Source: Patescibacteria group bacterium
Lineage (GTDB): Bacteria > Patescibacteriota > Microgenomatia > Levybacterales > UBA12049
Length of the DNA: 58,895 nucleotides
Assembly (NCBI GenBank): GCA_036392095.1
Contig: DASVYQ010000110.1
Coordinates: forward strand, 1 to 58,895
Reading direction: 5' to 3'
This document shows, piece by piece, positions 1 to 58,895 of the stretch. The position numbers and the translations under genes are program-made. Numbering within the stretch: position 1 is the stretch's first letter; every line of letters begins with the position of its first letter. The notes under the pieces are model-generated. The model was not told the origin of the DNA, made no database searches, and saw only the letters and a list, made by a program, of their open reading frames with translations.

Positions 1-41
1 TTTGGATTGATTTAGCAATCTAATTTTTTTATTCAAAAAAA

Positions 42-61
42 TGTGGATAACTTTTGGATAA
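42..61 (-). promoter_or_regulatory. Two adjacent DnaA-box-like 9-mers
   Basis: The plus strand reads TGTGGATAA at 42-50, the reverse complement of the consensus DnaA box TTATCCACA (9/9). It reads TTTGGATAA at 53-61, equal to TTATCCAAA (8/9). The two are 11 bp apart centre to centre and lie in the ORF-free first 304 bp. Confidence 0.45.
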
Positions 62-206
62 CTTAGAGTTGGTAAAATTATTAAGTTTTGTGAAAACTCT
101 TACTTTTTTCTTTTTAAGCTTAAAATGAGGCTAAAAATATAAGCAGAGCAAAGGCGGGCATATTCTAGTGCGAATGTACAATGAATAGAAAAAAAGTTGT
201 TTGGCT

Positions 207-215
207 TGTGGATAC
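207..215 (-). promoter_or_regulatory. Third DnaA-box-like 9-mer (GTATCCACA, 8/9)
   Basis: The plus strand reads TGTGGATAC, in the same orientation as the boxes at 42-61. Confidence 0.3.
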
Positions 216-304
216 AGGCAAAATCAACACATTTTTTAATTATTTACAACTGGATGGCTTTAGGGAGGGAAAGATAAATACTATTTGGAAAAAATTAAGG
301 GTAA

Positions 305-1093
305 TTATTGTGTTGTTGAGGTATTAGCCTTAAAAAAGCCTGTAAACAAATTTTTTAAAGACAGTGCTTCTATTTCATAATCAAATTTTGAAGAGAGCCA
401 AAGTTTCATAAGTGAGAAAGCTTGTTTTGTTGTTGTAGAAAGTGGTGTAGAGGAGTGTTTTCTGTGGAAGTGGAGATATTCAGAAAGATTAGTAATTTCT
501 CCAAACTGAATAAGCTTAACAGCCATATCAGAATAAAGGAAAAAATGCTTAGTAGCTGGGAAGTATAATAAATCCTTTGGAATTTTGTATCTGTTAATCA
601 TAACGCCTTCAAATAGCATAGAAACTCCATGTAAAGGGGATTGAGAAATATGCTCATGTAAAGAAGGGTAATTACTTTTTCCAATTCTTTTGTTTTCATC
701 GTTTAAATAAATACATTGTGTTCCAACTGCAACGGTTTTCTGATTTTTAAGCAAATACTGTATTTGCTTTTGGAATTTATTTTTAGTAACCATGTCACGT
801 GCATCCATAAAAACCAAGAATTTCCCTTTTGCCCGTCGAATTGCTCTATTTAACGTAATAGCTAAGCCATACTTCTTTACATTTCGAGATATTTTGACAC
901 GTTTATCATTTTTCTTGTAAGACTTTAAAATTGCAAAAGAAATGTCGGTAGAATTATCGTCTATGGCAATAATCTCTATGTTTTTATAATTCTGAGTTAA
1001 AAGACTTTCTAAAGAAGTGGGAAGAAAAGAAGCGGCATTACTAACCGGAAAAATAACAGAAATAAGTGGTAATGGTAATTCGTTTGATTTCAT
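305..1093 (-). CDS. Family 2 (GT-A fold) glycosyltransferase
   Basis: 262-aa ORF with an ATG start. The N-terminus ISVIFPVSNAASFL...NIEIIAIDDNSTD and the acidic motif FMDARD are typical of GT2 enzymes. Confidence 0.8.
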   Translation of the reverse strand: MKSNELPLPLISVIFPVSNAASFLPTSLESLLTQNYKNIEIIAIDDNSTDISFAILKSYKKNDKRVKISRNVKKYGLAITLNRAIRRAKGKFLVFMDARDMVTKNKFQKQIQYLLKNQKTVAVGTQCIYLNDENKRIGKSNYPSLHEHISQSPLHGVSMLFEGVMINRYKIPKDLLYFPATKHFFLYSDMAVKLIQFGEITNLSEYLHFHRKHSSTPLSTTTKQAFSLMKLWLSSKFDYEIEALSLKNLFTGFFKANTSTTQ

Positions 1094-1200
1094 AGTTTTT
1101 ATGCACGTATTTCCTAAATTGAAGGTTTGGAGGGCAGAAGATTATCGCATGAATGAAAGCATACCAAAGAGCCTACTCTCTGTCAAATTTTAGCTTCAGT

Positions 1201-1824
1201 CTATGCCTTTTTTGCAAACTTTTTAATTCCAAATCCTGTTAAGGCACTGGCAACAATTGTTATATAAGAAAATGCTTCTGGTCCTGTATCAGGGGTTGTG
1301 GTTGTCTGAACTGGTGCAAAGGTTTTTTGAATACAAAAAGATGCGCTATCTTGAGCATTTTCATTATTGCTTGCAGCCATATCTACTTTATTAGCAACAC
1401 AGGTTACTGTTTGGTTGGTTGGAAGGGAAGTAACATTGTTGACTATTGCTGAAACAGAGAATTGTTGTGTTGTGCCCGGTTTTATATTGTATACAAAGAA
1501 AGAAAGTGTTTTGTTTTGTGGGTTATAGCTTCCAGGCCCTGCGGTAAAGGTAAGATAATCTGGCATAGTATCTTTCATAACAGCTTGATTGACAGTATCT
1601 TTTCCAAGGTTAGCAACTGTTATATGAAAGGTAACAACCTCTCCTGGGTGATACATTGGATCATTTAGTCCTAAGTTATTTACATAGGTATTTGTTTGTG
1701 GATTTAAAACGGTTTTGCTTAGGGCAAGGGTACCCATATTTGCAGTAAGAGCAAAAGCCTTAGATAAAGGCAGGGAAAAAAAAGCTACCAAGAGTAAAAA
1801 GCCTATGGCTGCTTTTCGCATCAT
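1201..1824 (-). CDS. Secreted DUF11-repeat surface protein with a sortase-type C-terminal sorting signal
   Basis: It has a signal peptide (LLLVAFFSLPLSKAFA) and a DUF11-like beta-sandwich (GEVVTFHITVANLGKDTV...YNIKPGTTQQFSVSA). The C-terminus is TPDTG (nt 1296-1282), then a hydrophobic stretch, then KKFAKKA. Confidence 0.65.
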   Translation of the reverse strand: MMRKAAIGFLLLVAFFSLPLSKAFALTANMGTLALSKTVLNPQTNTYVNNLGLNDPMYHPGEVVTFHITVANLGKDTVNQAVMKDTMPDYLTFTAGPGSYNPQNKTLSFFVYNIKPGTTQQFSVSAIVNNVTSLPTNQTVTCVANKVDMAASNNENAQDSASFCIQKTFAPVQTTTTPDTGPEAFSYITIVASALTGFGIKKFAKKA

Positions 1825-1927
1825 TAAACCATTATAACACCCTGTAGTTATGTTTTCAAGCCTTAATAAGTAAGCATTTTTAGCTATGTAGTAATCGGAT
1901 TAGTGCGTGAAAACAGCAATATTGCTA

Positions 1928-1956
1928 TTGACAAGTGTATGAATATATGGTGTAAT
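1928..1956 (+). promoter_or_regulatory. Sigma70-like promoter upstream of rho
   Basis: TTGACA (1928-1933), a 17-nt spacer, then TGTAAT (1951-1956), about 85 nt upstream of the rho ATG. Confidence 0.4.
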
Positions 1957-2040
1957 ACATTCTGGAAACACGATCTTCAGCACTTTTGTACACGTAACAC
2001 ATGAAATTTATCCCATTAATCATTATTAAGTAATTTTCCT

Positions 2041-3366
2041 ATGCCAGTAAAAAAATCAAATACAGCAAATGATTTAGTCGGTACAGCACCGGCTTCTAAA
2101 ACAGTTGAAGAGGCTCCAAAAGCCCCAGTAGAGCCTGTTGTAGCAACAGAACCTGTTGCTCCAGCTCCAGTGCAATTTCAAGCTCAACCACAAGTTGTAT
2201 CACCAAGACCAACATATAATAGATTTCAAGGTAACAATGATTTACCTCCAACACATCAAGGTCCAACAGAAGAAGTATCAGGAATTTTAGACGTTCAGCC
2301 TGAAGGGCATGGATTTTTACGACCAAAGTTTATCCCAAGTAGTAAAGATGTATATATTTCTCAATCTCAAATCAGAAGATTTTTACTTAGACCAGGAGAC
2401 AAGGTAGCTGGTGTCGCACGACCTCCAAAAGACAATGAACGATATTATGGTTTGCTTAAAGTAGAAAAAGTTAACGATGTTCCAGCAGAGGAGTCCATGA
2501 GACGACCTCATTTTGATGACTTAACACCAATCTATCCAAAAAAGCAGGTTACCCTTACAACAGGCAAGTATCCATTATCTTCAAGAATGATAGATTTGGT
2601 AGCTCCAATTGGCTTTGGACAAAGAGGTATGATTGTATCTCCACCAAAGGCCGGAAAAACAACTATTCTTAAAGAAATTGCAGCAGGAATTACCGCTAAT
2701 TTTCCAAAAGCTCATTTAATGGCAGCATTAATTGGAGAAAGACCAGAAGAAGTAACAGATATAAGTATGTCTGTAAAGGGCGATGTTATTGCTTCAAATT
2801 TTGATGAAGCTCCAGAATTCCAAACCAGAGTTGCAGAAATCACACTAGAACGTGCTAAAAGATTAGTTGAAATGGGAATTGACGTTATTATTCTTTTAGA
2901 CTCTATTACAAGATTGGCAAGAGCATACAATTTGTCGGTTGCACCATCCGGAAGAACACTTTCTGGAGGATTTGATCCAGCAGCTTTATGGCCAGCAAAG
3001 AAATTCTTTGGAGCAGCAAGAAATTGCCAAGAAGGCGGAAGTTTAACAATTTTAGCAACCGCATTGGTTGACACAAACTCAAGAATGGATGACTTAATTT
3101 ACGAAGAATTCAAAGGAACAGGTAATATGGAGCTTCATTTAGACAGAAAATTAGCAGAGCGAAGAATTTTCCCTGCAATTAATATTTCCAGATCTGGAAC
3201 AAGACAAGAACAAATGCTATTTACGCCAGAGGATATGAGAAAAATTAACACCATGAGACGAATGATTGATATGTTAAATGAAGATGAAAGAACAGATATT
3301 ATGATTCAACAATTGGAAAGAACCGAAACCAATGAAGATTTCCTCAAAAATCTCGGCAAATCTTAA
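2041..3366 (+). CDS. rho: Transcription termination factor Rho
   Basis: 441 aa. It has a Walker A motif (SPPKAGKTTILKEIA), a RecA-type ATPase core, a conserved C-terminus (RIFPAINISRSGTR) and a low-complexity N-terminal extension. Confidence 0.95.
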   Translation: MPVKKSNTANDLVGTAPASKTVEEAPKAPVEPVVATEPVAPAPVQFQAQPQVVSPRPTYNRFQGNNDLPPTHQGPTEEVSGILDVQPEGHGFLRPKFIPSSKDVYISQSQIRRFLLRPGDKVAGVARPPKDNERYYGLLKVEKVNDVPAEESMRRPHFDDLTPIYPKKQVTLTTGKYPLSSRMIDLVAPIGFGQRGMIVSPPKAGKTTILKEIAAGITANFPKAHLMAALIGERPEEVTDISMSVKGDVIASNFDEAPEFQTRVAEITLERAKRLVEMGIDVIILLDSITRLARAYNLSVAPSGRTLSGGFDPAALWPAKKFFGAARNCQEGGSLTILATALVDTNSRMDDLIYEEFKGTGNMELHLDRKLAERRIFPAINISRSGTRQEQMLFTPEDMRKINTMRRMIDMLNEDERTDIMIQQLERTETNEDFLKNLGKS

Positions 3367-3429
3367 TTATCTAGTTTGACTTGTTAAGGTATCTTTGGTA
3401 CCATCTTTTATACCTCCAGGATTGTATAT

Positions 3430-4548
3430 ATGCAGATTTTTAAAGGTGTTCATGTATTTATTCAAAAAAGACTTCATGACCTGCATTTTTTCGCAGATTA
3501 TTTGTGGTTTTATTTTAAGAAAAAATTAACAAAAGGATTTTCATGGTTTGAAAATAAAAAGGATATTTTAGTTAAATTTTTACTTATGAAACGAGGCCGT
3601 TACAATCGGCCTTTTTTGCATGTTGCTACCATGGGTGTATTGGGAGTTGGCGTATTAGTAGGACCATTTATTGCAGATACGTATCCAATTTTTGCATCAA
3701 GCAATGCATCTATTAATCAATTGCCGACCAATCATTCAGGAGAGCAGCCAATTGCTGTTGATAATAATGTTTTTCAAACCGATGTTTCTCAAAAACCAAG
3801 AGACAGAATTATTGATTATACAGTGCAAAGAGGAGATACGATTTCATCTATTGCAGATAAATTTGGCATTTCAACAGACACTATAAAATGGCAAAATAAT
3901 TTAACATCAAATACCTTAAATGAAGGAGATACATTACAAATTCTTCCCGTTACTGGTATTGCTTACAAGGTACAATCAGGGGATACAGTATACTCAGTTG
4001 CAAAAAAGTTTGGTATTGATGCACAAAACATTGTTAACTATCCGTTTAATGACTATGCAAATCCGGAAACCTTTTCTTTGGTGATTGGTCAATTATTAAT
4101 TGTTCCAAATGGGGTTCCACCAACAGAAGCACCTGCACAACAAAGTTATATTGCCAAAGTGCCAACCAATGTTGTCTCATCTGGCGGTTGGAATTGGCCA
4201 ATCTTTGGAGTTATTACGCAGTATCCGATTTGGTATCACATGGCATATGATTTGGCAGCACCAGTTGGGACACCGATTAAAGCAACCAAAGACGGAGTTG
4301 TTTCCAGAGTTACAGTTGGCGGTTGGAACACAGGTTACGGAACATATGTTATGGTTGATCATGGCGATGGATACAGCAGTTTGTATGCTCATATGTCTGC
4401 AGTTGCAGTTCATGCTGGTCAACAAGTTATTGGCGGACAAACAGTAGTAGGGTATATTGGATTAACTGGAAGAACAACAGGTCCTCACGTTCATTTTGAA
4501 ATTAGAAAAAATGACATAACTATTAATCCTGCAATCTTTGTTCACTAA
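3430..4548 (+). CDS. LysM-domain M23 family metallopeptidase
   Basis: It has an N-terminal TM segment, two LysM repeats (YTVQRGDTISSIADKFGIS and YKVQSGDTVYSVAKKFGID) and an M23 signature (GYIGLTGRTTGPHVHFEIR). Confidence 0.85.
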   Translation: MQIFKGVHVFIQKRLHDLHFFADYLWFYFKKKLTKGFSWFENKKDILVKFLLMKRGRYNRPFLHVATMGVLGVGVLVGPFIADTYPIFASSNASINQLPTNHSGEQPIAVDNNVFQTDVSQKPRDRIIDYTVQRGDTISSIADKFGISTDTIKWQNNLTSNTLNEGDTLQILPVTGIAYKVQSGDTVYSVAKKFGIDAQNIVNYPFNDYANPETFSLVIGQLLIVPNGVPPTEAPAQQSYIAKVPTNVVSSGGWNWPIFGVITQYPIWYHMAYDLAAPVGTPIKATKDGVVSRVTVGGWNTGYGTYVMVDHGDGYSSLYAHMSAVAVHAGQQVIGGQTVVGYIGLTGRTTGPHVHFEIRKNDITINPAIFVH

Positions 4549-4595
4549 ATAGTTGCTTTTTAATTGGCTTCATTTTACTATTAAAAAGCTTTCTC

Positions 4596-5768
4596 ATGGA
4601 AAACACACCGCTTAAAAAAAGTAAAAAAAAATTACTTGGACTTATTGTGTTAGGAATTGTTGGTGCATGTATTCTCTCAATACTTCTCGATAGGGTAATG
4701 GGATGGTATTTGCAAAGCAGCAATTACTACGAAGCATTTAATCCAAATTTAAAGTTACTTTTTAATACACTTGAATATACTGCACAAGCACAAATTAACA
4801 GTATTGGTATAAGAAATGCAGAAATTGCATTACCAAAGCCAAACGGCGTGTATAGAATTTTGGCAGTTGGTGATTCCTTTACCTTTGGGTGGGGAGTAAA
4901 TGTACAAGATACCTGGGAAAAGCAGCTTGAAAAATTGTTTGCGGCAAAGGGCAAAAAAGTAGAAATTGTTAATGCAGGTATTCCCGGTTTAGAACTGGAT
5001 TCCTACGAGCAGGCTTGTCTTGCATATTCTCAGAGAGTGCAGGCCGATGCTATTATCGTAGGATTTGATTCAACAGATGATATTAATCAGCGATTAGAAA
5101 TTTACCACAATTTAGAGCAGGAAACTCCATTTTGGAATACGCTCTATCCAACATTTACTCGTTTGCCGCACAAATATATAAGTCCTGTGATTGATGAGTC
5201 ATATTTGCAAAATCACCCCAATGTTATTGATGAAACTCAGGCATGGCAGCAAGAGGCAAGATCATACGAACAAAAAATACCCAGCATATTATTAAATATG
5301 GATCCAAGTTTACGTCAACCATATTGGGATGGAAAAATAAATCCGGCGCAATTCTATTATGCTGCTGTTGATCCAAAGTTTTATGTGCATATTTTAGATC
5401 AAAAATATTTTTCTGAAGGGATGCAATTAATAGGCGCAAAACTTTTAGAATTTAGGCAGACTTGTTCGGGGAATAAGCCTGTCTATGTGGTAAATTTGCC
5501 GTCATCGGAGCTTGTTTCAAAAGATTATTTTGTTTATAAAAAACAAGAAGGGTTTGCTATGGATGATAAAACCGTAACCTTTGATATGGATGCTTCACTT
5601 TCTCAAGAGGTAACAAAGGCAGGGTTTTCGTATATTTCTGCACTTGCAAATTTCCGCTCAGACGGGTGTCCAGACTGTTTTTATAAGTATGACGGACATC
5701 CAACCCCAGTTGGCACAAAACGCATCGCTCAGGTGCTTTTTAATGCTTTACAGAATAGAATAAAATAA
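4596..5768 (+). CDS. Membrane-anchored SGNH/GDSL-type esterase or acyltransferase, paralog 1
   Basis: It has an N-terminal TM helix and block I RILAVGDSFTFGWGV. The C-terminal CPDCFYKYDGHPTPVG has a D-x-H-P block V-like motif. It is paralogous to 5770-6927 and 9012-10178. Confidence 0.7.
   Translation: MENTPLKKSKKKLLGLIVLGIVGACILSILLDRVMGWYLQSSNYYEAFNPNLKLLFNTLEYTAQAQINSIGIRNAEIALPKPNGVYRILAVGDSFTFGWGVNVQDTWEKQLEKLFAAKGKKVEIVNAGIPGLELDSYEQACLAYSQRVQADAIIVGFDSTDDINQRLEIYHNLEQETPFWNTLYPTFTRLPHKYISPVIDESYLQNHPNVIDETQAWQQEARSYEQKIPSILLNMDPSLRQPYWDGKINPAQFYYAAVDPKFYVHILDQKYFSEGMQLIGAKLLEFRQTCSGNKPVYVVNLPSSELVSKDYFVYKKQEGFAMDDKTVTFDMDASLSQEVTKAGFSYISALANFRSDGCPDCFYKYDGHPTPVGTKRIAQVLFNALQNRIK
4848..4900. 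repeat. 53-nt tract identical to 6013-6065
   Basis: GTGTATAGAATTTTGGCAGTTGGTGATTCCTTTACCTTTGGGTGGGGAGTAAA is identical in both paralogs, while the flanking nucleotides differ. Confidence 0.9.
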
Positions 5769-5769
5769 T

Positions 5770-6927
5770 ATGCAAAAGTCTATACCGTTGTGGCGTAAAC
5801 TTTTATTAATTTGTGTAGGACTTTTTTTTGCTTTTTGTCTTGTAACGCTAGTTGATAGATTTTTAAATTGGTATTTAAATACCTCTGGGTATTTTTTACT
5901 GCTTAAGCCAGGGTTGCATGTACTTTCAGATACAAAAGAGTTTACCGTAACAACTGATATTTCTTCTCAAGGATTACGAAATCAAATGGTTCAGATTCCA
6001 AAACCAAATAATGTGTATAGAATTTTGGCAGTTGGTGATTCCTTTACCTTTGGGTGGGGAGTAAAGCTACAGCAAACATGGATAAAACAACTTGAGCAAA
6101 AACTTCATATTCCGGGGAAAAAAATAGAAATTGTTAATGCTGCAGCACCTGGTATGGAACTTGCTGATGAATTACTTGCATGTAAAGCATATGCAGGCAG
6201 AATGCAGGCTGATGCAGTACTTATTGGAGTAAACAGCACAGAAGATTTTGCACAGCGATATTTACAATCAATAAATGAAGGCAATGAAACAATCTGGCAA
6301 AAATTGTGGCCAACACTTTTTCAAATAAATAAACCGATTATTGCAATGGATTGGCTAAAATCGCAGCAGAATTCCGTTGTCACGTCTTCGTATTGGAGTA
6401 ATTTTAGTCCAGCTTTTGCAGAACAAAATCCTACTATAAAACAAAAACTTTCTGCAAATATGCTGCAGCTTTTTTTATATGGGGAAATAAGTCCTTTCCC
6501 TGCAATAACAGCATATTTTTACCCTGATTATTACACCTATGTTTTGCAGCCGCAAATAAGTCAAAAAGCACAAAGTGAATTTGCTCAAAAAATTGCAGAA
6601 ATAAAGCAAGATTGTATAAAAAACAGACCTGCAGCAGCTATGTTTATTCCTTCAGAAGGATTTATTTCACAAGAGGGAGCAGAAGCTATGCAGCTGTCTG
6701 GTTTTACGTGGGATAAAAAATTACTTAACTTTAATTTTGACAATATATTTAAGCCAATGTTTACGAGAGCAGGCATAGAATATATGTCACCTTTACAGGA
6801 TTTTAGAAAAAACGGTTGCCCTGATTGTTTTTATCCAATTGATGAACATCCTACAGCAACAGGAGATGCTCAGCTCGCTAATTATGCATATCCATTTGTT
6901 GAAGATCTAATTTCAAAAAAGAATTAA
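5770..6927 (+). CDS. Membrane-anchored SGNH/GDSL-type esterase or acyltransferase, paralog 2
   Basis: Same architecture as paralog 1: RILAVGDSFTFGWGV and CPDCFYPIDEHPTATG. It starts 2 nt after the stop of paralog 1. Confidence 0.7.
   Translation: MQKSIPLWRKLLLICVGLFFAFCLVTLVDRFLNWYLNTSGYFLLLKPGLHVLSDTKEFTVTTDISSQGLRNQMVQIPKPNNVYRILAVGDSFTFGWGVKLQQTWIKQLEQKLHIPGKKIEIVNAAAPGMELADELLACKAYAGRMQADAVLIGVNSTEDFAQRYLQSINEGNETIWQKLWPTLFQINKPIIAMDWLKSQQNSVVTSSYWSNFSPAFAEQNPTIKQKLSANMLQLFLYGEISPFPAITAYFYPDYYTYVLQPQISQKAQSEFAQKIAEIKQDCIKNRPAAAMFIPSEGFISQEGAEAMQLSGFTWDKKLLNFNFDNIFKPMFTRAGIEYMSPLQDFRKNGCPDCFYPIDEHPTATGDAQLANYAYPFVEDLISKKN
6013..6065. repeat. 53-nt tract identical to 4848-4900
   Basis: See 4848-4900. 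Confidence 0.9.
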
Positions 6928-6969
6928 TTCTTGCAAATCATAGCTTGCTTTTCTACAATTGGCCTACTT

Positions 6970-7158
6970 ATGAAGGTCATAAAGGAATTTTCCGCAAAAA
7001 TTGTAGCTTTCCAAACAAATATTCTTTTAACGCTAGTTTACATAATAATTCTTCCTATAGTTTGGGTTTTATATAAAATTTTTCAAAATAAAAAACAAGA
7101 TGGATGGAGGCGATGGAGTATAAAATCTGATACATTAATAGATATTTTGAAACAATAA
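6970..7158 (+). CDS. Small membrane protein, possibly SxtJ-like
   Basis: An ATG at 6970 gives 62 aa (MKVIKEFSAKIVAFQTNILLTLVYIIILPIVWVLYKIF...); the track ORF starts at a TTG at 6931. Its stop overlaps the carbamoyltransferase ATG (TAATG). The hydrophobic core plus basic tail resembles the C-terminal half of SxtJ-family proteins that travel with carbamoyltransferases. Confidence 0.35.
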   Translation: MKVIKEFSAKIVAFQTNILLTLVYIIILPIVWVLYKIFQNKKQDGWRRWSIKSDTLIDILKQ

Positions 7159-8819
7159 TGTATATTTTAGGAATTTCTTGTTTTTATCATGACAGTGCAG
7201 CGGCATTGCTGAAGAATGGTCAACTTATAGTTGCTTCTGCAGAGGAGAGATTTTCCCGTAAAAAACATGATACGTCGTTTCCAAAACAGGCAATTGCGTT
7301 TTGTTTACAACAAGCTGGTATTCAGGCAAAGGATATAGCATATGTGGTTTTTTATGAAAAACCCTTTGTTAAGTTTGAGAGAAATCTGATTACTTCTTTA
7401 GAGAATTTTCCACATTCGTTGTCTTTTTTTGTTGACTCCATGCGTAATTTTTTGGCAGAGAAGCTTTGGATTAAAAGTGATATTCAATTACTTGGCATTG
7501 ATTCTACAAAAATTCTGTTTGTGCCGCACCATTTGTCTCATGCTGCTGCTTCTTTTTATCCATCACCTTTTTCTAAAGCTGCATATGTAACTTTTGATGG
7601 AGCTGGAGAATGGACGACAACGTCGTGGGGAATTGGAGAAGAGAATAAATTACTTCCCAAAGAAGAAATACGCTTTCCTGATTCTATTGGATTGTTGTAT
7701 GCAACATTTACCTCGTTTTTGGGCTTTCCAATTAATGATGGAGAATATACGGTAATGGGTATGGCTTCTTTTGGTAAGCCAAAGTATCAAAAGAAGATAC
7801 AAAAGCTATACACGCTAAAAAATGACGGAAGCTTTGTGTTGCATAAAAAATATTTTAGCTTCAATAAAAATGCAACTAAGATGCATTCAGATATTTTTGA
7901 AGCAGAATTTTCTGCTTGTAACAAATTTGATTTAGCAGCAAGCCTCCAAGCATGTACAGAGGAAATTATTTTTACTCTTTTACATTATGTACAAGCACAA
8001 ACAAACACAGAAAATCTTTGTTTGGGAGGAGGAGTTGCATTAAATAGTGTAGTTAATGGCAAAATAAGAGCACGAACAAGATTTAAGAATATTTTTATTT
8101 TTCCAGCCAGTGGAGACGACGGTGCTGCTGCTGGAGCGGCTTTGTATGTATATCATCATATTTTGGGAAATACAAAGCGAAAAAATATTGACAATATGTT
8201 TTTAGGGAAAGCATTCTCTCAAAAAGACATAGAATCATTTTTACAATCAAAACAAATTTCATTTACAAAAATTCCAGATAAAAAATTACTGCCATTTTTG
8301 GCAAAACAGCTTTCTTTAGGAAAAGTTGTAGGTTATATTGAAGGAAGAGCAGAATATGGGCCACGGGCACTAGGACATAGATCTATTTTGGCTGACCCTC
8401 GAAAAAAACAAATGAAAGATATAGTAAATAAAAAAATCAAATTTAGAGAAGAATTTAGACCGTTTGCGCCTGCTGTTTTACAAGAAGATGTAAAAAAATA
8501 CTTTGTTGGTGATGATAGATTACTTTATCCATATATGCTTTCTGTTTGTAAAACAACAACAAATGCTTCAAAAGAAATTCCAGCAGTTTTGCATGTAGAT
8601 AAAACAGCAAGAATTCAAACTGTAAACAAAACGTATAAAGGAAAATTCTATAAACTTCTTAAAGAGTTTAAAAAGCAAACAGGAATAGGAGTTTTATTAA
8701 ATACATCTTTTAATTTAAAAGGAGAGCCGATTGTGAATAGTCCACAAGATGCATACAACACATTTCTAAAAAGCGGAATAGACATTCTTGTGCTTGAAAA
8801 TTGTGTTTTACAAAAGTAG
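7158..8819 (+). CDS. NodU/CmcH-family carbamoyltransferase
   Basis: 553 aa. The N-terminus MYILGISCFYHDSAAALLKNGQLIVASAEERFSRKKHD and the C-terminal VLLNTSFNLKGEPIV are characteristic of this family. Confidence 0.9.
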   Translation: MYILGISCFYHDSAAALLKNGQLIVASAEERFSRKKHDTSFPKQAIAFCLQQAGIQAKDIAYVVFYEKPFVKFERNLITSLENFPHSLSFFVDSMRNFLAEKLWIKSDIQLLGIDSTKILFVPHHLSHAAASFYPSPFSKAAYVTFDGAGEWTTTSWGIGEENKLLPKEEIRFPDSIGLLYATFTSFLGFPINDGEYTVMGMASFGKPKYQKKIQKLYTLKNDGSFVLHKKYFSFNKNATKMHSDIFEAEFSACNKFDLAASLQACTEEIIFTLLHYVQAQTNTENLCLGGGVALNSVVNGKIRARTRFKNIFIFPASGDDGAAAGAALYVYHHILGNTKRKNIDNMFLGKAFSQKDIESFLQSKQISFTKIPDKKLLPFLAKQLSLGKVVGYIEGRAEYGPRALGHRSILADPRKKQMKDIVNKKIKFREEFRPFAPAVLQEDVKKYFVGDDRLLYPYMLSVCKTTTNASKEIPAVLHVDKTARIQTVNKTYKGKFYKLLKEFKKQTGIGVLLNTSFNLKGEPIVNSPQDAYNTFLKSGIDILVLENCVLQK

Positions 8820-8828
8820 ACTAGGAGT

Positions 8829-9008
8829 ATGCAATTTATCAAAAAAATCTTTCACAGAATAGGAATTATTACAGAGCTTCTAGGATTTTTTTGGGAAAAT
8901 AAGTTGTGGTGGGGAATTCCGTTTGTTATTGTGTTGCTTGTTATTTCTTTTTTTATTTTCTTTGGACAATCGGCTCCAATAGTACCATTTGTTTATTCAT
9001 TATTTTAA
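8829..9008 (+). CDS. DUF5989 / SxtK-like small membrane protein (not in the ORF track; 59 aa)
   Basis: My translation is MQFIKKIFHRIGIITELLGFFWENKLWWGIPFVIVLLVISFFIFFGQSAPIVPFVYSLF. The K-x-W-W-x-x-P TM helix and the PF-[IV]-Y-[ST]-LF C-terminus match DUF5989. It sits directly downstream of the carbamoyltransferase. Confidence 0.75.
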   Translation: MQFIKKIFHRIGIITELLGFFWENKLWWGIPFVIVLLVISFFIFFGQSAPIVPFVYSLF

Positions 9009-9011
9009 TCT

Positions 9012-10178
9012 ATGGAAGAAACAGTCGGCAAGCGTAAAACATTTATACAAAAGCTTACTCTTATTTTCATTGGCATTGGGTTTGCTTTTTTACTCTCAGT
9101 CGGCGTGGATAGGTTGTTTGGATGGTATTTGCAAAAAATAAATTATTTCACTGCATTTACTCCTGGATTATCTGTCTCTTATGCTACAACTGAGTATGCT
9201 TCAACAGTAAATATAAATAGCCAAGGAATTAGAAACCAAGAAGTTATTATGCCCAAACCTGCTAACACGTATAGAATTTTGGCGGTTGGAGATTCAACAA
9301 CGTTTGGATGGGGTGTTGATCTTAATCAAACATGGGAAAAACAATTAGAAAAACAGCTTAACATTTCTGGAAAAAATGTAGAAATTATTGATGCCGGAGT
9401 TCCTGGCAACAACATTCCTGCTGATTCTCGTGTCTGTCAGGATTATGCTGACAGATTTAATATAGATGCCGTTATTGTAGGTTTTAACGGACTTGATGAT
9501 ACTGTTCAGGGGGAGGCAGAAATAACTCCATTGGTATTTATAGAATCATTTTTATGGCCAAATATTACCAACTATAGATATATTGGTCGTAGTCTTGAAT
9601 CTGTTGATGCAAGACAATCGCAGTTTATAACTACAGAATATTGGTCATTAAAAGCACGAAATTATGCTTTTAATAACCCGGACGTTTTAAAAAATATCAG
9701 TTTACAAGTTAAGGCGCTTTTTTTAACAGGGAAAATACTTCCGGCAGTAGTTTCATATGCTCATGAGGATCCGAATTTTTTTCTTCATATTTTAGATACT
9801 AATTTTTTCCAACAAAGAAAAAATTTGCTAGAGAATATGTTTGCTTCTCTTAAAAAAGATTGTGCTGGAAACAGGCCACTTTTTGTTCTTTTTATTCCTG
9901 ATTCATCCCTCTTGTCTAAGAGTAATTTTGCCTATCGTGAAGAAGAAGGGTTTATTATGGATCAAAAATTAAATACATTTGATTTTGATACTCCTATGAA
10001 ACAAATAGCAAAAAATGTTGGATTTTATTATATTCCAACACTGCCAGACATGAGGAAGATTACTTGTTCAACTTGTTATTTCCATTATGATGGACATCCA
10101 ACGGCAACGGCTGATGCCTATTTTGCCCAGATTGCTGCACCTCAGGTGCAATCTATTTTAGATAGAATTGTCAAATAG
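9012..10178 (+). CDS. Membrane-anchored SGNH/GDSL-type esterase or acyltransferase, paralog 3
   Basis: It has an N-terminal TM helix, RILAVGDSTTFGWGV and CSTCYFHYDGHPTATA. Confidence 0.7.
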   Translation: MEETVGKRKTFIQKLTLIFIGIGFAFLLSVGVDRLFGWYLQKINYFTAFTPGLSVSYATTEYASTVNINSQGIRNQEVIMPKPANTYRILAVGDSTTFGWGVDLNQTWEKQLEKQLNISGKNVEIIDAGVPGNNIPADSRVCQDYADRFNIDAVIVGFNGLDDTVQGEAEITPLVFIESFLWPNITNYRYIGRSLESVDARQSQFITTEYWSLKARNYAFNNPDVLKNISLQVKALFLTGKILPAVVSYAHEDPNFFLHILDTNFFQQRKNLLENMFASLKKDCAGNRPLFVLFIPDSSLLSKSNFAYREEEGFIMDQKLNTFDFDTPMKQIAKNVGFYYIPTLPDMRKITCSTCYFHYDGHPTATADAYFAQIAAPQVQSILDRIVK

Positions 10179-10196
10179 CGTTTATTTAAGTACAAT
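10168..10196 (+). promoter_or_regulatory. Sigma70-like promoter for the tRNA-Ala pair
   Basis: TTGTCA (10168-10173), a 17-nt spacer, then TACAAT (10191-10196), 13 nt before the first tRNA. Confidence 0.35.
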
Positions 10197-10209
10197 AAAA
10201 AACACTTAC

Positions 10210-10280
10210 GGGCCTATGGTTCAACGGTAGAATACTGCATTCGCATTGCAGTGGTCCGAGTTCAATTCTCGGTAGGTCCA
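10210..10280 (+). tRNA. tRNA-Ala (anticodon CGC)
   Basis: I folded a cloverleaf by hand. The acceptor GGGCCTA/TAGGTCC has a G3:U70 pair. The anticodon stem is CTGCA/TGCAG with loop TTCGCAT. The T arm is CCGAG-TTCAATT-CTCGG. No CCA is encoded. Confidence 0.8.
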
Positions 10281-10320
10281 CTGGCTTGGCTATGTAAATT
10301 TAGGTATAATAATCTCTCAA

Positions 10321-10394
10321 GGGCCCGTAGCTCATTTGGCTAGAGCGTTTCTATGGCATAGAAAAGGTGGTGGGTTCAAATCCCATCGGGTCCA
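10321..10394 (+). tRNA. tRNA-Ala (anticodon GGC)
   Basis: The acceptor GGGCCCG/CGGGTCC has a G3:U70 pair. The D arm is GCTC-ATTTGGCTA-GAGC. The anticodon stem is TTTCT/AGAAA with loop ATGGCAT. The T loop is TTCAAAT. No CCA is encoded. Confidence 0.85.
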
Positions 10395-10449
10395 CACACC
10401 TTCTTCAAGCCTGTTTAAATTATTTTCCAACAAGCTATAATAAACTTGT

Positions 10450-12222
10450 ATGCAAGCAGTTATTAAAAAGCTTGAGAAAATTCCAACAGTTGGCATTGTT
10501 TTTTTCTATATTCTTCTTGGTTTTATTTTGTATGCAGGTTCTTTATTTAGTGCCTTTATGGCAGATGATTTAGAACAGATCGTCAGAAATCCGCTTGTGC
10601 AAACTTTGTCCAATATCCCAAAAGATTTTTTAGCTACGAGTACGTTTAATACCGGTGGAGGACTAAGTCATGGCTTGTATTACAAACCCGTGCTTTTATT
10701 ATTTTTTACAATTTTCTATAACCTTGGCGGAAATGGCTCTTGGTTTTTGCATGTTGTACAGGTCGCAATTCATATTGCCAATGCAATTTTTGTATTTATT
10801 TTACTTAAAAAATTTTTCCCAAAGCTAGGGGCATTGTTAGGCAGTTTTTTGTTTCTGATTCATCCAGTCAATATAGAAACAGTTGTCTATATTTCTAACC
10901 TGCAAGATGTATTATTTTTCTTTTTTGGAATGCTGTCTCTGATTATTTTTCTTTCAAAAAAGTCATATATGTGGCAGGGAGTTGCCCAAGTTTTGCTGTT
11001 ATGCAGTTTACTTTCTAAAGAAACCGGTATTCTATTTTTTGCCGTAATTCCTTTATTACTCTTTTTCTTTGCATCAAAAAAACAAACACTTCAGTTTTTT
11101 CTTGGCATTATTCCAACAATTATTTTGTATGCAGCGCTTCGGTTTGGAGTAGCAGGCATACCAATTGTTAATAAAAGCAATTTTCCGCTCACATCTGTGC
11201 CTTTAGGAATGCGTTTGTTGTACATCCCATATTTGATTCAGTATTATCTAAAAGCATTTTTTTGGCCTTCTGATTTATTTGTTTTTCAATTGTGGGGAAT
11301 AAAAACACTTACATTTACTACATTTTACGGCCCACTTCTGGTAGACAGTATTTTTGTGATACTCGCAGCGCTTATTGGAGTTTTTCTAAAATATAAAAAA
11401 TCTCCATGTACGCTTGCTTTTGTATTCTTTGCTATATGGTTTACTCTTGGCATGTTGTTGCATTTACAAATTGTGCCGCTTGATGCAACAGCTGCAGGAA
11501 GATGGTTTTATTTTCCGGAAGTAGGAATAATCGGCATGCTGTTATGTTTTTTTGCAAGTGTGTCTGTTACAAAAAAAGGAATAAAAACAGCAGGTTTGTA
11601 CGTTATTGCCGTTATTCTTCTTATTCTATTTATTCGTTCTTTTATTCGGGTTTCACAATGGAGTAGTGCCTTAGTGCTGTTTCAAAGAGATTGGAAGGTT
11701 GGTTACAACACTTATACCGGTGATACAAAAGAATTTACTTACTTTAGTCCAATGGAATCTTTATTAGCTGTGGAATTATTAAATAATGGTTTTATAGAAG
11801 AGGCAAAGCAGCACTTTTTGCATGCTGCAATGGTGAGTACAGACAGCTACACAAAAGCAGTCGCATTAAATAATCTTGCAGTAACCTATGAAAAGCTAGG
11901 GGATTATACCAATGCCCAAAAAACATATCAGGAAGAATTGCATATTTCTAATTTTTATATTGGTTACAACAATTATGCAGATTTTTTAACTAGACATGCA
12001 GATGTAAAAGAAGCACAAACATTTATTGTAAAATCGCTTCAGCTTTTTCCAGACAATGCACAGCTATGGTATGACCTTTCAGTTGTAGAAAATGCATTAG
12101 GTAATACTACAGAAGCTCACAATGCATTACAAAAGGCTCTTGCACTTGATAGTACCATTGTCTCTCAAAATCAGAGTATGCAGCTTCCATCAAATGTGCC
12201 TTTATATAATAAAAAACAATGA
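10450..12222 (+). CDS. TMTC-like GT-C membrane glycosyltransferase with C-terminal TPR repeats
   Basis: About 10-12 TM helices. It has the luminal acidic motif FMADDLEQIVRNP and the DUF1736-type motif IHPVNIETVVYISN. The C-terminal TPRs include LNNLAVTYEKLGDYTNAQKTYQE. Confidence 0.75.
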   Translation: MQAVIKKLEKIPTVGIVFFYILLGFILYAGSLFSAFMADDLEQIVRNPLVQTLSNIPKDFLATSTFNTGGGLSHGLYYKPVLLLFFTIFYNLGGNGSWFLHVVQVAIHIANAIFVFILLKKFFPKLGALLGSFLFLIHPVNIETVVYISNLQDVLFFFFGMLSLIIFLSKKSYMWQGVAQVLLLCSLLSKETGILFFAVIPLLLFFFASKKQTLQFFLGIIPTIILYAALRFGVAGIPIVNKSNFPLTSVPLGMRLLYIPYLIQYYLKAFFWPSDLFVFQLWGIKTLTFTTFYGPLLVDSIFVILAALIGVFLKYKKSPCTLAFVFFAIWFTLGMLLHLQIVPLDATAAGRWFYFPEVGIIGMLLCFFASVSVTKKGIKTAGLYVIAVILLILFIRSFIRVSQWSSALVLFQRDWKVGYNTYTGDTKEFTYFSPMESLLAVELLNNGFIEEAKQHFLHAAMVSTDSYTKAVALNNLAVTYEKLGDYTNAQKTYQEELHISNFYIGYNNYADFLTRHADVKEAQTFIVKSLQLFPDNAQLWYDLSVVENALGNTTEAHNALQKALALDSTIVSQNQSMQLPSNVPLYNKKQ

Positions 12223-13379
12223 TTACTGCCTTTTTAAAAAACAGATCTGCACTTTTTTCTTTGGCAACAGTTGTATATATACTGCTGTTTGTTATTTCTC
12301 TTTCCTTAGGGCATAGAGAAACAGATGAGGTGGTGTATCAAACATTAGGGATGCAGTTATTTTTGCATCACAGTTATAGTTTGCAAGGTACAGATATGCT
12401 TAGGTTTTTGCCTAAAGCAATTTATGATACGCCAATCTTTTTCCATCCTCCAGTATTTCCATTTATTTTAGGATTGTTGTACGTTGTTGGTGGAGCATAT
12501 GCAGACTTTCTTATTCCACCGCTTATTTTTGTTTTTATAACCATTTTTATTTATAAGCTGGCTTTTAAAATATCCCAATCAGAAACAACGGCAGTAAAAG
12601 CATATGTGCTTGCGTTATTTTCTCCTATGCTTTTATTGACTGCAACTAAATTGCATTTAGATTTACTTATGACGCTTTTTATAGTCCTAGCATTCTATTT
12701 TGAAGCAGTTTCCTTTGAGACACAAAAGAAAAAAGATATAATTTTTTCCGGCATTTGCATAACACTTGCTTTGCTTACTCGATATACAGCAATCTTAGCA
12801 GTACCTTTTTTACTTTTCTGGGCAATACAGAAAAGAGTAGAGGTAAAAAAGATAGCCTTGTTTTTTTTACCAATGGTTGTATTTGGTTTGTGGCTACTAT
12901 ACTTTTTTGCCAAACAAGGATTTATTGGATTTACTAGTACAGCTCCAACAGCAGAATCTATTCTTCATTATCCGTTTTTATACTTAACAGTAAAAGTAAG
13001 AAAATGGTATTTTTACTTTACTAGTATATTTTTGGTTAATCCGTCTTTGTTATTTTTATTTTGGTATGCAAAGAAGTCTATCTATAAAAAAATAAATTTT
13101 TCTGTAATACTGTTTGGTGCTTTTGCGCTAACGCTTCTTGTTGCAATGACAATTATGGGAGTAGCAGGGTATGGGTTTCAAATGCGCTATATTGTGGCTG
13201 TTGAGCCATTTTTACTAATCATTATTGCCATGCTACCAATTGAGAAGAATAAATCAGTATCATTTTTACTACTTCTTTTTCTTGTCCATAATGTGCTTTT
13301 ATTTTTTTACAACGGAATTATTTTCCAAAGCGCAGATATGACATCATTTTTAGAACGATTGGTTTACCATCTTCACTAA
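12219..13379 (+). CDS. ArnT/PMT_2-like GT-C membrane glycosyltransferase
   Basis: 386 aa, polytopic, with an N-terminal loop HRETDEVVYQTLG...FFHPPVFPF (DE and HPP motifs). It has a 4-nt ATGA overlap with the upstream gene. Confidence 0.6.
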   Translation: MITAFLKNRSALFSLATVVYILLFVISLSLGHRETDEVVYQTLGMQLFLHHSYSLQGTDMLRFLPKAIYDTPIFFHPPVFPFILGLLYVVGGAYADFLIPPLIFVFITIFIYKLAFKISQSETTAVKAYVLALFSPMLLLTATKLHLDLLMTLFIVLAFYFEAVSFETQKKKDIIFSGICITLALLTRYTAILAVPFLLFWAIQKRVEVKKIALFFLPMVVFGLWLLYFFAKQGFIGFTSTAPTAESILHYPFLYLTVKVRKWYFYFTSIFLVNPSLLFLFWYAKKSIYKKINFSVILFGAFALTLLVAMTIMGVAGYGFQMRYIVAVEPFLLIIIAMLPIEKNKSVSFLLLLFLVHNVLLFFYNGIIFQSADMTSFLERLVYHLH

Positions 13380-15325
13380 TTGCCGGCTAAGAGTTGTTGA
13401 AGCTGCTGTAAGTCACTTAATGCTTCTGCATTTTGAACGCCTTTTTGCCAAACTGCATTAGCTTGAGCTGTATCATTTAGTACATTTTTGTAGAGTTGTC
13501 CAAGGCGAATATAGATAATGCCTCGTGTTGGATCAAGAATCAATGCCTTTTTATACATACTAACAGCTTTGTCATACTCGTGACTTAGCGTATAAATTGC
13601 AGCTAGATTTACATAAGGGGATGCAAAGTTTGCGTTTAAATTTACTGCTTTTTCAAAATCTTGTTGGGCTGTTGCATATTGTTTGTCTTGCCAGAGTAAA
13701 AGTCCAAGCGCATTTTCAGAAATAGCCGAGTCAGTAATAGCAATCATACGAGAGTAATCTGCAATCGCTTGTTTTTCTAAGCCCTTTTTATATGGAACAT
13801 CTTCATAAGGAGTTGCCCCAAGGGCAGCATATTGCTTAAGAAGAGCAGTATTCTTATTGTCATTGCGGACAAAGATTTCAAATGAATCATCCCAGTATAC
13901 AAGATTCCAGTTTTTGTCTAAAGAAAGAATATGGGAAACTTTAGTTGTATAGGTGTTTTTCTGTGTTTTAATTAAGATATACGAAATGTTGTATTTGTTC
14001 CATAAATTATTTAAAAGTGTGTGGTATTGATCATCGGGAAGATATTTATTGTCATAAAGTTTTTGGTAATCATATAATTCACAGCACATGTATGGATCCA
14101 TTCTGCCGTCTATAAACACAGTGTGTTTGGGATACAAGTTATAGAGAAGAAAGCCTCCAAAACTGTATTCGTTAAATAAATTGCCCTGTATATTTGTTTT
14201 TTGAATAAATCTCATTGCATTAACCGGATATGCCTGCATAATAGAATTCTCAGGATACATTTGCTTATAGATTAGTTGACCTGCAAATAAACAAAAAATA
14301 AAGCCTGTTGCTATGTAAAAAAGCGGCATGTATTTATTTTTTATTTTCCATAAAGAAAGTGCCCAACCAGCAAGAAAAATAAGGCCCAAATAGCCATAGT
14401 AAGTGTTTCTAATGGCAGTAAAACCAGATAGAGCCATAAGTACAAAAGGAACAAATAACAAATAAGTAAGTGGTTTTTTAAAGTAAATGGTTATACCACT
14501 TGCTATGCCAACAACTCCCAACACAGCAACATAAGGATATAACTTTGCAGGGCTTTGTAATAAAGGTCCCCATTCATACACAAATTCGCTAATAACATGG
14601 TTGTTTTGCAAATATTGTCCTACCAAGACATATTGCAAATAGCCAACAGGGGGGAGAAGACTAAGCAGCAAATTTCCCAATCCAAAAAGAGCAAGTATTT
14701 TTGCCTGCTGTAAACTATAGTCTTGTTTTAGTGCTTTTTTTGCAAATACTAAAAGTACTGCAAAGCCTAAAAACATTGGAACATTTAAAACACTTGATGC
14801 ATGCAAATTCGACCACAACAACGTAATTGGCAGAGAAATCCAGAGTAAGTTTTTCTTCTGAAGTATGTAATAAAGGATAAGGTTAAGATTAGTAATAAAA
14901 AAAATAATGGCAACAATTTGCGTTCTTGCACTAATAAAGCTTTGGGTAATTTCTAAAAATGCAAAGCACAGCAAAAAAGCGAAAATTGGCTTTAGGGTGA
15001 ATGTTTTTCGTAAAAAGAAGTATAAAACAGCAATCTGCAAAAATACAAAAAAACTGACAAAATATACCAAGTTGTTAAGGCTAAATGTATGAACAAACAG
15101 ATACAAAATAACCTGAAAAAGCCATTCAAACGGAATCCACTCCCTTTGTGATGCAAAATTGGAAAACACATCTTTAAATACAATGCCATGGGTTGCAAAA
15201 ATTTCTCCTGATTTTGTGTGATACCAGGTGTCTGCATCTAAGACATGTTGTCCGATAATTCCTGCAACAAAAACATAAGCTAACAAAGCAAGAAATATAT
15301 AGGGGATTAGGCTTCTAAGCTTCAT
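13376..15325 (-). CDS. Polytopic membrane protein (GT-C-like, family unassigned) with C-terminal TPR repeats
   Basis: 649 aa. The N-terminal loop is LDADTWYHTKSGEIFATHGIVFKDVFSNFASQREWIPFEWLFQV. At least 3 TPRs are visible (FEKAVNLNANFASPYVNLAAIY...). It is a paralog of 15344-17062. Confidence 0.5.
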   Translation of the reverse strand: MKLRSLIPYIFLALLAYVFVAGIIGQHVLDADTWYHTKSGEIFATHGIVFKDVFSNFASQREWIPFEWLFQVILYLFVHTFSLNNLVYFVSFFVFLQIAVLYFFLRKTFTLKPIFAFLLCFAFLEITQSFISARTQIVAIIFFITNLNLILYYILQKKNLLWISLPITLLWSNLHASSVLNVPMFLGFAVLLVFAKKALKQDYSLQQAKILALFGLGNLLLSLLPPVGYLQYVLVGQYLQNNHVISEFVYEWGPLLQSPAKLYPYVAVLGVVGIASGITIYFKKPLTYLLFVPFVLMALSGFTAIRNTYYGYLGLIFLAGWALSLWKIKNKYMPLFYIATGFIFCLFAGQLIYKQMYPENSIMQAYPVNAMRFIQKTNIQGNLFNEYSFGGFLLYNLYPKHTVFIDGRMDPYMCCELYDYQKLYDNKYLPDDQYHTLLNNLWNKYNISYILIKTQKNTYTTKVSHILSLDKNWNLVYWDDSFEIFVRNDNKNTALLKQYAALGATPYEDVPYKKGLEKQAIADYSRMIAITDSAISENALGLLLWQDKQYATAQQDFEKAVNLNANFASPYVNLAAIYTLSHEYDKAVSMYKKALILDPTRGIIYIRLGQLYKNVLNDTAQANAVWQKGVQNAEALSDLQQLQQLLAGN

Positions 15326-15343
15326 AGATATATTGTATCAAGA

Positions 15344-17062
15344 CTATTTGCAAAGTGTGCTATATTGTTGTGCATACAATTGCATACTTGTATCATTTGT
15401 TGCATAAAATGCATTTGCCAGTGATTGTAAAGCAGTACAATCTTTAGGATTTAGGCTTAAAACCTGCTTGAGTGCAGCAATTTCAGATTTATTCCATTGC
15501 AGTCTTTGAAAAAGTAAAAGCAAGTTGTACAGCGCTTTTATATTTGTAATTTTTATTGGATTAAATGCATCTGATTTTATAGCAAATTTTTCTATGATTG
15601 CTTTATTTGAAGGTATATCTTTTACAAAAATAATTGTATATCCATCAAGATATACTAAGCGCCAAGAAGAGTCAGCTAAAAGGGAAGTAAAAAGATTTGG
15701 ATTATAATACGGACTTATACCATATTCATAAAACACTGAATTAAATTTGTATTTTGCTTCTTGTTGTTTAAAAGTAGCATAGTTGGCAAGCATAGGGCCA
15801 TATACCTTAGTAAAAAAGCTGGTAGGATAAGCCTCTGGGCGTTCGTCTACAAACACTTTTTCTCTTGGAAAAAGTCTATAAATTAAATAACTGCCAGTGT
15901 CAAAGTTATTGAAGATCGGGCCTGTCAGATTGTTTTTGATAAAAAAATCTACTCCTTGCTTGGGAAAGGTAGATTCAGTAATTCCAAAGCCTTGTGAAGC
16001 TATAACAAAATAAATGCAACTAAGTGTAGTTACTATTCCAATGCAATATAAAACAAGCGTATTTTTCTTTTGCAACATACTTTGTGTGCTTTGTGAAAGA
16101 TACAAAGCAAAAGGAATAAATACTGCGTAGACAAATAAAGGCATGTTTCTAACAGCGGTGGTGGCAATAAGAGTAAAGCTTATTGCCAAAAGCCAGTCGG
16201 CAAGTGAGGTTTTCTTTTTATTCAAATACAAAACCACAAATAATAAAACAGCACTTATTTCAAAAAACCAGATTGCAGGAAGCATAAACCTCATTTGTGC
16301 CAAAAAAATATTTTGATTCTCCTCAAGCACAACTCCGTAGTTGTTAAAAATAAACAAAGGGTAGAGTGCCCCTTTTATCCCAAACGGATTTATAAACAGC
16401 GTTGCACTTGCAATAAAAAGAACAATCAAAAGTTCTATAACCGGCTTTGGTAAGTTCTTTTTCTCAAAAATCTGCTTTTTATTTGTCCACAAAGCATCAA
16501 GTACAAAAATACCAAGAATACCAATTCCTATTGGAAAGTAAATATGCATGTTTGTCCATAAAAGTTGTACGGGAATTAGTAGATAAATTAATCTAGTATG
16601 ATGCTTTTTGAAATAATAAAGTATTGTTATAAAAAAAGTAGTAAACAAAAAACTAAACAACTCAGGTCGTGGGTCTGTGCGCTCAAGTAAAATAAAGATA
16701 CTTAAAAACGTAACTATAGAAAGGGCAAACAAATTTGTTTTTTGTTTTATGCTATAGATAAAAACAACTGCAAACGCTGTTACTCCCAATAAAACACCAA
16801 CATATCCAATACCAAACACGCCAACCACAAGAGAGAGAAGATAAAAAACAACTTCTGAAAACCAATGAGAATTAATAAAAACAAAATGTGGATTGGTATA
16901 TGAAAATAAATTTTCATGAGGAATATGCACAGTCGTAACAATAATTTTGCCAAGAGTTAGATGTCTTGCCAAATCCTGATTTAATGCAGTTAAAGGATGA
17001 AAATACAGAGTAAAGAGTAAAAAAAATAAAAGAAAAATAAAGAAAAATTTGAGCATTCGCAT
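15344..17062 (-). CDS. Polytopic membrane protein (GT-C-like, family unassigned), paralog of 13376-15325
   Basis: The equivalent loop is LNQDLARHLTLGKIIVTTVHIPHENLFSYTNPHFVFINSHWFSEV, and the C-terminus is weakly TPR-like. I prefer the ATG at 17062 (MRMLKFFFIF...). The longest ORF reaches 17152 but would overlap the divergent gene. Confidence 0.5.
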   Translation of the reverse strand: MRMLKFFFIFLLFFLLFTLYFHPLTALNQDLARHLTLGKIIVTTVHIPHENLFSYTNPHFVFINSHWFSEVVFYLLSLVVGVFGIGYVGVLLGVTAFAVVFIYSIKQKTNLFALSIVTFLSIFILLERTDPRPELFSFLFTTFFITILYYFKKHHTRLIYLLIPVQLLWTNMHIYFPIGIGILGIFVLDALWTNKKQIFEKKNLPKPVIELLIVLFIASATLFINPFGIKGALYPLFIFNNYGVVLEENQNIFLAQMRFMLPAIWFFEISAVLLFVVLYLNKKKTSLADWLLAISFTLIATTAVRNMPLFVYAVFIPFALYLSQSTQSMLQKKNTLVLYCIGIVTTLSCIYFVIASQGFGITESTFPKQGVDFFIKNNLTGPIFNNFDTGSYLIYRLFPREKVFVDERPEAYPTSFFTKVYGPMLANYATFKQQEAKYKFNSVFYEYGISPYYNPNLFTSLLADSSWRLVYLDGYTIIFVKDIPSNKAIIEKFAIKSDAFNPIKITNIKALYNLLLLFQRLQWNKSEIAALKQVLSLNPKDCTALQSLANAFYATNDTSMQLYAQQYSTLCK

Positions 17063-17134
17063 ACCTGTACTATACAAGCATTTATGGTAAAAGTGTAGGG
17101 GAGTGATTATAATAAAAAAGTGATAGATAAACTG

Positions 17135-18511
17135 ATGCAAAAAATTGAACATGCCTCTTTGTTAAAGATTTCTTTTGTGTTATGTCTTATTGGATTTTTG
17201 CTTTATGTACGCATGCTTGGCAATAATTTTGCTCTGGGAGATGATAAATATCAGATTCAAGTAAATGCACTTATAAAGCATGTAAATACTATCCCGCAAT
17301 TATTTTTAGGGAGTACTGTCTATGATCCTTCAGGGAAAGAATTAAACGGAGTGTATTACAAACCGCTTATGGAAACTGCATTCGCTCTTATTTATGTAGT
17401 TTTTAAATTGAATCCCTTTGGCTACCATTTATTCGATCTTGTTTTTCACTTGATAAATACCATTTTGTTATTCGTTTTTTTAAGAAAATTATTTGCTTTG
17501 CAAAAAATGCAGCATGAGCAGGTGTTATCATTTTTTATTAGCCTTATTTTCTTAATTCATCCTGCAAACGTAGAAAGTGTGGCATTTATTGCAAGCACAC
17601 AAGAGCTGTTGTATATGTTTTTTCTTTTTATAACCATGCTGGTTAGTTTGCGCTTTTTGGAAAAATCTTCTAAAAAACTTCTGATTATTATTACGGTAAG
17701 CACATTTGCATCACTTTTATCTAAAGAGGCAGGTGTAGTCGCTCTTATTGTTTCACCCTTGGCTGCATATTTATATAATAGGTCAAAAACAATTGCCCTT
17801 TTTTTAGCAAATGCAACTGGGTTTCTTTTATATATACTTTTGCGACTTGGGATTGCTCATGTTCCTTTTGATACAAAAATTCCTGAGCCAATTATGATGG
17901 CTTCATTGCCACAGCGGCTTATTACCATTCCTTATGAACTTTATACTTATATACGTCTCATTTTCTTTCCCAAAGATTTATACATATGGTATTTATGGGT
18001 AGTAAGAAGCATCTCAGATACTCGTTTTGTGCTTTTGTTGCCGTTTGATTTGCTAATTATTGGTTTTTTTGTGCTTTTTCTGTTTAAGCTTAAATCAAAA
18101 CTGTATATATTTTTCTTTATCTGGGCAATGGTTGGTTTTGGGATTGTAAGCAATATCTTCCCAATTGATGCAACCATAGCAGAGCGGTGGGTATATGGCC
18201 CGTTAATAGGTGTTTTAGGCATGCTTGCGTTAATTGCTGCTGCGTGGATTAAAAAATCTCATCAAGCAAAGGTATGGCTGTTGCTTATTTTGGTAATTTT
18301 TTTGCCCTTTTTTGCCATTCGAAGCTATGTGCGAATAGGAGACTGGAAAGACACCTTAACCCTTTTTGGCCACGATGAGCAATATCATCAAGATTCGTCC
18401 ATTTACTACTACCATTATGGCTTATTCCTTAAAGATGCCGGCAAAACAGACATGGCCCAGCAGATGCTTATCCGCTATATCTACAATGCTCATATGTATG
18501 GTCCGCAATAG
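17135..18511 (+). CDS. TMTC-like GT-C membrane glycosyltransferase (no clear TPR region)
   Basis: It has LGDDKYQIQVNALIKH and IHPANVESVAFIAS motifs. I prefer the ATG at 17135; the track uses a GTG at 17120. Confidence 0.7.
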   Translation: MQKIEHASLLKISFVLCLIGFLLYVRMLGNNFALGDDKYQIQVNALIKHVNTIPQLFLGSTVYDPSGKELNGVYYKPLMETAFALIYVVFKLNPFGYHLFDLVFHLINTILLFVFLRKLFALQKMQHEQVLSFFISLIFLIHPANVESVAFIASTQELLYMFFLFITMLVSLRFLEKSSKKLLIIITVSTFASLLSKEAGVVALIVSPLAAYLYNRSKTIALFLANATGFLLYILLRLGIAHVPFDTKIPEPIMMASLPQRLITIPYELYTYIRLIFFPKDLYIWYLWVVRSISDTRFVLLLPFDLLIIGFFVLFLFKLKSKLYIFFFIWAMVGFGIVSNIFPIDATIAERWVYGPLIGVLGMLALIAAAWIKKSHQAKVWLLLILVIFLPFFAIRSYVRIGDWKDTLTLFGHDEQYHQDSSIYYYHYGLFLKDAGKTDMAQQMLIRYIYNAHMYGPQ

Positions 18512-18638
18512 AGAAAAACTTGCTATTTCGGGCTTTTTGCTATATACTACTAGATAGTCAATTAACTCCAAGGTCACCTTCTCTAACAAGAAAAAGGAAC
18601 TCAAGGGGAAAGCGATAAAAGAGGAGGTGAATACTAAA

Positions 18639-18950
18639 ATGGCAAATTTTCAAGATCAAACATTAACTTGCCGCGATTGTGGCAAACCATTTGTTTGGAC
18701 CGCTTCAGAACAAGAATTTTACGCATCTAAAGGATTTCAAAATGCACCAGTTCGATGTGCAGAATGTCGAGCAGCAAAAAAATCCCGAATGGGCGATTCT
18801 CATGGCCGAGGTGGAGGATTTGGTGGAGGACAAAGACAATCTTTCGAGATTACATGTTCTAACTGTGGCAAAAAAGACACAGTACCATTCCAACCAAAAG
18901 GTGATAGACCAGTATTATGTCGAGATTGCTTTAGAGCAAAGCGAGGCTAA
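18639..18950 (+). CDS. Double zinc-ribbon protein (zf-trcl-like plus CxxC-x17-CxxC)
   Basis: MANFQDQTLTCRDCGKPFVWTASEQEFYASKGFQNAPVRCAECR, a Gly-rich linker, then CSNCGKKDTVPFQPKGDRPVLCRDC. An AGGAGG lies shortly upstream of the ATG at 18639. Confidence 0.8.
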   Translation: MANFQDQTLTCRDCGKPFVWTASEQEFYASKGFQNAPVRCAECRAAKKSRMGDSHGRGGGFGGGQRQSFEITCSNCGKKDTVPFQPKGDRPVLCRDCFRAKRG

Positions 18951-19029
18951 TACTCTGTGTCATTCTGGCTAGTCCAGAATCAAACCTGGAGTCCACGATT
19001 GTGGATTTACCAGGATGACACAAACAAAA

Positions 19030-19058
19030 ACACTCCCCAAAAGGGAGTGTTTTTTGTT
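19030..19058 (+). terminator. Rho-independent terminator
   Basis: An 8-bp stem ACACTCCC/GGGAGTGT, a 5-nt loop, then TTTTTGTT. Confidence 0.6.
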
Positions 19059-19158
19059 AGGTGGAAAAAGTTGCTTTTGTGTATAAGAAACAGGAGAAAG
19101 ATAAGGGTAGAAGACAGTTTCTCTTGCTTGCTTGCTTCTTGTTTCGTACACTAAGAGT

Positions 19159-20505
19159 ATGTCGTCTTTATCTGCCCTTAAAGATAAATCGCTTGTTTTG
19201 GTTTTAGCATATTCTCCGTTTGGATTAGGTCATCTGCGCGTTACCGATGCTTTATATCATGGTTTGCCAGAAGAAATAACTCCAATATTGTTAGGCGCAC
19301 AAGATACATCAGTTACTGCTATGTATAGAATTGCCAGTATTCATCCCTTAACCCGTCTCCTCATGCTCGCACTTGAGTACGGAATAGGGGAGGATCTGTT
19401 TACCTATTTTTACAGGCGATATATGAATAATCATTCAGAATTATTGTATCGTCAATTAGAAACTATTTTAGATCAGAGAATTGAAACTCCAAAGACAATG
19501 CTCATAGTTGCCACACATTTTGGCTTGGCTCATCAATTAGCAAAAATCAAAAACCGCATTATGAAAGAGAAAAATGTCAAAATTATTTTGGCAGTACAAA
19601 TAACCGATGACAGTCCTCAGCATATTTGGTATGTGCCCGAAGCAAATGTAATTTTTAGTCCAAGTATGAGAACAGCAGAAAGTTTACTCGCATATGCCAG
19701 AAAAAGTAATTTGCCTCTTACTAAAATAATCGTGAATAGCTATCCAACAAGTCCTTTATTAAGTAAAGAGTTTTCAGAGGAAAAATATAAAAAAAGAATT
19801 GCTCAGGTTGATCCTAAATCAAAGGCAAAAATTCATGTTGCCATACCGTTGTCAGGTGCGGCAGTTGGTATGAGCTATTATCAACTTTTAATGCGGCATT
19901 TATATGCCCATAATGAACGTTTTTTCTTTCATGTTATTGGGAAAAAAACTCCATATACCAAACATTTTTTAGAGAGCAGTGCACAAATGCCGCAAGTAGA
20001 TTTACATATATCACTAACCGATAGAGAAGTTGTGGGAGAATACGAAAAAGCATATCAAAATGAATGTATTGCTCTTGAGGTCACAAAACCGTCAGAACAG
20101 GCTTTTAAAGCACTTTTTTGCCCAAATTATGTTGGTGGATCAATTCTGCTTTTTACAGAGCCTGTGGGTAGACAAGAGCGTGATAATTTGTACTTTTTAA
20201 GACGTCATCATTTAATACCAACAGAAAAAGAACAAGCATATATAGAACACGCCAGTTTGCACAGTGTGCCTCTTGTTCCAAAAGACAATATTTTACCTGC
20301 AGCTTCACATTGGCGGGGTGTAAGACTTCCCAAAGATCCAAAAATAGCAGCTTTATTTATTGAATGGGCATTAAAACAAGGAATTTTTTCCCAAATGGAT
20401 AGTAATTGTCCAAAAGGGCATAGAAGTGATGAAACAGAAATTCATGGTACAGCGCATTTTTGGGAATATATAAACCAGCTAGTCATAAAGGAATCCCTTC
20501 TGTAG
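19159..20505 (+). CDS. Cytoplasmic protein, possibly a GT-B (MGDG-synthase/GT28-like) glycosyltransferase
   Basis: No TM helices. The N-terminus LVLAYSPFGLGHLRVTDALYHGL resembles the G-x-G-H loop of MGDG-synthase-type enzymes. I prefer the ATG at 19159; the track uses a TTG at 19132. Confidence 0.35.
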   Translation: MSSLSALKDKSLVLVLAYSPFGLGHLRVTDALYHGLPEEITPILLGAQDTSVTAMYRIASIHPLTRLLMLALEYGIGEDLFTYFYRRYMNNHSELLYRQLETILDQRIETPKTMLIVATHFGLAHQLAKIKNRIMKEKNVKIILAVQITDDSPQHIWYVPEANVIFSPSMRTAESLLAYARKSNLPLTKIIVNSYPTSPLLSKEFSEEKYKKRIAQVDPKSKAKIHVAIPLSGAAVGMSYYQLLMRHLYAHNERFFFHVIGKKTPYTKHFLESSAQMPQVDLHISLTDREVVGEYEKAYQNECIALEVTKPSEQAFKALFCPNYVGGSILLFTEPVGRQERDNLYFLRRHHLIPTEKEQAYIEHASLHSVPLVPKDNILPAASHWRGVRLPKDPKIAALFIEWALKQGIFSQMDSNCPKGHRSDETEIHGTAHFWEYINQLVIKESLL

Positions 20506-20515
20506 AATAAGGAGT

Positions 20516-22201
20516 ATGAAAAGGCTTGCTCTCTCTTCGTGGATAATGATACTTGTCTCTCTTTTGTTACTTAGTTTCATTGCACTCCCTTTCGTAAATG
20601 CTGGCATTTTTTTTGGTCATGATATTTATTTACACACTGTCTATGTTCAAAAATTTTATGAAGCATTCTCACAAGGACAGTTGCCGGTACGAGTAATAGA
20701 TTGGATTTTTCCAGGATTTAATCAGCCTCTCTTCACCTTTTATCAGCCTGGATTTTATTACCTGACAGTACTTTTTAAACTGCTGCATTTTTCAACAAGT
20801 GATGCTATAAAAATAACTTCATTAGGCTTGTGGGTTGTAGGTGGAGTAGGCATGTTTTTGTTTACAAAAAGAAAAGCAGGATTAGCAGGCGGGCTCATCG
20901 CCTCAATTTTCTATACATTTGCGCCATATCACATTGTAGATATTTTTGTGCGGGCTGCATTGCCAGAATTTGCTGCCTTAAGCATAGTTCCGTTTTTGTT
21001 TTTAGGAATTGACGGTATGTTTACCTCTGCAAATCGTTTTTATTGGTGGCTTACTTCTCTAAGTATTGCTGTCCTTTTGTTATTTCATCCGCCAACCGCA
21101 CTTATGTTTTTGCCATTAGCAGGTTTGTATTGTCTCTATTTTTTGATACAAAAAGATAGAGTACGAAATATTTTGAAGTTGTTGTTGGTAACAAGTATTG
21201 GTTTTTTAATCAGTGCATTTTTTCTACTTCCTGCTTTTTTTGAGAAACAATTTATTTTTTTACAAAAGGCAGCGACAGGGAATTATGATTTTCATAATCA
21301 TTTTGTTTGCTTTTCTCAGTTATTAAAAACAGATTGGGGATATGGGTTTTCAGTTCCTGGGTGCAATGACACCATGCCATTTGCAATTGGATCGCTGCAC
21401 ATATTTTTTGTATTAGTCTTAGTTATTTTTCTTTTAGTGTTTCTTATACAAAAAAAATGGAGAAGAGAATTCTGGTTGCTAGGTATATTTATTGCCATAT
21501 TTTTCTTTTCCCTGTTTATGACCGGATTTTGGTCAAAGCTTGTATGGGAAAAAATTCCTTTCCTTACTTTTGTACAATATCCATGGCGTTTTTTATCTGT
21601 TGGAATTTTTACAGCCTCATTTTTAACAGGGTACGCAGTTTTTCTTTTGCCAGATTCGCTTCGTTTTAGAAGTTTTATCGCAATAGTTGCGCTTGTTTGT
21701 ATTTTATATGTGCCATATGTACATCCATTAACGTATTACTCACAACAATCGCTTGTGTTTGATAAAAATGGATTTACTAACTATTCAGACTACGTTAATG
21801 CAAAACATGATCCTGAGTCATTTTATGACCCCACAACGGCAATAAAACGAGTAACTCCAGCTACCATTTATTCTCAAATCACCTTTGAAAAAAAAGGAAA
21901 CATTTTAGAAGAAAAAACAACTGCTGCTGCTAAAACATTTATAGTTACAATGCCACAAGAGCAATCAATTACACTATATGTTAGATATTTTCCGGGATGG
22001 AATATAACACTTGATGGGAAAGTTTCTCATGTTATGCTTGATTCGTATGGATATGTGCATTTGCACCTTCCAGCAGGAAAGCATACGATTATAGCTTCTT
22101 ATACACAAACGCGTTTAGAAAAACTGAGTAATTATATAACTGTTTTTGCCTTTGTTGCCTCATTCTTATTCTTTCTTCCTATTAAAAGAAAAGTTGTTTA
22201 A
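20516..22201 (+). CDS. PTPS-related (PF10131-like) polytopic membrane protein, GT-C-like
   Basis: GIFFGHDIYLHTVYVQKFYEAFSQGQLPVRVIDWIFPGFNQPLFTFYQPGFYYL matches the family signature. It is followed by more than 10 TM helices and a soluble C-terminal beta domain. Confidence 0.6.
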   Translation: MKRLALSSWIMILVSLLLLSFIALPFVNAGIFFGHDIYLHTVYVQKFYEAFSQGQLPVRVIDWIFPGFNQPLFTFYQPGFYYLTVLFKLLHFSTSDAIKITSLGLWVVGGVGMFLFTKRKAGLAGGLIASIFYTFAPYHIVDIFVRAALPEFAALSIVPFLFLGIDGMFTSANRFYWWLTSLSIAVLLLFHPPTALMFLPLAGLYCLYFLIQKDRVRNILKLLLVTSIGFLISAFFLLPAFFEKQFIFLQKAATGNYDFHNHFVCFSQLLKTDWGYGFSVPGCNDTMPFAIGSLHIFFVLVLVIFLLVFLIQKKWRREFWLLGIFIAIFFFSLFMTGFWSKLVWEKIPFLTFVQYPWRFLSVGIFTASFLTGYAVFLLPDSLRFRSFIAIVALVCILYVPYVHPLTYYSQQSLVFDKNGFTNYSDYVNAKHDPESFYDPTTAIKRVTPATIYSQITFEKKGNILEEKTTAAAKTFIVTMPQEQSITLYVRYFPGWNITLDGKVSHVMLDSYGYVHLHLPAGKHTIIASYTQTRLEKLSNYITVFAFVASFLFFLPIKRKVV

Positions 22202-24231
22202 GGAGCTGGAGTTGGGGATACCGGAAGAGATAATTGTTGATTTGCTGTTGTCTGTACTGGTTTTACTACTGGCGTTGTAGATGTTGTGTTAGATGTTCCT
22301 TGTGCTTTAATTTTATCTTGCAATGCGCTTATTTCTTTATTCACTTTGTTTTCATTATCTTTATTACTTACTACTAATTGTGCAACTATTTGATATTGTG
22401 CAAGAGCATTCTGCAGATCACCTTTTTCTTCATATGCATGGCCCAAATTGTAGTATGCATTTGCAAAATCAGGTTTTAAATTTACTGCCTGTTGGAATAC
22501 TTTGATTGCGTTATCATATTGTTTTAATTGATAGTACAAAGCACCTAATGTCATGTATTCTTGTGGGTAGTTAGGATCTAAAGCAACTGCTTGCTGCATT
22601 CCTTGTATTGCAAACGTATCTGATCCTTGTCCAAATCCTAAGATACTTCTGTAATATGAAGAGTAGTTTTGCCAATTTAAGACATTGTATGGAGAAAGCG
22701 TTGTTGCTGTTTTTGCTGCATTAATACCTTGTTGGATTAAATTAATAACAGTTGATTGTACTTGTTGATCTGGTTTTTGATTTTTTTGAGAGTTTAATGC
22801 AATTACTGAATTAGCAATAGATAAATTTGTTTGAGAAAATGTTCTAAAGAAACTGTCTCTGTAAGGGAAGAGTGAAATTGCCTGAATTTGTTTTTGATAG
22901 GTTGCTGTCCCGTTATTTTGTTGTGCTGCAACAATAGATTGGCTAAAAATAATATCAGAGATAGTATAAATAGTTGCGTAATATCCAATAACACCGGCAA
23001 TTGCAAATAAAAGAACAGAGAAGACAATTGGCATAATCTGACTTGTTTTTGCAGCTTGTACTTTGTGTTCTGCATTAAATAATTCTCTTCTTAATGTAAC
23101 CAAGAATAATTCAAGGTCAAAAGATTTTGTACTGTTTTTTATTCCTTCTTGAGCAACAAACAAACTTAGAATAAAAAAGAATAATGCGATTTCTATAAAA
23201 GAGAAAGGAAAAATAATTGAGCTTATTATTAATATAAGTAGTGATATATAGAGTGGGTTATGGAATGATTTTACCGGTTTAATAACTGTTTTTATAATAA
23301 TAAAGGCAAAAGCTAAAAAGCCTAAAATTCCAGTGGTTGCAATAAGTTCTAAGACATAGCTTGATGATTGGAAAAAGCTTAAGTACCAAAGAGAAGGATA
23401 AGAATTAAAGCTAAGTGGTCTAAATCTGGTAAAGTCCATAAAGAAAGTGCCAGTACCACTGCCAAAGAAAAAGCTTTGAGCAATGCGTGTTGTATCTTGA
23501 GAAATTGTAGAAAATGCAATTTGAAATCCAGTAACAAAGGGAAGAATAACTAAATTATTTTGCATAATGATTTGATAGATAACCAATACGATATCTGCAG
23601 CTAAGATAAGTGTTGCAATTAAAAATGCAATTGATTTTTCATTTATTTTTCTTTTTATTAATGGGTATGCAAAGTATCCGGCAACAGGAAGCATTGCTGC
23701 AAGATATAAGCTGTGTTCTAATAAGCTACCCGTTGTAGTAAAAGAATTGGTATGGGTAAATGCAAAAGGAAGAACATAGACTTTAAAATAAGAGAGCATG
23801 TGAATAATTGCCATTGCACAAGCGCTTAACACTAATGAAGCAGTAAAAAAGAAAACAGATTCTTCTGTTTTAGCTGCATTTACAATTGCAAAGTAACTAA
23901 TCCCTAAAACAACATACATTGTTGCTCCAACAAGTGCGTCAATTCTTGCAATAGAGAATACTGCAGATAAAACAATTACAAGAATAAATAAGAATACCGG
24001 CAAATCTAAGAATGTTTTTCGTAAAAGAATTTTTTTACTAATAATTGCATTAACACCAATAAGCAGAAGTGACACTAAAGCAACTACTGTAATAAGTATT
24101 TGTTTTGGCATTATGTATGTTTCTGTTGTTGCGTTGAAAAAGAGAATAGGGAAGAGTAAAAAACAGATTCCCCAAATAAATTGGAGTGTTGTTTGCAAGT
24201 ATTCTAACACTTGTTTTTTTGAGTTTTGCAT
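22198..24231 (-). CDS. O-antigen ligase/Wzy-like polytopic membrane protein with C-terminal TPR repeats and an S/T/P-rich tail
   Basis: The Wzy_C-like segment is SSSYVLELIATTGILGFLAFAFIII. TPRs include ALDPNYPQEYMTLGALYYQLKQYDNAIKVFQQAVNLKPDFANAYYNLGHAYEEKGD. The tail is TSNTTSTTPVVKPVQTT...PVSPTPAP. Confidence 0.6.
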   Translation of the reverse strand: MQNSKKQVLEYLQTTLQFIWGICFLLFPILFFNATTETYIMPKQILITVVALVSLLLIGVNAIISKKILLRKTFLDLPVFLFILVIVLSAVFSIARIDALVGATMYVVLGISYFAIVNAAKTEESVFFFTASLVLSACAMAIIHMLSYFKVYVLPFAFTHTNSFTTTGSLLEHSLYLAAMLPVAGYFAYPLIKRKINEKSIAFLIATLILAADIVLVIYQIIMQNNLVILPFVTGFQIAFSTISQDTTRIAQSFFFGSGTGTFFMDFTRFRPLSFNSYPSLWYLSFFQSSSYVLELIATTGILGFLAFAFIIIKTVIKPVKSFHNPLYISLLILIISSIIFPFSFIEIALFFFILSLFVAQEGIKNSTKSFDLELFLVTLRRELFNAEHKVQAAKTSQIMPIVFSVLLFAIAGVIGYYATIYTISDIIFSQSIVAAQQNNGTATYQKQIQAISLFPYRDSFFRTFSQTNLSIANSVIALNSQKNQKPDQQVQSTVINLIQQGINAAKTATTLSPYNVLNWQNYSSYYRSILGFGQGSDTFAIQGMQQAVALDPNYPQEYMTLGALYYQLKQYDNAIKVFQQAVNLKPDFANAYYNLGHAYEEKGDLQNALAQYQIVAQLVVSNKDNENKVNKEISALQDKIKAQGTSNTTSTTPVVKPVQTTANQQLSLPVSPTPAP

Positions 24232-24302
24232 AGGCAGGATTAATCTACTGTAACAACCAAAAAATATAATGTCAAGGATAAATTTAGAGAGAAAATACTA
24301 TA

Positions 24303-25028
24303 TTATTTTCCGGAGATCTTTCGTAAGATAAATCCAAGTGGAGTAATGCCTCCTAATACTTCCCAGATAATATCTGGTGTACCTGTTCCAGGCAATTTAG
24401 ATGCATTTGAAGGAGAATAAACTGCGCCCAATACTTGGCTGGCATTAATATTATTGTTGTTTGTGTTGTTATTGTTATTTGTATTGCTTGGATTATTGTT
24501 AATAACCGGGTTAAAGTTAATACTTTGATTTTGATATTGTAATTGCTGTTGGCAAACAACTACTGCAACACCGTTAAGATACACAGTAATTGGTGTGCAA
24601 TTAGTCATATCTGTTGTTGGAGTTGGTGTTGCAGTTGGTACATCGGTTGGACTAACAGTTCCTGTTGGTGTATCTGTTGGAGAATCAGTTGGTGTTATTG
24701 TATCTGTTGGTGTTGGTGAATTTGCTGGGCAATATTCTCCTATTGGAAAAGCAATCTCGCATGCTGGGTGATCGTAGGCACATAATGGCAATGGGATGCA
24801 AGTTGGTGAAGCAGTAGGATCTTCATCAGTTGGTGATGCTGTTGGAGAGGTAGTATCGGTTGGCGCAACAGTATCTGTCGGAACTATTGTATTGGTTGGA
24901 GATTGGGTATCTGTAGCAGTTGGATTATCTGCATTAGCATTTTTTACAGCACTTGGTTGTATTGCATTAATATACAATCCCATAACCACCAAAATGCCAA
25001 AAAATGCTATAGATCTATATAGTTTCAT
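24303..25028 (-). CDS. Thr/Pro-rich LPXTG-anchored surface protein
   Basis: It has a signal peptide, two PT(D/N)T-type low-complexity blocks flanking a 4-Cys core, and an Asn-rich tract. LPGTG (nt 24395-24381) is followed by a hydrophobic stretch and RKISGK. Confidence 0.75.
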   Translation of the reverse strand: MKLYRSIAFFGILVVMGLYINAIQPSAVKNANADNPTATDTQSPTNTIVPTDTVAPTDTTSPTASPTDEDPTASPTCIPLPLCAYDHPACEIAFPIGEYCPANSPTPTDTITPTDSPTDTPTGTVSPTDVPTATPTPTTDMTNCTPITVYLNGVAVVVCQQQLQYQNQSINFNPVINNNPSNTNNNNNTNNNNINASQVLGAVYSPSNASKLPGTGTPDIIWEVLGGITPLGFILRKISGK

Positions 25029-25111
25029 ACAGAAAGCTCATTATATATCGACCTATAATATTTGTCAACAACGTATATAAACATAGGTTTTTTCTATGTT
25101 AGAATTGCTTT

Positions 25112-26815
25112 ATGACCACAAAGAAACTTGTTGCACTTCTTATTGGCATAACTCTTTTTGCCTATGTTTCTTCTTTAAACAATCCTTTTATTTGGGATGA
25201 TGAGCAATTTATCCAAAAAAATGTTTATGTACAAAATTTTGATGTAGAAAAGATTTTTACTACAAATACCGTGGCGGGAGCTGGGCTTGAGAGCAATTAT
25301 TACCGTCCGCTGACATCATTAAGCTTTGCTATAGATACCAAACTGTGGGGACAAAATCCTTTTGGCTTTCATATAACAAATTTTCTGCTTCATGTAGGTG
25401 CGGGAATTATCTTATTTTTTGTATTACAACAACTTGGCCTTTCAAAGCTGTTTTCCTTTGCAGTAAGCAGTATATTTTTAGTTCATCCTATCCAGACAGA
25501 GGCTATAACCTATATTAACTCTCGTGGAGATTCGCAATATACCTTTTTCTTTTTTCTGTCTCTTTTAGTCTTTTTGCATGCAATATCTGCAAAGAAAAAG
25601 CGAGTACTATTATATATTCTTAGCATTGTATCCTACGTGCTAAGTATTTTTTCAAAAGAAACAGCTATGGCTGGATTTCTTGTATTTATAGGAATAATAG
25701 GTTTTCACTATGTGAAAACAAAAAAAATTGCTTTGGTCTCAATTCTAATGGCATCAGTGATAACAGTAATCTCAGTAGGGTATTTCTTGCTTCGATTAAC
25801 GCTGCTTAACTTTAATAACACGCTTAATTTTTATAACACTACAAACTTTTATTCAACACATCTTTTTGTCAGGCTATTTACGTTTACAAAAGTAGTATGG
25901 ATTTATATTGGTCTTCTGCTTTTCCCATATCCGTTGCATATGGAAAGGGAAGTAGGTTTGGTTACAAGCTTTATTTCCGGTTGGGTTGCTGCTTTTATCT
26001 TGCTTATTATTGGCTTAATCATTCTTATTATATGGGAAATAAAGAAATACAAAACAGCAGTTATTGGCTTGGGATTTCTTCTCTCAGCCAGTTTTCTTGT
26101 GCCTGTGTCAGGCATTATTCCTATTAATGGTATTTTGTATGAGCATTGGCTGTATATTCCTATGGTTGGTTTTTTTATTATTCTCTTTAGACTAATCCAA
26201 ATAGCTGCGGGGTTGGTTGGTAAAGCTGCAGCAACTAAGCTTGGAACACTTGGGATAATGTTACTTTGTTGCATTTGTGTTGTTTTGACAATAAGACAAA
26301 ACAACATTTGGTCAGACCCACTTACATTTTATACATATACGCTTGGTTTTGCCCCAAATTCTTCACGTCTTCACAATAATTTAGGTATGACGTATGCAGA
26401 TGCTGGGCACTTAGATGCTTCAATTGTTGAGTACAAAAAAGCCATTGCTTTGACTCCCGATCTGCCTCAAGTGTATAACAATTTGGGAATTTCCTATCAG
26501 AGAAAGGGAGATGTAAAAAATGCAGAAGTTGCCTTACAAAAATCCCTTTCCTTGGCACCGCATTTTGAGGCTGCACAAATTAATCTTATGGCTTTATATT
26601 TAAAAGAAGAGAAGTATGCAAAAGCTCTTCCGCTCTTACAAGCATTAGCTCCATATAGCCAGAATGATGTGAGATTTTTGTACACATATGGAAAAACACT
26701 TTGGAAGTTACAGCAATATGATGCAGCAGAAAAACAATTTGACAAGGCTGTTGCAGCTTCGGGCAATAATGCAGATGTTATAGCTCAAATCAATCAACTG
26801 AAAGCCTCAAGATAG
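25112..26815 (+). CDS. TMTC-like GT-C membrane glycosyltransferase with C-terminal TPR repeats
   Basis: It has FIWDDEQFIQKNVYVQN and VHPIQTEAITYINS motifs. TPRs include HNNLGMTYADAGHLDASIVEYKKAIALTPDLPQVYNNLGISYQRKGD. Confidence 0.75.
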   Translation: MTTKKLVALLIGITLFAYVSSLNNPFIWDDEQFIQKNVYVQNFDVEKIFTTNTVAGAGLESNYYRPLTSLSFAIDTKLWGQNPFGFHITNFLLHVGAGIILFFVLQQLGLSKLFSFAVSSIFLVHPIQTEAITYINSRGDSQYTFFFFLSLLVFLHAISAKKKRVLLYILSIVSYVLSIFSKETAMAGFLVFIGIIGFHYVKTKKIALVSILMASVITVISVGYFLLRLTLLNFNNTLNFYNTTNFYSTHLFVRLFTFTKVVWIYIGLLLFPYPLHMEREVGLVTSFISGWVAAFILLIIGLIILIIWEIKKYKTAVIGLGFLLSASFLVPVSGIIPINGILYEHWLYIPMVGFFIILFRLIQIAAGLVGKAAATKLGTLGIMLLCCICVVLTIRQNNIWSDPLTFYTYTLGFAPNSSRLHNNLGMTYADAGHLDASIVEYKKAIALTPDLPQVYNNLGISYQRKGDVKNAEVALQKSLSLAPHFEAAQINLMALYLKEEKYAKALPLLQALAPYSQNDVRFLYTYGKTLWKLQQYDAAEKQFDKAVAASGNNADVIAQINQLKASR

Positions 26816-26839
26816 ATTTTATACTATATATAGTATCTC

Positions 26840-29800
26840 TTAATTTACAATCAGCCAGTTAAACTGTGTGGCTGTCGCATTTGGCTGTGGAATGCCAACA
26901 GTAAAGCTGATTCCTGGAACTTGCCTCATTAAGACTGGAATCTGGCCAGTATCTCCAACAGGCGTAATGTAGATAAGTGATTTATCGGTAACCAATGGAT
27001 TATCTATGGTAATTTCTTTCTGATAAGAATTAATTTGGGTTGTTCCTGCAGAACCGGTTGCCTGTACTTCTGTATCAGAAACAGCATAGGCAGGTGGGGC
27101 AAGTTCTAGATTAAGTTTGGCAACAGTTGCAGTTCCGCTTGCAACAACATCTCCAAGTTGGTTAACTGCGAAAACAGCAGAACCGGTTGCATTGGTTACT
27201 TTGAATTGAGATGAAGGGTTTGGATTATTACTGTCTCCAAGTTGTACAGACAAGTCTTGGTTAGGAAGTGGAGAAAGAACTTTTACTGCTAGGGAACTAT
27301 TAAAGACTGCTTTTCCATTAACTGTTAAGTTTCCGTTTTGGTCAATTTTTACTTGTCCTGCTGCTATTGAAACGCCTCCTTGTGCCAAAGGCTGCAACTG
27401 TAAGTCTCCTCCTAAGACATTAATACTGTTATCAGAAAGAATAAATTGTGCACCAATAGAGAGTTGTCCTGTAATTGTTGTGTCAGATAGAGATGTTGGA
27501 CCAAGTGACATAAGTCCTTGAGCAAACGTTGCAGTGGTTGCTGACAGTTGTGGAACATATGCCAAATATGCTGAGAAGCTTGCTAAATTGGTATATCCGC
27601 CTGGCAGTGTCGGAGAATAACTGCTAGCGAGATTTTGTGCACTTGCAGTACCAGCATTTGCAATGTCAGAAGACGGAGTTGCGAAATAAATATTCGTGAC
27701 GTTTGTAATGTTTTGAGCAGATAATGTACCCACTGCTGCAGAAAGTCCATCTATTTCATTAGCCACGATTCTTCCGGCATGAAGAGTCCCGGAGACTGTT
27801 GCATCAGAATTTACTGCAAGATTTTCTGAATTTAGCGTTCCGCTGAATGTTGCGTTGCCGGAATTGTCAATTTGGGCAACAACTGCGCTGTTTGTTGTGG
27901 TGCCATTTCTTATAGAAAGTGTATTATCTTCAAAAGAAAGAGAAATATTCCCGGTGTTACTAAGCGGAGAAATTATGTTGGTATGTATGGTATCTATCTC
28001 GGCAAGCGGGGAGATAATGTGAGTGCTACTCACTAACCCGGCATTTTGCACAACAGTAATAATATAATCCTGTAGTGACTGTCCTGCGATAGTAATATTA
28101 TTGGTTGCAACAGCCAAAGAATTGGTTGCAATATGTTGTGCTTGTACAAACCCTGCTTGTAAGGATGCAATAAGTGCTTGACTGTATGTGTCTACATGAG
28201 TCACAACATTTCCAAGGTTATCTAAAATCTGATAGGCAGTTGCGCCAATTTGCTGGAGACTAAATTCATTAGTATTGGCAAGCTGCGAATTAGGGTTATA
28301 TTCTCCAGTTTGCATGTATACATAAATAAGCCCGCAAACAACGCCGGGTGGAGCATCAGACGGACAGACAATTTGCTGCCCCAAGTTATGCGCTGGGTCA
28401 AAGTCTTCTAACGCCGGACCAATAGTAACTCCATCTTGAGTTGCTTTCATACCAATTCCAGGAATACTACTTGAAGTAATTCTATCTCCTGAGTGGATTG
28501 GACCATTTATGGTCGATACTTTGGTTGGAACTTTTCCAATTTCTGCAACGGCTGGATGCAATGGTTCTGCTGTGTAGCCTCCTGCCATAAGTCCTACAGA
28601 ATTTCCTTCAATAGTAATAGCTGGATTAGTAGAAACAACACCTAGCAGCCCTTTGTCATAGGCAACGGCTGCTTTTTTAACTAATTTTCCTGTTGTGTCT
28701 ACGTTTGCAGAAGCTGAGGAATCATTATCTATGGTAATAATATCTCCTTTGTCTGTTGCAGATGATGCATGATAATACTCAGCCACGTCACCGCAGGTGT
28801 TAGAACCAATATTAAGACATGCTGCTCCTACCTGAAGAATCTTAGGATCGGCATTAAAACAGCTAATACAAACATGTTGGTTTTTCTGTACGTTAATGGT
28901 TGGTGGGGAGGTATGTCCGGTATCGGTAATATATAAATTACTGGTTGAGGTAACAAATGCTTCATAAGAAGATCCTGCGCTCCAGACAACTCCCGATGTT
29001 CCTCCAACAGTTACTTTGCCAGAAAAGCTTGCATTTCCAGCTGCAGATATCCAAGCATGTTCGGCGGCATTTGTTGTACCTTGAGAACATCCTCCGTTGG
29101 CACAAGAACCTCCCCAAATACTAAAGGTTTCTGAATCATCATTGTCATCTTGCAAATAGACACGCAAATCAAAAGTATTTGTTGCACAACCACCATTTTG
29201 TGTTGAACAAGCATAAATAAATCCGTTATCATTATCAGAAGATGGGAAGTTAATCATACCGTAGTCCCCGGAGATTGTCCCTGTACCAACAGTTAAGTCT
29301 CCATAGACATCTAACTTACTTCTAGGCGTTCCTGTTGTACCAATACCTACATTGTTTCCTTGGCTGTTAAGAAGCAATGGTTTACTGTTCCAGGTTTGCA
29401 TATAGCCAAAAGATGCATCAGAACCAAGAGTAATATCGCTTGCATTTGTGTTGCCTGCGGAAAAAGCGTATGTACTTGACGTGGCAGCGGTAAGAGTTCC
29501 TCCTTTAACAGTAAGAGGATTTGGTTCACTTGTAGTGCCAATACCTACATTCCCATTACCATCTAATCGTATACCACTTGTAGCATTCATCCATGGAGCA
29601 ATTACTAAGCCATTTGCAGTGCCAATTGATTGGCCGCCATAGATAATTTGATTGTCATTAGCAACAGTAATACTGTTAAAGGAACCTCCACCAACTGCAG
29701 CGCCTACCCAAACTTGTTGCGTTGTACTATTTATATGCATATAAGTTGCACCTGAATTATAAACTTCTAATTTTTGGTCAGGAGCTGTTGTTCCAACACC

Positions 29801-32800
29801 AACACTTCCGGCAACTGCCATAGCTGTAGTAAGAGCGTTAGGATCTAAGAAGTAATTCGTATTATCTAAATCATAAAAGCTTCTTGCTTGCAGTTGTCCA
29901 GAAGATTTAACAGTAAATTCTGTTTGACCAGAGTAAGAAGCTGTAATAATATCTCCATTTGTTCCAGCAAGATTGGGTTGATTAACCACTAATTCAGCAT
30001 TTCCAAGATTTGCTGTTGTGCCTATACCAACGTTGCCTGTTGGATCAACATATAAACGGCTTATACCACTGGTTGCAATATCATAGGTATTATTGTCTTG
30101 CTCAAATGGTCTGTCAGAAATTTCAGGCATAGAAACCTGCATTGTTCCACCGGTATTGTAGTTAACAATAATAAGCGGTTTAATGTACCGTGTTCCAACA
30201 GGGAAGGTTGTATTTGCTGTTCCTTCACCTTGGACCTTGCCATAGTACCAGGTTCCAGAGGCAGTTGGGTTTTGTGCGCTTGCAATAAAGTAGCCATAGG
30301 TACCGCCATTGCCATGTAAAACGTTTAGATTTTGGTCGTATGCAATATATCCTGCATAAAATGTACCAGTCCCAGATGTTCTTACCGCCCAAATACGGCC
30401 ATAATAGGTTCTTTGAGGATCAACTGGAATAAGTTGATCAATATAATACCAGCCCGCTAAAGAAGAATTAGTAAATTGATGCACAATGCCTGTTGGAACA
30501 GCACTGTTTGTAGCAACTGTTGTAATTGTTGCTGCTTGTCCGGTAATAAGTTTCCAGAAAGAAGTTGAATTGCTCCAACCATCTGCAGATAGTGGGATCA
30601 TGTTTGCTCCAGCTACGCCTCCAATTTGATCTCTCGTGTAGCCGGTTGATCGAATATCTCCGTTTACATCAAGTGTATATTGTGCGCTATTTGTAGCAAT
30701 ACCAACTTTTCCTGCAAAAATTGCACTACCAGTTGCATTAATAACTAGTCCTGCATTATATCCAGCAGGTGAGGGAACAACAGGAGATGATGTAGTTGCA
30801 ATATATACTCCTGGATAATTTCTTCTTTCAGCTTGTGCGCCCCATAGATAGTAGGTTGAGTTTAAAGACCATAGCTTTATTTGGAATCCTCGTGGAGAGC
30901 CTGATGCTGTAAGATTATTTGTTGAATAGGTATATCTTTTCCATGTGGTTGTAAGTGTAAATATATTGCCAGAATTAGAATCATTGGCTCCAAGTTGAAC
31001 CGATTCGCCACCAACAGCCCCTTTAAGCCAGATAGAAACGGTATATGGTCCGGAATTAGGGAATGATGTTATATTTTGAACATATCCTTGCGATGATCCA
31101 ACCGGCCAAGAGCTAGGTGTAATTGCTTGCGTTGCAGTATAGGTTCCATCTGGTGCAGCACTTTGTGTTGCATTGTCAGTTGTTGTTGGTAAACTCCAAT
31201 ACCCTGAATATGCAGATCCGCTAAATGCTCCTTGTGAATAAATCATAAGGTTTTCATAATTTCCAATTCCTCCAAATGGAGTATTTTGTCCGCCAATTTG
31301 TTCTATGCCTCCAGTTGCGGTTACTCTAAAAAGATTAGTAAATGTTGAATCATCAAATGCTGCTAAATCTGTTGTATTGCCATTAGCCAAACTTAAGGAG
31401 GTATTACCGGCAACTTCTAATTTTGCTATTGGACTTGCAATACCAATACCTACAGTACCGTTGGTAACAGGTGTTGAAGAAACTGTGTTTCCGTTATATA
31501 GTCCTGTACCATATATTAAGTTACCAATATTTAACTGTTGATTGCTTGTATTGGATGGCAAATCTACATTTTGGCCTAAGGCAATGTTATAATTTCCAGA
31601 GCTAAGATCATATCCTGCTTGATAACCTAAAAGAGTATTGGCTGTACCTCCAGTATTATAACCTGCTTTATAACCAAGCTGGGTTGAATTAGTGGGTAAA
31701 GAATTTGCCGCCCAACTTGTTTCATAACCGACAAATACATCATTAGAATAAGCTCCAGTCACATTTCCATAACCTGCTCCATAACCAACTGCTACTGAAT
31801 TTGCACCTGCTGTATTTATATTGAGGGCTAACGATCCAATAGCTGTATTATAACTTCCAGTTGTATTTCCATTTAAGGATTGTTGACCAATGGCAGTATT
31901 GTCTTGACCCGAAGTATTTAGGGTAAGTGCTGTAGCTCCTACTGCAGTATTATCAATCCCACTCGTATTAAGCTTTAATGCCTGATATCCTATTGCAGCA
32001 TTAAGTTGCCCAGAGGTGTTATTTTGAAGTGAGTAATTTCCAAGCCCAACATTATCATTACCTGTTGTAACAGATAATCCAGAATTGACACCAATAAATG
32101 AATTATTAAGTCCCGAGCCACCTGAGCGTAATTCTAAACCGGCTGTACCATCGCTATTTAAAAGTTTTGCAACAGGAGCTGAGTTACTTGTTAATTGTTT
32201 TACAGAAACACTGGTTATTGTTCCATACCAATTATTACTTGGCTGAAAAATTAATGAACCAGCTCCTGCAGCAGTAATTATTTCTGTATCTGTACCTGAT
32301 TGACTAGGTCCGTCTGCATAAGCGTTATTTGCAGCTGTTGACCCAAAGCTAAAAGTAATACTTCCCGATGAAGAAGCAGTTGATGTATAGGCAAATGAAA
32401 TCTGATAGGTATTACCCGAGGCAGGTGCTGCACTTAGTGCACTATTTGTAAGTGTTAAATTGTTTGCTCCAACAGTATCTTTTTGTGCAAATCCGTTCCC
32501 AATAATATGCCATGAAGTTGAGTCAGTCCAATTGCCGGTATTAGAAGAGAATGTCCGGTCAGCTGCATTGGTAATCATTTCAGCGCCTAAACCTGCTATT
32601 GAATTTGCATTCCCCTGAACAGTTAAATTTGCCGTCGGATTGGTTGTTCCGAGGCCAACATAACCGGTATTTGCAATGTAAAGTGCCGGTTTACTTGTTG
32701 TAATGCCTGCATTGCCTCCAACTGAGTTATAAAAACCAAGAGATCCGTTATTAAGCAGGTTAACCTGACTTGCGCTTCCTGTAAAAGTCAAATAGCCAGA

Positions 32801-35800
32801 GGTGGAGGCTGTACCTGCAGGAATACTGCCATTTGCCAGGCCAAATACTTGGAATGCACTTCCTGTACCCGTTCCGCCAACAGCTAGATCAAGTGCAGAC
32901 CATGTTGGGGAGAGAACTGATCCATTTAATTGCCAATATCCATCGGTTCCTCCTGTAATTGGTGTATGGATGTTTTTTACATATAAATTGTTCCATGCAT
33001 CGCCAGGTGCGCCAATATTTGCAGAGCCATCACTTCCGGGTAAGATATTGCCAGAGGTATCGATAGATGTTTTTACAGCTGTTGCACCTGTACTGTTAAC
33101 TAAAAGACCTGAATTTACCTGCAACTGTGTTGCAACACCTTGTAAAACTACACTGTTTGGTAGGGTAAAGGAGCCTCCGATAGTCAAGCTGCCTGCATTG
33201 GTAATAAAGTTGGTTCCGCTAAAGAATTGAATATTACCTCCGCTTGAGGTTGTGCCAAGAGTAACTGTGCCTGTTCCTGCATAAATAGCTAAAGGATTAT
33301 TACTAGTTGTTGTTAAAACAGGATTTGTGCCAGAGAAGGTGGTTGTTAAACTATTTATGAATAAGTTACTTCCTGTACCCCCATTAAGAGGTGAAAGTGT
33401 TATGTTTCCGGTTGTATTACCACCAATAGTTATATTATTATTTTGTGCTCCTTGAATTGTTCCATTCCCAATAAGAGAAAGAGCTCTGTTTGTTCCATCT
33501 TGTGCAGAAACAGATGCTGTTGGTGTGCCTCCTGAAATATTCAATACTGCAAATTTAGCTGATTGGGTTGCATTAGTTGTATCTGTTACTCCAACTAAAA
33601 CATCTAATGTATTATTAATAGGATATAAGGTTCCATTTGCAGAATTTAAGACCCAATTGGAACCTCCGGTTCCAGATCCGCAAGCACCCCAGGTTGGTGT
33701 ACCTCCGCCAGTTGATTGCAAACATTGATTTGTTCCGCCTGCAGTTGTTTGTGTAAATACACCATTTGAATCTGTAAAGAATATTCCGCCACCAGTTTTG
33801 TATTTGGTCGATGCTAATGTGCCGTCATTTTCAATAGTAAATCTGGTTGTTCCAGAAGAGGAAGCAGAGAATATGTCTCCACTCCCAGAAAGATTTTGTT
33901 GATTAACAACTAATGCTCCATTGCCATAGGTAGTTGTACCAATGGTTACTGTTCCATAAGGTTGCAACGTTACAAGGGTGCCAGAATCCCATGTATTGCC
34001 ATATGTGGTTTGTAATCTAATCCCATGGCTGCTAGCTCCTTGAAATATTGCATACTGTCCATCATATCCAATAAATGCTCTATTATTAGCGCTTATATAC
34101 GTTGTTGAATTTGTATTATCTCCCAAAAATACACTATTGCCTGTTTTAGCCACTTGAAGCGGTGCATTAGGAATTGCAGTTCCTACGCCAATATTGCCTG
34201 ATTGGGTTATTACGAATCGTGTTTGGCCAGAAGAAGAGGCAGTAATTAGATCTCCTAAGGTATTTGTAACAATAAAGCCAGCAAAGTTTGTGGTGGCAGC
34301 AACAGTTGCTGCAGGACCGTTAAGATCGCTTCCAAAGGCTTGGAAAGTGGCGGATGCTGTTCCATTTCCACCAACTGCTAAGTCATTGGCAACATTTGAT
34401 GGGGTAATAACATTGTTTGCCAATTGCCAGAAGCCTTCTGTTCCTCCTGCAACCGGCAAATAAATATTATTTGTATTAATCGCTACGCCATAAATATTTC
34501 TCCATCGCAAAGTAGAGGAGCCTAAGTCAAAAAGATTGTCGTTGTTTGGACCAACATGTCCTGCAACTTGTAATTTAAAACTGGAAGGATTTGTTGTTCC
34601 AATACCAACTGAGCCTGCAACAACCAAAGAATTCCCGACAGAATTAGGATCTAAGAAATATGCGGTATTATTAATATCATAAAAGCTTGCTGCTTGTACT
34701 TGTCCGGTGTTATCTACAGTGAATTTAGCAGTTCCAGAGACAGAAGCGCTAATGAGCGGACCTGTTGAATCCTGCTCTATAGTAAAGGCTGATTGACCAC
34801 TTGATGTAGCAAGGATTGAGGCAATAGAGTCGATTTCTACTGCTCCTAAGGCAGTACTTATATTTCCGGTAAATGATGTATTTTGTAATGGTCTGAATAC
34901 GTCTATTTTCCCGAGGCCGTCTGGATTTAATTGTATGTCTCCATTGCTTCCTGCATTGGTTGCAAGTATTGTCGTTTGACCGGTTAATTTAATATTGCTT
35001 GATGTTGCTTGAATGGTCGTTGTTGGATTAGTTGAACCTGGAATAGCCACAACTCCGGAGGAGTTAAGGGCTAGCACTGCATTTGCATTACTGACAACTG
35101 AAGCATCTGTAATGGGCGGCAAGCCTTGTAGGACTTCGGCATTCGTTGCATAGGCAACTGTTGCAATTTGTTGTCTGGGGGTTAATTCTGGTGTGCTTTC
35201 TACGGTTACTCCCATGTATAATCCACTATTTTGCGCAAAAAGACTTTGCGGGATTCCACAAGCTCCAGTTGCCGGACTGCTTGGAGGATTGCCGCTGTTG
35301 CAAAGGGTAGCATTGCCGCCGGTACCGTTACTTCCTAAAAGCAAAGAAAAAATTCCGTCTGTATCTGGACTTACTCTATCGACCTCTTCCCATAAACGGG
35401 CACCAGCTGAGGCTGTCGGATCGTTGTAGATAACAAATCTTAAGTTGGTTGCAGTGGTAATAGGGTTACCGTTATTGTCAGTCAGTCTTCCTTGAAAAGA
35501 TAAAATTCGCAAAGGCGCCACTGGGGCAGCTGCCAAAACAGGTGATTTAGCACCTCGGCTTCCAATAAGAGCATAGTAAGCAGTAAATCCAATAACTGTT
35601 GAAAGAACAATTAAGACAGCCAAATTAAAATATCTGGCTAATGCTAGAGTATGATATCTTCTATACCATTCTGGTCTAGTAAATCTTACATGAAACCATA
35701 CTTTTTGAAACCAAGTAAAGTTTTTGGTAGACATTTTGGTTGGAGCATATAATTCTTTTGGTAAATTAGTAACCCGAGATGGCTTTTTTATAACAAAGCG

Positions 35801-36730
35801 TGATAATTTTCTGTCAAAAACAGGTTTGCCTCGTAATTCCCAGATTCGATTTGAGGCCAAATTTATCAGAGAGAACAGCCAAGTGACAATAATTTTTTCA
35901 ATCAAGAAATCTAGTCCTGACAGGCTTTTTTGAAGTAATCGAATTGGAGGAAATGGAGAATAGCTTGGTGCAGCTTGCTCTTCTTTAACCCTTGGTTTCT
36001 CAGTTACTATAACAGGTGTTTCCTTAGATAAAATAGCCTCAATTGTGCTCTGAGAAAGGGTTGTTACTTCTGGTTTTTTCACAAAACTAATATGTGCTTT
36101 AGAATCAGTAATGATTCCTTGTTCTTTTGCCCATGAAAGATATTTGCGTAAAGAAGAAAGTTTTCTGTTGATTGAGCTTGCAGAGAAGATGTTTTGACTA
36201 TACAAACGATCTCTGTATGTCTCTAACAGCTTATTAGAAACACTGTTTAATATTTCTTGATCAGTTACGTCTTGTCCGTTTTCATTTTTTGCAACTTCTT
36301 TTGCCCAGGCAAAAAATTGTTTTACATCAATGATATAGTTTTTTATAGTTAGAGCAGAAGCGTTATAGACATACAAAAAGTTTTTAAAAGCTTTTAGCCT
36401 AAAAGGATCTGCTTCTTCAATTGTTTCTTTCGGAGTGTCAGAAAAAGGATCATGTGAAATAATTCCTTCGATTTTTAAGAAGTGAAAAAACTTACGAAGC
36501 GAAGAAACGTAGCGCTCAATAGAACTGATTGCTGTTTCTGAAGCAAAAGCATCTTTAAACTGTTGGATTGTCTCATAAGAGACTTCTTGTGCTTTAAATT
36601 CTTGGTTAAATGTGTTCTGAAACCAAGAAATAAATTTTCTAATATCTGCCAAATAATTTTTCACAGTTAATTGTGACGGAGAATTTTGTTGAGAAAGTAA
36701 ATATTTTTTAAAAAGATCTAGTAAATACAT
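26840..36730 (-). CDS. Giant (~3,300 aa) single-pass membrane / surface fibre protein
   Basis: The reading frame is uninterrupted. The longest ORF starts at a TTG at 36847. I prefer the ATG at 36730 (MYLLDLFKKYLL...) because two TATAAT hexamers (36787-36782 and 36778-36773) lie inside the extension. Residue numbers below count from 36847. The layout is two Phage_int_SAM-like domains (aa 40-250), a TM helix (aa ~404-429), then Gly/Thr/Asn/Ser-rich tail-fibre-like repeats. Confidence 0.9.
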   Translation of the reverse strand: MYLLDLFKKYLLSQQNSPSQLTVKNYLADIRKFISWFQNTFNQEFKAQEVSYETIQQFKDAFASETAISSIERYVSSLRKFFHFLKIEGIISHDPFSDTPKETIEEADPFRLKAFKNFLYVYNASALTIKNYIIDVKQFFAWAKEVAKNENGQDVTDQEILNSVSNKLLETYRDRLYSQNIFSASSINRKLSSLRKYLSWAKEQGIITDSKAHISFVKKPEVTTLSQSTIEAILSKETPVIVTEKPRVKEEQAAPSYSPFPPIRLLQKSLSGLDFLIEKIIVTWLFSLINLASNRIWELRGKPVFDRKLSRFVIKKPSRVTNLPKELYAPTKMSTKNFTWFQKVWFHVRFTRPEWYRRYHTLALARYFNLAVLIVLSTVIGFTAYYALIGSRGAKSPVLAAAPVAPLRILSFQGRLTDNNGNPITTATNLRFVIYNDPTASAGARLWEEVDRVSPDTDGIFSLLLGSNGTGGNATLCNSGNPPSSPATGACGIPQSLFAQNSGLYMGVTVESTPELTPRQQIATVAYATNAEVLQGLPPITDASVVSNANAVLALNSSGVVAIPGSTNPTTTIQATSSNIKLTGQTTILATNAGSNGDIQLNPDGLGKIDVFRPLQNTSFTGNISTALGAVEIDSIASILATSSGQSAFTIEQDSTGPLISASVSGTAKFTVDNTGQVQAASFYDINNTAYFLDPNSVGNSLVVAGSVGIGTTNPSSFKLQVAGHVGPNNDNLFDLGSSTLRWRNIYGVAINTNNIYLPVAGGTEGFWQLANNVITPSNVANDLAVGGNGTASATFQAFGSDLNGPAATVAATTNFAGFIVTNTLGDLITASSSGQTRFVITQSGNIGVGTAIPNAPLQVAKTGNSVFLGDNTNSTTYISANNRAFIGYDGQYAIFQGASSHGIRLQTTYGNTWDSGTLVTLQPYGTVTIGTTTYGNGALVVNQQNLSGSGDIFSASSSGTTRFTIENDGTLASTKYKTGGGIFFTDSNGVFTQTTAGGTNQCLQSTGGGTPTWGACGSGTGGSNWVLNSANGTLYPINNTLDVLVGVTDTTNATQSAKFAVLNISGGTPTASVSAQDGTNRALSLIGNGTIQGAQNNNITIGGNTTGNITLSPLNGGTGSNLFINSLTTTFSGTNPVLTTTSNNPLAIYAGTGTVTLGTTSSGGNIQFFSGTNFITNAGSLTIGGSFTLPNSVVLQGVATQLQVNSGLLVNSTGATAVKTSIDTSGNILPGSDGSANIGAPGDAWNNLYVKNIHTPITGGTDGYWQLNGSVLSPTWSALDLAVGGTGTGSAFQVFGLANGSIPAGTASTSGYLTFTGSASQVNLLNNGSLGFYNSVGGNAGITTSKPALYIANTGYVGLGTTNPTANLTVQGNANSIAGLGAEMITNAADRTFSSNTGNWTDSTSWHIIGNGFAQKDTVGANNLTLTNSALSAAPASGNTYQISFAYTSTASSSGSITFSFGSTAANNAYADGPSQSGTDTEIITAAGAGSLIFQPSNNWYGTITSVSVKQLTSNSAPVAKLLNSDGTAGLELRSGGSGLNNSFIGVNSGLSVTTGNDNVGLGNYSLQNNTSGQLNAAIGYQALKLNTSGIDNTAVGATALTLNTSGQDNTAIGQQSLNGNTTGSYNTAIGSLALNINTAGANSVAVGYGAGYGNVTGAYSNDVFVGYETSWAANSLPTNSTQLGYKAGYNTGGTANTLLGYQAGYDLSSGNYNIALGQNVDLPSNTSNQQLNIGNLIYGTGLYNGNTVSSTPVTNGTVGIGIASPIAKLEVAGNTSLSLANGNTTDLAAFDDSTFTNLFRVTATGGIEQIGGQNTPFGGIGNYENLMIYSQGAFSGSAYSGYWSLPTTTDNATQSAAPDGTYTATQAITPSSWPVGSSQGYVQNITSFPNSGPYTVSIWLKGAVGGESVQLGANDSNSGNIFTLTTTWKRYTYSTNNLTASGSPRGFQIKLWSLNSTYYLWGAQAERRNYPGVYIATTSSPVVPSPAGYNAGLVINATGSAIFAGKVGIATNSAQYTLDVNGDIRSTGYTRDQIGGVAGANMIPLSADGWSNSTSFWKLITGQAATITTVATNSAVPTGIVHQFTNSSLAGWYYIDQLIPVDPQRTYYGRIWAVRTSGTGTFYAGYIAYDQNLNVLHGNGGTYGYFIASAQNPTASGTWYYGKVQGEGTANTTFPVGTRYIKPLIIVNYNTGGTMQVSMPEISDRPFEQDNNTYDIATSGISRLYVDPTGNVGIGTTANLGNAELVVNQPNLAGTNGDIITASYSGQTEFTVKSSGQLQARSFYDLDNTNYFLDPNALTTAMAVAGSVGVGTTAPDQKLEVYNSGATYMHINSTTQQVWVGAAVGGGSFNSITVANDNQIIYGGQSIGTANGLVIAPWMNATSGIRLDGNGNVGIGTTSEPNPLTVKGGTLTAATSSTYAFSAGNTNASDITLGSDASFGYMQTWNSKPLLLNSQGNNVGIGTTGTPRSKLDVYGDLTVGTGTISGDYGMINFPSSDNDNGFIYACSTQNGGCATNTFDLRVYLQDDNDDSETFSIWGGSCANGGCSQGTTNAAEHAWISAAGNASFSGKVTVGGTSGVVWSAGSSYEAFVTSTSNLYITDTGHTSPPTINVQKNQHVCISCFNADPKILQVGAACLNIGSNTCGDVAEYYHASSATDKGDIITIDNDSSASANVDTTGKLVKKAAVAYDKGLLGVVSTNPAITIEGNSVGLMAGGYTAEPLHPAVAEIGKVPTKVSTINGPIHSGDRITSSSIPGIGMKATQDGVTIGPALEDFDPAHNLGQQIVCPSDAPPGVVCGLIYVYMQTGEYNPNSQLANTNEFSLQQIGATAYQILDNLGNVVTHVDTYSQALIASLQAGFVQAQHIATNSLAVATNNITIAGQSLQDYIITVVQNAGLVSSTHIISPLAEIDTIHTNIISPLSNTGNISLSFEDNTLSIRNGTTTNSAVVAQIDNSGNATFSGTLNSENLAVNSDATVSGTLHAGRIVANEIDGLSAAVGTLSAQNITNVTNIYFATPSSDIANAGTASAQNLASSYSPTLPGGYTNLASFSAYLAYVPQLSATTATFAQGLMSLGPTSLSDTTITGQLSIGAQFILSDNSINVLGGDLQLQPLAQGGVSIAAGQVKIDQNGNLTVNGKAVFNSSLAVKVLSPLPNQDLSVQLGDSNNPNPSSQFKVTNATGSAVFAVNQLGDVVASGTATVAKLNLELAPPAYAVSDTEVQATGSAGTTQINSYQKEITIDNPLVTDKSLIYITPVGDTGQIPVLMRQVPGISFTVGIPQPNATATQFNWLIVN

Positions 36731-37378
36731 AGGGCAGTGTGAAAATTGTGAAAATAAGTAGCTAGCTTCAAAATTATACAGATTATACGTTTTATCATGA
36801 AACCTACTACTATTAATAAGCGTAGAAAGTATACACCTAGTTGTCAAGAACCTAGAGTGAAAACAGATTCAAAATAATTGAATGCAGATTTATATATTTT
36901 GATACGGTTGTGAAAAGGGAGGGACAGGCATTAAATCTTGTAAAAAGTGTAAAAAAATTAGAATAGGTAATTCGGGAATTCGATAAATGTTATACTTTTA
37001 CAATATCTAAATATATCATTGAATATCAAATATAAAGAAAATTTAAATGATAGGGAATGATATAGTTATTTTACTCTTTTTGCTAAATTGTAAAGTTGTT
37101 CTTGTTTTATTCGATTTTTTCTTAAGAAAAATTAATTATGAACACTGTTTTTTAAACTAATTTTAATTGCTTATTGGGTCTAAAAAATAATATGAGATAG
37201 TAATTAGCAAAAGAAGAAAGACAGTGACAAAAAATGGCACTAGTAGTTTTGGCCTATTCGTATTATCTAAAATTAATGCTAAGAGAGAAAAGTGGATTAA
37301 GAAAGAATAGTGAAGGAATTTACTATTGAATTATTGTACTTTGGCTTCTTTCTCTATACAATAAGAGTAACCTAATCT

Positions 37379-38254
37379 ATGAAAAATAACAAGCTGCCCC
37401 TTGTTAACCTATTTATTGCTATTTTGTTCGCATTTTTAACTGCGGTGCCAGCATATGCAAGTAGCACTGGCAATGCTTCCTCAGATGTAAGCGCAACTGT
37501 TGGTCAATATTACTTAGATGTTTCCGGATATATTGCCCCTTTTGCATCAATTGTGCTTCTCTCTAATGATCAGCCTCTTCGAACAACAGTCGCAGATTCT
37601 CAAGGATATTTTTCTTTGTCTCAAGTATTGGTTAGTAAAGGGTTTTCTGGATTTTGTTTAGATGCAGTGGATGTAAAGAGGCTAGGAGAGTCCTACAAGT
37701 GTTTTACATTTGCGCCTTTAACCAACAGCCTTTCTATGAAGAATTTGTTTTTACCGCCAACCTTGGGGCTTCAAAGAACCGAAATTACCCAGGGTGACCA
37801 AGCTGTTATCTGGGGATACAGCATGCCTAATGCTACCGTGGTCGTTCACTTAAGCAATGGACAAACATTTACAACTACTGCAGATAACACAGGATATTAT
37901 GAAGTAAAAACAACCATAGCGAAGGCTGGTCAATATGAATTGTATGCCGATGCTACATTCCAGAATAAAAAGTCTCTTATTCCGGACAGAAAAGTCACAC
38001 TTTTAGCACTCTCAACAAGCGAGCAAATAGCAAAAGCAGGATTAAATTGGCTTACCAATCTAATCAATTTCTTGCTTGGCAGCCCATGGGGAATAGTGCT
38101 AGCTATTTTACCTATTTTTATCCTTATTCTTATACTTATTTACAAGCTCAAGCCCGAATGGTTTACGGTTATTGACCAAAAATTTCACCAAGTAGCCTCG
38201 CATATTCCATTTTTCCCTCATAGGTTGCACCATTGGTGGTTTGTAGGGTATTGA
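37379..38254 (+). CDS. Secreted protein with two Ig-like / carboxypeptidase-regulatory-like domains and a C-terminal TM anchor
   Basis: It has a signal peptide (AILFAFLTAVPAYA). Two repeats are VSGYIAPFASIVLLSNDQPLRTTVADSQGYFSL and IWGYSMPNATVVVHLSNGQTFTTTADNTGYYEV. The TM helix is GIVLAILPIFILILILIY. Confidence 0.6.
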   Translation: MKNNKLPLVNLFIAILFAFLTAVPAYASSTGNASSDVSATVGQYYLDVSGYIAPFASIVLLSNDQPLRTTVADSQGYFSLSQVLVSKGFSGFCLDAVDVKRLGESYKCFTFAPLTNSLSMKNLFLPPTLGLQRTEITQGDQAVIWGYSMPNATVVVHLSNGQTFTTTADNTGYYEVKTTIAKAGQYELYADATFQNKKSLIPDRKVTLLALSTSEQIAKAGLNWLTNLINFLLGSPWGIVLAILPIFILILILIYKLKPEWFTVIDQKFHQVASHIPFFPHRLHHWWFVGY

Positions 38255-38780
38255 TTTATTTTTTAAAGCGGAAAATAGATATCTTACTCAATCTTCTAAA
38301 TAAAAAAATCGTATCTAAAATCAGAAGTAAATAATTAAGGTTGAAGATAGCTAGCATCATAATTGTGAATATGTATTCGATGTGCATAGATCATTAACAT
38401 TATGGCTTCGCCAAATTGTAACTGTTAAAAATGAAATTCCACACGAAACAAGAATAAAAATAATAGAAAAAAGTGTCTTCATGTTTTTATGAAGAATAAA
38501 AGTAATTATTATTAGCCTTAAAAGACTTGTAGTAAATAAAAAAGGACGTAGTAAAATTTTTTGTGGACAACTCTAAAATTATAGGGGATAACTTTATAGT
38601 CTTATAATATTTTCACGCCTAAAAACAATATTTCACACCTTAAGAGGCAACAACAATTTGTTTTTCTTGATACTCGGGAATGTTGTTTACCGAATGTATG
38701 TAATGGGGAAATTAGGTAAAAGTACAATAATAGCCTTGAAAGAAATATATTGTGAAATCTGTGAAAATAGTCAAAAATTG

Positions 38781-38801
38781 TAAGCGTCTAGAATGCCCTA
38801 G
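38781..38801. repeat. 21-bp repeat, inverted copy of 48117-48137
   Basis: TAAGCGTCTAGAATGCCCTAG is the exact reverse complement of CTAGGGCATTCTAGACGCTTA at 48117-48137. It contains the TAG stop codon of the 38798-39766 gene. Confidence 0.9.
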
Positions 38802-39766
38802 AACGCGTTTTCATGAGGATCAAGGGAAGATAGGTCATCTTCATGTTTGTTTTTTCTCCTTCTATATAATAGGAATGCCAGAACGATTGCTATGAGTACT
38901 AATGCAATAACAGTTGCGGCTCTCCATGGAAATACCCAGAAAACAAGTGTTGCGCTAAGTGGTAAATTGCCTCCTGTGCCATAACTTCCTAAAAGTGTTG
39001 CCGTAAAACGGCCTATCATAAGCTTTGTCCCGAGCGTATTTATATAATCACGTGCAATGCCTCCTGGAAAAATATTCCCCTGAGGCAATTCAGCAGTTGC
39101 AACAACTCTTCCAAGCATGTCTTTTACTGTAATTGTTGCTTGGGGAGTAATATGCAAATCCCCAAAATTTTTAATTTCGGTTTGTATTTTAATAGGGCCA
39201 TATTCAGAAAAATTAGGTGCGGTAAATTTGGTTACTTTGGCAGATTCATTAATGGTTCCTTTTATGTCAATATAGACAAGTGTAGCTATCTGTGTTTGGA
39301 TTTTTGCTCCAACTGATGGCTGACCAGATTGATTAACCGGTTGATAGATAAGTGCTGCATAATGGCCACCGGCTCCGGCATCTTGTGGAACTTGAATGTA
39401 GTAATTAAAGTCAAATCGTTGGTGTCTCTTTACGGTAAATTCTTCAGGGTACACGGCAATCCAGTTAGCTGCACTGTATTTGTTATTTAGTATGGTGTTT
39501 CGTGGCAAAACTTGAGGTGTTCCATTATTGTCAGTAACAATAAAGTCATAGACTCCTGTTATAAAGGTCATATCGGTATCTGAATCATTAATAATTCCGA
39601 GTCTTCCTTCTGTTTTGTCTCCAGGGTTAAGCGTAACTTCAATCTTGGGTGGGGTTATAGTAACTTGTTGTAACTCTTGTGCATTTGTTTGAGAAACAAA
39701 CAAAAGTATGGCAAGTCCCATGGCTATAATTGATATTGTTTCTCCAATTATTTTTATAATTTTCAT
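38798..39766 (-). CDS. Signal-peptide, C-terminally TM-anchored surface protein (DUF916/DUF3324-like layout), paralog B
   Basis: I prefer the ATG at 39766 (MKIIKIIG...), 1 nt after the upstream stop (TAA-T-ATG). Motifs are QQVTITPPKIEV, IINDSDTD, GGHYAALIY, GPIKIQTEIKN and VKDMLGR. The TM helix is followed by a basic YRRRKNK tail. Confidence 0.6.
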   Translation of the reverse strand: MKIIKIIGETISIIAMGLAILLFVSQTNAQELQQVTITPPKIEVTLNPGDKTEGRLGIINDSDTDMTFITGVYDFIVTDNNGTPQVLPRNTILNNKYSAANWIAVYPEEFTVKRHQRFDFNYYIQVPQDAGAGGHYAALIYQPVNQSGQPSVGAKIQTQIATLVYIDIKGTINESAKVTKFTAPNFSEYGPIKIQTEIKNFGDLHITPQATITVKDMLGRVVATAELPQGNIFPGGIARDYINTLGTKLMIGRFTATLLGSYGTGGNLPLSATLVFWVFPWRAATVIALVLIAIVLAFLLYRRRKNKHEDDLSSLDPHENAF

Positions 39767-39767
39767 A

Positions 39768-41207
39768 TTAGAACGTGGTCGATGCCACATATGTTATTGT
39801 TGTATGGTAATCGCCAGGTGGTGTTGTTCCTTGAGGTGAAGCTGCATATTCAATATAGAATGTGTCTCCGCTGGTTGCCGGTCCTGAGACAGAACTAACA
39901 AGCGTGTAATAATATTGAGCAGAAGGATTAGCATAAAAATTGCTGCTTCCTGTTCCTGCACCCCACTTAGTTGTATTAATCTTTGCTTGAGCACTTAAAT
40001 CGCAAGGGTGAATACCAAACCTATTGCTTCCAGCTGTAATTGTGGCTGTAGCAGTATTTGGAGCAGGCGTGTCATTATTGGTTGGTGTTCCTTGAGCATC
40101 TTGAATAGCATATCCGTTAGCAGGATTAAGCAAATGTCCAGATGAAGTGGCAGTAATGGTATAGCCATTAATTGCATTAGAGGTTATAACCATTTTTTGG
40201 GCTGCAATATTAACATTTGTTGCCAAAAGAGTGCCTAAGTTAACATTAGTAGAAGTAGATGCAAAGCCGGAATTTGTTGTGTCATTGTTGGTTCCTCCGT
40301 CTGTACATAAAGAAGTAAGTGAAGTGCCGTTAGCAACTCCTGTAATAACAAAAGTAAATGTTGGATCAATATGAGCAGTAACTGTTACAGATTCAACCGT
40401 TCCGACTTTAATTTTTGTATTGTCTAATACATTACTTGAAGCATCGGTTGTATTAATATTTACTGCCCAGGTGTCTGCTGTTCCTGCGGTTGCTGACTTA
40501 GTTGGATTAATAAGTGTTGGTACCTGGTTTGCAACTGCGCAAGACGTTCCGGCAGTTGTACAGCCAACAAGAATTGTTACTGTTGTTCCTGCAGAAACAG
40601 CTGCTGTTCCAACAGTGCAGGTAATTGTTGGAGCAGAGCCTGCTGCTGTTCCGGTTATTGCAAAAGTACATGTAGATGTGCCGGTAGAGAAATTAGCTTT
40701 AATATTACTCGTAGAAAGTCCGTTAAACATAAATGTAGAAGCAGAAGGAGAAGCTTGATTAGTATCAGAGCTGTTAGAAGTGGGGAATGAAATAACAATT
40801 GTTCCACTGGTTGGAATATTTGTTTGCGTTGTAAACTGAATTGCGTGTACAGCTGTTATTGCAGTAGAAACAACAGTTCCATTGGCATGGGCTTGCGTTG
40901 CAGTTGCCGTAAAGTAAAGAGTTGTTGCTGCGGCAGATACTGTTGCAACATTCAAACTTTCTCCTGTTTGACCCCAAAAATGTGCAGAATCTGATGCTAA
41001 AAACGTTGAGCCATTATTAACAATACTTGCTTGAGCATCTCCTACACTGACATTTGCAGATAGAGGAGTGGAAGGCGAAGGGCGTGAAGTTGTAATGGTG
41101 TCTGATGCCGATCCCAGCGTTGCAGCATGTGCTTTAGGCACAGCAGCAAAAAATATTGCAAAGATTCCCAATAGCAAAAATCCCCATTTATGGGCAAGCA
41201 AGGACAT
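39768..41207 (-). CDS. Secreted Thr/Ala/Ser-rich beta protein with a shared C-terminal domain ending YVASTTF
   Basis: It has a signal peptide (FFAAVPKAHA). Its C-terminal half is homologous to the 42260-43003 product (FTFVITG, VNLGTL, NGYTITA, HLLNP, FGIHPCD, PPGDYHTTITYVASTTF). Confidence 0.6.
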   Translation of the reverse strand: MSLLAHKWGFLLLGIFAIFFAAVPKAHAATLGSASDTITTSRPSPSTPLSANVSVGDAQASIVNNGSTFLASDSAHFWGQTGESLNVATVSAAATTLYFTATATQAHANGTVVSTAITAVHAIQFTTQTNIPTSGTIVISFPTSNSSDTNQASPSASTFMFNGLSTSNIKANFSTGTSTCTFAITGTAAGSAPTITCTVGTAAVSAGTTVTILVGCTTAGTSCAVANQVPTLINPTKSATAGTADTWAVNINTTDASSNVLDNTKIKVGTVESVTVTAHIDPTFTFVITGVANGTSLTSLCTDGGTNNDTTNSGFASTSTNVNLGTLLATNVNIAAQKMVITSNAINGYTITATSSGHLLNPANGYAIQDAQGTPTNNDTPAPNTATATITAGSNRFGIHPCDLSAQAKINTTKWGAGTGSSNFYANPSAQYYYTLVSSVSGPATSGDTFYIEYAASPQGTTPPGDYHTTITYVASTTF

Positions 41208-41275
41208 ATATTATTATATGGAGAAAATAAGACTATCTGTCAAGTATATATGTGATAATAAAAATTAAAAATTTA

Positions 41276-42256
41276 TTAAATTTTTTTGTTTTCGCGGATT
41301 TTTCGTTTTATATGATAGAAAATAGCGGCTCCAATAAGACACAGCAAGATTAGTATAATAAAAAAACTAATAGGAAATGCAACAAAATATATCGTTTTAG
41401 TAAAAAGTGGACCAGTACTTGATAGAGCTACTGTTAGCGTTGCAGAATAGAGTCCAAAAACAAATGTTTCTGGCCAAATAGCTTTTTCTAAAGATCCAGA
41501 TTTATTATCTGGTAAAAACCGATTTGTGTTTGCCAATATATTTACAGGTAAAAGTTGTATATGACCAACAGCTTGTCCAAACATATTTTTTACAACAATG
41601 TCGCCTTTAGGTACAATGAAAAAATTGCTTGTATTTTGTACGCTTGTGGTAAATGCAATTGGGCCATGTGTTGTAAACCATGGGGTAGAGAACTCGTTTA
41701 ACAATCCTGTTGTATTGCCTTTTGGTCCAATAGAAAGCAGCACATTTATACCAATGCCCGCTGTCGTTGAGGCTGTTGTCGCATTTGCTAAATTTTGTCC
41801 ATGTGAAAGGAAAAGAATGGTAAAGTAATAATCCGAAGGAGGTTCATCTGAAGGAATACCAATATGCAGTAATAAGTTCTTTTGTTGCTGGGGAGCAAGC
41901 GTTAGCTTTGTTATAACACTTGAGCCATCATAAATCTGCATTTTTGAAAAAATATCTGGATCTGCTCCGGGCATTTGTTGACCATCTGGTAAAAAAGATA
42001 CTTCACCATTTCCTTTTTCAGATGAAGTAAATGGTTTAAGCACAATATCTAAATCAATTGGAGCATCACTGCTGTTAACGATGGTAAATGGAGCCTTGAC
42101 ACTTGCGGGAGCATCGGTATTAATTTGTAAAATTGGCGGATATACCTCTAATGATACTTGCTGTGCGAAAGCAGGACGTATAAAAAATGGGATAATCATT
42201 GGTACGCCAAGCAAAACAATCAAATTTTTTATAATAAAAATTTTCATAGTTCTCAT
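41276..42256 (-). CDS. Signal-peptide, C-terminally TM-anchored surface protein (DUF916/DUF3324-like layout), paralog A
   Basis: Motifs are QQVSLEVYPPILQI, IVNSSDAPID, PPSDYYFTILF, GPIAFTTSVQN and VKNMFGQ. The TM helix is followed by an HIKRKIRENKKI tail. Confidence 0.6.
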   Translation of the reverse strand: MRTMKIFIIKNLIVLLGVPMIIPFFIRPAFAQQVSLEVYPPILQINTDAPASVKAPFTIVNSSDAPIDLDIVLKPFTSSEKGNGEVSFLPDGQQMPGADPDIFSKMQIYDGSSVITKLTLAPQQQKNLLLHIGIPSDEPPSDYYFTILFLSHGQNLANATTASTTAGIGINVLLSIGPKGNTTGLLNEFSTPWFTTHGPIAFTTSVQNTSNFFIVPKGDIVVKNMFGQAVGHIQLLPVNILANTNRFLPDNKSGSLEKAIWPETFVFGLYSATLTVALSSTGPLFTKTIYFVAFPISFFIILILLCLIGAAIFYHIKRKIRENKKI

Positions 42257-42259
42257 ATA

Positions 42260-43003
42260 TTAAAATGTAGGCGTTGCTACATAATTAATTTGATTTAGAT
42301 AATTTCCCGGCGCTTGTGTGCCAGAAATGTTAGCCTTAAATGTAATTGTTGCTTGTGCATTCTTAACAAGATTAGTTCCTGATAATACACTTTGCGGTGT
42401 TTGCGAAAATTCTTTATTTGCAAATGGGGCATAGTAGTTGGCAGTAGTAAATACACATGGAGTGCCGCTGACATTATCGCATCTGTATCCAAAACCATAC
42501 GTGAGAGGATTGGTCCAAGTTGAAGGAGTAGAAGCAGTACATGTTCCGCTGTCACAAGTTGTATCGGGAATTCTTGAACCAGAATCCGGGCGAAGTAATT
42601 GATGATTTTCTTGAGCAGTTACGCTATATCCATATGCCGAACCATTGGTTATGGTTAGTGTTTGGGTTCTGGTAACAGGATTGCTGGCAGTTAGCGTACC
42701 AAAATCTATGACTTGGGACGAAACAATAAATTTAAATCTGACAATTGAGGAAATGTATTGAAATCCTGCCTTAATAATATAATTTGTTCCGGTATATTGC
42801 CCTGCCCCTAATTGTCCGCCTGTATCCTGCAGCACAAATCCAGAACCTGATTTTCTTCCTGCAAAGCTATTTAAATTGCCCATTTGCAGCAAATAAAGGG
42901 AGTTAGACATATTGAGAGCATGTGCATGCAACGTAGTTGCAATAAAAAATCCAAAAAAAGAAAGAATTCCTATTGTAATTTTTAGGCGGGCAGAGTGTTT
43001 CAT
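42260..43003 (-). CDS. Secreted beta protein with a shared C-terminal domain ending YVATPTF
   Basis: I prefer the ATG at 43003 (MKHSARLK...), 1 nt after the upstream stop (TAA-T-ATG); the track start is 43024. It has a signal peptide (ATTLHAHA), three SxxY/FxL-type N-terminal repeats and four Cys. It ends APGNYLNQINYVATPTF. Confidence 0.6.
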   Translation of the reverse strand: MKHSARLKITIGILSFFGFFIATTLHAHALNMSNSLYLLQMGNLNSFAGRKSGSGFVLQDTGGQLGAGQYTGTNYIIKAGFQYISSIVRFKFIVSSQVIDFGTLTASNPVTRTQTLTITNGSAYGYSVTAQENHQLLRPDSGSRIPDTTCDSGTCTASTPSTWTNPLTYGFGYRCDNVSGTPCVFTTANYYAPFANKEFSQTPQSVLSGTNLVKNAQATITFKANISGTQAPGNYLNQINYVATPTF

Positions 43004-43004
43004 A

Positions 43005-43640
43005 TTACTTTTTTGATTCTTCACGGAGTTCTTCTGTTTCTTCTAAGATTTCATTTAATTTTTCTATATCTTTGTCTTTCAAAACTTTTTTTTCTTCCTG
43101 CAAAACATGTTCTATATCTTTAGAAATGGTATCTGCTGCATCTTTTGTTCTTTCTTCCATGGATTCAATAATTTGTTCTTCTTTATCTCGGTCTTGATAT
43201 TCACGGCCAAAAAAGTAAGCAAGAGGAGAGATAAGTAAAATAGAGCCAAGACGAACAAAGCTTTCTATTGACCCGTTTTTTATTGCTTCAGGCATAAATA
43301 CTGCTATGGTTCCAAGTGCAAAAATAAAAACAGAAACAGGCTCAAAAATAAAGGTTATGCCAAACCCTAAAAAGTATAACAAGAAAAAGAGTGGAGAATA
43401 GATATTTCCGGTGATCCCAATTATAAGTAGTATAGCGGTGTTAAGAATAAAAATATCAGAACTGCTGCTAAATCTTTCGGCATGAGGGTTTCTTTTGCTT
43501 CGAATAAAAGAAATAACCATATATGCTAACACCAAAATACCCAGTGCCTGAACAGTAAAATCAGACAAAAGTGTTTGCTTCCAAATAAATACAATAATAA
43601 AAGAAACAACTAAAATAACTCCATGCCAAAGTGTCTTCAT
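43005..43640 (-). CDS. Polytopic (~5 TM) membrane protein with an acidic coiled-coil C-terminal tail
   Basis: 211 aa and the first gene of the operon. The tail is DRDKEEQIIESMEERTKDAADTISKDIEHVLQEEKKVLKDKDIEKLNEILEETEELREESKK. Confidence 0.55.
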   Translation of the reverse strand: MKTLWHGVILVVSFIIVFIWKQTLLSDFTVQALGILVLAYMVISFIRSKRNPHAERFSSSSDIFILNTAILLIIGITGNIYSPLFFLLYFLGFGITFIFEPVSVFIFALGTIAVFMPEAIKNGSIESFVRLGSILLISPLAYFFGREYQDRDKEEQIIESMEERTKDAADTISKDIEHVLQEEKKVLKDKDIEKLNEILEETEELREESKK

Positions 43641-43699
43641 ATTTGTATAGTAGGGAAAAATGACTTCAAAAGCAAGAATTTTATGCTATACTTACAGGT

Positions 43700-46177
43700 A
43701 TGAAAAACAAAAAAACCTTGCCAGCAAAGTATGAACCAACAATTTTGGAAGAAAAATGGCAAAAAGTCTGGGAAGAGAAAGGCGTCTATCATGTAGACAT
43801 AGAAAATGCAAAAAATCCTTTTTATAACCTTATGATGTTTCCTTATCCATCTGCAGAAGGATTACATGTAGGCAATATGTATGCATTTACCGGAACAGAT
43901 ATCTATGGTAGGTTTCAGCGAATGAATGGCAAAGACGTGTTAGAGCCGATTGGATTAGACGGTTTTGGTATTCATTCAGAAAATTATGCTATTAAAGTTG
44001 GCAGAACTCCAAAAGAACATGCTGCAATTTCAGAAAAAAACTTTTACAGACAGCTTCATTTAATTGGAAACGGTTTTGATTGGGAAAGAAAAGTGGAAAC
44101 ATATGACCCAAAATACTATAAATGGACACAGTGGCTCTTTATTCAATTATTTAACCAAGGTTTGGCATACAGAAAAAAAGCTCCGGTTAACTTTTGTCCA
44201 AAAGATCTAACTGTGTTGGCAGACGAGCAGGTAATAGATGGCAAATGCGAGCGCTGTGGTACAGAAGTAGAAAAGAGAAATCTGGAACAATGGTTTTTCC
44301 AAATTACCAAATATGCAGATCGCTTGTTGGAAAACATTGAAGGACTCGATTGGTCAGACAAAGTAAGAATTGCCCAAAGAAACTGGATTGGTAAAAAAGA
44401 AGGAATTAACATAACTTACCCAATTGAAGGTACAAAAGAAACAGTAACTGTATTTACTACAAGGCCTGACACAAATTTTGGCGCAACCTTTATTGCACTT
44501 GCTCCAGAAAATCCATTGATTACTAAAATTACAACTTCAGAGCACAAACAAGAAGTAGAGGAATATATTAAGGCTGCTTCTCAAAAATCAGATATAGAAA
44601 GACAAGCAGAAGGTAAAGAAAAAACAGGAGTATTTACTGGCAGTTATGCAATAAATCACTTAACAGGGTACAAAATGCCAATTTGGGTTTCTGATTTTGT
44701 CTTAATGGGATTTGGAACAGGCGCATTGGTTGGAGTTCCAGGTCACGATAAAAGAGATTTTGAATTTGCAACTAAGTTTCATTTAGAGATTAAGCGAGTT
44801 GTTGTTGGATCTGACAATGATAAAAGTTCTATCACTACCATGGAGCAAGTACAAGAAGACGAAGGGACAATGATTAATTCAGATTTCTTAAACGGCATGG
44901 ATATACATAAGGCAACAGAAAAGATTATGGACTACATAGAAGAAAAAGGTTGGGGAGAACGAGTTGCAACGTATCACTTAAGAGACTGGCTTATTTCAAG
45001 ACAGAGATATTGGGGTCCACCAATTCCATTAATTAATTGTCCAAAGTGTGGTTGGCAGCCAGTGCCGGAAAAAGATTTGCCTGTTTTACTTCCAGATGTT
45101 GAAAATTGGAAACCAACAGGAACAGGAGAATCACCACTTGCGCAATTAACAGACTGGATTAATACAACTTGTCCAAAATGTTTGGGAGCGGCAAAACGGG
45201 AAACAGATGTGTCAGATACTTTCCTAGATAGTGCCTGGTATTTCTTTCGATACACGTCAACTGATATAGATAGTGCAGCTTTTGATACAAAAAGGGTAAA
45301 AAAATGGTTGCCTGTCACTATGTATATTGGCGGAGCGGAGCATTCAGTGCTACATCTATTGTATTCTCGTTTCGTCACCATGGTTTTATCAGACATGAAG
45401 TTAATAGGTTTTGAAGAACCTTTTGCCAAATTTAGAGCTCATGGCTTAATTATTAAAGACGGCGCAAAGATGAGTAAGTCAAAGGGGAATGTGGTTGTGC
45501 CAGATGCATATATTAAAAAGTTCGGTGCAGACACACTTAGATCCTACTTAATGTTTTTAGGCCCGTTCTCTCAAGGAGGGGATTTTTCTGATAGCGGAAT
45601 TGAAGGAATGCATAGGTTCTTAAAGCGAGTTTGGTTTTTGGCTCATGAGTTTACAGAAAATCCATCAGAAGAACAATTATCAGATGACTCTTTGCGAATC
45701 ATGCATAAGACAATTAAAAAAGCTACAGAAGAAATTAGCAGTTTGCGCTACAACACTGCTATTGCCGCACTTATGGAGTGGTATAACTTTTTAAGTTCCA
45801 GAATAAAAACTGAAGGCAAATTATTAACAAAACAAGAATTAGCAACCTTTGTAAAGCTGTTAGCTCCTTTTGCGCCGCACATGACAGAGGAGATTTGGCA
45901 ATCAGTATCTATAAATGATAGCCAATTTAGCTCTTTGCATAAGCAATCATGGCCAACCTTTGAAGAAAAATACTTGGCAGAAAGCAGCATAACAGTAGTT
46001 ATTCAGGTAAATGGAAAAGTTAGAGACAATATGATAATTGCTTCGGGGATGGATAAAAAACAAGTAGAAGAACAGGCATTATCCTTAGAAAGGATTAAAA
46101 AATATACAGAAGGAAAGCAAATTGTAAAAATAATTTATGTACAAAATAAGCTTATAAATATTGTTATAAAAGAGTAA
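43700..46177 (+). CDS. leuS: Leucine--tRNA ligase
   Basis: 825 aa, with a class I HIGH-type motif (GLHVGNMYAF), KMSKSKGN and a CP1 editing domain. Confidence 0.97.
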   Translation: MKNKKTLPAKYEPTILEEKWQKVWEEKGVYHVDIENAKNPFYNLMMFPYPSAEGLHVGNMYAFTGTDIYGRFQRMNGKDVLEPIGLDGFGIHSENYAIKVGRTPKEHAAISEKNFYRQLHLIGNGFDWERKVETYDPKYYKWTQWLFIQLFNQGLAYRKKAPVNFCPKDLTVLADEQVIDGKCERCGTEVEKRNLEQWFFQITKYADRLLENIEGLDWSDKVRIAQRNWIGKKEGINITYPIEGTKETVTVFTTRPDTNFGATFIALAPENPLITKITTSEHKQEVEEYIKAASQKSDIERQAEGKEKTGVFTGSYAINHLTGYKMPIWVSDFVLMGFGTGALVGVPGHDKRDFEFATKFHLEIKRVVVGSDNDKSSITTMEQVQEDEGTMINSDFLNGMDIHKATEKIMDYIEEKGWGERVATYHLRDWLISRQRYWGPPIPLINCPKCGWQPVPEKDLPVLLPDVENWKPTGTGESPLAQLTDWINTTCPKCLGAAKRETDVSDTFLDSAWYFFRYTSTDIDSAAFDTKRVKKWLPVTMYIGGAEHSVLHLLYSRFVTMVLSDMKLIGFEEPFAKFRAHGLIIKDGAKMSKSKGNVVVPDAYIKKFGADTLRSYLMFLGPFSQGGDFSDSGIEGMHRFLKRVWFLAHEFTENPSEEQLSDDSLRIMHKTIKKATEEISSLRYNTAIAALMEWYNFLSSRIKTEGKLLTKQELATFVKLLAPFAPHMTEEIWQSVSINDSQFSSLHKQSWPTFEEKYLAESSITVVIQVNGKVRDNMIIASGMDKKQVEEQALSLERIKKYTEGKQIVKIIYVQNKLINIVIKE

Positions 46178-46232
46178 TATCTTCTTAAAGGCATGGCTTG
46201 CAATCTCTCTAAAAAAGTCCTATATTACACAA

Positions 46233-47459
46233 ATGCAACAGAATACTTCAGGGAAACAAGTAGGTTCGCTCGGTGCTGAACGAGAGACAAGGACCCCACG
46301 TGTAAATGGTACGCAGTTAAATTTATCTCCCCTTGCTCAACAGGTTTTAACTTTTGATGAAATTGCCTCTTTAGGCAGAATGACTGAAATTCCGGTACGT
46401 CCCAATTTTACTACAGATGCTCTGAATGATTTAAATAGAGCATTATTTGCATTGCCTGCTGATACTGCATTTGGCGGATCTGGATTATCTCCGTTTTTCG
46501 TAGAAATTCCATCAGTACAACTCGCCTTAGTGCATGCAATTGAGTCGCATTTGACGCATAGAGGTAGAAAACCAATTAGAGTTTTAGAAATAGCAGCCGG
46601 GGTAAGAAATCGCTGGCGACATCTGACTCAAACAAGAAGTAGATTTGATGTAACTTTAACCGATTTTGCTCCTCATATATTACCGCTAAATGCAGAAAGA
46701 GAAGTGGGAAGTAATATAACGCTTACAACTGGAGCATATGATTTGAATCAAAACTTACAGGTTTCTCATGCAGATGGTGGGCGTTTTGACGTAGTATTGG
46801 GTACTTATGCATTTGATAGCGTTTGGTTACCTGGAGACAGAAGATATGTAAAAACGAAAAATGGCCAATGGCATGTTTCTTCTTACAGAATTAATGTTCC
46901 AGATTATTTTGATGCACAAGAAAAAGCAGCTGTTTTAGTGGCATTAAGAACAGGAGTTTGGGAAAACACAGAGGGACTCTCTTTATTGGGACTTTTAAAA
47001 AAACTTGAAATTGCAGAAAGGCTGGAGCCTGTTGATATGCAACAAGTTCCTTTTGGTCAAGAAATTTTACAGCGGTATGATAATTTGACAACTGTAGAAA
47101 TAAATTTTCCTGGCGGTCTTATCCAACGAGTGCAAGAAGCCTTTGAAACCACAATAGCTTCAGGTGGAATCTTTGTAATAGGTGATGTAGCAGTCATTAA
47201 TGATCAGTGCTACACAGAATTGTCTGGTAGCTCAAATCATCAACTTACAAGGCAGTATATTAAGGGCTATTATACTAGCGGAAGTGCCGAAAAATATAAT
47301 GTACAAGACTTTGGTTTGGCAAAACAAATTTTAGAAGCCCAAGGATTCAGAGTAAATATTTATAATGCCAGAGAGTATGCTATGCGCTTTGCAGATAGGG
47401 AGCAGAGAAACCAATTGCAGGTCGAAGGAAATCAGTATATTATGGTGGTAAGTAAATAA
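46233..47459 (+). CDS. Hypothetical protein, possibly a class I SAM-dependent methyltransferase (MidA/DUF185-like layout)
   Basis: VLEIAAGVRNRW is motif-I-like, followed by FDVVLGTYAFDSVWLPGDRRYVK. By eye it is more GC-rich than its neighbours. Confidence 0.35.
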   Translation: MQQNTSGKQVGSLGAERETRTPRVNGTQLNLSPLAQQVLTFDEIASLGRMTEIPVRPNFTTDALNDLNRALFALPADTAFGGSGLSPFFVEIPSVQLALVHAIESHLTHRGRKPIRVLEIAAGVRNRWRHLTQTRSRFDVTLTDFAPHILPLNAEREVGSNITLTTGAYDLNQNLQVSHADGGRFDVVLGTYAFDSVWLPGDRRYVKTKNGQWHVSSYRINVPDYFDAQEKAAVLVALRTGVWENTEGLSLLGLLKKLEIAERLEPVDMQQVPFGQEILQRYDNLTTVEINFPGGLIQRVQEAFETTIASGGIFVIGDVAVINDQCYTELSGSSNHQLTRQYIKGYYTSGSAEKYNVQDFGLAKQILEAQGFRVNIYNAREYAMRFADREQRNQLQVEGNQYIMVVSK

Positions 47460-48085
47460 TGGAAACTATATTCTTAAAACTAGTTTCCCTTCTGAAAAAA
47501 GTTCCAAAATACTATTTTTTACCCCTTGGAGTTGCTTGTATTGGTTTGATCCTTTTTGTACAGGGTATGATAGTATATTTCCAAAATCCACAAGGCGAAG
47601 AAATGACAATTCCCGAAACAAAAATTGCCGAAAAAAGTTCTGTGAAAACCGTGAAAACAATAATTGTAGATGTGGAAGGAGCTGTTTTTAAAAGCGGTGC
47701 ATACACAATTCCCGAAAATAGCCGTGTGCAAGATGCGCTCATTGCAGCTGGTGGAATTAGTGTAGATGCAGACCAAAAATATTTTGAGCAAAAAATAAAT
47801 TTGGCTGCTAAATTAGTTGATGGTGCAAAAATTTATATTCCAAGAACTGGAGAAAGTATCTTAGATAGTGGCGCAGAAACAGCAACCGTGGGGCAGCAGC
47901 AAACACCAATAAATATTAATACTGCTTCTTTGGCTGTCTTAGACAGCTTGCCAGGCATTGGGCAAACATTAGCACAAAGGATAATTGATAGCAGGCCTTA
48001 CCAGGCTATAGAAGATTTGGTAACAAAAAAAGTTTTAGGGCAGAAAGTATTTGACAAAATTAAGGATCAATTAAGCGTTTATTAG
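47459..48085 (+). CDS. comEA: ComEA-family DNA receptor (SLBB plus helix-hairpin-helix)
   Basis: It has an N-terminal TM helix, an SLBB-like region (IVDVEGAVFKSGAYTIPENSRVQDALIAAGG) and an HhH motif (ININTASLAVLDSLPGIGQTLAQRIIDSRPY). The start overlaps the upstream stop (TAATG). Confidence 0.85.
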   Translation: METIFLKLVSLLKKVPKYYFLPLGVACIGLILFVQGMIVYFQNPQGEEMTIPETKIAEKSSVKTVKTIIVDVEGAVFKSGAYTIPENSRVQDALIAAGGISVDADQKYFEQKINLAAKLVDGAKIYIPRTGESILDSGAETATVGQQQTPININTASLAVLDSLPGIGQTLAQRIIDSRPYQAIEDLVTKKVLGQKVFDKIKDQLSVY

Positions 48086-48116
48086 TCTATAGTCGCTTTT
48101 TGCAGAAAATCGTTTC

Positions 48117-48137
48117 CTAGGGCATTCTAGACGCTTA
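48117..48137. repeat. 21-bp repeat, inverted copy of 38781-38801
   Basis: CTAGGGCATTCTAGACGCTTA lies in the comEA-comEC spacer. Confidence 0.9.
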
Positions 48138-48152
48138 AAAAAACTTTGTAGT

Positions 48153-49403
48153 ATGCCAAGGAAACTCTTATTTGCTCATTTGGTTTTATTATTCCTTTTT
48201 GGAATACGATTGTATCTGTTTTCTGCATTTTATCCTCAACTAGCTACAAATCAAGAAGTAATTTTTACCACAGCTATTCTTTCTCAGCCATCAGAATTTA
48301 GCAATTATAATATGCTTACTGCTAATTACGGGAATTTATTTAGTAAAAAGATTGTTACAGTAATCTATTCCAAAAATATTAGCTTGAATTATGGGCAGGT
48401 GGTGCGTATTTCTGGCAGAATAAGCAATAGAGTGATAAATACTAACCAGATTAGATCTACGATCTATTTTGCCAAAATTGAAGCTATTTCTGAAAATGCT
48501 AATTTTGTATTAGCAGTCTCTAATTTTATTCGCCAAAATGCAAAAAAAATCTTCCAAAAATACCTTTCGCCAAAAGAAACAGGACTTTTATTGGGGATTA
48601 TATTAGGGGAGAAAACAACTTTTTCAAAAGACTTTTTGCATAGCTTACAAGTTGCGGGAGTAATGCATGTTATAGCAGCATCAGGAATGAATGTTAGTTT
48701 AGTGGCAGGATTTTTGTTTTGGATGTTCTCTTCTTTTCTCAGTAGAAAAGCAGCTGTCTTGCTGACGCTTTTGGGAATTGTATTCTATGCTGTTTTGTCT
48801 GGCCTTGCAGCCTCAATTATACGAGCCACACTTATGGGAGTTGCAGCGCTTTTGGCACAACTGTGGGGAAGGCAATACAGCAGTCTATGGGGAATTGTGC
48901 TTGCGGTTTTTATAATGATTTTTGTAAATCCAAATTTTATACAAGATGTTGGGTTTCAGCTTTCAGTATTGGCAACAATAGGTATTTTTGGCATAAAACC
49001 TCTTTTTCCAAAGCATATATTTTTTGAAGATATCGAAACAACTATTAGCGCTCAAATTGCAACATTGCCAATTTTACTCTCAAATTTTGGAAATTTTGGC
49101 TTATTGTCTATTTTGGCAAATGCACTGGTACTTTGGATGATTCCAATACTTATGATTTTGGGATGTTTATCTGTTGCTGTTGGATTACTTATTCTGCCAT
49201 TGGGGAGTTTGCTTACTTTTATTGCAAAGCCGTTTTTACTATTCTTTATTTTTATTGTAGAAAACGTTGCAGCTGTTAGTCCATTAGTTTCAGTTGGTAC
49301 TTTACCGCAAATTTTGATAGTAGGTTACTACCTCTTGCTTTTTGCAACTATGTTGCTTCTAAATAAAAAGCCAAAATTAATTAACCAAGATACTGGCATG
49401 TAG
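48153..49403 (+). CDS. comEC: ComEC/Rec2 DNA-uptake channel (short form, no metallo-beta-lactamase domain)
   Basis: The competence-domain signature is GLLLGIILGEKTTFSKDFLHSLQVAGVMHVIAASGMNVSL. It is polytopic, only 416 aa, and ends inside the convergent kinase gene. Confidence 0.85.
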   Translation: MPRKLLFAHLVLLFLFGIRLYLFSAFYPQLATNQEVIFTTAILSQPSEFSNYNMLTANYGNLFSKKIVTVIYSKNISLNYGQVVRISGRISNRVINTNQIRSTIYFAKIEAISENANFVLAVSNFIRQNAKKIFQKYLSPKETGLLLGIILGEKTTFSKDFLHSLQVAGVMHVIAASGMNVSLVAGFLFWMFSSFLSRKAAVLLTLLGIVFYAVLSGLAASIIRATLMGVAALLAQLWGRQYSSLWGIVLAVFIMIFVNPNFIQDVGFQLSVLATIGIFGIKPLFPKHIFFEDIETTISAQIATLPILLSNFGNFGLLSILANALVLWMIPILMILGCLSVAVGLLILPLGSLLTFIAKPFLLFFIFIVENVAAVSPLVSVGTLPQILIVGYYLLLFATMLLLNKKPKLINQDTGM

Positions 49404-51140
49404 GGGAACAGAAATCGTTGGAATATTTTTTACTGGACTAACATCAATTTCTTTGGCAATAGGTAAGGTAAAACTAACCGTTGTGCCGTGATTTGGAATT
49501 GACTGCAAGAAAATATTACCTCCATGAGCTTCAATAATCCCTTTAGAAATATATAACCCTAAACCTGTACCACCGGCTCCATGAATATATCCCAAATTTT
49601 CTATTTGAGCAAACTTAGAGAAGAGTAGACCTTGCTTATCTTTAGGAATGCCAATACCAGTATCTGAAACCGCAATAAGAATGCCTGGATTTGTTTTTGT
49701 TTTGGGTAAATATTCATTTAAGTATTTTCTTGCATGGATAATAACAGAGCCACCGGCAGGGGTAAATTTAAGGCTGTTAGAGATAAGATTATTTAATACC
49801 TGAGCAATCCTGTTTGCATCAAAAAATCCTCTTGGTAAATCAGGATCAACATCAAAAGAAATGGTGATTTGTTTTTTCTTTGCCTGAGCTGCAAAAAGCT
49901 CTGCTGATTGCTGAATTGCTTCTGTAATATTTCCTCCTTTTTGAAATACCGTAAAGTGTCCGGACTCCAATTTTGCAGCATCAAGCAGTGAATTAATATC
50001 ATTAAGCATTCTATCTGATTGTTCATGGATAATTTCTATTAACTTTGTTTGTTGTGTTTCATCTAACTTGTCTTTTTCGGTGAGCATTAATTCACTACCT
50101 GCTTTAAGGGCAGTTAACGGGGATCGTAATTCATGCACAATGCTTGAAGTAAATTCTTCTTTAAGTTTTGCCAAAGCTTTTTCTGCTGTTACATCATGCA
50201 ACGTAATAGTTGCACCTAGAACAATATTTTTTTGATCTTCGTTTGGCATAGTAACTGGTGTAATAACCACTTGTACTGATTTGTTACCAAGTTGCAATTC
50301 CTTTTGCTCTATAATTTTATTTTGCACTAGGGCTTCTTCTATTTTTGCACTAAAGTCATAATCATGAGAAAGGCTACTAATAACATCAAAAATTGTTGGT
50401 TGTCCTTTTAATCCTAAAATTTCTTTTGCAGTATCGTTAATAAGCGTGAGCTGATTGTTTTGATCCACCATTAATACGCCATCAGACATGTTACTAATCA
50501 TGGCTAAAAGTTTACTTTCTTCAGCAGATAATACTTCTTTTAGCTTAGAAAGAGCAGTTGAGGCCTGATTGGTCATCTGATACAAAATGGTCATATCTGC
50601 CTCTTTATAAAGCCCAGGTTTGGTTGACGAAACATTAATAAGCCCGACAATCTTGCCGTTAACAACCAATGGAATATGAAAAAATGAAGCTAGAATTTTA
50701 GTATTTGTATCATCGGGGGCTTGTCCTTGGCGGATTTCTTCTAATTTATCAGGTAATTTTCTATCTATAATAGTACCCAAAGATGCAACCATGCTTTTTT
50801 TGACCTGTTCTATAAAGCGGGAATTTACTCTTTCATCAACATAGATTTTAAAAACAACTTTCTCGTTTTCTAAGACGATTGATGACACAGTTGAATAGGG
50901 AATAAGGTTTTTCAGACTATTAGTAATGGTGTCAATAATATGCTCTATATTTAGTGAGTAGCTGATTCTATCTTGAATTGCCTTTAACATGGAGATTTCA
51001 TAGATTCTTCTTTTTGCCAATTCGTCTCTCTCTTTAAGATCTTTTTTTGTTTTATCTAAAAGAACAGAAAATACAATAGTACAGGCACCAAAGCCAATTG
51101 TCATAGCAAACAATATATATGTATATACGGGCAGGTTCAT
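49377..51140 (-). CDS. Sensor histidine kinase (TM-GAF-PAS-HisKA-HATPase)
   Basis: H box HELRSPLTALKAG, N box NLISNSLKFTPAGG, G1 DTGIGIPKD and G2 GTGLGLYISKGIIEAHGG. Confidence 0.9.
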   Translation of the reverse strand: MNLPVYTYILFAMTIGFGACTIVFSVLLDKTKKDLKERDELAKRRIYEISMLKAIQDRISYSLNIEHIIDTITNSLKNLIPYSTVSSIVLENEKVVFKIYVDERVNSRFIEQVKKSMVASLGTIIDRKLPDKLEEIRQGQAPDDTNTKILASFFHIPLVVNGKIVGLINVSSTKPGLYKEADMTILYQMTNQASTALSKLKEVLSAEESKLLAMISNMSDGVLMVDQNNQLTLINDTAKEILGLKGQPTIFDVISSLSHDYDFSAKIEEALVQNKIIEQKELQLGNKSVQVVITPVTMPNEDQKNIVLGATITLHDVTAEKALAKLKEEFTSSIVHELRSPLTALKAGSELMLTEKDKLDETQQTKLIEIIHEQSDRMLNDINSLLDAAKLESGHFTVFQKGGNITEAIQQSAELFAAQAKKKQITISFDVDPDLPRGFFDANRIAQVLNNLISNSLKFTPAGGSVIIHARKYLNEYLPKTKTNPGILIAVSDTGIGIPKDKQGLLFSKFAQIENLGYIHGAGGTGLGLYISKGIIEAHGGNIFLQSIPNHGTTVSFTLPIAKEIDVSPVKNIPTISVPLHASILVN

Positions 51141-51171
51141 ATGATTTTAAAAAACGTTGAAGGCAGTAACG

Positions 51172-51525
51172 CTACTTAGTTAAAGATTCAATTTTATCAC
51201 CAGTTTTTTTACTGCCGATAACAATAATGTAGGTTCCAATAACAAAGAAGGCCTCTTTAACCAATAAAATGCCAATAATAAAAATGCCTGGGATAATTGC
51301 GTAATAGCCGCTGACTTGCATATACGAATTTACAGCATCAATAATAATACCAACTGCAATACATAAAACACCGATTGAGTTTGTTTTAAAGCCGCTCGCT
51401 AAAATTCCTGTACCAAACTTTTTGGTGACTGAAGCCATCATAATTCCAGCAGCAATAGCAGCAAACGCAGAGATAAAAGAACCTGCTTCAACTAAAACTG
51501 TAAATAATCTGCTTGTATCTATCAT
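51172..51525 (-). CDS. Small 4-TM membrane protein
   Basis: 117 aa, hydrophobic, with a 4-nt overlap with the upstream gene. Confidence 0.55.
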   Translation of the reverse strand: MIDTSRLFTVLVEAGSFISAFAAIAAGIMMASVTKKFGTGILASGFKTNSIGVLCIAVGIIIDAVNSYMQVSGYYAIIPGIFIIGILLVKEAFFVIGTYIIVIGSKKTGDKIESLTK

Positions 51526-52067
51526 ACTTGTTGTAATGCCTCGTTAATAATTTTTTGTGTATTCATATCTATTTCTGGACTTGTAGGTGTTGCAACTGGA
51601 GCAGGATCTACTGCTGGTTGAGAAGCGATTAGAGGTTGTGTTCCTTGTGATTGTACAAGCGGTTGAGCAGATGTCGGTTGTACAATTGGTTGTGTTCCTT
51701 GCGGCATAGGCGGAGTAACAGGTTGGATTGGAGTTGCTGTTGGTTGTTGTTGCACAACTGGCTCTGCAGCCGGAGCTGCTGGCGCTGGGGTTTGAGTACT
51801 TGGTGCTCCATCGGGATGATACATAAGTAAAGGTTCCATTGTTTTTTTAACAATAAGTCCTGAAAGCTGTACAAATTGATCAATTAGTGCTTGCGTTATT
51901 GCTTGTGGTTCACCGCTGATTGCTGTTACGGTCCCGTCATCTATAACCGTTAATCCTGGAACATTTCTTGCTTTAATAAGCGTAATATCAGGTCCTAAAA
52001 TAACGATCTGTTTTTTTATAACATCTGTTAATAATTGTTTGTACTCTGCGTCTGATTGTGGTTGCAT
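51522..52067 (-). CDS. Hypothetical protein: ~85-aa globular head plus a Pro/Gln/Ala-rich tail
   Basis: 181 aa. The tail is TQTPAPAAPAAEPVVQQQPTATPIQPVTPPMPQGTQPIVQPTSAQPLVQSQ. Confidence 0.55.
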   Translation of the reverse strand: MQPQSDAEYKQLLTDVIKKQIVILGPDITLIKARNVPGLTVIDDGTVTAISGEPQAITQALIDQFVQLSGLIVKKTMEPLLMYHPDGAPSTQTPAPAAPAAEPVVQQQPTATPIQPVTPPMPQGTQPIVQPTSAQPLVQSQGTQPLIASQPAVDPAPVATPTSPEIDMNTQKIINEALQQV

Positions 52068-52068
52068 A

Positions 52069-52761
52069 TTAATTAATATTTAATAACTTATTTAAATCAA
52101 TCGGCTCATCAGAAGGTGGAGGAGTTGGTATTGCTGGTTGAGCTGGAGTGGATGCAACAGGTGTTGGTTGCTGCACAGGTGGTAAGGAGGAGACCTCTTT
52201 TACTGGAGTTGGAGTTACCTGTGTTGGAGCAGTAATTGGAGTTGTTGAAACAGTTGGTTGAACAATATTTGGCGTTGGTATTATTGGTGCAGGAGTTACA
52301 GGTGTAGGTTGTGGAGCAGTAACAACTGGTGCTGCTAATTTTTCTTCTTTTGGCATAAGAGGTACTGCATTTTCAATTGCTGGTTGTTTTACGTTTTCTT
52401 TAATTAATTTATTTACTTTTGCTACTAAGTCTTCTGGTTCTACTTGGTATTTTAAAATATAATCCAAAGCGCCAAGATTTATTGCCTCTTGCACTAGATT
52501 ATCTTGATTAAAGTTAGAAAGCATAGCAACGGGAATATTTTTTGTACTTGGATCTTGTTTAATCATTTGCAAAATTTGATTGCCGTTAATGTCTGGTAAA
52601 ACTTGGTCAAGTAATACTAAATCAGGCTGCAGGCTTCTTACTTTTTCCATTCCATCATTGCCTGTTTCTGCAGTTTCTACTTCAAAATGGCCAAGTGCTT
52701 GCAGTGTCTCAGTAAAGACTTTTAAGAGGGCTTGTTCATCATCAATAAGTAGTATCTTCAT
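52069..52761 (-). CDS. Response regulator, receiver domain only, with a Pro/Thr-rich C-terminal tail
   Basis: The REC domain is MKILLIDDEQ...PDLVLLDQVLPDINGNQIL...PVAMLSNF. About 100 aa of low complexity follow (PQPTPVTPAPIIPTPNIVQPTVSTTPITAPTQVTPTPV). There is no output domain. Confidence 0.85.
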   Translation of the reverse strand: MKILLIDDEQALLKVFTETLQALGHFEVETAETGNDGMEKVRSLQPDLVLLDQVLPDINGNQILQMIKQDPSTKNIPVAMLSNFNQDNLVQEAINLGALDYILKYQVEPEDLVAKVNKLIKENVKQPAIENAVPLMPKEEKLAAPVVTAPQPTPVTPAPIIPTPNIVQPTVSTTPITAPTQVTPTPVKEVSSLPPVQQPTPVASTPAQPAIPTPPPSDEPIDLNKLLNIN

Positions 52762-52833
52762 ACTTCTATATTTTACGCTATCAGGTATAAAGATAGGTTG
52801 TCAAGAAGCACTTCTTCATGTTATGCTTATTCC

Positions 52834-54648
52834 ATGGAAATACAACAAAAAGTAGAACAAATTATTAAAAAAATTAGTGGGGAAGATGTAACAGCTACGT
52901 TAACAATTCCAGAAGACGTTACCCATGGGGATTACACAACTAACGTAGCCTTTGGGTTATCTAAAATTTTAAAGAAAAATCCTTTTGAAATTGCTCAGGA
53001 TATTGCAACACAGTTGCAAAAAGAAATGGGAGAAGAATTCTCAAAAATAGAAGCAGTAAAACCTGGGTTTATTAACTTTTGGTTTTCAAACATATTTTTA
53101 TTTCAAAAAGCAACACAAATTGCAGAAAATAAAGAAACGGTTGGGAAGACAAGTGCTCTTGCAGGTAAAAAAATAGTTGTTGAATTTACAGATCCAAATC
53201 CTTTTAAAGAATTCCACATTGGTCACTTATATACAAATACTGTTGGAGAATCATTGGCTAGAATTTTGCAGACAAACAGTGCAATTGTATGGCGCGCAGA
53301 TTACTTTGGAGATGTTGGTATGCATGTTGCAAAAGCATTATGGGGACTTGAGACCATGTTTAAAGAAGATAGTACTTCAATGCAGGATTTAGCTCAAAAA
53401 GACTTAAAACAAAGAATTGAATATTTTGGAAAAGCATATGCAAAAGGCGCTACAGCATATGAAGAAGACAAAACTGCAGCAGAAGAAATGAAAAAATTAA
53501 ATAAATTAATCTATATTGCTGCACAACGCATGTGGCAAAAAGAAAAAAATCTTGTTCCACAAATTGATTATGTTAAAGGAGAACAATTAGATGAGACTCG
53601 ATTGCAGCAAGTGTATGACATGTATGTGCAGGGTAGAAAATGGAGTCTTGCATATTTTGACAGCATTTACGCACGAGTACATATGCAATTTGACGGCTAT
53701 TACCCAGAGAGTATTGCCGGAGAAAAAGGCTACACATTGGTAAAAGAACATATTGCAGACGGTGTTTTTGAAATGCATGACGGTGCAGTTGTATTTAGAG
53801 GAGAAGGTCAAGGACTGCACACCCGTGTGTTTATCAACTCACTTGATTTACCAACTTATGAAGCCAAAGAGTTAGGCCTTGCTCCATGGAAGTACGAAGA
53901 TTTTAAGTACGACCAATCAATTATTGTCACAGGCAATGAAATTAGAGAGTATTTTAAAGTACTCATTGCAGCAATGCTCAAGGTCGCACCGGAATTAGGC
54001 AAAAAAACCCAGCATTTGCCTCATGGCATGGTCAGACTTCCTGAGGGCAAGATGAGTAGTAGAACCGGTAAAATTATAACCGGTGAGTGGCTTCTAGATG
54101 AGGCTCACAAAAGAGCTTTAGAAAAAATTGCAGAGGCAAAGCATAACCAAACACAAATCCCAACAGCAGAGCAAGATGCTGTGGCAGAATTGGTTGGGGT
54201 TGGGGCAATAAAGTATGCATTCTTAAAAAGTGCCATTGGCAAAGATATTGAGTTTAATTTTGATGAGTCCGTTAGCTTTGAAGGCAATGCAGGACCATAT
54301 TTGCAGTACAGCTATGTAAGAACCCAAAGTATCTTAGACAAAGCGCCAAAAAACCTTTCTATGCCTCAAAATTACCAAACAAACGCAGACGAGGAGTTGC
54401 TTTTGAGAAGACTTATTCAGTTTGACTCAATTGTTCATGACGCAGGAAAGCACTTGTCTCCAAGCTTAATTGCAGGGTATATTTATGAGCTTGCCAAAGA
54501 GTTTAGTGTGTTTTACCAGAACAACAGAATTGCCGACGCAAGCCAAGAAAACCAGGTTAGCTTTAGGGTTTTGTTAACCCAGGCTGTTGGCAATGTGTTA
54601 GAGAAGGGGTTATCTCTTTTGGGCATTGAAGCCCCAAAACACATGTGA
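52834..54648 (+). CDS. argS: Arginine--tRNA ligase
   Basis: It has a HIGH motif (FHIGHLYTNTVGE), the MSSRTGK variant of KMSK and an anticodon-binding C-terminus. I prefer the ATG at 52834 (MEIQQKVEQI); the track uses 52798. Confidence 0.95.
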   Translation: MEIQQKVEQIIKKISGEDVTATLTIPEDVTHGDYTTNVAFGLSKILKKNPFEIAQDIATQLQKEMGEEFSKIEAVKPGFINFWFSNIFLFQKATQIAENKETVGKTSALAGKKIVVEFTDPNPFKEFHIGHLYTNTVGESLARILQTNSAIVWRADYFGDVGMHVAKALWGLETMFKEDSTSMQDLAQKDLKQRIEYFGKAYAKGATAYEEDKTAAEEMKKLNKLIYIAAQRMWQKEKNLVPQIDYVKGEQLDETRLQQVYDMYVQGRKWSLAYFDSIYARVHMQFDGYYPESIAGEKGYTLVKEHIADGVFEMHDGAVVFRGEGQGLHTRVFINSLDLPTYEAKELGLAPWKYEDFKYDQSIIVTGNEIREYFKVLIAAMLKVAPELGKKTQHLPHGMVRLPEGKMSSRTGKIITGEWLLDEAHKRALEKIAEAKHNQTQIPTAEQDAVAELVGVGAIKYAFLKSAIGKDIEFNFDESVSFEGNAGPYLQYSYVRTQSILDKAPKNLSMPQNYQTNADEELLLRRLIQFDSIVHDAGKHLSPSLIAGYIYELAKEFSVFYQNNRIADASQENQVSFRVLLTQAVGNVLEKGLSLLGIEAPKHM

Positions 54649-54703
54649 TAAAATGGCTCATACAAGCTCAAACTAGAGCAAAGTAAGTAATACTTACCTT
54701 CAT

Positions 54704-55978
54704 ATGCAGTATACAAAAAAGGTTCTAAAAAATGGATTAAGGCTCATTGTAGTCCCTATGGAATCTTTTGAAAGTGCAACAGTCCTCGTTATGGTTGGAG
54801 CAGGAGCCCGCTTTGAAAACAAACAAAATAATGGAATTTCTCACTTCTTAGAACACATGGCATTTAAAGGAACAGAAAAACGTCCAAGTGCTATTGCAAT
54901 TGCCGGAGCAATTGATGGTATTGGCGGGGAATTTAATGCCTTTACAGACAAAGAAATAACCGGTTACTACGTAAAAGCAAACGCAGCACATGTAGAACTT
55001 TGTATAGATATTTTGTCTGACATGTTGCAAAATTCAAAATTTGATGCAACAGAATTAGACAAAGAGCGGGGAGTTATTATTGAAGAAATTAACATGTACG
55101 AAGATTCTCCAATGCAAAAGCTTTCAGATATTTATGAGGAACTTTTGTATGGAGACACACCAATGGGTTGGGATGTTGCCGGAACAAAAGACGTTATTAG
55201 AAGTGTTAAGCGAGAAGATTTTCTTTCCTATATGAATTCTTTATATAGTCCAAGTAACATGACTGTTGTTGTTGCAGGAGGAGTAAAAGTAGAAGAAGTA
55301 GAAAAAATGGTAGAGAAATATTTCTCAAAAATGAAAGCTTTTGATACTGTACGATACGATAAAGTTATAGATAGTCAGGAAGAGCCAAAGGTTTTGTTAA
55401 AGCCTAAAAAAACAGAACAGGTCCATATTGCAGTTGGAGTCAGAACTGTTTCTATGCACCATGAAGATAGATATGCATTGCAGGTTTTAGCATCACTTCT
55501 AGGTGGAGGAATGAGTAGCAGATTGTTTGAAGAAGTCAGAGAAAAACGAGGGTTAGCATATTATGTGTACAGTAGATCAATGATGTTCTCAGATTGCGGA
55601 AGTTTTGTTTCTCAAGCAGGAGTTGACCCAAAACGAGTTAAAGATGCAATTGAGGTTATTGTTGCCGAATATAAAAGAATAACAAAACCAGGCAACATTA
55701 CTGCACAAGAATTAAAAAAAGCAAAAGAATATCTTAAAGGCCATTTTGTTTTAGGGTTAGAAGATTCAGAAACAGTTGCAAACTACTATGCAAAACAAGA
55801 AATCTTAGAAGGCGGAAAATTACAAACTCCAGTTGAAAAATTAGAAAAAATTGATAGCGTTACTGCAGAGCAGGTAGAAAAAGTTGCACAAAAATACTTT
55901 ACAGAAAAAACACTTAATTTAGCTGTAATTGGTAATTTTGAGGATGGACAGGAATTTAAATCCCTGTTAAAATTATAA
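54704..55978 (+). CDS. M16 family (pitrilysin-like) zinc peptidase
   Basis: It has the HxxEH motif in GISHFLEHMAFKGT and is 424 aa. Confidence 0.9.
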   Translation: MQYTKKVLKNGLRLIVVPMESFESATVLVMVGAGARFENKQNNGISHFLEHMAFKGTEKRPSAIAIAGAIDGIGGEFNAFTDKEITGYYVKANAAHVELCIDILSDMLQNSKFDATELDKERGVIIEEINMYEDSPMQKLSDIYEELLYGDTPMGWDVAGTKDVIRSVKREDFLSYMNSLYSPSNMTVVVAGGVKVEEVEKMVEKYFSKMKAFDTVRYDKVIDSQEEPKVLLKPKKTEQVHIAVGVRTVSMHHEDRYALQVLASLLGGGMSSRLFEEVREKRGLAYYVYSRSMMFSDCGSFVSQAGVDPKRVKDAIEVIVAEYKRITKPGNITAQELKKAKEYLKGHFVLGLEDSETVANYYAKQEILEGGKLQTPVEKLEKIDSVTAEQVEKVAQKYFTEKTLNLAVIGNFEDGQEFKSLLKL

Positions 55979-55984
55979 ACATAT

Positions 55985-56452
55985 ATGATGGGTCGAAGTG
56001 TTGTATTAATAAAACCAGATGGAGTCCAAAGAGGATTAGTCGGCGAAGTAATTAAACGATTTGAACAAAAAGGTCTTCACTTAGTTGGCCTTAAAATGAT
56101 CTCCTTAACAGATGCAATTTTAGATGAATGGTATGTGCATCACAAAGACAAGCCATTTTTCCCAAGTCTTAAAGCATACATGATGAGTTATCCAGTTGTC
56201 GCAATGCTTTGGGAAGGAATAGAGGCAGCAACAACAATTAGAACTCTTTTAGGTGTTACCAAAGGTCGAGCAGCAGCAGCAGGAACAATTAGAGGAGACT
56301 TTGCAATGAGTCAACAATATAATTTAGTTCATGCATCAGAATCAGATGAAGCAGCAGAAAAAGAACAAAGTCTTATTTTTACAGAAGAAGAAATCTTTCC
56401 ATGGATGAAAATTGATCTTTCTCAAATCTACGCAGAAGAAGAACTAAAATAA
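55985..56452 (+). CDS. ndk: Nucleoside-diphosphate kinase
   Basis: Motifs are RSVVLIKPDGVQRGLVGEVIKRFEQKGL and NLVHASES, the latter containing the catalytic His. Confidence 0.95.
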   Translation: MMGRSVVLIKPDGVQRGLVGEVIKRFEQKGLHLVGLKMISLTDAILDEWYVHHKDKPFFPSLKAYMMSYPVVAMLWEGIEAATTIRTLLGVTKGRAAAAGTIRGDFAMSQQYNLVHASESDEAAEKEQSLIFTEEEIFPWMKIDLSQIYAEEELK

Positions 56453-56488
56453 GATACGCTCAATCTTCGATTATCTTTCTTAAAAACG

Positions 56489-56971
56489 CTATTCGGATTT
56501 TGCCGCTTTATAGTGTCTGTATAAAATAATTCCTACCACGAAAAGTATGGTATTTATTGCCTCAGAGAGTAGGCAATATTGACAAAATGCATGCAAAACA
56601 AATGCTTGAATTGCAACTAAAATAATAGAAATAACCATGGCACTAGAAACAAAAAGCAGCACTAGTTGAAGCCAAATTTTATGTTTTTCTTGCCACAAAA
56701 GCAATAAAGTTGCAATAAGAGCAGCATAATACAACGCCCCAATTAGTGCTATTGGAATTCCAAAAAATGTTGCATACTGACTGGTTAACACAACCTCACA
56801 ATTGGTAACTGCAGAGCAGGGAGGAATAACGTTTTTGTAATGTTCAATTGTTAAATATGTTGCATCTAAGAAGCCAGCAAAACCAAAAAAGACCATGAAA
56901 AAGAGTAGTCTAAGAGTGCTTTTATTTAGATGTGTCAAGCGCGTCTTGAATATGCTGTTTAAATGCATCAT
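56489..56971 (-). CDS. Vitamin K epoxide reductase (VKOR) family membrane protein
   Basis: It has a loop Cys pair (PPCSAVTNCEVV) and a CQYC redox motif in the last TM helix. The start is uncertain. The ATG at 56971 overlaps the end of the DsbA gene by 50 nt, and the longest ORF reaches 57049. Confidence 0.7.
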   Translation of the reverse strand: MMHLNSIFKTRLTHLNKSTLRLLFFMVFFGFAGFLDATYLTIEHYKNVIPPCSAVTNCEVVLTSQYATFFGIPIALIGALYYAALIATLLLLWQEKHKIWLQLVLLFVSSAMVISIILVAIQAFVLHAFCQYCLLSEAINTILFVVGIILYRHYKAAKSE

Positions 56972-57668
56972 AGCTTTGTGGATTTTGAATGGATTTGCCG
57001 TTAATAAAGAAGGTAGGTGTTGAATTAATGCCAATTGCAGTACCAGCATCTTCTTCTTTATTAATAAAATCTTTTGTACTTTGTGCTTGCATATCGGCTG
57101 TAAATTTAGCTGTATCCATGCCTAAATCTTTTGCATAGCCCACATAAATATTGGTTGGATCAGTAACTTCTGCCCAATCATTTTGGTGATTAAATAATTG
57201 GTCATCCATTTGCCAGAACTTGCCTTGTAAATATGCCGCATAACCTGCTGTTGCAGAGGCAAAACCATTTCTATGGATTGTTGTTAGCGGGAAAAATCTA
57301 TAGACAAACAAGACTTTGCCGTCATAATCTTTCATAAGTTGATTAATTAATGGGTGATAGGCAGCACAAGCAGGGCATTGAAAGTCTGCATATTCAATTA
57401 AGGTAACTTTTGCGTTTTTAGGTCCGAGTGTCATGTCAGAACTGGTAACTGCAGGCGCTGTCATGGTAGGAGTAGTGGGAGCTGATGGTGCATTAACTAA
57501 GGCTATTAATCCCCAAACGCTTACTGCAACAATTGCTAATGCGCCAACCCAAATACCAAGCTTTTTTAATCCTTTCATTTGTTGATCTTTAGCCATTTTT
57601 TGTTCCCATTCTTGGCGTTCTTGCTTTCGTTGCTCTTTCATTTGTGCTTTAGTAAGTTTTTCGTCCAT
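56922..57668 (-). CDS. DsbA-family thioredoxin-fold thiol:disulfide oxidoreductase, membrane anchored
   Basis: It has an N-terminal TM helix, a CPAC active site (YADFQCPACAAYHP) and a DsbA-like C-terminus (INSTPTFFINGK). Confidence 0.85.
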   Translation of the reverse strand: MDEKLTKAQMKEQRKQERQEWEQKMAKDQQMKGLKKLGIWVGALAIVAVSVWGLIALVNAPSAPTTPTMTAPAVTSSDMTLGPKNAKVTLIEYADFQCPACAAYHPLINQLMKDYDGKVLFVYRFFPLTTIHRNGFASATAGYAAYLQGKFWQMDDQLFNHQNDWAEVTDPTNIYVGYAKDLGMDTAKFTADMQAQSTKDFINKEEDAGTAIGINSTPTFFINGKSIQNPQSYDAFKQHIQDALDTSK

Positions 57669-57749
57669 GTGAGTACTATAATTGCAAGTTTTTTAAAAAA
57701 ATGCAACCAGGAAGTTATATGGGAGTTTTTGTACATATACAATATAGAG

Positions 57750-57821
57750 TCGGGGTGCTGGGAATTGAACCCAGTGGCTCTGCGTCCCGAACGCAGCATG
57801 ATACCGATTCACTACACCCCG
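57750..57821 (-). tRNA. tRNA-Pro (anticodon CGG)
   Basis: The minus strand reads CGGGGTG-TA-GTGA...TCAT-G-CTGCG-TTCGGGA-CGCAG-AGCCA-CTGGG-TTCAATT-CCCAG-CACCCCG-A. No CCA is encoded. Confidence 0.9.
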
Positions 57822-57866
57822 AGTGTTTCTAATTTTACAATTACCTATGTTACAATACAACAGCAG

Positions 57867-57943
57867 GTCCTCGTAGCTCAGTTGGATAGAGCAGGCCCGT
57901 CCTAAGGGCAAGATCGGAGGTTCGACTCCTCTCGAGGACGCCA
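57867..57943 (+). tRNA. tRNA-Arg (anticodon CCU), CCA encoded
   Basis: The sequence reads GTCCTCG-TA-GCTC-AGTTGGATA-GAGC-A-GGCCC-GTCCTAA-GGGCA-AGATC-GGAGG-TTCGACT-CCTCT-CGAGGAC-G-CCA. The anticodon stem has a 27:43 G/A mismatch. Confidence 0.88.
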
Positions 57944-57948
57944 GACAT

Positions 57949-58656
57949 ATGCAACCAATGACAAAAGCAGAAATAATCAGATTCTTGGTGCTTCGAAGCA
58001 TTGGAAATTTTCTCATTCTTTTTGCTTGTTTTGGTGTCGCATTTACCTTTGGTCCTGCAATTTACCAAGAAGCACGTTTTAGAATAAATCAAGCTCGGGG
58101 AGTGACCTATGTTGTTGGGGATCCAACAACCACATCTGCGCAAACAGCACAATCACAAGGATCAACAGATCAATTAAACAGTTTGTTTGTTAATTCAAAT
58201 CAAGTTGTCATGATTCCAAAGGATACGAATTTTTCCGTTTTAATTCCAAAAATAGGAGCAAATGCAGAGGTCATTGCAAATGTTGATCCTTCAAATGAAA
58301 AAGAATATTTAGATGCTCTTAAAAAAGGAGTTGCTCATGCAAAAGGAACGGTTTTTCCGGGTATGCAGGGAACAACGTATTTATTTGCTCACTCAACTGA
58401 CAGCTTTTTAGATGTAAGCCGTTATAATGCAATTTTCTTCTTGCTTAAAGATTTGGTTCCTGGCGATGCAGTATCGGTTTTCTTTGCTAATAAACGCTAT
58501 GATTATACTGTTGAAAAAACCGTAATTATTGATCCAACAGATGTTTCATACTTAACTAATGCACAAAATACATCAGAACAACTTATTCTGCAAACATGTT
58601 GGCCTCCGGGGACAACATTTAAACGACTTCTTGTTATCGCAAAGCCGGTTCACTAA
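57949..58656 (+). CDS. Sortase family transpeptidase
   Basis: It has an N-terminal TM anchor, the catalytic His in YLFAHS, the Cys in LILQTCWPPG and the Arg in FKRLLVIAKP. Confidence 0.8.
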   Translation: MQPMTKAEIIRFLVLRSIGNFLILFACFGVAFTFGPAIYQEARFRINQARGVTYVVGDPTTTSAQTAQSQGSTDQLNSLFVNSNQVVMIPKDTNFSVLIPKIGANAEVIANVDPSNEKEYLDALKKGVAHAKGTVFPGMQGTTYLFAHSTDSFLDVSRYNAIFFLLKDLVPGDAVSVFFANKRYDYTVEKTVIIDPTDVSYLTNAQNTSEQLILQTCWPPGTTFKRLLVIAKPVH

Positions 58657-58775
58657 ACAAGTTCTTGTTGTCTTTTACACGGTCATTTCTAAGAAACGAA
58701 ATGTCGTATTTGCACTTCGCTAGATTTCTCGATAGACCTCAAATGACAAAAAGTAATTAGATGAACAAAAGAGGA

Positions 58776-58895
58776 TTACTGTAGTCCTACGGTGTAGAGG
58801 TTTGGAGTTGTATCTGTATTTCCAAGATTTGTTAACATAACAAATTTGCCACCTGTTGGCCATGGGAAAACAAAGTGATCAAAAAATGGACCTGC
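58776..58895 (-). CDS. 3' end of an unidentified gene running off the window
   Basis: The minus strand is open from the window edge and translates as AGPFFDHFVFPWPTGGKFVMLTNLGNTDTTPNLYTVGLQ, then stop (TAA at 58778-58776). Only 39 codons are visible. Confidence 0.3.
   Translation of the reverse strand, partial: AGPFFDHFVFPWPTGGKFVMLTNLGNTDTTPNLYTVGLQ

Follow-up and report, generated by a model that had tools for sequence, protein, structure and literature searches.

The closest described counterpart of the locus analyzed here is the Pam pilus of Candidatus Mycosynbacter amalyticus (Saccharimonadia), which was reported in a preprint (Troman et al., bioRxiv 10.64898/2026.03.03.709456). Cryo-EM in that work resolved PamA/PamB filaments built by donor-strand exchange, with the inter-domain linker as the donor. 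From predicted structures, the same authors proposed that the PapD-like proteins PamC and PamD, which are anchored by a transmembrane (TM) helix, assemble the pilins, and they described a single-domain subunit, PamT, as well as paired cysteines and homologues in Microgenomatia. A second point of reference is provided by the WxL/Csc clusters of Lactobacillales and Listeria, in which the anchored protein WxLIP consists of DUF916, DUF3324, and a TM helix (Hassan et al. 2023, PMC10599100).

Our window (the whole analyzed stretch of 58,895 nt) belongs to a Patescibacteria MAG contig whose best relatives are Levybacteria; its host is thus an ultra-small member of the candidate phyla radiation (CPR). 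It contains five genes, g1 to g5, which probably encode a compact, Levybacteria-type Pam pilus, i.e. a chaperone-assisted, usher-less fibre formed by donor-strand exchange in a single-membrane host. We recognized the likeness to Pam via NCBIfam models and the preprint description. The initial annotation had seen no counterpart described for genomes of this kind, a statement superseded by the 2026 Pam preprint and NCBIfam release 20: the locus is a new compact relative of an already known system.

Results and Discussion

Gene layout

The ORF listing and the sequence place g1 to g5 on the minus strand at 38798-43640, tightly packed, with gaps of 1, 3, 68, and 1 nt and TAA-T-ATG at two junctions, as had been reported. 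The same five genes were called independently on two other assemblies of the locus. The features discussed below are as follows.

43005..43640, minus strand: g1, 211 aa; polytopic membrane protein, first gene of the cluster
42260..43003, minus strand: g2, 247 aa from ATG; PamT-like small secreted subunit
41276..42256, minus strand: g3, 326 aa; two-Ig-domain anchored chaperone candidate, paralogue A
41213..41243, minus strand: promoter-like element in the 68-nt g3-g4 gap; TTGACA at 41243-41238, 19 nt, TATAAT at 41218-41213
39768..41207, minus strand: g4, 479 aa; two-domain major pilin candidate
40359..40397, minus strand: g4 inter-domain linker, aa 271-283, ESVTVTAHIDPTF; candidate donated strand
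38798..39766, minus strand: g5, 322 aa; two-Ig-domain anchored chaperone candidate, paralogue B
37379..38254, plus strand: convergent anchored Ig-like gene outside the cluster; candidate pilus base or anchor, cf. PamR

Two start codons have alternatives: a GTG at 43024 would extend g2 to 254 aa, and g5 is counted from its second ATG, with the first giving 330 aa.

Hydropathy agreed with the earlier reading of the individual proteins. It gave g1 about five TM segments followed by an acidic, coiled-coil-like cytoplasmic tail (19 D/E vs 11 K/R in 56 aa), g2 to g5 signal peptides, and g3 and g5 a C-terminal TM helix with a basic tail. The reported duplication of a secreted/anchored unit was borne out by BLASTP and hhalign for both g2/g4 and g3/g5, and all of the motifs quoted for these pairs were located in the translations. 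We found no relatives of g1 in Pfam, NCBIfam, or the PDB; its conserved core reads IFILNT..SPLFFLLYFL..FGIAFVFEP, and it may serve as an assembly platform or a regulator.

The secreted subunits share a Pam pilin domain

Behind its signal peptide, the small secreted protein g2 has a conserved N-terminal region of hairpin repeats, and aa ~88-247 form its Pam-pilin C-terminal domain. In g4, a signal peptide (aa 1-28) is followed by a beta-sandwich N-terminal domain (aa ~29-270), the linker (271-283), and a Pam-pilin C-terminal domain (284-479), and the composition is rich in Thr, Ala, and Ser. The paired cysteines noted earlier correspond to four in g2, which are invariant, and six in g4. The C-terminal domains of the two proteins are homologous, with a sequence paralogy far beyond chance (BLASTP E 3e-9, 31% over 168 aa; hhalign E 2e-17, reversed control 0.004). 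They share the motifs FKFIV/FTFVI, IDFGTL/VNLGTL, GYSVTA/GYTITA, HQLLRP/HLLNP, and FGYRCD/FGIHPCD, and they end in PGNY..INYVATPTF/PGDY..ITYVASTTF.

This shared domain connects the locus to Pam. The NCBIfam model NF058581 (Pam_pilin_C) matched g2 over profile positions 2-148 of 148 (E 6.8e-6) and g4 at E 7.6e-7, with 26 and 29 bits, respectively, against a curated cut-off of 55; it also matched 27 of 39 g4 family members (best E 9e-14). NF058579 (PamT) matched g2 at E 1.2e-11 and 44.5 bits (curated cut-off 240), a match limited to profile positions 8-127 of 241. All of the NCBIfam scores lie below their cut-offs, and under the NCBI pipeline these proteins would thus remain "hypothetical." No Pam chain was matched in the PDB copy searched. 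Both families are large, with more than 747 homologues of g2 and more than 329 of g4.

The AF2 model of g4 is all-beta (pLDDT 87.9), with two beta domains joined by a coil linker; a whole-chain Foldseek search with it was uninformative. In this monomer model, pLDDT dips to 71 at the linker between blocks of 90-91. Few segments of the family are as conserved as this linker (ESVxVxATVDPxLTF), which shows an alternating hydrophobic pattern. Based on conservation and model confidence, we infer that it corresponds to the donated linker of PamA/PamB and predict a donor role for it. The initial annotation had instead suggested testing strand complementation by the YVA-x-TF terminus. Since PamA/PamB donate the inter-domain linker and g4 has such a conserved linker, YVA-x-TF probably forms the final strand of the acceptor domain. 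The smaller g2 is a candidate tip or initiator that could accept a strand but not donate one.

The anchored proteins are WxLIP relatives and chaperone candidates

Both anchored proteins carry two Ig-like domains, which in g3 resemble DUF916 and DUF3324; in g5, the TM helix starts near aa 281, and an RRRKNK tail comes after it. They align with each other over their full length (BLASTP E 5e-17; hhalign E 1e-38) and share the motifs IVNSSD/IINDSD, YYFTILF/HYAALIY, and VKNMFG/VKDMLG. According to profile comparisons and the predicted fold, their nearest relatives are the Firmicute WxLIP proteins (DUF916+DUF3324+TM), and this resemblance is genuine homology. The g3 family aligned with a Firmicute WxLIP alignment over 273 columns (hhalign probability 96.8%, E 2.1e-10), with nothing in the reversed control, and the g5 family did so at E 5.5e-8. 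Reciprocally, a WxLIP HMM searched against 1,112 ORFs retrieved only g3/g5 family ORFs at E<=0.01 (44 of 44, 14 of them from the g3 family). Pfam WxLIP_PGBD matched 22 of 43 g5 family members, and its scores here were 12.6 and 13.4 bits, below the gathering cut-off of 27.3. Against the PDB, the g5 family profile had EfmWxLIP1 as its sole match (E 7.5e-4).

Structural likeness to Ig-like surface families, which the initial annotation had anticipated for the anchored protein, was found with the AF2 model of g5 (pLDDT 87.9). Its top Foldseek matches were EfmWxLIP structures 9i1y/9i25 (E 4e-13), followed by the chaperones CsuC, CfaA, FimC, Caf1M, and SafB with TM-scores of 0.5-0.57. A low-confidence loop at aa ~145-158 precedes a strand at aa 160-168, which conservation and model confidence mark as a candidate complementing strand. 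A link between Pam chaperones and WxLIP appears neither in the Pam preprint nor in the papers searched.

The superposition on CsuC, CfaA, FimC, Caf1M, and SafB, together with a very conserved mature N-terminus in g4 (SDTxTTSRPS), could indicate a classical or archaic chaperone-usher pilus (Pap/Fim/Csu), with an N-terminal extension as donor and an outer-membrane usher encoded elsewhere. Such pili (PapD/FimC, CsuC, CfaA, Caf1M) have in common with this locus the two-domain Ig-like chaperone fold, conserved aromatic C-terminal strands and disulfides in the subunits, and presumably donor-strand complementation and exchange. However, no usher-like gene lies near the locus within the window, and CPR bacteria are not known to have an outer membrane. 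Whereas periplasmic PapD-like chaperones carry no anchor, g3 and g5 are held in a membrane; the donor here is probably an internal linker instead of an N-terminal extension; and the shaft subunit has two domains. There is no sequence relation at the Pfam level, with Fimbrial/SCPU absent from the Pfam families listed for 39 g4 and 29 g2 relatives at E<=1. We therefore regard a chaperone-usher pilus as extremely improbable.

It is also quite improbable, if slightly less so, that these are unrelated beta-rich envelope proteins (S-layer, wall-associated, or a sortase/TasA-type fibre) whose similarities reflect a generic Ig fold. Ig-like folds do match many structures (RbmA, Cep192, and ciliary proteins are also in the g5 Foldseek list), the family-model scores are all below threshold, and the g2 family weakly matches a sortase-pilus tip Ig domain. 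A generic fold would nevertheless sit poorly with the clean reversed-profile controls, with the selectivity of the reciprocal WxLIP search, and with an NF058581 match spanning the whole domain model. An LPXTG signal, a sortase, and a match to TasA, a comparison which had been suggested earlier, were all absent.

Comparison with WxL/Csc clusters

The initial annotation likened the locus to Csc/WxL clusters. This likeness stands for the anchored proteins, and it fails for the secreted ones, in which no WxL domain was detected by Pfam or a WxL HMM, by a profile search of the PDB, or by hhalign run with reversed controls. As already noted in that annotation, the locus proteins have no W-x-L motif; Y or F occupies the analogous positions throughout. 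The small LPXTG protein that a Csc/WxL reading would lead one to expect is likewise missing, and the phylum is a different one.

A static WxL/Csc-like complex, in which the secreted proteins would dock non-covalently and 1:1 on WxLIP-like partners, serve as adhesins or polymer binders on the envelope, and form no fibre, accounts for several of these features. Among detectable relatives, WxLIP proteins come closest to g3 and g5, with the likeness covering both Ig-like domains and the anchor, and the low-confidence domain-1 hairpin sits where WxLIP has the strand that is predicted to complete the WxL sandwich. The layout of a small and a large secreted protein with a common C-terminal domain plus an anchored partner mirrors small WxL, large WxL, and WxLIP, and the translational coupling of each secreted gene to its own anchored partner suits 1:1 binding. 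Nevertheless, what the secreted proteins match is the C-terminal domain of Pam pilins and not WxL, and PamA/PamB, which carry that domain, form filaments by cryo-EM, whereas WxL proteins are described as bound to peptidoglycan and not as fibres. The conserved, exposed g4 linker with its donor-strand character also speaks against a static complex, as does the lack of both W-x-L and an LPXTG partner. Overall, we consider this explanation unlikely, though worth keeping in mind.

Relationship to the Pam pilus and proposed assembly

A donor-strand fibre with an anchored Ig-like chaperone, which the initial annotation offered as an alternative, matches the Pam pilus of CPR bacteria, and a thin, adhesive surface fibre of this type is the most likely product of the locus. 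Both systems occur in CPR hosts and comprise Sec-exported pilins that share a strand-deficient Ig-like C-terminal domain with paired cysteines, a shaft pilin whose two domains are joined by a conserved linker, a small PamT-like subunit, and a pair of paralogous PapD-like chaperones anchored by a C-terminal TM helix; both lack an usher, and both have a giant fibre-like protein as a regular neighbor of the loci. The differences are also clear. Pam has at least seven genes, compared with five here, and PamA, PamB, and PamE stand against a single shaft pilin; no PamR, PamE, or second shaft pilin was found inside the operon, and only the convergent anchored Ig-like gene adjoins it. The conserved polytopic g1 is extra. 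Among the flanking genes scanned, no ATP synthase genes adjoin the locus, and a divergent LeuRS gene does instead, which is a conserved neighbor of such loci. Sequence similarity to Pam is low.

We propose that g2 to g5 are exported by Sec, as their signal peptides suggest. The C-terminal helix would hold g3 and g5 in the cytoplasmic membrane, exposing two predicted Ig-like domains of the WxLIP/PapD type. By analogy with the complexes that AlphaFold predicts for PamC/D with pilins and for WxLIP with WxL, and with solved complexes of PapD and its subunits, the hairpin strand of chaperone domain 1 may temporarily complete the strand-deficient C-terminal domain of the secreted subunits. The linker of an incoming g4 would then displace the chaperone strand in the previous subunit, and thus the fibre would grow from its base. 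Because g2 has the acceptor domain and lacks the N-terminal domain and a g4-type linker, it could sit at the distal tip as an initiator or adhesin. Behind each secreted-protein gene comes a chaperone gene of its own, an arrangement suggesting that g3 serves g2 and g5 serves g4.

Promoter, synteny, and neighboring genes

The five genes do form a cluster, but the description as a single five-gene operon needs qualifying because of a conserved promoter-like element in the 68-nt gap, ending 5 nt ahead of the g4 ATG. A consensus scanner missed it because its spacer is 19 nt. In 23 of 32 upstream regions, including that of g4, the best element was TTGACA with a CATACT/TATAAT -10-like box 17-19 nt downstream, and the box often lies 5-10 nt upstream of the pilin ATG. 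Such a promoter may raise the output of the shaft subunit.

The synteny survey, which covered 80 species-level genomes, showed that the layout recurs in many Levybacteria-like genomes. The pilin adjoins a chaperone in 64 of 80 related loci, and 38 are fully colinear, g1 included. The convergent gene at 37379..38254 is kept in 75 of the 80 loci, in 32 of which it lies on the same strand and adjoins the pilin and chaperone. Its product carries two Ig-like domains behind a signal peptide and ends in a TM helix and a conserved LHHxWFxGY tail. It would be the best candidate for a PamR-like base; it matched CarboxypepD_reg (8.8e-8) and Big_6 (4e-6) in Pfam and a Bap-like Ig repeat in the PDB.

Gene Layout and a Duplicated Unit

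The cluster consists of five tightly packed genes, g1 to g5, which were taken from the ORF listing and the sequence:

Genes of the cluster and their products
43005–43640, minus strand: g1, 211 aa
42260–43003, minus strand: g2, 247 aa (254 aa from an alternative GTG start)
41276–42256, minus strand: g3, 326 aa
39768–41207, minus strand: g4, 479 aa
38798–39766, minus strand: g5, 322 aa

From g1 to g5, the genes are separated by 1, 3, 68, and 1 nt, with TAA-T-ATG at two junctions; the five-ORF minus-strand layout, gaps, and junctions of the initial annotation were thereby reproduced from the ORFs and the sequence. Two independent assemblies of the locus carry the same gene calls, and no Pfam matches are on record for the g1–g5 products in either of them. 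By hydropathy, g2, g3, g4, and g5 have N-terminal signal peptides, g3 and g5 end in a transmembrane (TM) helix followed by a basic tail, and g1 has roughly five TM segments followed by an acidic tail. We found no match for g1 in Pfam, NCBIfam, or the PDB. The number of intrinsic terminators within the cluster was not above the shuffled expectation.

The secreted proteins g2 and g4, with four and six cysteines, respectively, share a C-terminal domain (BLASTP E = 3e-9; hhalign E = 2e-17, against 0.004 for the reversed control), and the anchored proteins g3 and g5 are likewise homologous (BLASTP E = 5e-17; hhalign of the families, E = 1e-38). These homologies bear out the duplicated unit described in the initial annotation, and all of the motifs that it listed were found in the translations. 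Overall, its observation was confirmed, and its interpretation, a Csc/WxL-like locus with a donor-strand fiber as the alternative, is partly supported.

Anchored Proteins as Putative Chaperones

In the AF2 model of g5 (pLDDT 87.9), a long C-terminal helix follows two beta-sandwich domains. When this model was searched against the PDB with Foldseek, the best matches were the Enterococcus faecium structures 9i1y and 9i25 of WxLIP, the anchored DUF916 and DUF3324 partner protein of Firmicute WxL/Csc clusters (E = 4e-13 to 1e-12). RbmA came second, followed by CsuC, CfaA, FimC, Caf1M, SafB, and DraB, with target-normalized TM-scores of 0.5–0.57. The g5-family profile had a single match in the PDB, EfmWxLIP1 (E = 7.5e-4). 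The Pfam family WxLIP_PGBD (DUF916, PF06030) was matched by 22 of 43 g5-family members (best E = 6e-5), with g3 and g5 scoring under the Pfam gathering score and hence being outliers, not annotated WxLIP members.

For direct comparison, WxLIP and WxL alignments were built from six annotated Enterococcus and Listeria plasmid WxL loci. The six-protein WxLIP alignment was matched in hhalign by the g5 family (probability 94.8%, E = 5.5e-8, 273 columns) and by the g3 family (probability 96.8%, E = 2.1e-10). After removal of the signal peptide and TM helix, the comparison gave E = 4e-5 over 162 columns, and reversed controls of g3 and g5 returned nothing. In the reciprocal search of 1,112 ORFs from 80 CPR loci with an HMM built from the six WxLIP proteins of Firmicutes, all 44 matches at E ≤ 0.01 belonged to the g3/g5 family. 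Taken together, the profile, Foldseek, and reciprocal HMM results identify g3 and g5, at the level of sequence profiles and a predicted model, as WxLIP homologs with a PapD-like chaperone fold, which is the fold ascribed to the Pam pilus proteins PamC and PamD. An NCBIfam search of the chaperone family matched no Pam chaperone model. A low-confidence loop of g5 (about aa 145–158), upstream of the strand at 160–168, aligns with the WxLIP hairpin, which in AlphaFold predictions inserts into WxL and completes the WxL sandwich.

Before its TM helix and RRRK tail, g5 also carries an LPXTG look-alike, 'NLPLSAT' (window 38926–38966, minus strand; aa 267–280), that hardly varies among g5-family members. 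We rejected it as a sorting signal, as the model places it within the final beta-strand of domain 2, and g3 has no such segment.

Secreted Proteins with a Pam Pilin Domain

The Pam pilus was described from cryo-EM of filaments of the Saccharimonadia parasite Ca. Mycosynbacter amalyticus, with the pilins PamA and PamB, both of which carry paired cysteines (10.64898/2026.03.03.709456). The operon also encodes the single-domain PamT, the PapD/FimC-like chaperones PamC and PamD with a C-terminal TM helix, PamE, and the anchored, RbmA-like PamR. Distant PamA homologs in Microgenomatia are reported by the authors, who describe the system as exclusive to CPR bacteria, with no relatives elsewhere; their preprint makes no mention of WxL or DUF916 (10.64898/2026.03.03.709456).

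Pfam searches of g2 and g4 returned nothing. We turn instead to NCBIfam release 20, the source of 'CPR-type pilus' models, which trace to the Pam preprint (10.64898/2026.03.03.709456). Both proteins matched NF058581, the Pam pilin C-terminal domain (g4, E = 7.6e-7; g2, E = 6.8e-6 over profile positions 2–148 of 148), at 26–29 bits and thus under the curated cut-off of 55. The match of g2 to NF058579 (PamT) had E = 1.2e-11, but it scored 44.5 bits (cut-off, 240) and covered only profile positions 8–127 of 241. Because these scores fall under the curated cut-offs, the public record labels the g2 and g4 proteins hypothetical. NF058581 was also matched by 27 of 39 g4-family members (best E = 9e-14), and the Pam matches of the one locus titled Saccharibacteria (L078) likewise lie under the NCBIfam cut-offs. 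A third homolog search contained, among the matches listed, only close Levybacteria-type relatives.

The likeness to Pam is therefore twofold: g2 and g4 carry the Pam pilin C-terminal domain, with sub-cut-off scores, and g3 and g5 are TM-anchored paralogs of chaperone fold that we set beside PamC and PamD by description. There is no PamR-type anchored terminator among g1–g5. We class the locus as a new and compact representative of the Pam pilus type, and the initial view that nothing comparable had been described has been overtaken by the 2026 preprint and the NCBIfam release 20 models.

Membership of g2 and g4 in the WxL domain family was rejected by Pfam, by hhalign, and by a WxL HMM. No match to PF13731 (WxL) at E ≤ 1 was found in g2, g4, 39 g4 relatives, or 29 g2 relatives; the C-terminal domains of g2 and g4, full or trimmed, aligned with seven WxL proteins no better than reversed controls; and the HMM found nothing at E ≤ 0.01 in the ORFs of the 80 CPR loci. 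A W-x-L motif is absent from g1–g5, as had been stated at the outset, with only Y or F at the analogous positions of the secreted proteins. Aligned by eye, GWxL corresponds to GYxV and TWxL to TYVA, without statistical support, and the Pam C-terminal domain and WxL have in common the short collinear motifs ..FG.., G[WY]x[LV], and PGxYxxTxT[WY]x[LA]. The proposed analogy with Csc/WxL loci thus holds for the anchored proteins, through WxLIP homology, but not for the secreted proteins, which have no WxL domain.

Other fiber classes were also rejected. A classical chaperone-usher pilus is disfavored since no outer-membrane usher-like gene lies near the locus and the putative chaperones are TM-anchored. 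For a sortase-assembled or TasA-type fiber, we found no LPXTG sorting signal or CscD-type small protein in the six proteins checked, and TasA and Peptidase_M73 are absent from the Pfam families listed at E ≤ 1 for g4 and g2 relatives.

A Putative Donor-Strand Fiber

The AF2 monomer of g4 (pLDDT 87.9) is all-beta, with one beta-rich region extending to about aa 270 and a second starting at aa 284. The intervening segment, aa 271–283 (ESVTVTAHIDPTF), is a coil with a dip in pLDDT; it is among the most conserved segments of the g4 family, and its hydrophobic residues alternate. We infer that this linker is a candidate donated strand. The g2 protein has the acceptor domain and neither the g4-type N-terminal domain nor the linker, a domain content that fits a candidate distal, acceptor-only subunit. 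Whole-chain Foldseek of the g4 model against the PDB was uninformative, with only low-TM multi-domain matches (integrins, CfaE/B, Saf), and g4- and g2-family profiles had no meaningful match among PDB sequences, and no Pam chain was matched in the copy searched.

Two further features of the g2 family were observed. The N-terminal 60 residues of mature g2 hold a highly conserved, hairpin-like triple repeat, 'S/GxxY/FxL..G'. Weak Pfam matches to the Ig-like domain of the sortase-pilus tip pilin GBS104 occur in 9 of 29 PamT-like g2 relatives (best E = 1.4e-4).

The best-supported reading of the locus is an usher-less, chaperone-assisted fiber built by donor-strand exchange, and the donor-strand alternative of the initial annotation was essentially right, given the Pam pilin matches of g2 and g4 and the PapD-like fold of g5. 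In such a fiber, g3 and g5 would act as dedicated membrane-anchored chaperones, g4 would form the shaft, g2 would be the tip, and a neighboring anchored Ig-like protein (37379–38254) would possibly serve as the base. Strand complementation, polarity, and the pairing of chaperones with subunits are all inferred components of this scheme, which otherwise builds on the signal peptides, anchors, folds, and homologies shown above. The chief competing model, a static WxL-like surface complex, would account for the relationship of g3 and g5 to WxLIP and for the 1:1 pairing of genes, but it sits poorly with the Pam pilin domain of g2 and g4 and with the conserved g4 linker.

Relationship to Firmicute WxL Clusters

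CPR bacteria are thought to depend on host-cell attachment, and their surface machinery is mostly unannotated. With the present assignments, a very large set of 'hypothetical' genes becomes annotatable as a Pam-type pilus module. The locus is a minimal five-gene version, for which reconstitution should be simpler than for the operon of Saccharimonadia.

What this analysis adds is the homology between Pam chaperones and WxLIP, for which our literature search found no paper. This homology points to a common origin for CPR pili and the WxL clusters of Firmicutes, and it runs counter to the idea that Pam lacks relatives beyond CPR bacteria (10.64898/2026.03.03.709456). The homology of g3 and g5 with WxLIP is well supported by profile comparisons and predicted structure, whereas homology between the Pam C-terminal domain and WxL is undetectable by sequence. 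We raise, as a speculation that we do not yet favor, that Pam pili and WxL/Csc clusters are branches of one ancient single-membrane system, in which an anchored two-Ig chaperone (WxLIP, PamC/PamD, g3/g5) completes strand-deficient Ig-like subunits and hands them over. If so, the Pam machinery would not be CPR-exclusive, against the preprint (10.64898/2026.03.03.709456); WxLIP would be a pilus-type chaperone rather than a host-binding adhesin; and WxL proteins may undergo strand exchange or polymerize. Through the WxLIP proteins of enterococci, listeriae, and lactobacilli, the link to the Pam chaperones offers a testable hypothesis of mechanism, chaperone-like strand complementation, for WxL loci involved in virulence and adhesion.

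Conservation and Putative Promoters

We collected 80 loci from species-representative genomes with the chaperone alignment, and compared their gene content:

Conservation of the locus and its surroundings
g1-g2-g3-g4-g5 colinear: 38 of 80 loci
g4 adjoining g5: 64 of 80 loci
Divergent LeuRS beside g1: 33 of 80 loci
Homolog of the 291-aa anchored Ig-like protein (37379–38254): 75 of 80 loci
N-terminus of the giant 3335-aa protein (26840–36847): 50 of 80 loci

For each of the pilin, chaperone, and PamT-like families, relatives annotated as 'hypothetical' number in the hundreds, under the names Levybacteria, Shapirobacteria, and Microgenomates, and the chaperone profile matched 11,984 clusters at 50% identity (E ≤ 1e-3). 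About a dozen genomes (loci L030, L038, L039, L045, L049, L056, L066, etc.) have a short variant without g1–g3, in which the anchored Ig protein, on the same strand, is followed by a pilin, a chaperone, and at times a second pilin. In some full loci (L009, L043, L050, L053), g5 is followed by one or two additional pilin genes.

Between g3 and g4, the 68-nt gap contains TTGACA-N19-TATAAT (41213–41243, minus strand), ending 5 nt from the ATG of g4. In 23 of 32 pilin upstream regions, that of the window among them, the best match was a TTGACA box followed 17–19 nt downstream by a -10-like box. The conserved promoter-like element of the pilin gene reads cTTGACA, 17–19 nt, (C/T)ATA(A/C)T, and often lies 5–10 nt from the ATG (gaps of loci L002–L073), a distance that suggests near-leaderless pilin transcripts. 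A similar element, TTGCTT-N17-TACTAT, precedes g1 at 43641–43699, 6 nt from the ATG. Given the conserved promoter-like element in the g3–g4 gap, the cluster is probably transcribed as two units, of which the one for pilin and chaperone would be strong and possibly near-leaderless. Such an arrangement suits a subunit that is needed in large amounts.

Neighboring Genes

Three neighboring regions are of interest:

Features flanking the cluster
37379–38254, plus strand: 291-aa protein, with two Ig-like domains (CarboxypepD_reg, Big_6, Bap-like) between a signal peptide and a C-terminal TM helix
26840–36847, minus strand: giant 3335-aa ORF
47459–49403, plus strand: ComEA-like (HHH_3/SLBB) and ComEC (Competence) genes

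The 291-aa protein has a conserved LHHxWFxGY cytoplasmic tail and is steadier across the loci than g1–g3. Its conserved N-terminal VxAxVG resembles VxATVD of the g4 linker, which makes it a PamR-like candidate that may form the pilus base.

The giant ORF begins with two phage-integrase SAM-like domains (Pfam, 5e-18) and continues through hydrophobic segments into a very long, repetitive, fiber-like region rich in Gly, Thr, and Asn, an odd fusion of a cytoplasmic DNA-binding-type domain with a giant surface fiber. It is presumably the co-localized 'tail fiber-like protein' of the Pam preprint (10.64898/2026.03.03.709456).

Dozens of species-representative MAG records with a Levybacteria-type locus are titled 'uncultured Gammaproteobacteria bacterium' (L005–L007, L010–L012, L016, L024, L030, and many others), and 'Clostridia bacterium' is the title of one. 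We read such titles as apparent labeling errors and not as a sign of the system outside CPR bacteria. Within the window, which also encodes a GAF-PAS histidine kinase and several large TPR proteins, the competence genes lie just past LeuRS and a 408-aa protein of no family.
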